From: an uncultured Lachnospiraceae bacterium
Lineage (GTDB): Bacteria > Bacillota > Clostridia > UBA1381
Reading direction: 5' to 3'
Assembly: GCA_964496015.1 (NCBI GenBank)
Contig: CAZBXN010000001.1
Location: 1-45,014 of the forward strand
Length of the DNA stretch: 45,014 bases
Positions 1 to 45,014 of this stretch are shown here, piece after piece. The stretch's first letter is position 1, and the number at the start of each line of letters is the position of its first letter. Made by a program: the position numbers and the translations under genes. The notes beneath the pieces were generated by a model. The model was not told the origin of the DNA. It saw only the letters and a list, made by a program, of their open reading frames with translations, and made no database searches.

Positions 1-202
1 GCGGCGTTATGCCCTCCGCCTCGGCAATTTCCTGTATTTTCTGACCGTGCTCGTCTGTTCCCGTAAGGAAAAACACGTCCTTGCCGATAAAACGGTTAAA
101 GCGCGCTATCGCGTCCGTCAGCACTATTTCGTAGGTGTTGCCGATATGCGGCTTTTTTGACGTGTACGCAATCGCGGTTGTAATATAAAATTTATCGCTC
201 AT
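1..202 (-). CDS. metG: methionine--tRNA ligase, N-terminal fragment (gene continues beyond the left edge)
   Basis: Not in the ORF track. The reverse complement reads ATG (200-202) then [67 protein letters not shown]. It has a class-I aaRS HIGH-type motif (PHIGN) and the GTDEHG block typical of MetRS. The start overlaps the upstream stop by 11 nt. Confidence 0.8.
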
Positions 203-1394
203 TGTCATCACTCTCCATTAGGTTTATAAAAAATTTTTTGAATGCTATGCACTGTTTTTTTATCATCGCGCCGATTGATTTTATAATGCGTATGGGCGCG
301 TCGAAAATTCCCGCCTTATAAAAGCTTATGATTATCATAAGTATAATCGGTCCCAAGATAAGACCGCCGATACTCAAGGTCTTATAGCCGACGTACATTG
401 ACATAAGCGTCGGTATCGGGTGAAGTCCCATGCCTGTACTCACGAGCTTCGGCTCGGCAAAACGTCGCATAATCGTAACGGCTATATATATGATAATTAA
501 GCCGATACCGAGCTTTATATTGCCGTTTAAAAACGCTATAACCGTCCACGGCCACAATATCAGACCGCTTCCGAAAAACGGCAGCGCGTCAACAATCGCA
601 ACGCAAAGCGCGATTAAAAGCGCGTAATCGGTTCTCAAAACCGTAAGCCCCAGAAACATTATCACAAATGAAATTATCATCAAAAATCCCTGCGCTTTTA
701 TATAGCCGCCGAGATATTTTTTAAGCTCTTGTTTAACGGCGTAAATCCTTTCGTAAAACCGTTCGCTGAACAGCTTGTGCAGCGATTTCTGAACCGCGTC
801 ATGCACCGCTTTGTTTTCCGACACCATGAAATATGCCGAAAGCAAAAATACGATTATTCCGACAAACACGCTCGGCAGTGCCTTTGCGAAATTGCCCGCA
901 TAATTTACCATAGGCGAGGATTTTGTGTCAATGAAATTCGCCGCCTTATCCGATATGCTGTCGCCTAAAGCCGTGAGCGACTGCTGAATGTTCACGGGCA
1001 TATTTACATAAATATTCGAGAACTTTTCGCCCAAGGCGTGAATACTGTTTCTCGCGTTTTCGTAAATTATCGGGAACTGCGTGTACAACATTCGCGACTC
1101 GTCAACGATTTTCCATATCGCGAAAGTTATAACGCCGCCCAAAAGTCCTACTATAAGAATAATTACAAGAACTGCGGACAGTCCGCGGGGGATTTTAAGC
1201 CGTTTCTGCAAAAAATCCGCAAGCGGGTTTACAAGCATTGAGAATAAATATCCAAGCAGAAACGGTAAAAACAGGCTTACCAGAAATCCCGCAAGATTTA
1301 CGATTTTCGGCAGGAAAAAGTATATTCCCACGCACGCCAAGGCGAGAACGCCCGCGAATATTATAACCCGTATCCAGTTTTTTTTGATTTTCAT
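192..1394 (-). CDS. AI-2E family transporter (PerM/YtvI-like integral membrane protein)
   Basis: 400 aa ORF with multiple hydrophobic spans. Architecture and motifs (..LPFLLGYLF.., ..[14 protein letters not shown]..) match my recollection of the AI-2E/UPF0118 family. ATG at 1392-1394. Confidence 0.7.
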
Positions 1395-1412
1395 AAAATC
1401 ATCTCTCTTTAA

Positions 1413-2621
1413 TTATCTGTCTAAGAACCTGTTCATCAGCGTATATCCCTTTTCAATATAAATGCCCGTCTTTTTGCCGTTTTCCTCGGTATAAGAAAGA
1501 TTTGTCGGAACGTCCTTTGTGCTGTCGTAGATAACGTACGGTACAGGGTCGCTGACATGAGTTTTCAGTTTAATCGGCGTCGGGTGGTCGGGCATGATAA
1601 GCATTTTATAATCAATTCCACGCTTTTCAAGCTCGTCTTTTAAGAATTTTACGACCTTTTTGTCAATCGTTTCAACCGCGTATTTTTTCTTTTCAGGAAG
1701 TCCCTGATGCCCCATTTCGTCGGGCGCCTCCATGTGGACGTAAACAAAATCGCTGCCGCCAAGCAACGCGTCAAGCGCAGCCTGCGCCTTGCCGTCCCAG
1801 TTTGTTTCGCAGTTGCCTGTCGCGCCCTCGACGTCAATCGAGTTCATTCCCGCACATTTTGCGATACCCTTAATCAAATCAACCGCCGAAATTACGCTGC
1901 CCTTTAAGCCGAATTTCTGTTCAAAATTATCAAGCTGCGGTTTTGTTCCCTCGCCCCATGGCCAAATTGAAGTCGCGGGATTTTTGCCCGCCGCGGCGCG
2001 CGCCTTGTTTACGGGGTGATTTTTCAGGATTTTCTCGCTCTTTTTCATCATTTCAAGAAATTTCTCCGCGCCGTCGCCCTTTGGCAGATGGTCTTTGATT
2101 TTCTTGTCGGAAATATCATGCGGCGGCGTAAGGTCAACTTTTGTGCTGCCGTCCTCCCATACGCAAAGGTGACGGTAGCTGATACCTGCATAAAATTTAA
2201 TTTTGTCGGTGTCAAGCTCGTCGGCTACGGCTTTTATCAGTTCTGCCGCTTCTTCGGTCGTAATTTCGCCCGCGCTGTAGTCAAGCATTGTTTTGTCCTC
2301 GTAATTTTCTTCGTCCGAAAGTGTTACGAGGTTCGTTCTGAACGTAACGTCGTTGTCCTTTAACGGCACGCCGATTGACGCCGCTTCAAGCGGCGAGCGT
2401 CCGCTGTAGCACTTCTTTGTGTCATAGCCCATAACCGACAAGTTCGCAACGTCCGAACCAGGTTTCATGCCGTCCTGAACGGTCTTTACCATGCCAAGCT
2501 CGCCGTGAGCACACATATAGTCGATTGTCGGCTTTTCGGCAACCTCCAAAATGGTCTTTCCGTTAAAATAATCTACGGGATAGTCCGCCATTCCGTCGCC
2601 TAAAATTACAATATATTTCAT
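1413..2621 (-). CDS. apgM: cofactor-independent phosphoglycerate mutase, ApgM-type metalloenzyme
   Basis: 402 aa. The N-terminus MKYIVILGDGMADYP and C-terminal ..HMEAPDEMGHQG.. / ..MPDHPTP.. metal-site motifs are typical of this family. SD AGGAGGA lies 7 nt upstream of the ATG. Confidence 0.8.
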   Translation of the reverse strand: MKYIVILGDGMADYPVDYFNGKTILEVAEKPTIDYMCAHGELGMVKTVQDGMKPGSDVANLSVMGYDTKKCYSGRSPLEAASIGVPLKDNDVTFRTNLVTLSDEENYEDKTMLDYSAGEITTEEAAELIKAVADELDTDKIKFYAGISYRHLCVWEDGSTKVDLTPPHDISDKKIKDHLPKGDGAEKFLEMMKKSEKILKNHPVNKARAAAGKNPATSIWPWGEGTKPQLDNFEQKFGLKGSVISAVDLIKGIAKCAGMNSIDVEGATGNCETNWDGKAQAALDALLGGSDFVYVHMEAPDEMGHQGLPEKKKYAVETIDKKVVKFLKDELEKRGIDYKMLIMPDHPTPIKLKTHVSDPVPYVIYDSTKDVPTNLSYTEENGKKTGIYIEKGYTLMNRFLDR

Positions 2622-2638
2622 TTTACTTTCCTCCTAAG

Positions 2639-2833
2639 TTAAAATTTATAATCTATTCCACTTTGTTTCATAATAGCGTTTGCGGTATGACGCGATTTTA
2701 TTTTTCCGTCAACCGTAATATGACAATCGGTAACAGGACTGTACCAAATATCATGGTCACCTTTTCCACGTCTTACAAAATAGCAGCTATGCTGTTTTAA
2801 AATTTCTCTTACCTTCTTTTCATATTCTGCCAT
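2639..2833 (-). CDS. hicA: HicA-family toxin (mRNA interferase) of a type II toxin-antitoxin pair
   Basis: 64 aa. The ..RRGKGDHDIWYSP..KSRHTANAIMKQSGI.. pattern matches the HicA/YcfA family. Its ATG (2831-2833) overlaps the stop of the upstream small ORF by 1 nt (TAATG). Confidence 0.8.
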   Translation of the reverse strand: MAEYEKKVREILKQHSCYFVRRGKGDHDIWYSPVTDCHITVDGKIKSRHTANAIMKQSGIDYKF

Positions 2834-3051
2834 TACAAAGCAATCCTTTCGTGACGCGTTGATTTGAAATTCAGATTAAGCATTGGTGTTTGTTTCTTAT
2901 TTAAGTCAAGCAGCTCCGGCACCGCGAAACGCAAGCGTTCAATCATTGCGTCATACGAACCGGATTCAAGTACAAGTCCCGGAATATCATCACTTGTTGC
3001 AACCCAAACCTGAGCGTCATTATCCCAAGTTAAAAATATAGTATAATCCAT
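2833..3051 (-). CDS. hicB: HicB-like antitoxin (DUF1902-type small protein)
   Basis: 72 aa. The N-terminal MDYTIFLTWDNDAQVWVATSDDIPGLVLESGSYDAMIERL resembles the HicB/DUF1902 fold. It is translationally coupled to hicA. SD AGGAGGA lies upstream of the ATG at 3049-3051. Confidence 0.65.
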   Translation of the reverse strand: MDYTIFLTWDNDAQVWVATSDDIPGLVLESGSYDAMIERLRFAVPELLDLNKKQTPMLNLNFKSTRHERIAL

Positions 3052-3066
3052 AATTTCCTCCTGTTT

Positions 3067-3927
3067 TTACTTTATTTTCGGCAGTATTGCCACTGCATTT
3101 CTACCTACGTGAGTGCCGATAAGCGGTCCGAACTCGGTATACATTGTTATGCAGTCCTCGCCAAATTCCGATTTTAACAGCGCGCACGCTTTTTGACCGC
3201 GCTCTTCGTCAGAGTGAATAACGATAAATTCGGGATTTTCCGCGTCAAAATCGGGGTCCTCCTTGATTTTCTCAATCAGCTTTTCAAGCAGCTTTTTCTT
3301 GCCGCGCAATTTATCCATATTCTCGACAAGACCGTGTTCAATCGTCAAAATCGGCTTAATGTCAAGCATTGTTCCGACAAACGCTGCAGTTTTTGAAAGC
3401 CTGCCGCCCTTTTCAAGGTATTTGAGCGTATCAACAAGCAGATAACACCGCCATGACACTATATATTTTTTACAGTCTTCTATTATTTCATCAGCCGATT
3501 TGCCGCTTTCAGCCATTTGCGCGGCGTGAACGGCAGTTTGAGCAATATATCCCGAAAACTTCTGCGTATCGACAATGCGGAAATCGGCTGTCGGATTTTC
3601 CTCAAGAATTTCTTCGCGCACCAGATTTGCCGTCTGATACTGTCCGCTTGCCGTGCCAGACAGTGCAAAATAAATTACCGTTTTATGCTTTTTGCACTGC
3701 TCCGAGAAAAAGTCGAGCATATCGCCGTAAGGCGTCTGCGAGGTGGTAGGGAAGCCGTCAAAGGTTTCAAGCCTGTCGAAAAACTCCGCGTTCGTTATAG
3801 TAACGCCCTGAATAAACTGTTCCTCGCCGAAAAGGCTTAAAAACGGCAAAATGTCAATATCGTATTTCTCCGCGTCGGCGGGCGGTATATCCGCGCCGCT
3901 GTCAACTATAATTTTTATATCCGCCAT
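3067..3927 (-). CDS. DegV family fatty-acid-binding protein
   Basis: The ORF track gives 3067-3948 from a GTG. The ATG at 3925-3927 (MADIKIIVDSGADIP...) is preceded by AGAAAGGAA and avoids overlap with trmL. DegV signatures are present: IVDS.ADIP, GTHVG. Confidence 0.85.
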   Translation of the reverse strand: MADIKIIVDSGADIPPADAEKYDIDILPFLSLFGEEQFIQGVTITNAEFFDRLETFDGFPTTSQTPYGDMLDFFSEQCKKHKTVIYFALSGTASGQYQTANLVREEILEENPTADFRIVDTQKFSGYIAQTAVHAAQMAESGKSADEIIEDCKKYIVSWRCYLLVDTLKYLEKGGRLSKTAAFVGTMLDIKPILTIEHGLVENMDKLRGKKKLLEKLIEKIKEDPDFDAENPEFIVIHSDEERGQKACALLKSEFGEDCITMYTEFGPLIGTHVGRNAVAILPKIK

Positions 3928-3941
3928 AATTATATTCCTTT

Positions 3942-4433
3942 CTACCACGTAAATTTAGTCAATTGTCCGAGATTTTTTAAATTATCAAAGCCTTGCTGCC
4001 GTAACGCTTCATATACAATCACCGCGACTGAATTTGACAAATTCAGACTTCTCGCTTCTTCAATCATGGGTATTCTTATGCAGCGTTCCTCGTGCTCGTA
4101 AAGAAGTTCTTCGGGAAGTCCCGCGTCCTCGCGCCCGAACATAATGTAGTCGTTGTCGCGAAATTCCGCGTCCGAATATACATGCGGAGCTTTTGTCGTA
4201 GCGTAAAAATACCGCGCGCCCTTTGTCTTTTCAAAGAAATCCGCCAAATTGTCGTAATACTGTACATTCAGTAAATGCCAGTAATCAAGTCCCGCGCGCT
4301 TTAAGTTTTTGTCGGTAATCTGAAACGCCGTCGGACGGACAATATGCAGTCCGCAGCCCGTCGCGGCGCAGGTGCGCGCTATGTTGCCCGTATTCTGCGG
4401 GATACGCGGCTCAACCAAAACTATATTAAACAT
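3942..4433 (-). CDS. trmL: tRNA (cytidine/uridine-2'-O-)-methyltransferase TrmL (SpoU family)
   Basis: 163 aa. MFNIVLVEPRIPQNTGNIARTCAATG... and the C-terminal SLNLSNSVAVIVYEALRQ knot motif. SD GGGAG upstream. Confidence 0.85.
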   Translation of the reverse strand: MFNIVLVEPRIPQNTGNIARTCAATGCGLHIVRPTAFQITDKNLKRAGLDYWHLLNVQYYDNLADFFEKTKGARYFYATTKAPHVYSDAEFRDNDYIMFGREDAGLPEELLYEHEERCIRIPMIEEARSLNLSNSVAVIVYEALRQQGFDNLKNLGQLTKFTW

Positions 4434-4566
4434 ATTTTTCTCCCGTGAAAATTATTATCTGTAAATTTTGCCCTTAGTATATCATAGTATAACATATTTT
4501 TAAATGGTTTTCAAGACATAAAAACCCAAACGCCGTTAAAATTTCTGCAAATAACGCAAAAAAAGC

Positions 4567-4595
4567 TTGACAAAATACGGCAAAATCTATATAAT
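4567..4595 (+). promoter_or_regulatory. sigma-A type promoter for rpmH-rnpA operon
   Basis: TTGACA (4567-4572), 17 nt spacer, TATAAT (4590-4595). Both hexamers are perfect, about 77 nt upstream of the rpmH ATG. Confidence 0.6.
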
Positions 4596-4671
4596 AACAT
4601 AGGTGTCTGAAAAAATCGGAAACAAGACAGCCAAACGGGGCTGTTAAGCAAGAATTAGGAGGTGCTGTAAT

Positions 4672-4806
4672 ATGAAAATGACATTTCAGCCGAAAAAGCG
4701 TCAGAGAGCCAAAGAACACGGCTTCAGAAAAAGAATGGCGACAAAATCGGGCAGAAAGATATTGGCGTCAAGAAGACGCAGGGGCAGAAAGTCACTGTCT
4801 GCATAA
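4672..4806 (+). CDS. rpmH: 50S ribosomal protein L34
   Basis: Not in the ORF track (44 aa). [52 protein letters not shown] at 4657-4662. Sits in the canonical position upstream of rnpA. Confidence 0.95.
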
Positions 4807-4815
4807 GTATGTAAT

Positions 4816-4847
4816 TTCGGGCTGCTCAGGTTTTACGGCAGCCCGAA
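4816..4847 (+). terminator. hairpin between rpmH and rnpA (partial terminator or processing element)
   Basis: 10 bp stem TTCGGGCTGC (4816-4825) / GCAGCCCGAA (4838-4847) with a 12 nt loop. Only a short T run follows it. Confidence 0.35.
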
Positions 4848-4868
4848 TTTAATATTCGGAGCTTTAAG

Positions 4869-5216
4869 ATGAAAGACACAAAAAGCTTAAAACTGAACAG
4901 GGATTTTCGCAGACTTTATTCAAAAGGCAAAAGCTATGTCGGCGGTTACACGGTTGTGTATGCGTCAAAAAACCGTTTTAATGGAAACCGTTTAGGGCTT
5001 ACCGTTTCAAAATCAATCGGAAAAGCCGTAAAACGCAACAGATTAAAGCGGCTTATGCGTGAGAGCTATCGGTTAAACGAGGAAAAACTTTTAAAGGGCT
5101 ATGATTTTATAATCGTAGCGAGAAACCGCGCGCTCGGCAAAACGCAGCCGCAGATTGAAAAAGACATCATGCACGCCATGAAAAAGCTGGAGCTTTTGAA
5201 AGGTCTGACAGATTGA
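4869..5216 (+). CDS. rnpA: ribonuclease P protein component
   Basis: 115 aa, basic. ..[17 protein letters not shown].. is the RNR motif. Position after rpmH. SD GGAG 7 nt upstream. Confidence 0.9.
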
Positions 5217-5217
5217 C

Positions 5218-5430
5218 ATGAAAAAAATACTGATATATTTAATTAAATGTTACAGACACTGCATTTCGCCCTATAAGGGCGGACAATGCTGCCGTTTTAT
5301 TCCGACCTGCTCGCAGTATGCGATGGAGGCGATAGAAAAATACGGCGCGTTAAAAGGAACATATCTTGCGGTAAGGCGGCTGTTAAAATGCCACCCCCTG
5401 CATAAGGGCGGGTACGACCCGGTACCTTAA
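5218..5430 (+). CDS. yidD: membrane protein insertion efficiency factor YidD
   Basis: 70 aa. ..[22 protein letters not shown]...R.L.CHP.. signature. Located between rnpA and yidC. Confidence 0.9.
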
Positions 5431-5460
5431 AAGGTACAGCCGTAAGAGAAAGGAAGGCTT

Positions 5461-6414
5461 ATGTTTGAAGTTCTTATTACCAGACCTATGGGCTGGATAA
5501 TCGAGCAAATTTACAGCTTGGTTTCAAATTACGGTCTTGCCATTATTCTGTTTACGATTATCATAAAGCTTATTCTGCTCCCGCTCAACGTGCGGTCGCA
5601 GAAGGCGATGAAAAAGCAGCAAAAAATTCAGCCGATTATGGCGGAGCTTCAGAAGAAGTACGCAAACGACCAGGAAAAGCTGCAAAGAGAAATGATGAAA
5701 ATCTATAAGGAGAACAACATCAGTATGACGGGCGGCTGTCTGCCGCTTCTGATACAGATGCCTATTCTTGTAGGTCTTTACAGGGTAATTCAAAGACCTA
5801 TCACCTATCTTGCAGGCGTGAGTATCACCGAATTGCAGGAGGGCGCGATGGCGGAGAAGATTATCATGCTCCGTGACGCGATGGCGGACAAAATAGGAAA
5901 TCTTGCGTCCGCAGGAGTTGATATGATTGCGAAAAATTCGCAGATACAGTTGTCCAAATGGGCTGAAATTATAAACGGTTCGTCAGACCCGTGGGCGATT
6001 AACTTTAATTTCTTTGGACTTGATTTGGCAAATACGCCGTCAGCGGCGTTTAATTATTTGTTCCGCGGCGATTTCTCAAACTGGGCGGCAATCGCATTGC
6101 TTATTATACCGATTTTAGCCGTTTTGGCGTCAATCGCTCAGATGAAAATATCGCAGGCGCAGACGGGACAGACAAATAACGACAATGCAAATCAGTCGGC
6201 GAAGATGATGAATATGATGATGCCGATTATGACGCTGTTCTTCACGGTAACGCTTCCGTCCGGACTCGGCATTTACTGGATAATCAGTTCATTGGTGCAG
6301 ATAATACAGCAGGTATTGTTAAATTATTATTTCGATAAGAAGGGGGAGGACGTAATTGTCACAATTCCAGAAAAAAAACAGCTCCACGGAGCAAAGAGCA
6401 AAAAGCGTAGATGA
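5461..6414 (+). CDS. yidC: membrane protein insertase YidC/SpoIIIJ family
   Basis: 317 aa. Motifs ..QKKMQ.. P.M.E.Q.KY.. GCLP.L.QMPI and a basic C-terminal tail KSKKRR. SD GAAAGGAAGG upstream. Confidence 0.9.
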   Translation: MFEVLITRPMGWIIEQIYSLVSNYGLAIILFTIIIKLILLPLNVRSQKAMKKQQKIQPIMAELQKKYANDQEKLQREMMKIYKENNISMTGGCLPLLIQMPILVGLYRVIQRPITYLAGVSITELQEGAMAEKIIMLRDAMADKIGNLASAGVDMIAKNSQIQLSKWAEIINGSSDPWAINFNFFGLDLANTPSAAFNYLFRGDFSNWAAIALLIIPILAVLASIAQMKISQAQTGQTNNDNANQSAKMMNMMMPIMTLFFTVTLPSGLGIYWIISSLVQIIQQVLLNYYFDKKGEDVIVTIPEKKQLHGAKSKKRR

Positions 6415-7261
6415 GGCTGTTGAGGCAGCATTAAAAGAGCTTAACGCATCGAGAGATGATGTTGATATTGAAGTAATAGAAGAACCGTCAAAGGGATTTT
6501 TGGGTATAGGCGCGCATGACGCGGTTGTACGGGTAACCGTAAAGGGCGCGGAAAAGAAAACGGAAAAAGCGGCGAAGGCGCCGTCAAAGCCGAAGGTAAT
6601 ACCCGAAGACGCCGATAAAACGGCAAAAGAGTTTTTGGACGGCATTTTTAAGGCTATGAACTTAGAAGTTCAGATTGATGCAAAAAAGACGGACGAAGGC
6701 GTCGATATTGAGCTTTCGGGCGACAACATGGGCATAGTAATCGGCAAGCGCGGCGACACGCTCGACAGCTTGCAGTATCTTACCTCGCTCGTTGTAAACA
6801 AGGGCTCGGAGGACTATGTAAAGGTTTCTCTCGATACTGAAAACTACAGAGAAAAGAGAACGGAAACGCTGCTTTCGCTTTCAAACCGTCTTGCGGAGAA
6901 GGTAGCAAAGACAGGCAAGCGCTTTACGCTTGAGCCGATGAATCCGTATGAAAGACGCGTTATTCATTCAAATTTGCAGGATAACGAAAACGTGACGACA
7001 TATTCAATCGGACAGGAACCGTACAGAAAGGTCGTAATTGCGCCGAAGAACGCTAAGTACAATAAGCGCGACAGAGATGGCAAAGACAGCCGCAGACGCG
7101 AACGCGATAACCGCAGCCAGCAGACAACGCATACGGCGGCGGAAAAGACAGGCAGCTATACGACAACGTATAAGGCTGACTTCAAGCCGCAGCAGCATAA
7201 AGCGGAATACAAGAATTTCGAGGATTATCTCGCGGCTCAAAAGGCTAAGGAAGAAGAATAA
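6356..7261 (+). CDS. jag: Jag/KhpB RNA-binding protein (Jag_N, KH and R3H domains) with a long basic C-terminal tail
   Basis: 301 aa. KSVDEAVEAALKEL.. (Jag_N), ..GKRGDTLDSLQYL.. (KH) and ..PMNPYERRVIH..L (R3H). TTG start at 6356 is preceded by the strong SD AAGGGGGAGG. No other in-frame start codon exists before the Jag_N domain. Confidence 0.85.
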   Translation: MSQFQKKNSSTEQRAKSVDEAVEAALKELNASRDDVDIEVIEEPSKGFLGIGAHDAVVRVTVKGAEKKTEKAAKAPSKPKVIPEDADKTAKEFLDGIFKAMNLEVQIDAKKTDEGVDIELSGDNMGIVIGKRGDTLDSLQYLTSLVVNKGSEDYVKVSLDTENYREKRTETLLSLSNRLAEKVAKTGKRFTLEPMNPYERRVIHSNLQDNENVTTYSIGQEPYRKVVIAPKNAKYNKRDRDGKDSRRRERDNRSQQTTHTAAEKTGSYTTTYKADFKPQQHKAEYKNFEDYLAAQKAKEEE

Positions 7262-7273
7262 TATTTTCACAAT

Positions 7274-7306
7274 AAAAAATGCTTGTGTTTTACACAAGCA
7301 TTTTTT
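7274..7306. terminator. bidirectional rho-independent terminator (jag / convergent membrane protein gene)
   Basis: AAAAAA-ATGCTTGTG-loop-CACAAGCAT-TTTTTT. The 9 bp stem is flanked by an A tract and a T tract. Confidence 0.75.
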
Positions 7307-7316
7307 GTGCGTTTAT

Positions 7317-7958
7317 TTATTTGTTTCTTGCAATATCGTAAAATCCCGCCTTTACAAGACCGAGGAACAGTTTTATAAACAGAAGATATACAATTGTGAT
7401 AAGCGCGTCTATCGTTGCGAAAAACGAGCCGACAACGGGTATAAGCGACAGCAGCGCGAAGATGGTAAACACAAGCGCGAACGCTATAATCGGCAGGAAT
7501 ACCGCCACAAATATCTGTCCCTTTATGCCGCGCGTTTTTCTGATTGACTCCTTGACGGCGTCCGTCGCGGAAACATTCGGACTTTCAAGCAGGATATACG
7601 GCGTAAAGGAATACGCTATTGTCTTTATTACCGCGAATACAATTCCCGCGATGGGGATAAGCCCCCAAATGAAAATCCACAGCGCCTTCCATAACATTCC
7701 GCCCGCGGTATGCTTAAAATTCTTAAAACCGTCAAAAAGCTGCTCGCTTTTTACTTCGTATCCCTTATATCCGTTAAGGAACATAACGGACATGCCCGCT
7801 CCGATTACCATTGTTATCGGAATTGTGATAATCGGCACGGTACTGCCGAAAATCGTAATTAAAACGCATATCAGAACGCTTAAAAGCGACAGACCCCATA
7901 ATTTGACGGGCTTATTCATCATTGCGCGCCATGCGTCTTTATAAATATTTATAATCAT
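7317..7958 (-). CDS. integral membrane protein, DUF975-like topology (family uncertain)
   Basis: 213 aa with about 5 hydrophobic spans. The ..LW..LW.F.WGLIPI.GIV....K...Y.F.PYIL...P..SA..A...S pattern resembles the DUF975 protein at 10043-10723. SD AAAGGAAG upstream. Confidence 0.45.
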   Translation of the reverse strand: MIINIYKDAWRAMMNKPVKLWGLSLLSVLICVLITIFGSTVPIITIPITMVIGAGMSVMFLNGYKGYEVKSEQLFDGFKNFKHTAGGMLWKALWIFIWGLIPIAGIVFAVIKTIAYSFTPYILLESPNVSATDAVKESIRKTRGIKGQIFVAVFLPIIAFALVFTIFALLSLIPVVGSFFATIDALITIVYLLFIKLFLGLVKAGFYDIARNK

Positions 7959-7982
7959 GATTTTTCTTCCTTTCGTGTCCGT

Positions 7983-8672
7983 TTATTTTTGACCGTAATA
8001 CGCGTTTGCGCCGTGTTTTCTCAGATAATGCTTGTCAAGAATTGTCTGTGAGATAGACGGAAGCCCAGGTGAAAGCTGCATACAGCGCAAAGCCATTTTT
8101 GCCACTTCCTCCAATACAACCGCGTTATGAACCGCGTTTTTCGCGTCGGTTCCCCATGCGAACGGGCCGTGATTTGACACAAGCACGCCGGGGATTGCCG
8201 CAGGGTCTTTGTCCTTAAAGGTTTCGATAATAACAAGCCCCGTATTTTTCTCGTAATCGTTCATGATTTCCTCGTCCGTCAAAAGACGCGTCGCAGGAAT
8301 TTCGCCGTAGAAATAATCGGCGTGAGTTGTGCCGAACGCGGGAATTCCCTTGCACGCCTGAGCGAACGACGTCGCCCATGACGAGTGCGTATGAACTATT
8401 CCGCCGCATTCGGGGAACGCTTTATAAAGCTCCAGGTGCGTCGGAGTGTCCGAGGACGGGTTCAAATCGCCCTCAACCTTGTTTCCGTCAAGGTCTACAA
8501 CAACCATATGCTCGGGTCTCAGCTTGTCGTATTCAACACCCGACGGCTTTATGACAAACAAACCCTTGCCGCGGTCTATACCCGACACATTACCCCAAGT
8601 GAAGGTCACAAGTCCGTACTTCGGCAAATCAAGATTTGCTTTCCATACCTGCTCTTTTAATTCTTCTAACAT
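7983..8672 (-). CDS. araD: L-ribulose-5-phosphate 4-epimerase (class II aldolase fold)
   Basis: 229 aa. [43 protein letters not shown] and ..HTHS.WAT..AQ.. are typical of AraD/SgbE/UlaF. SD GAGAGGAAGGA upstream. Confidence 0.8.
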
Positions 8673-8725
8673 ATTATTCCTTCCTCTCTGACCGTTTTTG
8701 CGGTAAATTTATACCATATATAATT

Positions 8726-8754
8726 ATTATAATATGAAATATCAAAATAATCAA
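8726..8754 (-). promoter_or_regulatory. sigma-A type promoter for araD
   Basis: On the minus strand: TTGATT (8749-8754), 17 nt spacer, TATAAT (8726-8731). Confidence 0.5.
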
Positions 8755-8768
8755 TATAAATTTTGATA
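8740..8768. promoter_or_regulatory. perfect 9 bp inverted repeat (candidate operator) over the araD -35 region
   Basis: TATCAAAAT (8740-8748), 11 nt spacer, ATTTTGATA (8760-8768). The spacer contains the predicted -35 hexamer. Confidence 0.4.
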
Positions 8769-8770
8769 AT

Positions 8771-8799
8771 AACAAAACACCCTGTTTTTTAACAGGGTG
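8771..8799 (-). terminator. rho-independent terminator downstream of ilvE
   Basis: On the minus strand: CACCCTGTT-AAAA-AACAGGGTG followed by TTTTGTTATT. Starts 13 nt after the ilvE stop. Confidence 0.7.
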
Positions 8800-8811
8800 C
8801 CGTTATTTTTA

Positions 8812-9882
8812 TTATTCGTCGATTTTCTGCGTCCAGCCGAACTCGTCTTTAATCTTGCCCCACTGAATACCTGTAAGCGTATCGTAAAGCATCTGTGAAA
8901 CTTCGCCGATTTCGCCGTTGTTTACGGGCATTACAAGCTCGCCGTATTTAAGCTCGCCGATAGGCGAGATAACGGCAGCCGTTCCCGTGCCCCACGCTTC
9001 TTCAAGCTTGCCGTCGTTATATGCGTTTACAAGCTCGTCTATTGAAAGTCTGCGCTCGGAAACTTTATAGCCCTTTGACCGTAAAAGTTCAATAATGGAC
9101 ATTCTTGTGATACCGCCGAGAATTGAACCTACAAGCGCGGGAGTGATAACCTCGCCGTCAATCTTGAAGAATACGTTCATTGAGCCTACTTCCTCGATAT
9201 ACTTTCTCTCTACGCCGTCAAGCCAAAGCGTCTGGATATATCCCTGTTTTTCTGCTTCCTCCTGACCTTTAAGAGAAATAGCGTAGTTTGCGCCCGCCTT
9301 TGTAAAGCCCGTGCCGCCGATAACCGCGCGGACATATTTCTGTTCAACAAAGATTTTAACAGGCTCGATACCGTTCGGATAATACGCGCCGACAGGTGAT
9401 AAAATTATCGCAAAAATAAGATGTTTTGCGGGGTGAACGCCTACGTGAACATCGTTTGCGAAAATGTACGGTCTTATATACAATGACGTTTCGGGAAGCG
9501 AGGGAACCCAGTCCTCGTCAATCTTAACAAGCGTCTTTATCGCTTTAATTGCAAATTCCTCGTCGATTTTCGGAATACATAATCTCTCGCATGATACGTT
9601 CATTCTCGCCATGTTCTTTTCGGGACGGAAAAGCTGAACCGAACCGTCAGCCGTGCGATACGCTTTTAAGCCCTCAAATATTTCCTGCGCGTAATGCAGA
9701 ACCATTGACGCGGGGTCAATCTCAAAGGGACCGTAAGGAACTATTCTCGGGTCATGCCAGCCCTCGCCCTCGTCATAGTTCATAATGAACATATGGTCCG
9801 TATAGTATTTTCCGAAGCCAAGATGCGACCAATCGGACGGCTTTTGCTTCGGATTTGTTGTTTTTGTAATTTTGATTTCCAT
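8812..9882 (-). CDS. ilvE: branched-chain amino acid aminotransferase
   Basis: 356 aa. ..HYAQEIFEGLKAYR..DG...LFRP..N..R.. and ..GTGTAAVISPIG.. fold-type IV PLP motifs. SD AAGAGG upstream. Confidence 0.9.
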   Translation of the reverse strand: MEIKITKTTNPKQKPSDWSHLGFGKYYTDHMFIMNYDEGEGWHDPRIVPYGPFEIDPASMVLHYAQEIFEGLKAYRTADGSVQLFRPEKNMARMNVSCERLCIPKIDEEFAIKAIKTLVKIDEDWVPSLPETSLYIRPYIFANDVHVGVHPAKHLIFAIILSPVGAYYPNGIEPVKIFVEQKYVRAVIGGTGFTKAGANYAISLKGQEEAEKQGYIQTLWLDGVERKYIEEVGSMNVFFKIDGEVITPALVGSILGGITRMSIIELLRSKGYKVSERRLSIDELVNAYNDGKLEEAWGTGTAAVISPIGELKYGELVMPVNNGEIGEVSQMLYDTLTGIQWGKIKDEFGWTQKIDE

Positions 9883-9922
9883 ACTGCACGCCTCTTTTTC
9901 ATTTTATTTTTCGTACCCTTAT

Positions 9923-9951
9923 ATTATAATCCTTTTTCACTGCCTTGTAAA
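9923..9951 (-). promoter_or_regulatory. sigma-A type promoter for ilvE
   Basis: On the minus strand: TTTACA (9946-9951), 17 nt spacer, TATAAT (9923-9928). Leader is about 35 nt. Confidence 0.5.
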
Positions 9952-9991
9952 GTGGTATCGGCAAAAAAATTACAATTTTTTTATATTATGT

Positions 9992-10021
9992 AAAAAAACA
10001 GACGCGGATTATCCGCGTCTG
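9992..10021 (-). terminator. rho-independent terminator downstream of the DUF975 gene
   Basis: On the minus strand: CAGACGCGGA-TAA-TCCGCGTCTG (10 bp stem) followed by TTTTTTT. Confidence 0.75.
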
Positions 10022-10042
10022 AATTATTTTGTTTTATATCTT

Positions 10043-10723
10043 TTAGTTTTCAATAATTATTGTTTCGCCGAAATCTTCAGCCGACGCGATACCCTTTTCA
10101 ATAGCCGTTTCCTTTAATGCAAGGTAGTATTTTGAGAAGGTCGTGCGCATATAGGGCATGAGGAAAAACGTTCCTATTCCTGCCGTAAGTCCCGCAAGCA
10201 GAACCCAACCGATAAACGAAAGACCGAGCACGAAAGCTTCCCATTTATGACCCGCCATTGCCGCTTTTGTAATAGCAAACGCACGCTTGTTGTTCATTGA
10301 CGGATTTTCCGCAAGCATATAATCAATCATGAAATACTGATACATTTTTATTATACCGGGAACAACGAACAGCATTGACCACAGCATAATAAATACAGCC
10401 TGTTTAATCTCTGTCAGTATTACATTACCATAGCCGTTTTTAAATACATGGAACATATCCCCGACCTGAGCGTCCCCGCCCTTGGCAAGCTTTATAAAGT
10501 AGCGTATCAAGCCTACCGAAATCGGAATTTGGAAGAAAAATGTCAGTAGAAGGTTTACAATTGACGATACCGCCTGCGCGTTGTTGCTTGCAAGCAATGT
10601 GACAATACTTACCTGTATTGCCGACAATACCGTAAACAAGAGCGTTACCCCCACCGAGTACCAGTATTTGCCCTGCAAAGACTGCTTTGCCTCCGCCTTA
10701 AATTCAGCACGTGTTTTCATCAT
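10043..10723 (-). CDS. DUF975 family integral membrane protein
   Basis: The track ORF extends to 10864, but the predicted promoter lies inside that extension. The N-terminus M(M)KTRAEFKAEAKQSLQGKYW... is typical of DUF975 as I recall it. ..PGIIKMYQYFMIDYMLAENP.. ..LSFIGW.LL.. also fit. The start is ambiguous among ATGs at 10735, 10723 and 10720. Confidence 0.7.
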   Translation of the reverse strand: MMKTRAEFKAEAKQSLQGKYWYSVGVTLLFTVLSAIQVSIVTLLASNNAQAVSSIVNLLLTFFFQIPISVGLIRYFIKLAKGGDAQVGDMFHVFKNGYGNVILTEIKQAVFIMLWSMLFVVPGIIKMYQYFMIDYMLAENPSMNNKRAFAITKAAMAGHKWEAFVLGLSFIGWVLLAGLTAGIGTFFLMPYMRTTFSKYYLALKETAIEKGIASAEDFGETIIIEN

Positions 10724-10772
10724 AATAATCACCATATCCTTTCTTACATTTGGTAAATAAGCCATCTCTAAC

Positions 10773-10801
10773 ATTTTATCATAATATACGCGTGATGTAA
10801 A
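10773..10801 (-). promoter_or_regulatory. sigma-A type promoter for the DUF975 gene
   Basis: On the minus strand: TTTACA (10796-10801), 17 nt spacer, TAAAAT (10773-10778). Confidence 0.45.
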
Positions 10802-10857
10802 TATATTTATCTGATTTGTAAAAAAGATGTAATGTGTTATTGGCATTATGCGGACTA

Positions 10858-10886
10858 TTGACAAACGGTCGTTTTTCTTATAAAAT
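10858..10886 (+). promoter_or_regulatory. sigma-A type promoter for the autolysin gene (divergent from the DUF975 promoter)
   Basis: TTGACA (10858-10863), 17 nt spacer, TAAAAT (10881-10886). It implies a very short leader. Confidence 0.45.
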
Positions 10887-10903
10887 AACTTACGGTGATG
10901 GAA

Positions 10904-12316
10904 ATGAAAAAATTATTGATATTTATTCTGACGGCGGCTATGCTCGGTACAACCGCATACGGCGCATACACGGTTGACGTTGAGGACAACGCGGGCTATA
11001 AAGTTGATACTGCGGACGAAGAAATAAAGGGATACATAAAGCACGTATGCACATGGGACGCGGTAGAAGCGGAGGAAATCCGCGTAAATACAGAGGATAT
11101 TATTATCCACGCAGACAGTGAAAACCAATCGGCAAAGCTTCGCGCGGAGGTTATGCCGCTTAACACGACTGACAGGGAAATAACTTACTCGTCAAGCAAT
11201 GAGAATATCGCCGCTGTTGACAGCGAGGGCAATATTACGTCATATAATACGGCGGGCAGCGCGGTTATAACGGTAAAAAGCGGCAAGCTTTCAAAACGCT
11301 GTCGCGTAAGAGTTGTAAAGGGTGTAACGAGCGTTACCCTTTCGCAGACCGCTTTACAGATGTACGCCGATAAGCCCGTAACGGCAGTTTTAACGGCTTC
11401 GGTTGAGCCCGGGGACGCGACGATAAAGGACATTACATGGTATTCGGAGGACGCGTCAATCGCGGCTGTGGACGACGACGGAACGGTTACGCCCTGCGGC
11501 GTCGGAAAAACGCTCATAACCGCGAAAAGTGCGGACGGCGGTTTTACCGCGTCCTGCGAGGTGACGGTGGATACATGGGAAAAGCGCACGGAAGAACCCG
11601 AGCTTTTCTATACCGATTATGACATAGGCTTCAATGAAATTGTATCGGCGCAAACGGACGCCGCGCCGACTGTATTTGATACAAAAGCTTCGGACGCGTC
11701 TGCAGCCGACGTAAGGGAATACGCAAATCCGCAGAATTTCACAAAAGACTATAATATTTATCAGTTTTTGAAGCTTTCGGGCTCAAACGGCATTGATACA
11801 CAGACGCTTAACAATTATCTGCTCGGCAAGGGCGTGCTTGAGGGTAAGGGCGGAGCTTTTGCTGACGCGGCGAAAAAATATAACGTAAGCGAAATTTATC
11901 TTGCCGTTCACGCATGTTTAGAGTCGGGAAACGGAATGTCCGAGCTTGCAAACGGCGTTGAAATTAACGGCACAACGGTTTATAACCTGTTCGGAATAGG
12001 CGCGTATGACAGCAATCCCGTGAGCGGAGGCGCGAAATACGCGTATAATCAGGGCTGGACGAGCGTTGACGCGGCAATACGCGGCGGCGCGGAATGGATA
12101 AGCGGAAATTACATATCGGCGGGTCAGGACACGCTTTATAAAATGCGCTGGAATCCCGAAAATCCCGGAACACATCAGTACGCGACCGATGTCGCATGGG
12201 CGTCGAAGCAGGCGAAAACGCTTAAAAATATGTTCGGAGCGTTCCCGTCGGCAAAGCTGACGTTTGAGTTTCCGATTTACAAAAATCAGCCCGAGCCGAA
12301 TATTAAATTTAATTGA
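10904..12316 (+). CDS. secreted cell-wall hydrolase: two Big_2 Ig-like domains plus a C-terminal GH73 N-acetylglucosaminidase domain
   Basis: Signal peptide MKKLLIFILTAAMLGTTAYGAY. Two repeats ..A.V.P..AT.K.ITW/YSS....IA.VD..G.VT....G.A.IT.KS.. (Big_2). C-terminal ..FADAAKKYNVSEIYLAVHACLESGNG..YNLFGIGAYD..YKMRWNP..HQYATD..WA (glucosaminidase). The start could be 10895, 10898 or 10904. Confidence 0.8.
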   Translation: MKKLLIFILTAAMLGTTAYGAYTVDVEDNAGYKVDTADEEIKGYIKHVCTWDAVEAEEIRVNTEDIIIHADSENQSAKLRAEVMPLNTTDREITYSSSNENIAAVDSEGNITSYNTAGSAVITVKSGKLSKRCRVRVVKGVTSVTLSQTALQMYADKPVTAVLTASVEPGDATIKDITWYSEDASIAAVDDDGTVTPCGVGKTLITAKSADGGFTASCEVTVDTWEKRTEEPELFYTDYDIGFNEIVSAQTDAAPTVFDTKASDASAADVREYANPQNFTKDYNIYQFLKLSGSNGIDTQTLNNYLLGKGVLEGKGGAFADAAKKYNVSEIYLAVHACLESGNGMSELANGVEINGTTVYNLFGIGAYDSNPVSGGAKYAYNQGWTSVDAAIRGGAEWISGNYISAGQDTLYKMRWNPENPGTHQYATDVAWASKQAKTLKNMFGAFPSAKLTFEFPIYKNQPEPNIKFN

Positions 12317-12345
12317 ATTTTATAAAATAAATATCGCTCCCGTTC

Positions 12346-13881
12346 TTACAGAAGGGGAGCGATTATTTTGAGCGCGCGTCCGAAAAGACGCGCAAAAATA
12401 TTCATTTTCTTGTATTCTTCCATTGTAATTTCCATACAGCTTGCAAGCGTTTCGTTAAAATCGTTTTCCATATCCAAAATTGCGGGAACGTCAAGCATAT
12501 ACGCCGCACATTCGTAATGAAGATACAGGCTTCGGTAGTCGTGATTTATCGTGCCGACAATCGCGCGTTTTCCGTCGGAAACCGACATTTTTGCGTGGAC
12601 GAAGCCGGGAATATACTCGTAAATTTTAATTCCCGCCCGCAGAAGCATGGGATAATATGTCCGCGCAAGCCAGAATGCGTACGGCTTATCGGGAATATGC
12701 GGCATGATGATTTTTACGTCAACGCCGCGCTCGGCTGCGTATTTCATTGCCTCGTAAAGCGCGTTGTCCACTACGAGATACGGCGTCATTATATAGACAT
12801 AGTCCTTTGCGCTGTTGAGGTTTTCTATATACGCCTGTTTTCCGACATACACGTTATCAAGCGGACTGTCGCCGAACGGCGTGACAAATCCCGACGCGTT
12901 TACGCCAAAGCTCTCTGACGGCGTGAGGTATTTTCCGTAATTCTCCGCTTTTTCCTCCGCGGCAATATTCCACATTTCAAGAAACATTCCCGTAAACCCT
13001 GCCGCGGCGTCGCCCGTAAGCATAATTCCGCAGTCCTTCCAGTGACCGAACCGCTCATGCTCGTTTATATATTCGTCCGCGAGGTTTATTCCGCCCGTAA
13101 ACGCGCATTTTCCGTCAATTACCATGATTTTTCTGTGGTCACGGTTATTCTGGTATGTCGAAAGCAGCAGCTGAATAGGTGAAAAGACGGCGCATTTTAT
13201 GCCGTGCTTCTTTAAATCCTCGGGATAACCGCGCGGAAGAGTTGTCATACAGCCCATGCCGTCATACAGCACGCGTACTTCCACGCCTTCTTTGACCTTT
13301 TGCTTTAAAATCGTAAGAATTTCCTTCCACATACGGCTTTGACTGTTTATAATGAAAAATTCGAGAAATATAAAATCCTTCGCCTTTTGCAGTTCTCTTT
13401 TCATGTCCTCAAACATGTAGTCGCCGAGCGGATAATATTTGACGGCTGTGTTTTTATATGCGGGAGCGCCGCCGTATTTTGCAAGATATTTTATAAAGCA
13501 CGCTTTTTCGTCCGTTTCCTCGATTTCATCAAGAATTTCGCCGCTTTGCTTAAAATAAGGCTCAAGGCGCGTTTTGGTGCTTTTGTACGCCTGCTGCATA
13601 CTTTTTGAAATAAAGCCCGCGCGCGTATAGAGATAAAAAAGCGCGCCGAAAATCGGGATAATCGAAATAATGATTACCCATGTCAGCTTAAACGAAGGCT
13701 CGTCGTCGCGGTTTATTTCATGAATTATAAGCGTCAGCTTTAAAATAACAGACGCGCTCATGAAATATTTGCTGTAACCGTCAAGCCACACATATCCGAC
13801 GGCAAGCACCGCTATCTGTGTAAGCAGCATGACGAACGCAAAAAATTTATTTGAATATATAAGCTTAAAAAATCGTTTCAT
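12346..13881 (-). CDS. cls: cardiolipin synthase (two PLD/HKD domains)
   Basis: 511 aa with two N-terminal TM spans. HKD motifs HRKIMVIDGKCAFTGGINLADEY and HAKMSVSDGKRAIVGTINHDYRS. Confidence 0.9.
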   Translation of the reverse strand: MKRFFKLIYSNKFFAFVMLLTQIAVLAVGYVWLDGYSKYFMSASVILKLTLIIHEINRDDEPSFKLTWVIIISIIPIFGALFYLYTRAGFISKSMQQAYKSTKTRLEPYFKQSGEILDEIEETDEKACFIKYLAKYGGAPAYKNTAVKYYPLGDYMFEDMKRELQKAKDFIFLEFFIINSQSRMWKEILTILKQKVKEGVEVRVLYDGMGCMTTLPRGYPEDLKKHGIKCAVFSPIQLLLSTYQNNRDHRKIMVIDGKCAFTGGINLADEYINEHERFGHWKDCGIMLTGDAAAGFTGMFLEMWNIAAEEKAENYGKYLTPSESFGVNASGFVTPFGDSPLDNVYVGKQAYIENLNSAKDYVYIMTPYLVVDNALYEAMKYAAERGVDVKIIMPHIPDKPYAFWLARTYYPMLLRAGIKIYEYIPGFVHAKMSVSDGKRAIVGTINHDYRSLYLHYECAAYMLDVPAILDMENDFNETLASCMEITMEEYKKMNIFARLFGRALKIIAPLL

Positions 13882-13913
13882 TCCTATGACCTTTCATAAA
13901 ATTAAGGCTGGAC

Positions 13914-14435
13914 TTATCGCAGCTTTTTTATATGAGCGAAGGTTTTTTCCTCGCCCTCTCTTTGGAGCATTAAGAGCCATTCCTCCAGCAGCGCCGCCGT
14001 TTTGGGGTGCATGAAGGCTTTGCCGTTGCCGTTTAAAAAGTAGTTTATCGGATTGTCGTTTGTGTAGTTTTTGCCGAGATAGATTTTGCCCGCCGCGACG
14101 CGGTCGCAGAACATCTCCTTTACGTATTTGAGCGGCATTTCCACGGGCTCGATTTTGCGCGTTTTCGGGTTATAATCCGTCCAGTATTCGTAATGGTGCT
14201 TGTTTCTGCCCTTGTGGTGTATCCATGCGGAAGAATAGCCGCGCTGTCTGCGTTCCGCTTCCGTGGGGCTTTTGTCGCCCTGATAGAACCGCGCGCCCGC
14301 GAAAAATTCAGACGGACTGTATTTCGACAAATCATGCCGTAAGCCCTGCCATAGTATTCCCGTTTTCGCAGCGTGATATATCACGAGATGACGGTGTTTT
14401 GTAATTGTCGCAAAATGCTTGAAAAAATGCCACAT
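13914..14435 (-). CDS. small HD-like protein of unknown function (DUF5662-like; often mis-annotated as catalase)
   Basis: The ATG at 14433-14435 (MWHFFKHFATITKHRH...) is preceded by GGAGGA 9 nt upstream. The track N-terminal extension overlaps the predicted promoter. ..GLRHDLSKYSPSEF.. ..HHKGRNKHHYEYW.. Family recalled from memory. Lies 32 nt upstream of cls with no terminator between them. Confidence 0.55.
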   Translation of the reverse strand: MWHFFKHFATITKHRHLVIYHAAKTGILWQGLRHDLSKYSPSEFFAGARFYQGDKSPTEAERRQRGYSSAWIHHKGRNKHHYEYWTDYNPKTRKIEPVEMPLKYVKEMFCDRVAAGKIYLGKNYTNDNPINYFLNGNGKAFMHPKTAALLEEWLLMLQREGEEKTFAHIKKLR

Positions 14436-14502
14436 CTGCCGTTTTCCTCCAATGATTTCCCTATTTTTCGGATATTGGAAAAACAGGATTAAATATGTTA
14501 AT

Positions 14503-14531
14503 ATTATAACACTTGTTGTCAAATGTGTCAA
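14503..14531 (-). promoter_or_regulatory. sigma-A type promoter for the DUF5662-like gene and cls
   Basis: On the minus strand: TTGACA (14526-14531), 17 nt spacer, TATAAT (14503-14508). Confidence 0.55.
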
Positions 14532-14590
14532 TGTGTAAACCGACGCGTGCATAGGGATAAAAACTTACTTCGGATTAAAAGAAACGGATA

Positions 14591-14619
14591 TTGACATTTT
14601 GCAGGGAGTTTGATATTAT
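14591..14619 (+). promoter_or_regulatory. sigma-A type promoter (extended -10) for the MFS transporter gene
   Basis: TTGACA (14591-14596), 17 nt spacer, TATTAT (14614-14619) with TG at -15/-14. The TTG of the -35 box is what the ORF track used as a start codon. Confidence 0.6.
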
Positions 14620-14671
14620 CATAACAAGTGCGTATATTATGAAATCTGACACTTACTGTAAGGAGATAAAA

Positions 14672-15823
14672 ATGTATATATTATTGCTGACTGTCATTTA
14701 CATAGCGTTTATAAGCCTTGGTTTGCCCGACTCGCTCTTAGGCTCGGCATGGCCCACAATTCATGCCGAGTTTAATGTGCCGCTGTCGTATATGGGCATG
14801 GTTTCCATGATAATATCGGGCGGCACGATTATTTCGGGACTGATGTCGGAACGGCTGACGAAAAAATTCGGGACGGCAGCCGTCACGATTGTGAGTGTAT
14901 TCCTGACCGCGGCGGCAATGTTCGGATTTTCAACCGCGGCACGGTTTTATCAATTATGCCTGTGGGGTATTCCGTATGGCTTGGGCGCGGGCGCGATAGA
15001 CGCTGCGCTTAACAACTATGTCGCGCTTCATTATAATTCGCGGCACATGAGCTGGCTTCACTGCTTCTGGGGTGTGGGAACTATCATCAGTCCCAACATT
15101 ATGGGCTATGCGCTCGCGCTCGGCGCGTGGACAGGCGGATACCGCGCAGTGTCGTATATACAGTTCGGAATACTGCTTATTATGTTTTTGTCAATACCTC
15201 TGTGGAAAATAAATAAAAATGTATCTGACACCGAAAACGGCGCGAAACCTCTCGGAATAAAAGGCGCGCTTAAAATAAGGGGCGTCGCGTATCTTCTTAT
15301 CGGGTTTATGGCGTACTGCTCGGCAGAAGCTACGGCAATGCTGTGGGCGAGCAGTTTTCTGGAAGGCGTTCGCGGCGCGACAAAGGAACAGGCGGCAGCG
15401 TTCGGCGCGCTGTTCTTTATCGGGATAACCGCCGGACGGTTTTTGGCGGGATTTATTTCCGATAAACTGGGCGACAATAAAATGGTACGGCTCGGCGCGG
15501 GGATTGCGCTGTGCGGCGTCGCGTGTCTTGTTCTGCCGTTTAAAATCATGTCAATAGCGGGTTTTATCGTGATTGGACTTGGATGCGCGCCTGTTTATCC
15601 GTGTATTATTCATTCCACGCCGTATAATTTCGGGGCTGAAAATTCGCAGGCGATTATCGGTATTCAAATGGCAAGCGCGTATGTCGGCTCGACATTTATG
15701 CCGCCCGTGTTCGGATTGCTCGCAAATCATATAAGTCTGAAGCTTATGCCCGTGTATCTTGCATTTTTCCTTGTGCTACTGCTTGTTATGATTTCAAAGA
15801 CGGAAAAAGTATGCAGAAGATAG
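14672..15823 (+). CDS. MFS transporter
   Basis: The ATG at 14672 is preceded by AGGAG (14661-14665). 383 aa with about 12 hydrophobic spans. Starts MYILLLTVIYIAFISLGLPDSLLGSAWP.. and has loop motifs ..GRFLAGFISDKLG.. typical of MFS. Confidence 0.8.
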   Translation: MYILLLTVIYIAFISLGLPDSLLGSAWPTIHAEFNVPLSYMGMVSMIISGGTIISGLMSERLTKKFGTAAVTIVSVFLTAAAMFGFSTAARFYQLCLWGIPYGLGAGAIDAALNNYVALHYNSRHMSWLHCFWGVGTIISPNIMGYALALGAWTGGYRAVSYIQFGILLIMFLSIPLWKINKNVSDTENGAKPLGIKGALKIRGVAYLLIGFMAYCSAEATAMLWASSFLEGVRGATKEQAAAFGALFFIGITAGRFLAGFISDKLGDNKMVRLGAGIALCGVACLVLPFKIMSIAGFIVIGLGCAPVYPCIIHSTPYNFGAENSQAIIGIQMASAYVGSTFMPPVFGLLANHISLKLMPVYLAFFLVLLLVMISKTEKVCRR

Positions 15824-15835
15824 ATTATAAATAAT

Positions 15836-15874
15836 AAAAAAGCGTTATACCGTGTATGCGGTATAACGCTTTTT
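15836..15874 (+). terminator. rho-independent terminator after the MFS gene
   Basis: 12 bp stem AGCGTTATACCG (15841-15852) / CGGTATAACGCT (15859-15870), flanked by AAAAA upstream and TTTT downstream. Confidence 0.8.
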
Positions 15875-15878
15875 ATGA

Positions 15879-15907
15879 TTGACATTTCGGCGAAAGTTTG
15901 ATATGAT
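15879..15907 (+). promoter_or_regulatory. sigma-A type promoter (extended -10) for the deacetylase-like gene
   Basis: TTGACA (15879-15884), 17 nt spacer, TATGAT (15902-15907) with TG at -15/-14. The track ORF start is again the -35 TTG. Confidence 0.55.
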
Positions 15908-15944
15908 AGAAAAAACGCTGTTTTTGTCGAAAGGATGGTTAATT

Positions 15945-17309
15945 TTGAAAAAGGTACTTATAATGATTTTGATATTTGTCATCGCGGCGGTTCTCGGAGT
16001 CGGCGGGGCATATGCGTACAGCAGAATTACGGATATGTGCAATAAGGAAATCGAAGCGGCGGTCAGCGAAGCGGAGGGCTATGTCGCAGAAGGGGATTTC
16101 TATAACGCGATTTGCACTTACGACCAGAGCATGAAATATGATTTACATAAAACGCTTGCAAATCGGAGAAAGGAAACCTTTAAGGTTTTCGCGTCGCAGC
16201 TTATGGACTCGTCCTATGATTTAATCCGTCAGGGAAATTACACCGAAGCCGTAAAAACTCTCGGCGCGGCGGCTGTGGTTGACAAGGGCGATTACGCCGA
16301 TTTTACAAGTCTGTACAAAACATGCGACGAATTTCAGAACAGCAGTGTTTATACGGGCGAAATTACAAGCATTACTTTCCGCCCTGCTATTGCGTATCCC
16401 GACAAGGCGTTTGACGGCGACGACATGCAGGAGTTTATGACGAACGCATTTGTTACCGCAGGCGAATTTGAGAAAACGCTTAAAAAATTCTATGAAAACG
16501 GCTATGTGCTTACGGATATACACAATATTTACGGCGTGGACGGGAACGGCGCGGTGTACAAAAAAGATTTATATGTCCCCAACGGCAAAAAACCGCTGAT
16601 TTTGTGGATTGACGACTTGAATTACTACGATTTTATGAGACAGAACGGCATGGTTACGGGTATGGAGGTAGGCGGCGACGGCAAAACGATAGTGTCGTAT
16701 ACGGACACGTCCGACGGCAGAGTTTATTCGGATAACAATGACGTTGTGCCGATAGTTGACAGAATGGTAAAGGAGCACCCGGATTTTTCGTGGGGACTCG
16801 CAAAAGGAACGGTCGCGCTTACGGCGTATGAGGGCGTTTTGGGTTTCAGAACCAACGAAAAGGACACGCCCGAATACGAAACAAATCTTACAAACGCGCG
16901 TCATTTGGCAGAGGTTATGAAAGCAGAGGGCTGGAGTTTTGCATGTAAGGGCTACGGCGATATAAATCCTGCCGAAATGAGCGCGGAGGATTTTTACGCA
17001 GACCTTGACGCGTGGATACATGAAGCGGGAGCGGTTGTCGGCGCGACGGATATTTACGCGTACCCGGCAGAGGCGGTTCCCGATGAAAATGACGAAAAAG
17101 TTCAGTATATGATGAAACAGAATTTCCGGCTGTTTTGCAGCTTGAGCGACACTGCCGCGTTTACGGTAAATCCGCCGTCATATGCGGCTGTAAACCGCAG
17201 GCTGATTGACGGCTCGGTGCTTGCGAATAACTGGCTTAGCGATATAGCCGATTTTTCGGGCGCGGCGGACGAAACCATTCGCGGCACGGCGGAAGGTAAG
17301 ACGGAATAA
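15945..17309 (+). CDS. membrane-anchored extracellular protein, polysaccharide deacetylase-like (NodB/CE4-related; tentative)
   Basis: The TTG at 15945 lies 9 nt downstream of AAAGGA and gives MKKVLIMILIFVIAAVLGVGGAYAY (signal anchor). The central ..ITFRPAIAYPDKAF.. ..GKKPLILWIDDLNYYDFM.. ..VPIVD..V..HPDFS... resembles the long polysaccharide-deacetylase family of Firmicutes, from memory only. Confidence 0.4.
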   Translation: MKKVLIMILIFVIAAVLGVGGAYAYSRITDMCNKEIEAAVSEAEGYVAEGDFYNAICTYDQSMKYDLHKTLANRRKETFKVFASQLMDSSYDLIRQGNYTEAVKTLGAAAVVDKGDYADFTSLYKTCDEFQNSSVYTGEITSITFRPAIAYPDKAFDGDDMQEFMTNAFVTAGEFEKTLKKFYENGYVLTDIHNIYGVDGNGAVYKKDLYVPNGKKPLILWIDDLNYYDFMRQNGMVTGMEVGGDGKTIVSYTDTSDGRVYSDNNDVVPIVDRMVKEHPDFSWGLAKGTVALTAYEGVLGFRTNEKDTPEYETNLTNARHLAEVMKAEGWSFACKGYGDINPAEMSAEDFYADLDAWIHEAGAVVGATDIYAYPAEAVPDENDEKVQYMMKQNFRLFCSLSDTAAFTVNPPSYAAVNRRLIDGSVLANNWLSDIADFSGAADETIRGTAEGKTE

Positions 17310-17332
17310 ACGGACAGACGGCTTGTTTATAC

Positions 17333-17370
17333 AAAAAAACGGCATGAAACGAAAGTTTCATGCCGTTTTT
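17333..17370. terminator. bidirectional rho-independent terminator (deacetylase-like gene / tRNA-Thr)
   Basis: AAAAAAA-CGGCATGAAAC-GAAA-GTTTCATGCCG-TTTTT. Abuts the 3' CCA of the convergent tRNA. Confidence 0.75.
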
Positions 17371-17445
17371 GGAGCTAACGAGCGGAGTCGAACCGCCGAC
17401 CTCTTCATTACCAATGAAGTGCTCTGCCTACTGAGCTACGTCAGC
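17370..17445 (-). tRNA. tRNA-Thr (anticodon GGU), CCA encoded
   Basis: The reverse complement is GCTGACGTAGCTCAGTAGGCAGAGCACTTCATTGGTAATGAAGAGGTCGGCGGTTCGACTCCGCTCGTTAGCTCCA. It folds with a 7 bp acceptor stem, D arm GCTC/GAGC, anticodon stem CTTCA/TGAAG with loop TTGGTAA, and a T arm with TTCGACT loop. Confidence 0.93.
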
Positions 17446-17459
17446 GAAAGTACTCATAT

Positions 17460-17488
17460 ATTTTAGCATATACAAGTTTCAAAGTCAA
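17460..17488 (-). promoter_or_regulatory. sigma-A type promoter for tRNA-Thr
   Basis: On the minus strand: TTGACT (17483-17488), 17 nt spacer, TAAAAT (17460-17465). About 15 nt upstream of the mature tRNA 5' end. Confidence 0.6.
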
Positions 17489-17507
17489 TCCTTATTTGAA
17501 AACATTT

Positions 17508-17726
17508 CTAAAAATTTTTATCGGGCAGAAATTCCATGATGTCCGACAATTCGCAGTCAAAAATATTACATAGCGCGTTTATTGTATAAGTTGACACGGA
17601 TTCATCATTCATCAGCCTTTTTATGGTTTTACTATCCAAATTATATTCACCGCATTTATTTCTGAGATAATAAGTGCTGATATTTCTCTCTTTTATAAGT
17701 TTTCTCAACGGAGCAAATGAAATCAT
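17508..17726 (-). CDS. XRE/Cro-C1 family helix-turn-helix transcriptional regulator (small, HTH only)
   Basis: 72 aa from the ATG at 17724-17726 (MISFAPLRKLIKERNISTYYLRNKCG...STYTINALCNIFDCELSDIMEF), preceded by AAGAGGTG. The track start at 17735 is a GTG inside the SD. Confidence 0.7.
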   Translation of the reverse strand: MISFAPLRKLIKERNISTYYLRNKCGEYNLDSKTIKRLMNDESVSTYTINALCNIFDCELSDIMEFLPDKNF

Positions 17727-17738
17727 AGACAACACCTC

Positions 17739-17767
17739 TTGACTTTTTCTTTATTATCTCATATAAT
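17739..17767 (+). promoter_or_regulatory. sigma-A type promoter for the LRR surface-protein gene (back to back with the XRE start)
   Basis: TTGACT (17739-17744), 17 nt spacer, TATAAT (17762-17767). Confidence 0.6.
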
Positions 17768-17834
17768 GTAGTAAAAGTTGTATGAGGAATATTCCCCATA
17801 GAGCGTGTAATTTTAAGAAATGGGGTTTTGAAAA

Positions 17835-19142
17835 ATGAAAAAATTCTTAGCAGCAATTATTGGCACTGTAATGCTTGTGTCGGTTTTGCCGATTGTTGCA
17901 AACGCGGACAGCGGGATATATGGTGATTTAAAATATGTTGCCTATGATGATTATGTTGCAATAAAAAGATATGTTGGCGAGCTGACAGAAATAGAAATAC
18001 CGTCGGAAATTGACGGTTTACCTGTCATATCCATTGGTGCTAACGCTTTTGATGATTGTGTCAATTTAAAAAGAATAAAATTATCAGCCAGTATATCAAA
18101 TCTTGGAGGAAATGCAGGAATTGCATCGCCATTCAACTATAATGTTCCAAATCTAGAAAATATAGATGTTGACCCTGCCAACCCCTAATTTACAAGTGTA
18201 GATGGTGTTTTATTTGACAAGAATATAACTACGCTTATAAAATATCCGTCAGGCAAAAATCAAATTGAATATACTATTCCTGATAGTGTTATAAAATTGG
18301 GTGATTGTACTACTTTTTATCAAGTTTCACATCTAGAAAACTTAACGCTATCTGAAAATTGTATGAGTCTATATGGTCTTGACCACAGTAATCCACGTTT
18401 ATCAAATATCAAAACAGGTCAAAACAGTTTATATTATACAAGTGCAGACGGCGTTTTATTCAACAAAGATATGACTAAACTTGAATTTTATCCTAGCGGA
18501 AAAACACAATCTGAATATCAAATTCCCGACAACGTAACTACAGTTGCAGGCAGAGCGTTTAACAATTGTATAAATCTAAGAAAAGTAACAATGCCAAAAG
18601 GAATGACCAATATAGGTAATTATGTTTTTGAAGATTGTCCTAAATTAGAAAATATAGTTATTCCTTTGGGTATTCAAAATATAGGACATACAGCATTTAG
18701 AAACGTAAACATATATTATGGCGGTACAGAAGAACAATGGAATGATATTAAATTGATAGATTTGGATAATAAGGAGTATATTCCCTATTGGACAATATGG
18801 ACAAAAGATTATAAAAAAACAACATTTAAATCAACTTTTTATTATAACGCAATAGGTACAACCGCACCCAAAATCAGCAATATAAATATAATACCAAACA
18901 GCGGCGACACGGGTAAAATGGCAGAAATTCAACTTGACACCGTTGAATATGACAGTACATTGATAGCATGTTTTGGCAATAACAATATACATATTGACAA
19001 TAAAATGATTGACTTATCCGCAGGGGACACATCAAAAATGGTTGAAATACCCGACAATGCCGACACTGTAAAAGTGTTCATCTGGGACAGCTTAGAGGGT
19101 ATGCGACCATTATGTGAGCCTAAGACCTTAACAATAGAATAA
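17835..19142 (+). pseudogene. BspA-type leucine-rich-repeat surface protein interrupted by a single in-frame TAA (18186-18188)
   Basis: Track ORFs 17835-18188 and 18297-19142 are in the same frame, with no other stop between them. The stretch after the TAA reads FTSVDGVLFDKNITTLIKYPSGKNQIEYTIPDSVIKLG, continuing the LRR_5 repeat (compare the later LYYTSADGVLFNKDMTKLEFYPSGKTQSEYQIPDNVTTV). N-terminal signal peptide MKKFLAAIIGTVMLVSVLPIVANA. Confidence 0.7.
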
Positions 19143-19151
19143 AATATATAC

Positions 19152-19187
19152 AAAAACCGCCTGATTTACCGCAGGCGGTTTGATTTT
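19152..19187 (+). terminator. rho-independent terminator after the LRR gene
   Basis: AACCGCCTG (19155-19163) / CAGGCGGTT (19172-19180) followed by TGATTTT. Confidence 0.65.
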
Positions 19188-19315
19188 GCCGCCGTGCGGC
19201 TTTTGGTATTAAATTCCGCCGATATGTTCATAATTGAAAGGGTAAACAAGGGTTTGTTCATGATTTTGTCATAAAAATGTAACGAAATCTTTATATATAG
19301 GTTAGGCAATCCGTA

Positions 19316-19344
19316 TTGACGAAGCGGATATGAAATGATATAAT
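19316..19344 (+). promoter_or_regulatory. sigma-A type promoter (extended -10) for the LCP gene
   Basis: TTGACG (19316-19321), 17 nt spacer, TATAAT (19339-19344), with TG at -15/-14. Confidence 0.55.
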
Positions 19345-19390
19345 TATACAAACATGCTTTAAACTGATGACAATCTTGGAGGTTACGTAA

Positions 19391-20518
19391 GTGAGAACAG
19401 GATTTAATTTTAAAAGATATTTTCAGGTGCTCGGTATTTCCCTTGCGGTGGTGGTCGCGATAACGGCGGCGGCAATGGGATTTGATTTTGCATCTTTAAA
19501 AGGCGAGCAGATAAATATCGGCGAAACGAATACGGCGGAGGTTTCGGCAGACGCGGAAAAAATCAACGTGCTGCTGATGACGACGGATATTGACGGACTG
19601 CGCACGGACGCGATGATACTCGCAAGCTTTGACACGAACACCAAAGAGGTTAATATGATGTCAATTCCGCGCGATACGTATATATATGTCGGAAACCGCT
19701 ATCAGAAAATCAACGCGGCACACGCGTTTGTCAAAGACGGCGTAGCGGGAGGCGCGGAAGCAGCCTGCGAGGTGGTAACGCGCATAACGGGCGTGCCGAT
19801 AAATTATTACGTGGATTTTACGCTTGACGCAGTGGCGCATGTTGTAAACGAGCTCGGTCCCGTCACTTTCACAATCCCCGATTTGTACGGCGACGGCGTG
19901 GGCATGGTTTACGACGACCCCGTTCAGAGCCTTCATATAAATCTTCCCCCCGGAACGTATGACCTTGACGGACAAAAAGCCGTATGGCTGATGCGCTACC
20001 GCCACGGAAACAAGGGAACAAAAGGCGCCGAGGGCTATCCCAACGGCGACGGCGGCAGAGTTGAAATGCAGCAGAAATTTTTGAAGGCGCTTGTAGACCA
20101 GAAGCTGAACGCGTCAGTTATACTCAAAATACCGTCGATATTCAAGGACGTCAGTTCCGAAATGAAAACAAATCTGAACGTCAAGGACGTAGTCAAATAT
20201 TCAAAATATCTGTCGGGCTTTTCAAGCGAGCATATAAAAACATGGGAATTGCCGGGACTTTTCGATAAGGCAGTTATAGACGGCAATGAAGCGGATATAT
20301 GGAAAGTAAATCTTGATGAAATCCGTATCCTTGTTCAGAATGTATTCGGCTATGACGCCGATAATATAACGGTCGGCAATCCCGACAATCCGAGCGCACC
20401 GATACCCGAAAACGCCGTCACAACGCGTCATACGGGAATGGTGGACGAATTTATGCCGCAGCCCGAGGGAACAACGGAAGCGGGTGCGGAAAATACCGAA
20501 AGCGCCGAAGATGAGTAA
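19391..20518 (+). CDS. LytR-CpsA-Psr (LCP) family cell-wall glycopolymer ligase
   Basis: 375 aa. GTG start with GGAGG 8 nt upstream and an N-terminal TM anchor. ..INVLLMTTD..G.RTDAMILASFD.....V.MMSIPRDTY... ..INYYV.F.LDAV..VV..LG.V.. is the LCP core. Confidence 0.85.
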   Translation: MRTGFNFKRYFQVLGISLAVVVAITAAAMGFDFASLKGEQINIGETNTAEVSADAEKINVLLMTTDIDGLRTDAMILASFDTNTKEVNMMSIPRDTYIYVGNRYQKINAAHAFVKDGVAGGAEAACEVVTRITGVPINYYVDFTLDAVAHVVNELGPVTFTIPDLYGDGVGMVYDDPVQSLHINLPPGTYDLDGQKAVWLMRYRHGNKGTKGAEGYPNGDGGRVEMQQKFLKALVDQKLNASVILKIPSIFKDVSSEMKTNLNVKDVVKYSKYLSGFSSEHIKTWELPGLFDKAVIDGNEADIWKVNLDEIRILVQNVFGYDADNITVGNPDNPSAPIPENAVTTRHTGMVDEFMPQPEGTTEAGAENTESAEDE

Positions 20519-20544
20519 AAAAACGGAAAAAATTCAAAAAAAGA

Positions 20545-20573
20545 CTTGCAAAACAATAATTTGTATGGTATAA
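20545..20573 (+). promoter_or_regulatory. sigma-A type promoter (extended -10) for the rimP-nusA-infB operon
   Basis: TTGCAA (20545-20550), 17 nt spacer, TATAAT (20568-20573), with TG at -15/-14. Confidence 0.55.
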
Positions 20574-20601
20574 TAAGCATTGTTTGAGAATAATTTTTTT
20601 C

Positions 20602-20627
20602 AAAAGAGTGGGTTTGCCCACTCTTTT
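20602..20627 (+). promoter_or_regulatory. terminator-like hairpin in the rimP-nusA leader (candidate attenuator)
   Basis: AAAAGAGTGGG-TTTG-CCCACTCTTTT (11 bp stem) followed by GAATTT. Lies between the predicted promoter and the rimP ATG. Confidence 0.45.
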
Positions 20628-20657
20628 GAATTTAATGTGAGAAAAACGGAGGTAGAA

Positions 20658-21116
20658 ATGGCGAATAAAACAGAGGAAACCGTATTCGCGCTTGCTGAGC
20701 CGACAGCGGAAAAGCAGGGCGTGTATATTGTAGACGTCGATTATAAAAAAGCGGACGGCGAATATTCGCTGTGCATTTACATCGACAAGGACGGCGGCGT
20801 CGGAATAGACGACTGCGAGGCGTTTTCGCACGCAGTGGAGGAAATTCTCGACAGGGAAGACCCGATTGAAAACAATTATGTTTTGGAGGTATCGTCCCCG
20901 GGGGCTGACAGGAAGCTCAAAAAGGAACGCGAATTTCTTTATTATAAGGGACGCGAGGTTGACGTGAAGCTGTTTAAGCCCGTTGACGATATGAAAGAAT
21001 TTACGGGCGTATTGAAGGATTTTAAAAACAAGACCGCGTTTATAGAATGTGACGGAAAAACGTATGAAATACCCGCCAAAGAAGCGGCTTATATAAAATT
21101 AAGTTTCAGATTTTGA
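20658..21116 (+). CDS. rimP: ribosome maturation factor RimP
   Basis: The ATG at 20658 is preceded by GGAGG (20648-20652). 152 aa. ..LEVSSPG.DR.L.. motif. Located upstream of nusA. Confidence 0.85.
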   Translation: MANKTEETVFALAEPTAEKQGVYIVDVDYKKADGEYSLCIYIDKDGGVGIDDCEAFSHAVEEILDREDPIENNYVLEVSSPGADRKLKKEREFLYYKGREVDVKLFKPVDDMKEFTGVLKDFKNKTAFIECDGKTYEIPAKEAAYIKLSFRF

Positions 21117-21134
21117 GAAAGGAATGGTAAAAAA

Positions 21135-22157
21135 ATGAATAAAGAATTGCTGGAGGCAATAACGGATTTGTGCGAAGAAAAGGGAATAAGCCCCGACGTT
21201 ATTTTGGAGGCGCTCGAAGCGGCGCTTCAAGCGGCATACAAGAAGAATTTCAATTCCTCGCAGAATGTTGCGGTTGAGATTGACCGCAAAAAAGGCGGCG
21301 TAAAGGTTATGGCGCAGAAAGAGGTTGTTGAAACCGTCGAAAACGAGCAGGAGCAAATTTCTCTTGAGGACGCGAAAGAAATAAGCGGCGTTTACGAAAT
21401 CGGCGATATTGTAAATATTGAGGTAACGCCGAAAAACTTCGGAAGAATAAGCGCGATGACAGCGAAGCAGGTAGTGACGCAGAGATTGAGAGAAGCTGAG
21501 CGCGGAATACTTTACAGCGAATACAATGAGAAAATGAACGAAATAGTCGCGGGACGCGTAGAGAGAGTTGAGCACGGAAACGTATTTCTCGACGTCGGAA
21601 AAATCGAGGCGTTTTTGCCCGCAAACGAGCAGCCGCCGGGGGAAAAATACGAGGTCGGCTCAACAATACGCTGCTATGTAAGCGAGGTAAGAAACGGCGC
21701 GAGAGATACGCAGATGATTTTGTCGAGAACGCATCCGGGGCTTGTAAAGCGTCTGTTTGAGGCGGAAGTCCCCGAGATTATGGACGGTATTGTGGAAATT
21801 AAGAGCATTGCGCGCGAGGCGGGTTCAAGAACAAAAATCGCCGTTTACTCGACAAATCCCGATATTGACGCGCAGGGCGCGTGCATAGGGCCCAAGGGTA
21901 TGAGAGTTCAGTGCATAGGCGACGAACTCCGCAACGAAAAGATTGATATTGTAAAGTGGAGCGAAGACCCCGCCGAGTTTATCACGGCAAGTCTCAGCCC
22001 GTCAAAGGTTTTGTCAACGGAATTGAACGACGAGGAAAAGACGGCAAAGGTTGTTGTTCCCGCAAATCAGCTCTCGCTCGCTATCGGACGTTCGGGTCAG
22101 AACGTAAGACTTGCGGCAAGACTGACAGGCTGGAAAATAGACATCAGCGCGAAATAA
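21135..22157 (+). CDS. nusA: transcription termination/antitermination factor NusA
   Basis: 340 aa with an N-terminal domain, S1 (..G.V.RVE.GNVFLD.GK.EA.LP..EQ.PGE.Y) and two KH domains (..ACIG.KG.RVQ.I..EL..EKIDIV.WS.D... LAIGR.GQNVRLA..LTGWKIDI). Confidence 0.93.
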   Translation: MNKELLEAITDLCEEKGISPDVILEALEAALQAAYKKNFNSSQNVAVEIDRKKGGVKVMAQKEVVETVENEQEQISLEDAKEISGVYEIGDIVNIEVTPKNFGRISAMTAKQVVTQRLREAERGILYSEYNEKMNEIVAGRVERVEHGNVFLDVGKIEAFLPANEQPPGEKYEVGSTIRCYVSEVRNGARDTQMILSRTHPGLVKRLFEAEVPEIMDGIVEIKSIAREAGSRTKIAVYSTNPDIDAQGACIGPKGMRVQCIGDELRNEKIDIVKWSEDPAEFITASLSPSKVLSTELNDEEKTAKVVVPANQLSLAIGRSGQNVRLAARLTGWKIDISAK

Positions 22158-22168
22158 AGGAATAAATA

Positions 22169-22426
22169 ATGAAACATATACCGCTCAGAATGTGCATAGC
22201 GTGCCGTAAAATGAAACCGCAGAATGAGCTTATACGGATAGTAAGGGACAAAGAAACGCATAATATAAGCTTAGACACGGAAAAGAAATTATTCGGGCGC
22301 GGCGCATATATTTGCAAAAACGCGGACTGCGTACAGTCTGCGGAAAAGAAACGCGGCATAGAGCGTCATTTTAAATGCGCCGTACCGCGTGAAATCTATG
22401 AAGAAGCAAAAAAATTGATAGATTGA
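22169..22426 (+). CDS. ylxR: YlxR/RnpM family RNA-binding protein (DUF448)
   Basis: 85 aa. ..[21 protein letters not shown]....... GRGAYIC....C.. signature. Located between nusA and infB. Confidence 0.8.
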
Positions 22427-22455
22427 ACGGAATTAAAGAAAGGATGGTATGTCAT

Positions 22456-24912
22456 ATGGCAGAAGCATCAACACTTAAACTTGGTGAAATTTCAAAGAAA
22501 ATAAAAATCACGAATAAGGATATTATCGAAAAGCTCGGCGGCTACGGAGTTACTCTTAAAAGCTCGGCAAGCCTTATCACGGAGGAACAGGCGGGCTTGA
22601 TTATTGATGTTTATACACAGCTTAACACATCTTCCATGGAGGAGATTTCCGCTTTGCGCGATGAGCTTAGGGCAAAGAAAAAAGCGGCTGATGAAAAGGC
22701 TGCGAAGGAAGCTGAAAAAGCCGCGAAAAAGGCGGAAAAAGAAAAGGCTGCGGAAACTGAAAAAGCCGAAAAGCAGGAAGCGGAAAAAGCAGTAAAGCCG
22801 TCTGAAAAGGCAGAGGAAAAAGCAGACGCAAAGCCGAAAACCGCCGATAAGCAAAAGCACAAAAAAGTCGCGAAAAAGCAGACGGGACAGAAAATAGATT
22901 TAAGCAATATAGACCATTCAAACACTGAGGAGGAATATATTGTAAAGACCGAGGAAAGAAAACGCTATGTCGATACGCGTCAGACGGTTGTTGAGATTGA
23001 CAAAATCCAGCAGCGCGAGCGCATAGAGGACATGGTTTCCGATAATATCAGAATAAACGGCGGCAGAAAGAACAAGAATAAGAGAAGCGGCAAAAACCGT
23101 ATGCAGCAGGAGCTTAAAGAAAAGCCGAAGATGAAGGAAAAGCCGAAGCCGAAGGTAATAACCGAGGTTGAAATCCCCGAGGCTATTTTGGTGGGCGATT
23201 TTGCCTCGAAGATTGGCAAGAGCGTTGCCGAGATTATGAAAAAGCTTATGGCGCTCGGCGTTATGGCGACAATGAATCAGGCGATTGACTTTGAAACGGC
23301 GCAGATTATCGGCGAGGACTTCGGAATTACCGTAAATCAGGAGATTGTTCTCACGAAAGAGGAACGCCTGTTTATGGATATTGAAGAGGAAGATAAGCCG
23401 GAGGACTTGGTTCCGCGTCCGCCTGTCGTAGTCGTTATGGGTCACGTTGACCACGGTAAGACGTCGCTGCTTGACGCGATACGTCATACGAGCGTAACCG
23501 ATACCGAGGCGGGCGGAATTACGCAGCATATCGGCGCGTACAGCGTTAAATTAAACGACAGGGAAATCACGTTCCTTGATACGCCGGGTCATGAAGCGTT
23601 TACGACAATGAGAGCGCGCGGCGCGCAGGTTACAGACGTTGCGATACTTGTTGTGGCAGCCGACGACGGTATCATGCCGCAGACGATTGAGGCTATAAAC
23701 CACGCCAAAGCGGCGGGCGTTTCGATAATTGTAGCAATCAACAAGATTGATAAAGACGGCGCAAATCCCGACCGCGTTAAGCAGATGCTTGTCGAGCAGG
23801 AGCTCGTTCCCGAGGAATGGGGCGGCGACACGGTATGCGTTGAGGTTTCGGCGAAAAAGAAGCAGAATATTGACGGACTTCTCGAAATGGTTCTGCTTGT
23901 CGCGGATATGCAGGAATTGAAAGCAAATCCGAACAGAACCGCGCAGGGTACTGTAATCGAAGCGCAGGTTGACAAGGGCAGAGGTCCTGTCGCGACCGTG
24001 CTTGTACAGAACGGTACGCTTAAGGTAGGCGATTTCATTATTGCGGGAACGGCTGTAGGACGTGTAAGAGCCATGGTAAACGATAAGGGCAGACGCGTTA
24101 AATCGGCGGGACCGTCAGTACCCGTTGAGGTGCTGGGTCTTTCGGAAGCTCCGACAGGCGGCGACAAGCTCGTTGTCGTATCGAATGAAAAGCTTGCAAG
24201 AGAAGTCGCGGAGCAGAGAAAGCAGGAATTGCAGGAGAATAAATTCAATCAGGTCGTTAAGGTATCGCTTGATAACCTGTTCAGCCAGATTGACGAGGGT
24301 AATATGAAAGAGCTTGACGTTATTATTAAGGCTGACGTTCAGGGCTCGGTTGAGGCGGTTAAGCAGTCGCTTGAAAAGCTTTCAAACGACGAGGTAAGAG
24401 TAAGAGCAATTCACGGCGGCGTCGGCGCGATAAACGAGTCGGACGTAATGCTTGCGAATGCGTCAAACGCTATTATTGTCGGCTTTAACGTGCGTCCCGA
24501 CGCGGGCGCGGTTTCGGCGGCTGAACAGCAGGACGTTGATATTCGACTTTACCGCGTAATCTATCAGGCGATAGAGGAAATCGAGGCGGCTATGAAGGGC
24601 ATGCTTGACCCCGAATACAAAGAGGTTATGCTTGGTTACGCCGACGTTCGCCAGACCTTCAAGGTGTCGGGCGTAGGAACGATTGCGGGCTGTTATGTAA
24701 CTCAGGGTAAAATTCAGCGTAACGCAGACATCAGAATTGTCCGCGACGGCGTTATTGTTCATGAGGGCAAAATTGACAGCTTAAAGAGATTTAAGGACGA
24801 CGCAAAGGAAGTGCCCGAGAACTTTGAGTGCGGTCTTGGCGTTGAGAACTTCAATGACGTAAAAGAGGGTGACGTTATTGAATGTTTCGTAATGGAAGAA
24901 ATTGAAAGATAA
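22456..24912 (+). CDS. infB: translation initiation factor IF-2
   Basis: GTPase motifs [21 protein letters not shown]. Lys/Glu/Ala-rich N-terminal region. The ATG at 22456 ([15 protein letters not shown]) is chosen over the track TTG at 22423. Confidence 0.93.
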
Positions 24913-24922
24913 AGGAAAGATT

Positions 24923-25255
24923 ATGGCAAGAATAGACAAAATCAATGAGGAAGTACGCCGTGAGCTTGCGGGCATTATCCGTGATTTAAAGGACACGCGC
25001 ATACCTATGATGACGAGCGTCGTATCGGTGAGCGTAACGAATGATTTGCGTTACGCAAAGGCGTATATTTCCGTAATGGGCGATGAGGAAACCCAGAAAA
25101 AAGCCATGGAGGGTTTAAAAAGCGCCGCGGGATTTGTAAGACGCGAAATCGGCAGAAAGGTGGATTTGCGCTATACGCCCGAATTTATTTTCGAGCTTGA
25201 CAAGTCTATCGAACACGGCGCGCATATTGATGAATTATTAAAAAAATACAAGTAA
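24923..25255 (+). CDS. rbfA: ribosome-binding factor A
   Basis: The ATG at 24923 (MARIDKINEEVRRELA...) is preceded by AAAGGAAAG. 110 aa. Follows infB. Confidence 0.9.
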   Translation: MARIDKINEEVRRELAGIIRDLKDTRIPMMTSVVSVSVTNDLRYAKAYISVMGDEETQKKAMEGLKSAAGFVRREIGRKVDLRYTPEFIFELDKSIEHGAHIDELLKKYK

Positions 25256-25277
25256 TTTACCATACGGGGAGAGAGAT

Positions 25278-26225
25278 ATGCAAAAAGCAATAGAAATGAT
25301 TAAAAATGCAAAATCGGTTGCATTGTTTCCGCATATAAACGAAGACCCCGACGCAATCTGCTCATGCTTTGCGTTCGCTGAGGTTTTACGGAATATGGGG
25401 AAAACGGCAGTCTGTTATATGTGCGATACGATAGAAGAGCATTTGGCGTTTATAGGCGGCGAATACGAGGTCTACGACGAAACGAAGCGGTACAGTCACG
25501 ACCTCGCGCTTTGCCTTGACTGCGGCGCGATTGACAGATTGGGAAAAAGGGAAAAACTGTTCCATGAAATAGGGAATTCGGTAAATATAGACCACCACTG
25601 CACAAACACAAATTTTGCCGATGTAAATTATGTTGACGCCGCCGCTTCGGCGACGGGCGAAATACTGACGGAGCTGTTTTCGGAAACGGGAATTGAAATA
25701 AACGACAAAATCGCGCGGTATCTTTATATTTCCATAGCGTCGGACACGGGCTGTTTTAAATACAGCAACGTAACGCCGAAAACAATGAGGACGGCGGCGG
25801 CTTTGCTCGAATATGACTTCGACCACGCCGAAGCGACAAGGCTGCTTTTCGATACATATACATTGCCTGTTCTTAAATTCCGTGCTGAAATAACAGGGAA
25901 TATTCATTCATATGCGGACGGCAAAATAAGCGTTGTTACCGTAGACGACGGGCTTGTTAAAAAATACGGTATTGATATAAAGGAAACGCCGAATATTGTT
26001 GACATTCCGCGCCTGATTGCAGGCACGGAAATCGCGGTGTGCATTAAGCATCAAAACGGCGTGATACGGGCAAGCCTCCGCTCAAACGGAGAGGCGGATG
26101 TTGCGGCGGTTACAGAGAAATTCGGCGGCGGCGGTCATGTAAAAGCCGCGGGCTGCTCGATTGACGCAAAAACGCTTGAAGAAGCGGAAAAAACAATAGT
26201 TGAAGAGTGTTTAAAGGTATTATGA
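25278..26225 (+). CDS. nrnA: DHH/DHHA1 family phosphoesterase (NrnA-like nanoRNase / pAp phosphatase)
   Basis: 315 aa. ..H.N.DPDA..S.. , ..NIDHH.. , ..DTG.F.Y.N.. , ..GGGH..AAG.. motifs. Confidence 0.8.
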   Translation: MQKAIEMIKNAKSVALFPHINEDPDAICSCFAFAEVLRNMGKTAVCYMCDTIEEHLAFIGGEYEVYDETKRYSHDLALCLDCGAIDRLGKREKLFHEIGNSVNIDHHCTNTNFADVNYVDAAASATGEILTELFSETGIEINDKIARYLYISIASDTGCFKYSNVTPKTMRTAAALLEYDFDHAEATRLLFDTYTLPVLKFRAEITGNIHSYADGKISVVTVDDGLVKKYGIDIKETPNIVDIPRLIAGTEIAVCIKHQNGVIRASLRSNGEADVAAVTEKFGGGGHVKAAGCSIDAKTLEEAEKTIVEECLKVL

Positions 26226-27091
26226 ACGGCATAATAGTTATAGATAAGCCCGAGGGTAAAACCTCGCATGACATGGTGTATTTTATGCGCCGTGTGACGG
26301 GCATTAAAAAAATCGGTCATACGGGCACGCTTGACCCTATGGCGACGGGCGTTTTGCCCGTCTGTATCGGCAGCGCGACAAAGGCTGCCGATATGCTGAC
26401 TGCGTCCGATAAGCAGTATACGGCGGAGCTGATTTTAGGCAAAACGACCGATACGCAGGACGCGTCGGGAACGGTTTTAACGGAAAGTGAAGTTAATTTA
26501 GCCGATACGGAAATTGAAAACGCCGTAAGTTCCTTTGTCGGCGAAATTGAGCAAATCCCGCCGATGTATTCGGCAATAAAGCAAAACGGGAAAAAGCTTT
26601 ACGAGCTTGCAAGAAAGGGCATTGAGGTCGAGAGAAAGCCGAGAAAAGTGAAAATCCACGGAATAAATATACTCGGCATAGACGGAAAAAGCGTTAAAAT
26701 AGATGTTTCCTGCTCGAAAGGCACGTATATAAGAACATTGTGCGCGGATATTGGTGAAAAGCTCGGTACAGGCGCGTATATGAACACTTTAAGACGCACG
26801 CAGGCAGGGATTTTTACAATAGAGAACGCATATACGGCAGAAGATATTCAGAAAATGGCAGAAGCGGGGACATTAAACGAAGCGCTTATTCCGATTGACG
26901 AACTGTTTTTTGAATATCCGAAAATCGTGCTTAACGAAAAGCAGACGAGGAGCATTGTAAACGGTATAAGAATGACATATCGGGGACAGGCAGGACAGTG
27001 CTACAGACTGTATGACGAACAGGGGAAATTCCTCTGTATATCAAGATGCACAGACGAAAAGCTTGTGCTTCAAAAATCATTCTGGAGCTAA
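26222..27091 (+). CDS. truB: tRNA pseudouridine(55) synthase
   Basis: The ATG at 26222 overlaps the nrnA TGA (ATGA). MNGIIVIDKPEGKTSHD.V.......KIGHTGTLDP.ATGVLPVC.G.ATK is the TruB core. Confidence 0.9.
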   Translation: MNGIIVIDKPEGKTSHDMVYFMRRVTGIKKIGHTGTLDPMATGVLPVCIGSATKAADMLTASDKQYTAELILGKTTDTQDASGTVLTESEVNLADTEIENAVSSFVGEIEQIPPMYSAIKQNGKKLYELARKGIEVERKPRKVKIHGINILGIDGKSVKIDVSCSKGTYIRTLCADIGEKLGTGAYMNTLRRTQAGIFTIENAYTAEDIQKMAEAGTLNEALIPIDELFFEYPKIVLNEKQTRSIVNGIRMTYRGQAGQCYRLYDEQGKFLCISRCTDEKLVLQKSFWS

Positions 27092-27126
27092 AATAATGGG
27101 GAAAATGAAAGGGAGGCGGCATAAAT

Positions 27127-28032
27127 TTGGATATAATTCACGCGGAAAAAATCGTTGATTATGACGGTACGGTTGCCGCGCTCGGTAATTTTGACGGACT
27201 GCACATCGCGCATAAGGCGATTATAAAAAGCGGCATTGAATACGCGAAGCAAAATAATTTGAAATCGGGCGTTATGCTGTTTGAGGAAAACTCAAAGGAA
27301 GTTACGGGCACAAAGCATATTGAAATCATAACGCCGAATAAAATGAAGCTGGAGCTTTTGGAAAAAGCAAATACGGATTTTGTGTATATCAGGAAGTTTA
27401 CGCGCGAGTTTATGCAGGTATCAGCCGAAGATTTTGTAAAGCTGCTGGTTAAGAATTTAAAGGTCAGGGCTGTCTGCGTGGGGTACGATTACAGCTTTGG
27501 ATATAAGGCGCAGGGCGATGTTGAGCTTCTTAAAACACTCGGCAAAAAATACGGCTTTCGCGTGTTTGTCACTGACGCGGTGAAAATTGACGGCGAGATT
27601 GTGTCGAGCACGAGAATAAGAGAGATGATAAAAGCGGGCGAAATTGAAAAGGCAAATAATTTCCTCGGCAGAAGCTTCTGCCTTGAGGGAAAGGTGGTAA
27701 AAGGACTGCAAAACGGCAGAAAAATGGGTATTCCGACCGCAAATACCGAATATGACAGCAATGTGGTTTTGCCGAAGGAGGGCGTTTATTTCGGGCTTAC
27801 ATACGTCGGTGAAAAACCGTTCAAAAGCGTAATAAATATCGGCAGAAACCCGACTTTTAACGCCGAAAAATTAACAGTGGAAAGCCATATCCTTGATTTT
27901 AACGGGGATATTTACGATAAAAACATACGCGTGTCGTTTGAAAAACGGATACGTGATGTTATTAAATTTAACAGTATAGACGAGCTTAAAAATCAGATAA
28001 ACGCGGATATTGAGAAGGTAAAGGAGTTTTAA
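27127..28032 (+). CDS. ribF: bifunctional riboflavin kinase / FMN adenylyltransferase
   Basis: 301 aa. TTG start with GGGAGG 9 nt upstream. ..ALGNFDG.H.AH..I.. and C-terminal ..GRK.G.PTAN.. / ..E.H.LDF.GD.Y.. motifs. Confidence 0.9.
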   Translation: MDIIHAEKIVDYDGTVAALGNFDGLHIAHKAIIKSGIEYAKQNNLKSGVMLFEENSKEVTGTKHIEIITPNKMKLELLEKANTDFVYIRKFTREFMQVSAEDFVKLLVKNLKVRAVCVGYDYSFGYKAQGDVELLKTLGKKYGFRVFVTDAVKIDGEIVSSTRIREMIKAGEIEKANNFLGRSFCLEGKVVKGLQNGRKMGIPTANTEYDSNVVLPKEGVYFGLTYVGEKPFKSVINIGRNPTFNAEKLTVESHILDFNGDIYDKNIRVSFEKRIRDVIKFNSIDELKNQINADIEKVKEF

Positions 28033-28033
28033 A

Positions 28034-29404
28034 ATGTTTACAAGCATAATTTTAGCGGCGGGAATGGGCACGAGAATGAAATCGGATATGCCGAAGGTTC
28101 TTCATAAGGTATGCGGAAAACCGCTCTGTAAGTGGGTTATTGACGCGTCGAAAACTGCGGGCGCGGACAAAACGGTAACGGTAGTCGGTCACGGCGCGGA
28201 TATGGTAAAGGAGCAGCTTGGGTCTGTTACGGAATACGCGCTTCAATCGGAGCAGAAGGGAACGGGTCACGCCGTTATGCAGGCGGTTGATTTTATCAGG
28301 GACACTAAAGGCAGCGTTGTGATTTTAAACGGCGATACGCCGCTTATAACTGCCGAAACGATTGAAAAAGCTGTTGAATACAGCCGCGAAAACGGCGAAC
28401 AGGCGACGGTTATTACGGCGATTTTGCCCGACGCGACGGGTTACGGCAGAATTGTCCGTGACGAAAACGGCGGCGTTTTGAAGATTGTCGAGCAAAAGGA
28501 CGCGTCAGACGAGGAAAAGAAAATAAACGAGGTAAATTCGGGAATGTATGTTTTTGACGCGCAGTCGCTTGTTTACGCGCTTGAAAAAATTACGCCGAAT
28601 AACGCGCAGGGCGAGTATTATCTTACCGATACGCTTGAGATTTTATTGAAAGCGGGTAAAAAAGTCGGCGCGTATGCGATTGAGGATAACGACGAAATCC
28701 GCGGAATAAACGACCGTGTTCAGCTTAGCGAAGCGGAAAATATTATGCGAAAGAAAATCAACGAAAAACATATGAAAAACGGCGTAACCATGCGTATTCC
28801 CGAAAGCGTTATAATTGAAGACGGCGTGGAAATCGGACGCGATACCGAGATTTGCCCGAACGTCACGATAAAATCGGGCACGAAAATCGGCTCGCACTGC
28901 GTTATCGGACAGGGTAGCGTGCTGGATAATGCGGTTATTCATGACGGCGTTGATATTTTGAGCTCGGTTATATTAAATTCGGAAATTGACGAAAATACAA
29001 CGGTCGGACCGTTTGCGTATGTGCGTCCGAATTGCAAGGTCGGAAAGAATGTAAAGGTAGGCGACTTTGTTGAGCTTAAAAATTCAAATATTGACGACGG
29101 CACGAAAATCTCACATCTTACATATATCGGCGACAGCGACGTCGGCAAGCGCGTTAATTTCGGCTGCGGCACGGTTACATGCAATTACGACGGCAAGAAT
29201 AAATACAGAAGTACGATAGGCGACGATTGCTTTGTCGGCTGTAATACGAATTTTGTGTCCCCGATAAATGTCGGAAACGGCGCGTACATAGCCGCAGGCT
29301 CGACGATTACCGAAGATATTCCCGATAAAGCCTTGTCAATCGCGAGAGCGCGGCAGGTAAACAAAGAAAAATGGCAGGACAAAAGGGACACTAAAAAGGA
29401 ATAG
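28034..29404 (+). CDS. glmU: bifunctional UDP-N-acetylglucosamine pyrophosphorylase / glucosamine-1-phosphate N-acetyltransferase
   Basis: 456 aa. ILAAGMGTRMKSD.PKVLH, ..Q.EQ.GTGHAV.. , and C-terminal left-handed beta-helix hexapeptide repeats. Confidence 0.93.
   Translation: MFTSIILAAGMGTRMKSDMPKVLHKVCGKPLCKWVIDASKTAGADKTVTVVGHGADMVKEQLGSVTEYALQSEQKGTGHAVMQAVDFIRDTKGSVVILNGDTPLITAETIEKAVEYSRENGEQATVITAILPDATGYGRIVRDENGGVLKIVEQKDASDEEKKINEVNSGMYVFDAQSLVYALEKITPNNAQGEYYLTDTLEILLKAGKKVGAYAIEDNDEIRGINDRVQLSEAENIMRKKINEKHMKNGVTMRIPESVIIEDGVEIGRDTEICPNVTIKSGTKIGSHCVIGQGSVLDNAVIHDGVDILSSVILNSEIDENTTVGPFAYVRPNCKVGKNVKVGDFVELKNSNIDDGTKISHLTYIGDSDVGKRVNFGCGTVTCNYDGKNKYRSTIGDDCFVGCNTNFVSPINVGNGAYIAAGSTITEDIPDKALSIARARQVNKEKWQDKRDTKKE
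28299..28309 (+). repeat. GGGACACTAAA motif copy 1 (in glmU)
   Basis: Exact 11-mer, read as aGG GAC ACT AAA (RDTK). Confidence 0.9.
29385..29395 (+). repeat. GGGACACTAAA motif copy 2 (glmU 3' end)
   Basis: Exact 11-mer, read as aGG GAC ACT AAA (RDTK), 6 nt before the glmU stop codon. Confidence 0.9.
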
Positions 29405-29413
29405 AAAATATAG

Positions 29414-29437
29414 AAGCTGTTGTCATGGCAACAGCTT
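29414..29437 (+). terminator. hairpin between glmU and pth (weak terminator or stabiliser)
   Basis: AAGCTGTTG (29414-29422) / CAACAGCTT (29429-29437), a 9 bp stem with a 6 nt loop. Only a short T run follows. Confidence 0.3.
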
Positions 29438-29472
29438 TTAGTAACAGGGATAAATATTGCGGAGGAAATTAC

Positions 29473-30039
29473 ATGTATTTGATTGTTGGGCTGGGAAATC
29501 CGGGGCGTCAATATGAAATGACGCGTCATAATATCGGATTTCATACAATAGATTATATCGCAGACCAAAAAAAGGTTAAAATAAATAAGTTAAAGCATAA
29601 GGCGCTTTACGGGGAAACGGAAATATGCGGCGAAAAGGTTTATCTTATAAAGCCGCAGACCTATATGAATTTAAGCGGCGACAGCGTTATTGAATTTGCA
29701 AAATTTTATAAAATTCCGCCCGAAAATATTATCGTGATAAGCGACGACATATCGCTTGACACGGGACGCATACGCGTGCGCGAAAAGGGCAGCGCGGGCG
29801 GTCATAACGGGCTCAAATCCATAATTTATCAGCTCGGAAGCGATAATTTCCCGCGCGTAAAAATGGGCGTGGGTTCGCCTGCTCATGCGGATTACGACCT
29901 TGCCGATTATGTCCTCGGACGCTTTTCAAGGGACGAAATCCCCGTTATGGAGGACGCGATTATTCGTGCGTCAAAAGCCGTTGAGGAAATAATTAAAAAC
30001 GGGGCGCAGTCGGCAATGAACAAATATAACGCAAAGTAA
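29473..30039 (+). CDS. pth: peptidyl-tRNA hydrolase
   Basis: The ATG at 29473 (MYLIVGLGNPG..Y..TRHN.GF) is preceded by GGAGG. 188 aa. ..GSAGGHNGLKSI.. Confidence 0.9.
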   Translation: MYLIVGLGNPGRQYEMTRHNIGFHTIDYIADQKKVKINKLKHKALYGETEICGEKVYLIKPQTYMNLSGDSVIEFAKFYKIPPENIIVISDDISLDTGRIRVREKGSAGGHNGLKSIIYQLGSDNFPRVKMGVGSPAHADYDLADYVLGRFSRDEIPVMEDAIIRASKAVEEIIKNGAQSAMNKYNAK

Positions 30040-30081
30040 AAGACTGAATAAAATCGCCCATCTCACTAAAACCAATCAAGA

Positions 30082-30092
30082 GGGACACTAAA
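30082..30092 (+). repeat. GGGACACTAAA motif copy 3 (non-coding, abuts the mfd ATG)
   Basis: Exact 11-mer immediately 5' of the mfd start codon at 30093. It forms the SD-like GAGGG plus spacer. Confidence 0.9.
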
Positions 30093-33000
30093 ATGGATTT
30101 TTCCGATATGTTAAAAGACTATCCGCCGTATAAGGGGACAGTAAAAAATCTGAATAATACGCCCATATCTGTCGCGGGAGTTGTCGAATCGGCGCAGGGA
30201 CAGCTTATTTATGCGCTCGGAAAAGAAAACGCCTCGCGCGCCGTTGTTATAACGTACAGCGATATGGAGGCGCGCGCCATGTATTCGGATTTGTCGCTTT
30301 ATACGGATAACGCGCTTTATTTCCCGTCAAAGGAGTATGTTTTTTACAATATTGAAACGACGGGGCACAGGAACGAGCATGACCGTTTGGCAGTTCTCGA
30401 TAAAATCACGGACAGCGATAACTGCATAGTTGTGACGAGCATTGACGCTGTTTTGCAATACACTGCAAAACGCGAGGAATTCAGTAACAGCGTTATTGAT
30501 TTTGAGCTTGGAAAGCGGTTTGATTTGGAACAGCTTACCGAGCGGCTTGTTGAAATAGGCTACAGCCGCGAGGATATGGTCGAGGGCGTGGGACAATTCG
30601 CGGTGCGCGGCGGTATTCTTGATATTTTTTCGCCCAACGCCGAAAATCCAGTCCGAATTGAATTTTTTGATGACGAAACCGACTCGATACGTTCGTTTGA
30701 CGTTTATACTCAGCGTTCGCTTGACAAGCTCAGTTCCGCACGGATAATACCGACGGTTGAGGCTATTTTGTCAATGGACAAAAAGCGCGAAATTGTCGCG
30801 TTTCTTGAGGACGAAGTCAGAAAGGCAAAGCGCAGGAAAGCCGATATGACGGAGTTTATAAACACTGTAAACGCCGATATTGAAAGCTTTAACGAGCGTC
30901 ATTATTTTCCGTCAATCGACAAATATGTTTCCATGATTTACGGCACGGTTCCTACGGTGCTTGATTATTTTGACGAAAACGACCTTGTTTTTGTGATTGA
31001 CCCCAAACGTATTGCCGAGCGCGGCAAAACCTTTGAATGGGAAAAAGGGGAAATTATAACCGAGCTTAAAAACAAGGGCGTTTTGGGGACACAAAAATCT
31101 ATCAGGGTGTTTTTGCACTACGCCGAGGCGATAGAAAAAATGACGCGCAAAAAAGTTGTGTCGATAGACGTTTTGTCCCATACGCGCACAGATTTTAATT
31201 ACAGGCATCTTGAAACCTTTATTACGAAAACGACGATTTCATTTCACGGCAAGATTGATTATTTATACGAGGATTTAAAGTCGTGGCAGGAGAAAAATTA
31301 TACTGTAGTAATTTTGGCGTCCACGCGCGGACGCGCGGAAAATCTTGCGGGTGTTTTGCGGGAACGCGGAATAAAGGCGAGATTTATAAACGGGGACGCT
31401 AAAATTGATGGCGCAGGGGACACTAAATTCAAACAGGGTGAAACCGTAATTGTCAGGGGAAATCTCAATAAGGGCTTTGAATATCCCGACATTAAATTTG
31501 TCCTTGTATCGGACAGGGAAATTTTTGAGAGCAAGAAAAGCCGTCAGAAGAGAAAGGCGGATAATACAAACAGGATAAAATCGTACACCGATATAAGCGT
31601 CGGCGATTATGTTGTTCATCAGACGCACGGAATAGGTAAATATATGGGGACACAAAAAGTGACGGTCAACGGAATTACAAAAGACTATCTGAAAATTCAG
31701 TACCGCGGAACGGACTCTTTATATGTCCCCATTGACCAGCTTAATATGCTGTATAAATATGTCGGCAATACGGAAAAGGAGCTCAGGTTAAATAAGCTTG
31801 GCGGCGCGGAATGGAATAAAACGAAACAGAGAGTTAAAAAATCAACCGAGGATTTGGCGCGTCAGCTTGTCGCGCTGTATGCCGCGCGCGGAAAAATCAA
31901 GGGTCACGCGTTCAGCCCCGATACGCCGTGGCAGCGCGACTTCGAGGATACGTTTGAATACACCGAAACCGAAGACCAGCTTCGTTCGATTGAGGAAGTC
32001 AAGCAGGATATGGAAAGCGAAAAGCCTATGGACAGACTTCTTTGCGGCGATGTGGGCTTCGGCAAAACGGAGGTTGCGCTCCGCGCCGCGTTTAAGGCGG
32101 TCAATGACTCCAAACAGGTCGCGTACCTTTGTCCGACGACAATCCTCGCAATGCAGCATTACGAAACGTTTTTAAAACGTATGGAAAATTTCCCCGTAAA
32201 AGTTGAAATGCTTTCGCGTTTTCGGACGCAGACGCAGCAGAAAAAAATACTTAAACAGCTAAAAGACGGAGAGATTGATGTTATAATCGGAACGCACAGA
32301 ATCTTGTCAAAGGATTTGGAATTTAAAGATTTGGGGCTTTTAATCGTGGACGAGGAACAGCGGTTCGGCGTCGCGCATAAGGAGCGGCTCAAGGAACTTA
32401 AAAAGAATGTAGACGTACTCACCATGACGGCGACTCCGATACCGAGAACGCTGCATCTTGCAATGACGAGCATACGCGACATGAGCGTGCTGACCGAGCC
32501 GCCCGAAAACCGCTATCCTGTTGAAACCTATGTTCTGGAGGATAACCCTGCCGTGATTTTGGACGCGATACGCAATGAATTGTCGCGCGGAGGTCAGGTT
32601 TTCTACCTCTACAACCGTGTTCAGGGCATTTACCGAAAAGCGGAGTGGATAAAATCGCAGTTCCCCGACATAAATGTTGCGGTCGGTCACGGCAAAATGA
32701 AGGAGGACGAACTTGAGGACATCATGTATGACATGGTAAACGGCAAAACCGACGTCCTTGTCTGCACTACCATTATTGAAACGGGGCTTGATATTCCGAA
32801 TGCGAACACGATTATAATTGAAAACGCCGACAAAATGGGATTGGCGCAGCTTTACCAGCTCCGCGGGCGCGTGGGACGTTCAAACCGCATAGCGTATGCG
32901 TATCTGACGTACCGCAGGGACAGCATTTTGTCGGACGTCGCGTCAAAAAGGCTTCGCGCGGTAAAGGAATTTACCGAGTTTGGCTCGGGCTTTAAAATTG

Positions 33001-33623
33001 CCATGCGCGACCTTGAAATCCGCGGCGCGGGCAATATTTTGGGCGCGGAGCAGCACGGGCACATTGACACGGTCGGCTATGACATGTACTGCCAGATATT
33101 GAAAGAAAGCGTCAGCGAGGCGCAGGGCATTGAAACGAAGCCCGAGATTAACGTGTCGGTTGATATTGAAATTGACGCATATCTGCCCGAGGACTATATC
33201 GGAAACCACAATCAGCGCATTGATATGTATAAGCGTATCGCGGCGATTGAAACGGAGGAGGATAAATTTGAGGTCGAGGATGAGCTTATTGACCGCTTCG
33301 GCGACATTCCAAAGCCCGTGCAGAATATTATAAATGTTGCGTCGCTGAAATATCCCGCGCGAGAGGCGGGAATTTACGAAATCGCGCAGCACGGGAATGT
33401 TTTGCAGCTCAAATTTAACGAAAATTATGTGTCGGCGCAGCTTATAATGGGGCTTGACAAGAAGTTCCCGAGAAGAATTAAGCTTCTCGCGACCGAAAAG
33501 CCGACGGTGAATATCGCGCTGAAAGGCGAGGAAAAGAATATCACGGAATTTATTGACGGCGTGATTGCCACGGTAAAGGAATTGGAGGAAAAAACCGAAG
33601 AAATCGATATTTTGATAAAATAA
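30093..33623 (+). CDS. mfd: transcription-repair coupling factor
   Basis: 1176 aa. CarD-like ..GDYVVHQTHGIGKY.. , helicase motifs GDVGFGKTEVA, DEEQRFGV, TATPIPRT, QLRGRVGRS, and a TRCF C-terminal domain. Confidence 0.95.
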   Translation: MDFSDMLKDYPPYKGTVKNLNNTPISVAGVVESAQGQLIYALGKENASRAVVITYSDMEARAMYSDLSLYTDNALYFPSKEYVFYNIETTGHRNEHDRLAVLDKITDSDNCIVVTSIDAVLQYTAKREEFSNSVIDFELGKRFDLEQLTERLVEIGYSREDMVEGVGQFAVRGGILDIFSPNAENPVRIEFFDDETDSIRSFDVYTQRSLDKLSSARIIPTVEAILSMDKKREIVAFLEDEVRKAKRRKADMTEFINTVNADIESFNERHYFPSIDKYVSMIYGTVPTVLDYFDENDLVFVIDPKRIAERGKTFEWEKGEIITELKNKGVLGTQKSIRVFLHYAEAIEKMTRKKVVSIDVLSHTRTDFNYRHLETFITKTTISFHGKIDYLYEDLKSWQEKNYTVVILASTRGRAENLAGVLRERGIKARFINGDAKIDGAGDTKFKQGETVIVRGNLNKGFEYPDIKFVLVSDREIFESKKSRQKRKADNTNRIKSYTDISVGDYVVHQTHGIGKYMGTQKVTVNGITKDYLKIQYRGTDSLYVPIDQLNMLYKYVGNTEKELRLNKLGGAEWNKTKQRVKKSTEDLARQLVALYAARGKIKGHAFSPDTPWQRDFEDTFEYTETEDQLRSIEEVKQDMESEKPMDRLLCGDVGFGKTEVALRAAFKAVNDSKQVAYLCPTTILAMQHYETFLKRMENFPVKVEMLSRFRTQTQQKKILKQLKDGEIDVIIGTHRILSKDLEFKDLGLLIVDEEQRFGVAHKERLKELKKNVDVLTMTATPIPRTLHLAMTSIRDMSVLTEPPENRYPVETYVLEDNPAVILDAIRNELSRGGQVFYLYNRVQGIYRKAEWIKSQFPDINVAVGHGKMKEDELEDIMYDMVNGKTDVLVCTTIIETGLDIPNANTIIIENADKMGLAQLYQLRGRVGRSNRIAYAYLTYRRDSILSDVASKRLRAVKEFTEFGSGFKIAMRDLEIRGAGNILGAEQHGHIDTVGYDMYCQILKESVSEAQGIETKPEINVSVDIEIDAYLPEDYIGNHNQRIDMYKRIAAIETEEDKFEVEDELIDRFGDIPKPVQNIINVASLKYPAREAGIYEIAQHGNVLQLKFNENYVSAQLIMGLDKKFPRRIKLLATEKPTVNIALKGEEKNITEFIDGVIATVKELEEKTEEIDILIK
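31417..31427 (+). repeat. GGGACACTAAA motif copy 4 (in mfd)
   Basis: Exact 11-mer, read as gGG GAC ACT AAA (GDTK). A one-mismatch copy GGGACGCTAAA lies 24 nt upstream (31393-31403). Confidence 0.9.
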
Positions 33624-33747
33624 CCCTTACGTTAGCAGAGTGGGGGTTATTTTACTTTTGCAGTAAAAACTATAAGAATCATACCAACTAAGAAAATCAA
33701 TCTCAAAGCTTTATATATGAAAAAGATTTTACCGCGCTTTAAAATTC

Positions 33748-33816
33748 AAAAAATCGGAAAAATTTTCAAAAAAATTTAAAAAACTACTATTATTTTATAA
33801 TAATTTATGGTAGAAT
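33748..33816 (+). promoter_or_regulatory. phased A-tracts plus extended -10 element upstream of zapA
   Basis: A-runs begin at 33748, 33758, 33768 and 33778 (10 bp phasing). They are followed by TG-N-TAGAAT (33808-33816). The -35 is poor (TATTAT). Confidence 0.35.
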
Positions 33817-33841
33817 AATATTAAAATTAAAAGGAAACGAA

Positions 33842-34342
33842 GTGGTGGATATGACAAAAACGGCAGTTACGATAAATTCGCGCCGATATGACGTCGTGGC
33901 GGAGGAGAGTGCGGAATATATTGAAAAGCTTGCGGCTCATATAAACGAGAAGGTTGAGCTTGTGCTGAGAGGCGGAAAAAACATAATCGGCGAGCGTCCG
34001 ATTGTTCTTGCCGCGCTCAATATTTGCGACGAATATTTTAAGCTTCGCGACGACCGCCGGGCAAGCTCGGCAAACAGCGAGAACAGACGCCTGAAAGCTG
34101 AAATAAAAAAGCTGCGCGCGGAACTTAACGCGCAAAATGAAGACAATCAGATTTCTATTGACGAAACGGAAATAAAGGCGGAAAAAACCGACGCGGCAAA
34201 TAAGCTTGACAAGGCAAGCGCACAGATAAAATTCCTTGAGGGACAAGTTACGCTCCTGGAGGGCAAGCTGAAAAAAATGGAAGAGGACTACGCGGCGCGC
34301 GAACAGGAAATTCTCGATATGATAGACAAGGACACGAGATGA
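33842..34342 (+). CDS. zapA: cell division protein ZapA with an extended C-terminal coiled-coil
   Basis: 166 aa. ..VTINSRRYDVVAEESAEYIEKLAAHINEKV... ..LAALNI.DEY.K is the ZapA core. The C-terminal half is heptad-rich (KLRAELNAQ.., LEGQVTLLEGKLKKMEEDY). The start is GTG 33842 or ATG 33851. Confidence 0.75.
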   Translation: MVDMTKTAVTINSRRYDVVAEESAEYIEKLAAHINEKVELVLRGGKNIIGERPIVLAALNICDEYFKLRDDRRASSANSENRRLKAEIKKLRAELNAQNEDNQISIDETEIKAEKTDAANKLDKASAQIKFLEGQVTLLEGKLKKMEEDYAAREQEILDMIDKDTR

Positions 34343-36417
34343 TGGAATTACTTGCTCCTGCGGGGAATGCGGCGTCGCTTCACGCCGCCGTGCAATCGGG
34401 CGCGGACGCGGTCTATATCGGCGGCCCGAAATTTAACGCGAGAAAGTCCGCCGATAATTTCACGATTGGGGACATAAAAAAATACAGCGATTACTGTCAT
34501 TTGTACGGCGTTGACGTGCATGTCGCGTTTAACACGCTGATTAAGGAAAAAGAGCTTCCGTATATTGCGGAATACGCCCATGAGTTAAACGACGCGGGCG
34601 TTGACGCGCTGATAATTCAGGACTTGGGCGCGGCGGAGATTATAAAAAAAGCCGTTCCCGATATGACGCTTCATGCGAGCACGCAGATGACGGTTACAAG
34701 TCTTGACGGCGTGAGATACCTGGAGGACATGGGATTTTCGCGCGTGGTTCTTGCGCGCGAGCTTTCAAAAAACGAGATTGAATATATCTGCGAAAATGCG
34801 GAAGCCGAAATTGAGGTTTTCGTTCACGGTGCGATTTGCATGTGCTATTCGGGACAATGCCTGATGTCAAGCATTTTCGGCGGCAGAAGCGGAAACCGCG
34901 GCTGCTGCGCGCAGCCCTGCCGTTTGCCGTATGATTTGCTTGAAAACGGCAAAAAGACGGACAGCGGCTGTATTTTAAGCCCGAAGGACATGGCTCTTAT
35001 AAACGAGCTTCAAAGCCTGCGCGGCATAGGCGTATCGTCGCTTAAAATCGAGGGCAGGCTCAAAAGCCCCGAATATGTAAGCGCGGTCGTCGGGATTTAC
35101 AGAAAATATCTTGATAATACAAAGCCTGCGACAAAAGAGGACATGACGGAGCTTAAAAACGCGTTTTCAAGAAACGGCTTTACTGACGGATATTTTACGC
35201 AAAATCTCGGAAGCGGTATGATGAGCGGCGAAAGTCCGTCAAAAATCAGCTCGTTTTCCAACGCGGCTTTAAAAAGAGCCGATATAAATTCAAACATCAG
35301 AAAAATCCCGATAAATATTTCGGGGACACTAAAACAAGACGCTCCGCTTGAAGTAACGCTGCGTGCGAGGGACACTAAAAGCGGGGACACAAAAACAGGT
35401 CATGCGGCAGGAACGCTAAAATCCGAAAAGGCGATAAACAGACCGCTTGACGAAAAACGCCTTACAGAACAGCTCGGGAAGCTCGGCGATACGCCGTTTG
35501 AGGCGGTTGATACAAAAATCAGTCTTGACAAAGGAATAACAATTCCCATAAAAGAAATAAATGCGGTAAGACGCGCGGCGGCAGGGGAGCTTACACGGGA
35601 ATTAAGCAGACGTCCGATAGGGCGCACATGCGAGGTGAAAGCCGAAAGCGTTAAGCGCGAAAAGCCGCCGATAATTTTGACTGCGGAGGTAAGCACGGCT
35701 GAACAGGCAAAAGCGGCAGTCAGAAACGGAATAAAAATAATTTACGCGCCGCAAAAAATCATTGGGGACATAAAAAAATCAACGGATTTGAGCGGGGACA
35801 CTAAACTTACAACAAAGACCTCGGAAATATTCCGAAAGGAAGACGTAAAAACCGATGGCGTTCTTGTATCGTCGCCCGCGGCGGTAAGATATTACGGCGG
35901 CAAAGAAATTTACGGCGATTTCAGACTTAATATATTTAATTCAAAAACGGCAAATCATTTAGGGACACTAAAAATGATAACTCTGTCGCCCGAATTGAAT
36001 TTAAGCGAAATACGCGATTTAACCGAAAATACTTTATCGGCGGTTGAAATAATCGGTTACGGCAGAATACCGCTGATGATTATGAAAAACTGTCCCGTTA
36101 AGGCGGCAGGAAAATGTCAGAAGGGCAAAAATATTTATACCCTCCGTGACCGAAAGAATGAGGAGCTTCCGATTGTGTGCAATGAGGACTGTACCGCGAA
36201 AATCCTTAATTCAAAGCCGATTTATACGGCTGATAAGCTTTACGACATAAAAAAATTGAAAATAAATGCGATAAGATTGATATTTACTGTTGAAAATTTT
36301 ACACAATGTGATAAAATAATCAGTGTATATAAATCCGCGCTGTACGGTGAGGACTATTCTCACACGTTGGAGGAAAACTCTTTTACGCGCGGGCATTTGT
36401 ACAGAGGAGTGGAATAA
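34339..36417 (+). CDS. peptidase U32 family protein (long form with C-terminal extension)
   Basis: 692 aa. MELLAPAGN...L.AA...GADAVY.GG..FNAR, ..E.FVHGA.CM.YSGQC.MS... GRS.NRG.CAQPCR, ..SLKIEGR.KSPEYV.. The ATG overlaps the zapA stop (ATGA). Confidence 0.85.
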   Translation: MMELLAPAGNAASLHAAVQSGADAVYIGGPKFNARKSADNFTIGDIKKYSDYCHLYGVDVHVAFNTLIKEKELPYIAEYAHELNDAGVDALIIQDLGAAEIIKKAVPDMTLHASTQMTVTSLDGVRYLEDMGFSRVVLARELSKNEIEYICENAEAEIEVFVHGAICMCYSGQCLMSSIFGGRSGNRGCCAQPCRLPYDLLENGKKTDSGCILSPKDMALINELQSLRGIGVSSLKIEGRLKSPEYVSAVVGIYRKYLDNTKPATKEDMTELKNAFSRNGFTDGYFTQNLGSGMMSGESPSKISSFSNAALKRADINSNIRKIPINISGTLKQDAPLEVTLRARDTKSGDTKTGHAAGTLKSEKAINRPLDEKRLTEQLGKLGDTPFEAVDTKISLDKGITIPIKEINAVRRAAAGELTRELSRRPIGRTCEVKAESVKREKPPIILTAEVSTAEQAKAAVRNGIKIIYAPQKIIGDIKKSTDLSGDTKLTTKTSEIFRKEDVKTDGVLVSSPAAVRYYGGKEIYGDFRLNIFNSKTANHLGTLKMITLSPELNLSEIRDLTENTLSAVEIIGYGRIPLMIMKNCPVKAAGKCQKGKNIYTLRDRKNEELPIVCNEDCTAKILNSKPIYTADKLYDIKKLKINAIRLIFTVENFTQCDKIISVYKSALYGEDYSHTLEENSFTRGHLYRGVE
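35323..35333 (+). repeat. GGGACACTAAA motif copy 5 (in the U32 gene)
   Basis: Exact 11-mer, read in the other frame as GGG ACA CTA AAa (GTLK). Confidence 0.9.
35369..35398 (+). repeat. GGGACACTAAA motif copy 6 plus an adjacent variant, forming a 2 x 15 nt tandem repeat (in the U32 gene)
   Basis: GGGACACTAAAAGCG followed by GGGACACAAAAACAG (12/15 identical). Encodes DTKSG-DTKTG. Confidence 0.85.
35795..35805 (+). repeat. GGGACACTAAA motif copy 7 (in the U32 gene)
   Basis: Exact 11-mer, read as gGG GAC ACT AAA (GDTK). Confidence 0.9.
35962..35972 (+). repeat. GGGACACTAAA motif copy 8 (in the U32 gene, just 5' of an in-frame ATG)
   Basis: Exact 11-mer, read as GGG ACA CTA AAa (GTLK), followed by the in-frame ATG at 35974-35976. 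Confidence 0.9.
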
Positions 36418-37013
36418 TGGCTGAGTTTATTTTAGCCTCCGCGTCGCCCAGACGCAGCGAGCTTTTAAATAATATAGGAGTAAAATTTGAGGTTGTCGTT
36501 TCCGACGCGGACGAGGGCGGCTTGTCAAAGGACGCGCCCGCGCATATATATGTGCAGGAGCTTGCGCTCTTAAAAGCGGCGGCTTCGGCAAAAAAACGGC
36601 TTAAAAGAAAAAATGCGGTCATAATAGCCGCCGACACGATTGTGACGCTTGACGGGAAAATTCTCGGAAAGCCGAAGGACGCGGAGGACGCGGCGGAAAT
36701 GCTCAGAAGCCTTTCGGGACGCTGTCATGAGGTTTTAACGGGCTATTGCGTAATGAGGATAAAGGACGGCTTCACCGTCTGCAATGCGGTAAAAACCGAG
36801 GTCAGCTTTAAGGCATTGGACGAGGACAAAATATCAGCCTATATAAAAACGGGCGAGCCGCTTGACAAGGCGGGCGCATACGGAATACAGGGCTTGGGCG
36901 CGCTCCTGATTGACGGCATAAACGGCGATTATTTTAACGTAGTGGGACTGCCCGTATCGGCGCTGTCAGATACGTTAAGGAATGAATTTGGAATAGATTT
37001 ATTGGAGGAGTAA
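36417..37013 (+). CDS. maf: Maf-like nucleoside triphosphate pyrophosphatase (septum formation protein)
   Basis: 198 aa. [20 protein letters not shown], ..ADT.V..DG.ILGKP.. , ..KAGAYGIQG.. The start shares one base with the U32 stop. Confidence 0.9.
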
Positions 37014-37018
37014 GAAAC

Positions 37019-38023
37019 ATGGGAGTATTTTCAAAGGACGTAGGAATAGATTTGGGAACGGCGAACACGCTTGTTTACGTAAAAGGAAAGGGGATAGTGG
37101 TTCGCGAACCGTCCGTTGTCGCGATAGACAAATATGTAGGCAAGGTATTGGCAGTCGGCGAGGAAGCGAACGAAATGATAGGCAGAACGCCTGAAAACAT
37201 AGTGGCGGTGCGCCCGATGAAGGACGGCGTTATCGCTGATTTTGATATTACGCAGGCGATGATTAAGCAGTTTATAAAGGAAGCGAATATCAGCAACGTG
37301 TTTAAGCCGAGAATTATCGTATGTATTCCCTCGGGAATAACAGAGGTTGAAAGACGCGCGGTTGAGGAAGCGGTTATTCATGCGGGCGCGCGCGACGTCG
37401 TGCTTATCGAAGAACCCATGGCGGCGGCAATCGGCGCGGGACTTCCCGTTGACGAAGCGACGGGCAGCATGGTGGTCGATATTGGCGGCGGCACAACGGA
37501 GGTTGCCGTTATATCGCTCGGCGGAATTGTCGCGTCAAAGTCGATACGAATTGCGGGCGACGCTCTTGACAGCGCGATTATGAATTATCTGAAAAAGGAA
37601 CACGGAATAAATATCGGCGACAAAATGGCTGAGGAAATTAAAGTATCGGTAGGCTCGGCGTATGAAATGCCCAAAGAGGGAACGTTTGAGGTCAGGGGAC
37701 GCGACGTTTCAACGGGACTTCCGAAAACTATTGTGATAAGCGAGGCGGAAACAAGAGTCGCGATAAGCGAAAACATAAACGAGATGATTGAGGCGATTAA
37801 ATACACGCTTGAACACACGCCCCCCGAACTTGCGGCGGATATTATGGAGCGCGGCATTACGCTTACGGGCGGCGGCGCGCTTATCAGAGGTCTTGACAAG
37901 CTCATAACGCACGTTACGAAAATCCCGACGCACGTAGCGGAATATCCGCTTGACTGCGTTGCGGTCGGAACGGGAAAATCACTTGACAGAATAAAACAGC
38001 TTATAGCGGCAAATAAAAATTGA
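37019..38023 (+). CDS. mreB: rod shape-determining protein MreB
   Basis: 334 aa. [26 protein letters not shown].. , ..[18 protein letters not shown].. actin-fold motifs. Confidence 0.93.
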
Positions 38024-38044
38024 CCCGAAAGGAACTTCAGATAG

Positions 38045-38857
38045 ATGAAAAAAGGAAAAACAGTTGCCGCGCTTGTGACGGCGGGTGTGATGCTGTGTAT
38101 AATTATAGCGCATTTTACAGGTTCAAATCCTGTTTCAAATACAATTCGGACAATCTGCTCTCCCGTGGAAAGCGGTTTTGCTTTTTTGTCAAACAAGCTT
38201 TGCTCCACGGTTGAATTTTTATGGGAGATGGACGGCTACAAAGAGGAAAACGAAAGGCTTGTAAGGGAAATTAACGAAATTAACCGTCAGTCGCGCGACA
38301 GCGCGCAGCTGCGCGAGGAAAACGAGCGTTTGCAGTCGCTTTTGGAGCTTAAAGACAGCATGGAGGGTTATTCGACGGTGGCGGCGTCTGTAATAGCTTA
38401 TTCGGACAGCAGCTGGTATGACACGATAGAAATAAACAAGGGGCTTATGCACGGTTTGGGCGTGGGAAACACGGTTTTAACGCCCGACGGAATTATCGGT
38501 AAAATTACGGACGTGGGTCTTAACTGGGCTACCGTATCGACTGTGCTCAATCCCGATAACGCCATGGGCGTCAAGATTGCAAGAACGGGCGACGCCGCGG
38601 TTGTAGAGGGCGACGAAAAGCTTTACAGCGAGGGCTACTGCAAAATGACCTTTATTGACAAGGGCGCGAATATTATTGTCGGCGATTTGCTCGAAACCTC
38701 GGGTTCGGGCGGAATATATCCCGCAGGAATACCCGTGGGCGCGATAAGGGAAATCAATTCCGACAACACGGGAATGTTAAATTACGCGACCGTCGAGCCG
38801 CTTGTCAATTTTTCAAGATTATATGAGGTGCTTGTTATTAACGGAGAGAACAAATGA
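38045..38857 (+). CDS. mreC: rod shape-determining protein MreC
   Basis: 270 aa. N-terminal TM, coiled-coil (..EENERL..EINEINRQ..LREENERLQSLLELK) and a beta-rich C-terminal domain (..GG.YP.G.PVG..). Follows mreB. Confidence 0.85.
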   Translation: MKKGKTVAALVTAGVMLCIIIAHFTGSNPVSNTIRTICSPVESGFAFLSNKLCSTVEFLWEMDGYKEENERLVREINEINRQSRDSAQLREENERLQSLLELKDSMEGYSTVAASVIAYSDSSWYDTIEINKGLMHGLGVGNTVLTPDGIIGKITDVGLNWATVSTVLNPDNAMGVKIARTGDAAVVEGDEKLYSEGYCKMTFIDKGANIIVGDLLETSGSGGIYPAGIPVGAIREINSDNTGMLNYATVEPLVNFSRLYEVLVINGENK

Positions 38858-39354
38858 GAAGATTGAAGCTTTTTATATGGATAACACTTCTGCTTGTCAT
38901 AAAAATTACAATAATAAACCGTATCGGGTACTTTAATTATGCGCCCGACCCGCTTTTGGCGTTCGCGATTGCGTATGCGCTGATTGAGGAGGATTTTAAT
39001 TACGCGGTGGCGGTAAGCGTTATCTGCGGAATGTGCGGGGGCGCGCTCTCAAGCGTGAATTTCCCCGTTTCCGTGCTTACCTACGGCTACGGGGCTGTTG
39101 TTATAACGGCTCTTAAAGGCAGGGCAAGGCATATACCAGACTTTGCAAAGACGTATTTTTATACGGCGGTTTTTTCGTTTGCCGAAAGCTCTGTGATGTA
39201 TTTTGTGATGAATTTATCGTATGACACAAATACATTTTTGACGATAATTCTGCCTTATGTGATATGCAATGTTATCGCGGCGGCGATAATTTATCCGATT
39301 GCGAAAAAGACACTTTTGATTATTGACGAAAAGAAGAAGCTTATTCCCGAATGA
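38854..39354 (+). CDS. mreD: rod shape-determining protein MreD
   Basis: 166 aa polytopic membrane protein. The ATG overlaps the mreC TGA. Assignment rests on position between mreC and PBP2. Confidence 0.7.
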   Translation: MRRLKLFIWITLLLVIKITIINRIGYFNYAPDPLLAFAIAYALIEEDFNYAVAVSVICGMCGGALSSVNFPVSVLTYGYGAVVITALKGRARHIPDFAKTYFYTAVFSFAESSVMYFVMNLSYDTNTFLTIILPYVICNVIAAAIIYPIAKKTLLIIDEKKKLIPE

Positions 39355-39376
39355 TGTTTTAGAAACGAGGTCAGAA

Positions 39377-41467
39377 ATGCTTAACAGTAAAGCAAGATTT
39401 ATAATTATTAAAATACTTGTCGCGGTTATGATTTGCGCGCTGTTTTATAAGATGTTTGATTTGCAGATTATGAAGGGAAAACAGTATCTTGAAGTGGCAA
39501 ACAACAGTCTTATGACGAACATAGTCGAAAAAGCCCCGAGAGGCGAAATAATGGACAGGTACGGCACCGCGCTTGTGTCAAACAAGGTCGGCTATTCTGT
39601 TGTTATGCAGAAGGCGGGAATGGACGACGCGGAGCTTAACGAAACAATAAAAAAGCTCCTTGATATTTTATATGCTCATAACTGCGAATATTACGACACT
39701 CTGCCGATAAGCTTCGCGCCGTATAAATTCGAGTTTAAGGATGAAAACGGCGACGGCAGTATTGAAGACGAACGCGTAAGCTGGTTTGAAAACAATAAAT
39801 ACAACGACAAAAAAATAAACCAGACCATGGGCGCGGACGCGATTTTAAACGCGTATAAAACCATTTATAATGTAAGCAATACGTATACGGAGGACGAGCA
39901 GAGAAGAATTACGGGTATACGCTACGAGGCGGATTTACGCGGATTTTCGCAGACCTCGCCGTTTATAGTCGCGGACGACGTCGGCGTTGACGTGGTTATG
40001 GAGATTAAGGAAAGACAAAGCGAATTTCAGGGTATTTCCATAACAAACGATTATGTGCGTCAGTACAATAAGCCGGGGCTTGCGACGCACCTTTTGGGCA
40101 GAATAGGCAAAATCGACCAAAAGGAATATGAGGAGCATAAAAACGAGGACTACGGCTATAATGACATGATTGGCAAGCAGGGCATTGAAAAATGGGCTGA
40201 AGGCTATTTGCGCGGCAAGGACGGAACGACGGGTTCGCTGAAAAAAGTCAGCGGAAACAAGGTTATAAGCGCGGACGACGTCGAGCCTGTACCGGGAAAT
40301 TACGTGGTGCTTACGATTGACAGCGAATTGCAGGAGGTCGCCGAGAAATCTCTTGAAAAGACAATAAAAAGTATTCAGGCGTCGGGCGGCAGAAAAGCCA
40401 AGGACGGCGACGACTGCAACGCGGGAGCGGTTGCGGTAATCGACGTTAAAACAGGCGATTCCCTCGCGCTTGCGTCAAATCCGACATATGATTTATCGAA
40501 GTTTAACGAGCAGTATAACGACCTCTTAAACAACAGTGTCAGCCCGTTTGTAAACAGAGCTGTGAGCGGTCTGTACAGCCCGGGTTCGACCTTTAAGCCG
40601 CTTACCGCGATAGCCGCGCTCCAGTCGGGAAATCTGACCCGATATGAAACGATAGAGGATAAGGGCGTTTATAAAGCGTATGAGGGCTATCAGCCCGCCT
40701 GCTGGATTTGGAATGAATACAAGCTGACGCACGGAAAACAGAATGTCACGCAGGCGATAGAAAATTCCTGTAACTATTTCTTCTATGAGGTCGGCAAGCG
40801 AATGGGAATTGACACGCTTGACGAATATGCCGCAAAGTTCGGTTTGGGCGAGCTGACGGGAATAGAGCTTAATGAGGAAGCGTCGGGACATATGGCAAGC
40901 CCCGAATATAAAAAGGAAATCATAACGAATGTGACAAGCCGCGACTGGTACGGCGGCGACACGCTTCAGGCGGCTATAGGTCAGTCGCTGAGCCTGTTTA
41001 CGCCGCTTCAGCTTGCAAATTATACCGCGACAATTGCAAACGGCGGCACGCGCTTTAAGGTAAACCTCATAAAAAGCATACGTTCGTCAAGCGACGGCAG
41101 TATTATAAAAGAATTTATCCCGCAGATAGAGGACAGCCTTGATATTGACAAGGATATTTTAAACGCCGTAAAGGGCGGCATGAAAAAGGTTGCCGACGAG
41201 GGAAGCGCGGCGGAATTGTTTGCCGATTATCCGATAAACATAGGCGGTAAAACAGGTACGGCGCAGCTCGGTAACGGCTCAAACAACGCGGTGTTCGTCG
41301 CGTTCGCGCCGTTTGAAGACCCTGAAATCGCAGTCGCAGTCGTACTTGAACACGGCGTAAGAGGCACAAACGCGGGATATGTGGCAAAGGATATTTTTGA
41401 TAAATATTTCGGGCTGAACGAGCAGGCTTCGCCGTCGCCGAAGGCAGCGGCAGAACCTGAGGATTGA
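39377..41467 (+). CDS. mrdA: penicillin-binding protein 2 (class B transpeptidase)
   Basis: The ATG at 39377 is preceded by GAGG 6 nt upstream (the track TTG at 39323 overlaps mreD). TM anchor, ..PRG.I.DR.G..L.. dimerisation domain, and transpeptidase motifs SPGSTFKP, SCN (ENSCNYFF), KTGTA. Confidence 0.85.
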   Translation: MLNSKARFIIIKILVAVMICALFYKMFDLQIMKGKQYLEVANNSLMTNIVEKAPRGEIMDRYGTALVSNKVGYSVVMQKAGMDDAELNETIKKLLDILYAHNCEYYDTLPISFAPYKFEFKDENGDGSIEDERVSWFENNKYNDKKINQTMGADAILNAYKTIYNVSNTYTEDEQRRITGIRYEADLRGFSQTSPFIVADDVGVDVVMEIKERQSEFQGISITNDYVRQYNKPGLATHLLGRIGKIDQKEYEEHKNEDYGYNDMIGKQGIEKWAEGYLRGKDGTTGSLKKVSGNKVISADDVEPVPGNYVVLTIDSELQEVAEKSLEKTIKSIQASGGRKAKDGDDCNAGAVAVIDVKTGDSLALASNPTYDLSKFNEQYNDLLNNSVSPFVNRAVSGLYSPGSTFKPLTAIAALQSGNLTRYETIEDKGVYKAYEGYQPACWIWNEYKLTHGKQNVTQAIENSCNYFFYEVGKRMGIDTLDEYAAKFGLGELTGIELNEEASGHMASPEYKKEIITNVTSRDWYGGDTLQAAIGQSLSLFTPLQLANYTATIANGGTRFKVNLIKSIRSSSDGSIIKEFIPQIEDSLDIDKDILNAVKGGMKKVADEGSAAELFADYPINIGGKTGTAQLGNGSNNAVFVAFAPFEDPEIAVAVVLEHGVRGTNAGYVAKDIFDKYFGLNEQASPSPKAAAEPED

Positions 41468-41489
41468 TTTTGAGAAGGAGGAGAGTATA

Positions 41490-42239
41490 TTGGAATTGGT
41501 CAAGTTAAAAGGCACGGGCGACGGAGTAAAAATATACTTATCCGCCGACGAGGACATTTCAAACGTCATGCGCGCTTTGCATGACAAGCTTGACGCTTTC
41601 CGAAAGTTTTTCGGCAGCGGTCACTGCAATATATATATAATAGGACGCGAGCTCGGCGAAAGCGATAAAATGCGCCTTGAAGCCATAGTTTCCGCAATTC
41701 TTCCCGAAAGTACCGTAAATTACGGCGAGCGGAAATTTTTCAGGTCGTTTTTGCAGAAAGAGGACGCGGCTCCCGAGGAAACAATAGAGCTTGAAAAATT
41801 AGAGGAGGCGGCGAAAAAACACGCCGAGGAACTGGAAAACGCTGATAAGGACGAGGAAATTCCGTTACGTCAGATTAAAGAGGTAGTCACCTCGAATTTT
41901 AAAAGCAACCGCGCCCGATTTTACGAGGGCGTTGTAAAAGCGGGCAGAATTGTGGAGTCTGACGGGCATCTGCTGCTCATGGGCGACGTCGAGGAGGGCG
42001 GAAAACTAATCGCCGTAGGCAATGTAATTGTTATGGGCAATGTTTTCGGCGAGATTGAAGCGGGCTGTATGGGAAACAGTCAGGCGTATATCGCCGCGCT
42101 TGATTTGTCGCCGTCAAAAGTGACGCTTGCAGGGGTTTCGGGTGAAATCCCGAAACGCGGGGAGGACGAAGAAATTGAACCCGAAAAGGCATATTTGATA
42201 AATAATGAAATAAAAATTGAAAAATTTTGGTTAAAGTGA
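41490..42239 (+). CDS. minC: septum site-determining protein MinC
   Basis: 249 aa. TTG start after AAGGAGGAG. The C-terminal beta-helix ..G.VR.G..V...G.L...GDV..G..LIA.GN..V.G.. is typical of MinC. Upstream of minD. Confidence 0.85.
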   Translation: MELVKLKGTGDGVKIYLSADEDISNVMRALHDKLDAFRKFFGSGHCNIYIIGRELGESDKMRLEAIVSAILPESTVNYGERKFFRSFLQKEDAAPEETIELEKLEEAAKKHAEELENADKDEEIPLRQIKEVVTSNFKSNRARFYEGVVKAGRIVESDGHLLLMGDVEEGGKLIAVGNVIVMGNVFGEIEAGCMGNSQAYIAALDLSPSKVTLAGVSGEIPKRGEDEEIEPEKAYLINNEIKIEKFWLK

Positions 42240-42268
42240 TAGACAAAACGAATTTTTTGTGATAGAAT
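42240..42268 (+). promoter_or_regulatory. possible internal promoter ahead of minD
   Basis: TAGACA (42240-42245), 17 nt spacer, TAGAAT (42263-42268), with TG at -15/-14. Confidence 0.35.
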
Positions 42269-42312
42269 ATTATTGGAATATATTCGAGGAAATTACATAG
42301 AGGATTTTATTT

Positions 42313-43104
42313 ATGGGAGAAATCATTTTGATTGCGTCCGGAAAAGGCGGCACGGGTAAAACCACGGCTGCCGCAAATATCGGTACTGCGCTTGCAAAGA
42401 GCGGAAAGCTCACGGCGCTTGTCGATATGGATATGGGACTGAGAAATCTTGATGTCGCGCTCGGGCTTGAAAACGAGGCGGTTTATGATGTTTTGGATAT
42501 TATAGACGGAGCCTGTTCGGTTGACGACGCGCTTATTAAGGATTTAAGGTGTGAAAATCTGTATTTTATTCCCGCTCCTCAGACGAGAGCGGCGGCGGAT
42601 TTGGACGAGAGTAAATTTACCGCGCTTTGGGATACCTTGAGGAACAGGTTTGATTACTGCATTATTGACGCGCCCGCGGGCATTGACGGCGGATTTTATT
42701 ACGCCATGCCCGGCGCGGACAGGGCGGTTATTGTGACCGTTCCCGAAACTGCGGCGCTGCGCGACGCGGACAGGGTAATTTCAATACTTGAGGACAGCGG
42801 AATAAGCGATATACGGCTTGTGATTAACCATGTCAGGGTTGATATGATAAATCAGGGAATAATGATGAATATTGACGACTGTATGGATATTCTGTCAATA
42901 CCGATTATCGGGATTGTGCCCGACGACACCGAGCTTTTAATATCGGGTCTGAAAGGCGAAACGGCGGTTTCAAACCCCAAATCCACGGCAGGTATGGCAT
43001 TTTCAAATATCGCGGAGCGTATAGAGGGTCAGAATGTGCCTATTATGGACTTTTATATGAAAAAAGGTATTTTTAAGAGGTTAAGACATCTCTTTAAAAA
43101 ATAA
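42313..43104 (+). CDS. minD: septum site-determining ATPase MinD
   Basis: 263 aa. Deviant Walker A SGKGGTGKTT, ..DMD.GLRNLD.. , and a C-terminal amphipathic helix KGIFKRLRHLFKK. Confidence 0.93.
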   Translation: MGEIILIASGKGGTGKTTAAANIGTALAKSGKLTALVDMDMGLRNLDVALGLENEAVYDVLDIIDGACSVDDALIKDLRCENLYFIPAPQTRAAADLDESKFTALWDTLRNRFDYCIIDAPAGIDGGFYYAMPGADRAVIVTVPETAALRDADRVISILEDSGISDIRLVINHVRVDMINQGIMMNIDDCMDILSIPIIGIVPDDTELLISGLKGETAVSNPKSTAGMAFSNIAERIEGQNVPIMDFYMKKGIFKRLRHLFKK

Positions 43105-43153
43105 ACATCAGGAAGCGGCAAAATTAACGTATTAAGGAAAAGGAGGCATTATT

Positions 43154-43558
43154 GTGAACATTGCACTTATCGCACATGACAAGAAAAAAGAATTGATGGT
43201 TCAGTTTTGTATAGCGTACAAGGGAATTTTATCCCGTCATTCGCTCTACGCAACAGGAACAACGGGAAAATTGGTTATCGAAAGTACAGGTTTAAATGTT
43301 TATAGGTTTTTATCGGGTCCGCAGGGCGGCGACCAGCAAATCGGCGCGAGAATAGCTTACAATGAGATAGACTTGGTTTTATTCTTCCGCGACCCGCTTA
43401 ACTCGGAAAGCTACGAACCTGATGTATTCTCGCTTTTGAGATTGTGTGATATGCACAATATACCGATTGCGACAAATCTGGCAACCGCTGAGGTTGTTAT
43501 ACACGGTCTTGAACGCGGCGACCTCGATTGGCGTGATATTGTCAATCCGAAAAAGTAA
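43154..43558 (+). CDS. mgsA: methylglyoxal synthase
   Basis: 134 aa. GTG start after [20 protein letters not shown].........L.ATGTTG..... GP.GGD.QIGA.I......DLV.FFRDPL...HEPDV..L.R.C. Confidence 0.9.
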
Positions 43559-43601
43559 ATGCTTGAATAACGGGACTTTGCCTGTTATTGAAAAATTACC
43601 C

Positions 43602-43630
43602 TTGACAAACTTTTTTACATGTGGTATTAT
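43602..43630 (+). promoter_or_regulatory. sigma-A type promoter (extended -10) upstream of glnA
   Basis: TTGACA (43602-43607), 17 nt spacer, TATTAT (43625-43630), with TG at -15/-14. Confidence 0.55.
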
Positions 43631-43645
43631 ATCAATGCGAGCAAG

Positions 43646-43679
43646 GGCGTTCGTTCTGTGGAGAACGAATGCCTTTTTT
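43646..43679 (+). terminator. strong intrinsic-terminator hairpin inside the glnA leader (candidate attenuator)
   Basis: 12 bp stem GGCGTTCGTTCT (43646-43657) / AGAACGAATGCC (43662-43673) with one G-T pair, a 4 nt loop, then TTTTTT (43674-43679). Lies 16 nt after the -10 box and 23 nt before the glnA ATG. Confidence 0.6.
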
Positions 43680-43702
43680 GAATAATTTTGGAGGTAATGA
43701 AA

Positions 43703-45014
43703 ATGGCGACAAAGCAGGATATATTAAATATGATTGCAGACGAGGACGTTCGGTTTATCCGATTGCAGTTTACGGATATTTTGGGACATATGCGCAATAT
43801 GGCGATAACCACGTCGAAAATCGGGGACGCGCTCGACAATAAATGTATGTTTGACGGCTCGTCGATTGAGGGGTTTGTGGATATTGAGGACAGCGATTTA
43901 TTCCTTTATCCCGACCTTGATACGTTTACGATTTTCCCGTGGCGTCCGCATCAGGGAAAAGTTGCGCGTCTTATCTGCGATGTGTATAAATCGGACGGCA
44001 CGCGTCTTACGTGCGACCCGAGAAAAATTCTGATGGATACCGTAAAGGAAGCGCAGGATATGGGCTATACGTTTAATATAGGTCCGGAATGTGAGTTTTT
44101 CCTGTTTAATACCGACGAAAACGGCAATCCGACAACCAAACCGCATGACGACGCGGGATATTTCGACCTTGCGCCGCTCGATAACGGCGAAAACTGCCGC
44201 CGCGATATTTGCCTGACGCTTGAGGAAATGGGCTATATTGTGGAGTCCTCGCATCACGAGTCGGCAAAGGGACAGCATGAAATTGTTTTTAAATACGGCG
44301 ATGCGCTTACGACAGCCGACAGGATTGTGACCTTCAGAACCGTTGTAAAAACGATAGCGAAGCGCAACGGTCTGCACGCTACATTTATGCCGAAGCCCGT
44401 GCAGGGTGAAAACGGCAGCGGTATGCACCTTACAATGTCGCTCTTTAAGGACGGGAAAAACGTATTTTATAATGAAGAAAACCCGTCCGAATTGTCGGAC
44501 ACCGCGCGGCAGTTTGCTGCGGGACTTCTGCAATATACGCCCGATATGGCGTGCCTTACAAATCCGACCGTAAACTCATATAAGCGTTTTACGCCCGGAT
44601 TTGAAGCGCCCTGCTATATTTCATGGTCGGACAAAAACAGAAGCCTGCTTTTAAGAGTTCCGACGGCAACCGAGGCGGAAAAAGCGCGGATTGAGCTGCG
44701 TTCTCCCGACCCGACGGCAAACCCGTATCTCGCAATCGCGGCTTGCTTAAAGGCGGGCTTAATGGGAATAAAGGACAATTTGACGCTGCCGCCGAGTATT
44801 GACGTGAATGTGTACAACCTGTCTCAGAAGGAGCGCGAGGAGCTGGGCGTTAAGCAGCTCCCGATAAGCCTTAACGAAGCGGTTCGGATTGCGAGAAAGT
44901 CGGAATTTGTGAATAATCTGCTCGGCGAGGAGCTTGCGTCGCGGTATTTTGAGGCGAAGGACAAGGAATATGACGAATACAGAAAAACAATAAATCAATG
45001 GGAAATTGAAAAAT
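43703..45014 (+). CDS. glnA: glutamine synthetase type I (3' end just beyond the window)
   Basis: Not in the ORF track (open to the window edge). ATG at 43703 after GGAGG (43689-43693). MATKQDILNMIADEDVRFIRLQFTDILG.. , ..FDGSSIEGF.. , ..GPECEFFLF.. , ..HHE.A.GQHEI.F.Y.. , ..KP..G.NGSGMH.. , ..NSYKR.. are GS-I signatures. 437 codons read without a stop. Confidence 0.93.
   Translation, partial: MATKQDILNMIADEDVRFIRLQFTDILGHMRNMAITTSKIGDALDNKCMFDGSSIEGFVDIEDSDLFLYPDLDTFTIFPWRPHQGKVARLICDVYKSDGTRLTCDPRKILMDTVKEAQDMGYTFNIGPECEFFLFNTDENGNPTTKPHDDAGYFDLAPLDNGENCRRDICLTLEEMGYIVESSHHESAKGQHEIVFKYGDALTTADRIVTFRTVVKTIAKRNGLHATFMPKPVQGENGSGMHLTMSLFKDGKNVFYNEENPSELSDTARQFAAGLLQYTPDMACLTNPTVNSYKRFTPGFEAPCYISWSDKNRSLLLRVPTATEAEKARIELRSPDPTANPYLAIAACLKAGLMGIKDNLTLPPSIDVNVYNLSQKEREELGVKQLPISLNEAVRIARKSEFVNNLLGEELASRYFEAKDKEYDEYRKTINQWEIEK

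Follow-up and report, generated by a model that had tools for sequence, protein, structure and literature searches.

A sense-strand word common to a group of gut Clostridia and their prophages is maintained by selection on nucleotides

The 11-base word GGGACACTAAA, which recurs within a 45,014-nt stretch of DNA from an uncultured Lachnospiraceae bacterium (the window), is a real repeat that is maintained by selection on nucleotides, and it is a sense-strand word common to a group of gut Clostridia and their prophages. Its cluster in the window is composite, consisting of a clade-wide cluster in a U32 peptidase-family gene and of younger copies upstream. All eight exact and six one-mismatch copies that the initial annotation had reported on the plus (sense) strand were recovered: the exact copies start at 28299, 29385, 30082, 31417, 35323, 35369, 35795 and 35962 (a span of 28299-35972), and the one-mismatch copies at 26867, 30135, 31086, 31393, 31647 and 35384. 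Our search agrees that exact copies are confined to 28.3-36.0 kb and that the exact reverse complement is absent from the 45-kb window. The claim that all copies lie on the plus strand holds for these 14 but overlooked a one-mismatch copy on the minus strand at 29251, an antisense reading of a conserved GlmU peptide; the matching site in another species (L030) is an exact antisense match. The principal features are as follows:

26867..26877, plus strand: one-mismatch copy GGGACATTAAA in truB, read as GTLN
28299..28309, plus strand: exact copy in glmU, read as RDTK in a variable 4-residue stretch
29385..29395, plus strand: exact copy in the glmU C-terminal tail, read as RDTK and ending 6 nt before the stop codon
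30082..30092, plus strand: exact non-coding copy adjoining the mfd ATG, at Shine-Dalgarno and spacer positions
31393..31403, plus strand: one-mismatch copy GGGACGCTAAA in the Mfd linker, read as GDAK
31417..31427, plus strand: exact copy in the hypervariable, indel-rich Mfd linker, read as GDTK
34339..36417, plus strand: U32 peptidase-family gene with DUF3656, RlhA-like architecture (Pfam PF01136 and PF12392)
35323..35333, plus strand: exact copy in frame GGG ACA CTA AA(A), read as GTLK; the most deeply conserved site, at U32 aa 329
35369..35379, plus strand: exact copy, AGG GAC ACT AAA, read as RDTK in a variable loop of U32
35384..35394, plus strand: one-mismatch copy GGGACACAAAA, read as GDTK
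35410..35420, plus strand: decayed copy with two mismatches, GGAACGCTAAA, read as GTLK
35795..35805, plus strand: exact copy, GGG GAC ACT AAA, read as GDTK
35962..35972, plus strand: exact copy, read as GTLK and followed by an in-frame ATG; confined to the window's species

Matches with at most one mismatch number 15 in the window, against 0.49 expected from dinucleotide shuffles. In the codon-preserving comparison proposed by the initial annotation, seven coding copies were observed, whereas synonymous-codon shuffles within 40 genes averaged 0.07 and never exceeded 2 in 2000 trials. Eight positions placed at random would fall within 7.7 kb or less of the 45 kb with P = 2.5e-5. A conspecific strain that was assembled independently (L001, 98.4% nucleotide identity) reproduces the window's copies, which rules out an assembly artefact. 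As had been claimed, the coding copies use two frames, xGG GAC ACT AAA in five cases and GGG ACA CTA AAA in two, and the codons they require are uncommon, CTA making up 1.3% of Leu codons, ACT 8.5% of Thr, GGG 8.5% of Gly and AGG 10% of Arg. The base immediately 5' of the word is A or G in 14 of 14 window copies, suggesting that the repeated unit is the 12-base RGGGACACTAAA.

Further evidence for selection comes from the U32 gene, which we compared among the window and six orthologues (L114, L115, L116/117, L238/239, L240 and L241). Each of the seven clade species sampled, Hominilimicola included, carries two to four exact copies in this housekeeping gene, for a total of 24, all in the sense orientation; protein identity ranges from 64 to 100%. 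By comparison, the flanks of the gene in six related species (10-20 kb each, about 87 kb in total) contain a single exact copy. Inside U32, the word encodes 24 of the 28 GTLK, GTLN, GDTK and RDTK peptides, but it does not encode the GTLK and RDTK peptides that are conserved in other genes (e.g., infB, xylulokinase). The word is thus gene-specific rather than genome-wide. At the 35323 site all 11 bases are identical in all seven species, even where lysine is replaced by asparagine (…CTA AAT), and exact identity over this range of protein divergence requires purifying selection. Only two independent stretches of the gene are conserved to this degree, and only 13% of degenerate codons at invariant positions are identical in all seven species.

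The remaining U32 sites turn over. The 35369 copy is exact in L115 and reads GAC GAT GTC AAA in the sister species L114; the site of the one-mismatch copy at 35384 is exact in L115 and L116 and has the same one-mismatch form in L114; and the decayed copy at 35410 corresponds to exact copies in L115, L116, L238 and L241. The 35795 copy is exact in L114 and L116, with unrelated residues in the other species. For 35962, the sister species has GAG ACA TTA AAA, so that two changes were needed to reach the word, one of them non-synonymous and the other the synonymous replacement of TTA by the rare CTA.

Alignments indicate that the copies in truB, glmU and mfd are young and lineage-specific, their main origin being substitutions within loops, tails and linkers that are variable. 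Neither truB 26867 nor glmU 28299 involves an indel relative to orthologues, the word being reached by 4-5 substitutions (about five at 28299, where orthologues read K[DAES][AT][EKQ]); the truB site is exact in L001 through a synonymous difference (CTA vs TTA). The GlmU tail containing 29385 is 3-4 codons longer than those of orthologues. The non-coding copy at 30082 is kept in a sister species (L002) despite an unrelated upstream flank, and other mfd orthologues have an ordinary GGAG-type ribosome-binding site at that position. In the Mfd linker, the 31417 copy lies inside an 8-codon segment absent from L002, which has an exact copy (AGG GAC ACT AAA) at the site homologous to 31393. The one-mismatch copies at 30135, 31086 and 31647 are probably coincidental: they encode GT[VQ]K peptides that are conserved in Mfd, and distant orthologues use similar codons there.

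Beyond these genes, the word occurs at Hominilimicola gene junctions and in the late operons of temperate Monoglobales (Heliusvirales) prophages. All three exact and two one-mismatch sense-strand copies in phage CHVD 5762 lie inside the structural-gene (late) block, and the sole other near-match, at 5679, is on the opposite strand outside it. Diverged phages with unrelated spacers share a pair of copies at the tail tube/chaperone junction, and the spacers of tandem pairs are in general short and variable. In non-gut phage contigs (L087, L097, L109), whose terminase and portal genes were recognised only from their sequences, and in uncharacterised marine or metagenome contigs (L142, L147, L150), the word lies inside 20-21-bp iterons. 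The genes that carry it show no functional theme, including sulfate assimilation, histidine, shikimate, copper and Fur-like genes as well as mfd, glmU and truB.

Non-coding copies preferentially adjoin start codons or form hairpins with their own complement at gene 3' ends. At least eight independent genes have the word next to an ATG, at an offset of 0 or -1; they are both cellular (mfd in the window and L002, Hominilimicola cysD-like and dipeptidase genes, the copZ-like gene of L196) and phage (major capsid, tail-chaperone and others); at these starts the word's GGG and the purines upstream constitute a Shine-Dalgarno sequence, and the start regions, including that at 30082, are predicted to be unstructured. 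Modules of two sense copies followed by one complement lie after hisB, Fur-like and "zupT" genes (the last a ZIP-family zinc-transporter-like gene, so named only from its sequence) and also in L065. Their folding energies are -24 to -28 kcal/mol (z = -5 to -8), and both arms of the hairpins are exact copies.

Solitary and tandem copies are on the sense strand with one exception, a lone antisense coding copy (L141, position 1001) that is read as FSVP and lies 66 nt from a sense copy. Within genes, this bias could in part reflect protein tolerance, in that RDTK and GTLK are hydrophilic and the antisense peptides FSVP and LVS hydrophobic. The approximately 15 independent non-coding sites are all sense. 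In L230, a plus-strand copy lies in the 5'UTR of a small plus-strand gene, and about 900 nt away minus-strand copies follow a minus-strand zinc-transporter-like gene, so that orientation there follows the local gene and not one replication strand. This is the only clear locus that excludes a replication-strand bias, most genes in these loci sharing one orientation.

The initial annotation held that the cause lies in the nucleotides and not the encoded peptides, and this is strongly supported by the codon shuffles and the U32 conservation. Among the four causes it offered, a target of a small RNA or RNA-binding protein and a protein-binding array are still the best candidates. We tentatively favor, at somewhat short of an even chance, the view that RGGGACACTAAA is a cis-element specific to Hominilimicola and its relatives, the window's organism included, which is read in the sense orientation by a putative clade-specific factor. 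This trans-acting reader would recognise the word in mRNA or, as transcription proceeds, on the non-template DNA strand. Candidates for it are an RNA-binding protein, an accessory factor of RNA polymerase, and a small RNA or 3'UTR complementary to the word. Bound at a start region it would tune translation initiation, and bound to the 5' arm of a word/anti-word hairpin it would tune termination or 3'-end formation.

We infer the RNA-level reading from orientation and position, and known systems offer partial parallels. The RNA targets of TRAP, PyrR and CsrA (and CsrB-like titrating RNAs) are likewise sense only, often tandem with many sites on one RNA, and either lie across the Shine-Dalgarno sequence or start codon or supply the 5' arm of a terminator hairpin; but these motifs are degenerate and of 3-5 bases, as opposed to an exact 11-12-mer, and in our case most window copies are inside coding sequence and the word also occurs in prophage late operons. 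The ops element of RfaH-type NusG paralogues is a nearly exact sequence of about 12 bases that must lie on the non-template (sense) strand to function; long operons and mobile elements carry it, and it is tied to ribosome recruitment at nearby starts. However, it occurs once or twice in operon leaders, not in 2-4 copies per gene, at operon ends or in hairpin arms, and its sequence is unrelated to GGCGGTAGnnTG. Several points count against the proposal, among them the absence of a functional theme, the lone antisense copy in L141, the possible part of protein tolerance in the sense bias and the single locus that excludes a replication-strand bias. Targets of bacterial RNA-binding proteins and sRNAs are normally degenerate, and exact conservation of 11-12 bases would be unusual for them; and the copies in loops, tails and linkers fit equally well with a model in which presence anywhere is what matters.

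An alternative that we consider unlikely is that the copies together form an array of double-stranded sites for a DNA binder peculiar to the clade and used by prophages as well (for example a chromosome-organisation, nucleoid or transcription factor), with U32 as the main loading or titration locus of that protein, like parS, RefZ-binding motifs or datA inside coding DNA. ParB, Noc and RefZ are known to have DNA sites that are conserved inside coding sequence, and the persistent homotypic cluster with site turnover, the variably spaced tandem pairs, the exactness and length of the word and the two exact hairpin arms would all suit such a protein. However, the word is not palindromic, and yet its solitary and tandem copies run sense to the local gene, one exception aside, also in non-coding DNA where orientation is unconstrained; the strong start-codon adjacency is left without explanation, and the sites have no linked gene that is a candidate for the binder.

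It is less likely still that the word is a polar signal for a DNA-processing machine (Chi/AddAB, KOPS/SRS with FtsK/SpoIIIE, uptake or phage packaging) that has spread wherever proteins tolerate it. The Neisseria DUS and Pasteurellaceae USS are also exact 9-12-base words, lineage-specific and very over-represented, and those of Neisseria and Haemophilus have a similar placement, in tolerant protein regions in preferred frames, at junctions and in inverted pairs forming terminators; the roughly 800-fold over-representation of our word is of the order of uptake sequences. Chi and KOPS/SRS resemble it in being asymmetric, strand-biased and host-lineage-specific, Chi also occurring in the host's phages, and the word keeps to one strand in co-oriented genes. 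Yet DUS and USS recur about once per kb genome-wide in both orientations, and the word is far too uneven for this, with 2-4 copies per 2-kb U32 gene against the one in its flanks, and with many 10-14 kb Hominilimicola loci containing only the pair by which each was found. Moreover, uptake sequences are orientation-neutral, the L230 copies, less than 1 kb apart on opposite strands, each run with the local gene, and conserved GTLK and RDTK peptides in genes other than U32 have not acquired the word; the known Chi and KOPS/SRS words, of 5-8 bases, are all shorter than 11-12 bases, are spread along the whole chromosome and are positioned without relation to start codons or to any particular gene. 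Gram-positive bacteria are not known to take up DNA in a sequence-specific manner. The uneven distribution and the L230 orientation thus disfavor the uptake- or Chi-like signal of the initial annotation.

We give little credence to a mutational or selfish copy-paste process (in-frame insertion, duplication, template switching or a mini mobile element) scattering a functionless 11-15-nt unit. The footprints of short in-frame insertion that had been suggested are seen only as indels in the glmU tail and Mfd linker, and a coincidence with indels or tandem copies extends to U32 35369/35384, the copA-copZ linker of L196 and 17-nt tandem units in L222. But glmU 28299, truB 26867 and U32 35962 arose by point substitution, there are no target-site duplications or conserved flanks, decayed copies are few, and the aa-329 site needs purifying selection. 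A REP/MITE model fails on sequence anatomy and the orthologue alignments.

Single-subunit phage RNA polymerase promoters (SP6 GTGACACTATAG, T3 CTCACTAAAG, K11 GCACACTATAG) are likewise strand-specific and upstream of phage genes, and the SP6 core matches the word at 9 of 11 bases; however, positions -17 to -12 are not conserved, copies also occur within host coding genes, and the gut phages in which the word occurs are temperate myoviruses without such a polymerase. Finally, a chance origin, in which local codon preference happens to spell the word at conserved peptides (GTLK, [GR]DTK), is refuted, despite protein-level conservation of two U32 stretches (GTLK, aa 329; GT, aa 358) and the three GT[VQ]K sites of Mfd, by the synonymous shuffles, the use of the rarest codons, the same bases in two reading frames and in non-coding DNA, and retention of the word through the K-to-N change.

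The composite nature of the cluster, its sharing with prophages, the adjacency to start codons and the terminator-like hairpins go beyond what the initial annotation described. If a sense-strand reader exists, the multi-copy U32 mRNA would be its most strongly controlled target or a titrating hub, and the window's truB, glmU and mfd copies would have been added recently, at positions where the proteins can accommodate them.

The 11-mer GGGACACTAAA (hereafter, the word) is the only one of the window's 10- and 11-mers to be repeated more than five times, and its 15 exact or one-mismatch matches compare with 0.49 expected from dinucleotide shuffles. The eight exact plus-strand copies described in the initial annotation were all recovered, as were its six one-mismatch copies, and an exact reverse complement is, as it had stated, nowhere to be found in the window. 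Its claim that the one-mismatch copies all lie on the plus strand holds for those six, but it had missed a minus-strand copy at 29251, where a conserved GlmU peptide is read in antisense. Every one of the 14 sense copies (14/14) is preceded by A or G and their flanks otherwise share nothing, which suggests a 12-base unit. The clustering is strong: 37 of the window's 45 kb contain no copy, and the probability of eight random positions falling within 7.7 kb of the 45 kb is 2.5e-5.

Copies of the word in the window and their setting (codon alignments for truB, glmU and mfd)
26867, plus strand: truB, one mismatch; no indel, four to five substitutions at variable residues
28299, plus strand: glmU, exact; no indel, four to five substitutions at variable residues
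29385, plus strand: glmU, exact; within a lengthened C-terminal tail
30082, plus strand: mfd start, exact; abuts the ATG in the window and in a sister species (L002), upstream flanks unrelated
31393 and 31417, plus strand: mfd, in a hypervariable, indel-rich linker; 31417 exact, the 31393 site exact in L002
35323, 35369, 35795 and 35962, plus strand: U32 peptidase gene, exact

That the word arises from a coincidence of peptide with codon choice is refuted by synonymous shuffling inside each of 40 genes, which gave a mean of 0.07 coding copies and a maximum of 2 in 2000 trials against 7 observed; this codon-preserving comparison upholds the nucleotide-level cause first proposed. The codons employed are the rarest, with CTA (1.3% of Leu) and ACT (8.5% of Thr) being as uncommon as they had appeared by eye, and GGG and AGG accounting for 8.5% of Gly and 10% of Arg. 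Among the peptides that the word can specify in the window, RDTK is word-encoded in 3 of 3 cases, GDTK in 2 of 3 and GTLK in 2 of 4. The one-mismatch copies at 30135, 31086 and 31647 correspond to the conserved Mfd peptide GT[VQ]K, which has similar codons in distant orthologues, and are probably coincidental. We conclude that the exact word of 11 to 12 bases is under selection at the nucleotide level.

An assembly or adapter artefact can be ruled out because the same copies, those of the mfd region included, appear in a separately assembled conspecific strain (L001, 98.4% identity), located through its exact Mfd match; at truB this strain has an exact copy, the change from the window being synonymous (CTA/TTA), and other species also have copies, in frame. 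This answers the concern over an artefact that the initial annotation had raised. A longer hidden repeat is likewise excluded, the flanks being unrelated and the internal 6- to 8-mers of the word (ACACTA and CACTAA among them) hardly present elsewhere in the window. A search of the window for known RNA families returned nothing but one tRNA, and no promoter or terminator predicted between 25 and 38 kb coincides with a copy. A partial copy, CACTAAAA, lies at 30064-30071, 18 nt upstream of the exact copy abutting the mfd ATG, and holds the window's sole CACTAA outside the full word. The tRNA gene (17373-17445, minus strand) sits in a low-GC (36-39%) stretch at 17-19 kb that divides a left part of mixed gene orientation from a long run of plus-strand genes.

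The concentration of the word in the U32 gene, whose product has the Peptidase_U32 and DUF3656 domains of an RlhA-like architecture, extends well beyond the window organism. In seven species all 24 of 24 U32 copies are sense.

Exact copies of the word in U32 genes, with protein identity to the window
Window (reference, 100%): 4
L114 (81%): 2
L115 (74%): 4
L116/117 (72%): 4
L238/239, abundant gut species, P0019 cluster of 5522 member sequences (66%): 4
L240, Hominilimicola sp. (64%): 3
L241 (65%): 3

The U32 gene of Ca. Ornithomonoglobus (L242, 59% identity) has no copy. At amino acid 329 (GTLK), the seven species all have the same 11 of 11 bases, including where asparagine has replaced the lysine (...CTA AAT), and the sites at alignment columns 230, 356, 362, 371, 491, 510 and 566 have turned over between species. 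Only 13% of invariant degenerate codons in the gene are identical across all seven species, and just two independent runs of 11 identical bases exist in it, the word being one. The other, ATATTTACTGTTGAAAA (peptide IFTVEN; window 36280-36296, identical in 7/7 species), is located about 120 nt ahead of the stop codon of U32, upstream of maf, and could be an internal regulatory element. Compatible peptides inside U32 are encoded by the word in 24 of 28 cases, and in infB, xylulokinase and other genes the conserved GTLK and RDTK peptides are not, which weakens the model that U32 simply offers ready GTLK peptides as cheap sites.

The copies upstream of U32 have a much narrower distribution. The window, which makes up an entire contig of 45,014 bp, is from an uncultured gut Clostridia bacterium, the relatives of which are metagenome-assembled genomes labelled Clostridia, Oscillospiraceae, Lachnospiraceae or Ca. 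Ornithomonoglobus, and among 80 related mfd loci only that of the sister species L002 (Mfd 91% identical) has the cluster at homologous sites; a few others hold isolated and apparently unrelated copies. In other species the position of the copy at 30082 is occupied by an ordinary GGAG-type ribosome-binding site. Since L002 has the mfd copies and no U32 gene adjoining mfd, upstream spread through proximity to U32 does not explain the mfd copies. With the U32 copies clade-wide and the upstream copies limited to one lineage, the window cluster is composite: what appears to be a local cluster is a conserved property of one gene to which younger copies have been added by recent spread.

A metagenome scan yielded at least 120 loci with the word, most of which are instances of five recurrent loci attributed to one species. 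The DnaK on the contig of locus (c) is an exact match to that of H. fabiformis, and the proteins of (b) and (e) carry no species name. Gene names at these loci and at L196, another locus with the word, were read from translated sequences, with no family searches.

The five recurrent loci
(a) TAA-word-AGGA-word-ATG upstream of a cysD-like gene; the junction makes the Shine-Dalgarno AAAGGAGGG
(b) word-ATG-AAT-A-word, so that a dipeptidase-like gene begins by encoding MNRDTK
(c) after a hisB-like gene, two sense copies with the complement directly after
(d) between tsaD-like and aroB-like genes
(e) a Fur-like protein with RDTK as its tail, then a hairpin in common with a convergent pdxK-like gene

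At L196 (4719-4768), copA-like and copZ-like genes are joined, with no stop codon in between, entirely through three copies in frame (GDTK-I-RDTK-TATN-GDTK), so that the apparent fusion linker is made of the word. At L230, two sense copies, a complement and a U-run follow, on one strand, a gene resembling ZIP-family zinc transporters ("zupT", named by sequence), and at a distance of about 900 nt the opposite strand has a further copy, in the 5'UTR of a small gene, the copies on both strands being sense to their own gene. Hairpin modules occur in L065, L122, L140, L230 and L082-85. For those made of two sense copies and a complement, which follow the hisB-like, Fur-like and zinc-transporter-like genes and are also present in L065, the predicted folding energies are -24 to -28 kcal/mol (z = -5 to -8); start-region copies are predicted to be unstructured. 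Copies at offset 0 or -1 from an ATG were found in at least eight independent genes across host and phage, the chance of such a position for one copy being, as a rough estimate, about 0.08. Solitary or tandem copies in the sense orientation number about 65, and antisense copies appear only as hairpin partners, with one lone case (L141, position 1001, read as FSVP) that is 66 nt from a sense copy (935, GTLK). Both L141 copies are in the same 417-aa, apparently cobyric-acid-synthase-like gene and could pair within its mRNA. Related mfd loci of other species have strand-specific repeats of their own, namely GGCGGAATTTGCG (about six times in L060 and L074), GGCGGAATATG (six times in L077), GAAAAACCCGCC (six times in L016) and CGGTTTCGGCG (six times in L076); these 11- to 13-mers may be coding repeats or other lineage-specific words.

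Scans of viral contigs revealed 27 loci with word pairs and 4 with inverted pairs. The gut group matches, at 97.9% identity, Monoglobales phage CHVD 5762 (PV036456, Ca. Heliusvirales), a temperate myovirus with an integrase and a module of sheath, tube and XkdN-like chaperone. In 50 kb of its genome there are three exact and two one-mismatch sense copies, all in the structural-gene (late) block, and a one-mismatch copy at 5679 on the other strand outside that block. A 68-aa protein encoded immediately ahead of the head-tail adaptor gene has two copies in its C-terminal tail (...RDTKITRRDTK...), and two others flank a small U-run hairpin between the tail tube and tail chaperone genes, the second abutting the ATG. 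In diverged relatives a pair is kept at the tube/chaperone junction even though the spacers are unrelated, and copies also abut the ATG of the major capsid gene and of other genes. PV036456 also encodes three DNA methyltransferases (2746-3864, 34319-36157 and 36150-37433), one of them fused to a ParB N-terminal domain. In one phage group (L222, 884-930; L090/L107), 17-nt tandem units, GGGACACTAAAATGAAA, make a chain of overlapping mini-ORFs (MKGTLK*, MKGTLNK*) whose stops overlap the next ATG and which leads into a real gene. In the large AT-rich phage contigs L082-L085 (IMG/VR, 125 and 155 kb, 31% GC), several terminator-like hairpins flanked by A and T tracts have stems in which the exact word pairs with its complement.

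The word matches 9 of 11 positions of what we take to be the SP6 promoter core and resembles the T3 and K11 cores as well. For the gut phages, a promoter of this T7-like type is ruled out because CHVD 5762 lacks a single-subunit RNA polymerase: none is annotated, and Pfam searches with eight of its proteins, among them the large unnamed ones apart from a presumed tape measure, found none, returning a family A DNA polymerase, methylases and an SNF2 helicase. The polymerase-promoter reading may apply to iterons in marine and freshwater phages. In the non-gut phage contigs L087, L097 and L109, the last of which encodes a large terminase and a portal-like protein of 808 aa, both recognized by sequence only, the word lies inside 20-21-bp iterons (GGGACACTAAACTGACGCAA); similar iterons occur in the uncharacterized marine or metagenome contigs L142, L147 and L150 (GGGACACTAAACGTACGCAAA in L142 and L150). 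These iterons are probably unrelated to the gut word and resemble promoters of SP6/T3/K11-type polymerases or origin repeats. All non-gut matches (marine, freshwater, soil, and other or unidentified sources) are tandem satellites or iterons and were treated as background.

Taken together, the word is specific to one clade, shared with its prophages and sense-oriented; it is concentrated in one gene with turnover of sites; and elsewhere its copies lie at start regions, immediately behind stop codons and in the tails, linkers and loops of proteins, or make up the arms of 3' hairpins. Our tentative explanation is that a clade-specific factor reads the word on the transcript or on the non-template strand and modulates translation initiation and 3'-end formation, in which case the U32 mRNA would be its chief target or a titrating hub. 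In mechanism the word most resembles, by analogy, the targets of RNA-binding or antitermination regulators. Like the ops element of RfaH, it is about 12 bases long, confined to the sense strand and within transcription units; ops belongs to an operon leader and is served by a cognate NusG paralogue, whereas many copies of the word are intragenic or at operon ends, with no fit to a leader. Where copies abut an ATG, upstream purines and the GGG create GAGG- or GGAGG-like cores 7-9 nt from the start; ACACTAAA has no such Shine-Dalgarno role, most copies are not beside a start, and the fetched loci contain no rRNA. Two weaknesses of a transcript-reading factor are that this exactness is unusual for bacterial RNA regulators and that the genes involved have no common functional theme.

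A more specific, and somewhat unlikely, extension is that the word is the address of a new regulatory system with a dedicated reader, restricted to the Hominilimicola-related clade, that couples host operons with prophage late operons. The reader might be a sequence-specific RNA-binding or RNA-polymerase-associated protein or, alternatively, anti-word RNAs (free UUUAGUGUCCC) released from the hairpin modules, and the rlhA-like U32 mRNA, with its two to four copies, would serve as central target or titrating sponge. Either the phages would have taken over a code of the host, or the host that of the phages.

An array bound by a protein on double-stranded DNA would account for the homotypic cluster, but leaves the sense orientation and the association with start codons unexplained, and we consider it unlikely. 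Less probable still is a Chi-, KOPS-, uptake- or packaging-like word, despite the sharing between host and phage, the tolerant placement and the inverted-pair terminators. Chi, KOPS and SRS have a fairly even density along the chromosome, one per few kb to about 13 kb, whereas each U32 gene, of 2 kb, contains 2-4 copies of the word and the 10-20 kb flanks of the six related U32 loci, about 87 kb in total, contain a single exact copy. As to a link to replication direction, the loci mostly comprise co-oriented genes, and at one locus, L230, copies on both strands within 1 kb follow the local gene, which speaks against such a link. DUS and USS occur about once per kb in both orientations about equally; the word shares with them inverted pairs as terminator-like hairpins and coding copies in tolerant regions (loops, tails, linkers) and preferred frames, yet it is sparse outside a few loci and its solitary and tandem copies are sense. 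Having neither the even density of Chi nor the density and orientation of DUS, it departs from the polar signal suggested in the initial annotation. A copy-paste mutational process is very improbable, being contradicted by substitution-only sites and deep conservation; the suspected footprints of 4-5-codon insertions fit the glmU tail and the mfd linker and do not match word sites overall, there being no indel at glmU 28299, truB 26867 or U32 35323 and 35962. Finally, REP, BIME and MITE units span at least about 35 bp as imperfect palindromes or terminal inverted repeats with conserved flanks, whereas only 11-12 bases of the word are shared between unrelated flanks, and it is not self-complementary and has no target-site duplications. 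On the features compared, the word is outside the Chi, KOPS, DUS/USS, REP and phage-promoter classes.

To our knowledge, exact selected words of 11 to 12 bases in coding DNA are rare. Searching full texts for the word or for its complement brought up papers that are unrelated by title and abstract, the titles and abstracts listed for Hominilimicola hold nothing relevant to it, and no motif is described in the Heliusvirales paper. The known cases, which are uptake sequences, Chi, KOPS, ops and parS, each revealed a dedicated molecular machine, and on the features compared the word is a full match to none of these. Because common human-gut Clostridia (Hominilimicola) and their widespread Heliusvirales prophages both carry it, it could expose a regulatory link between host and phage in barely studied organisms, and it raises the concrete question of what reads RGGGACACUAAA. 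In metagenomes, the word marks the clade and its phages and thereby aids host assignment.
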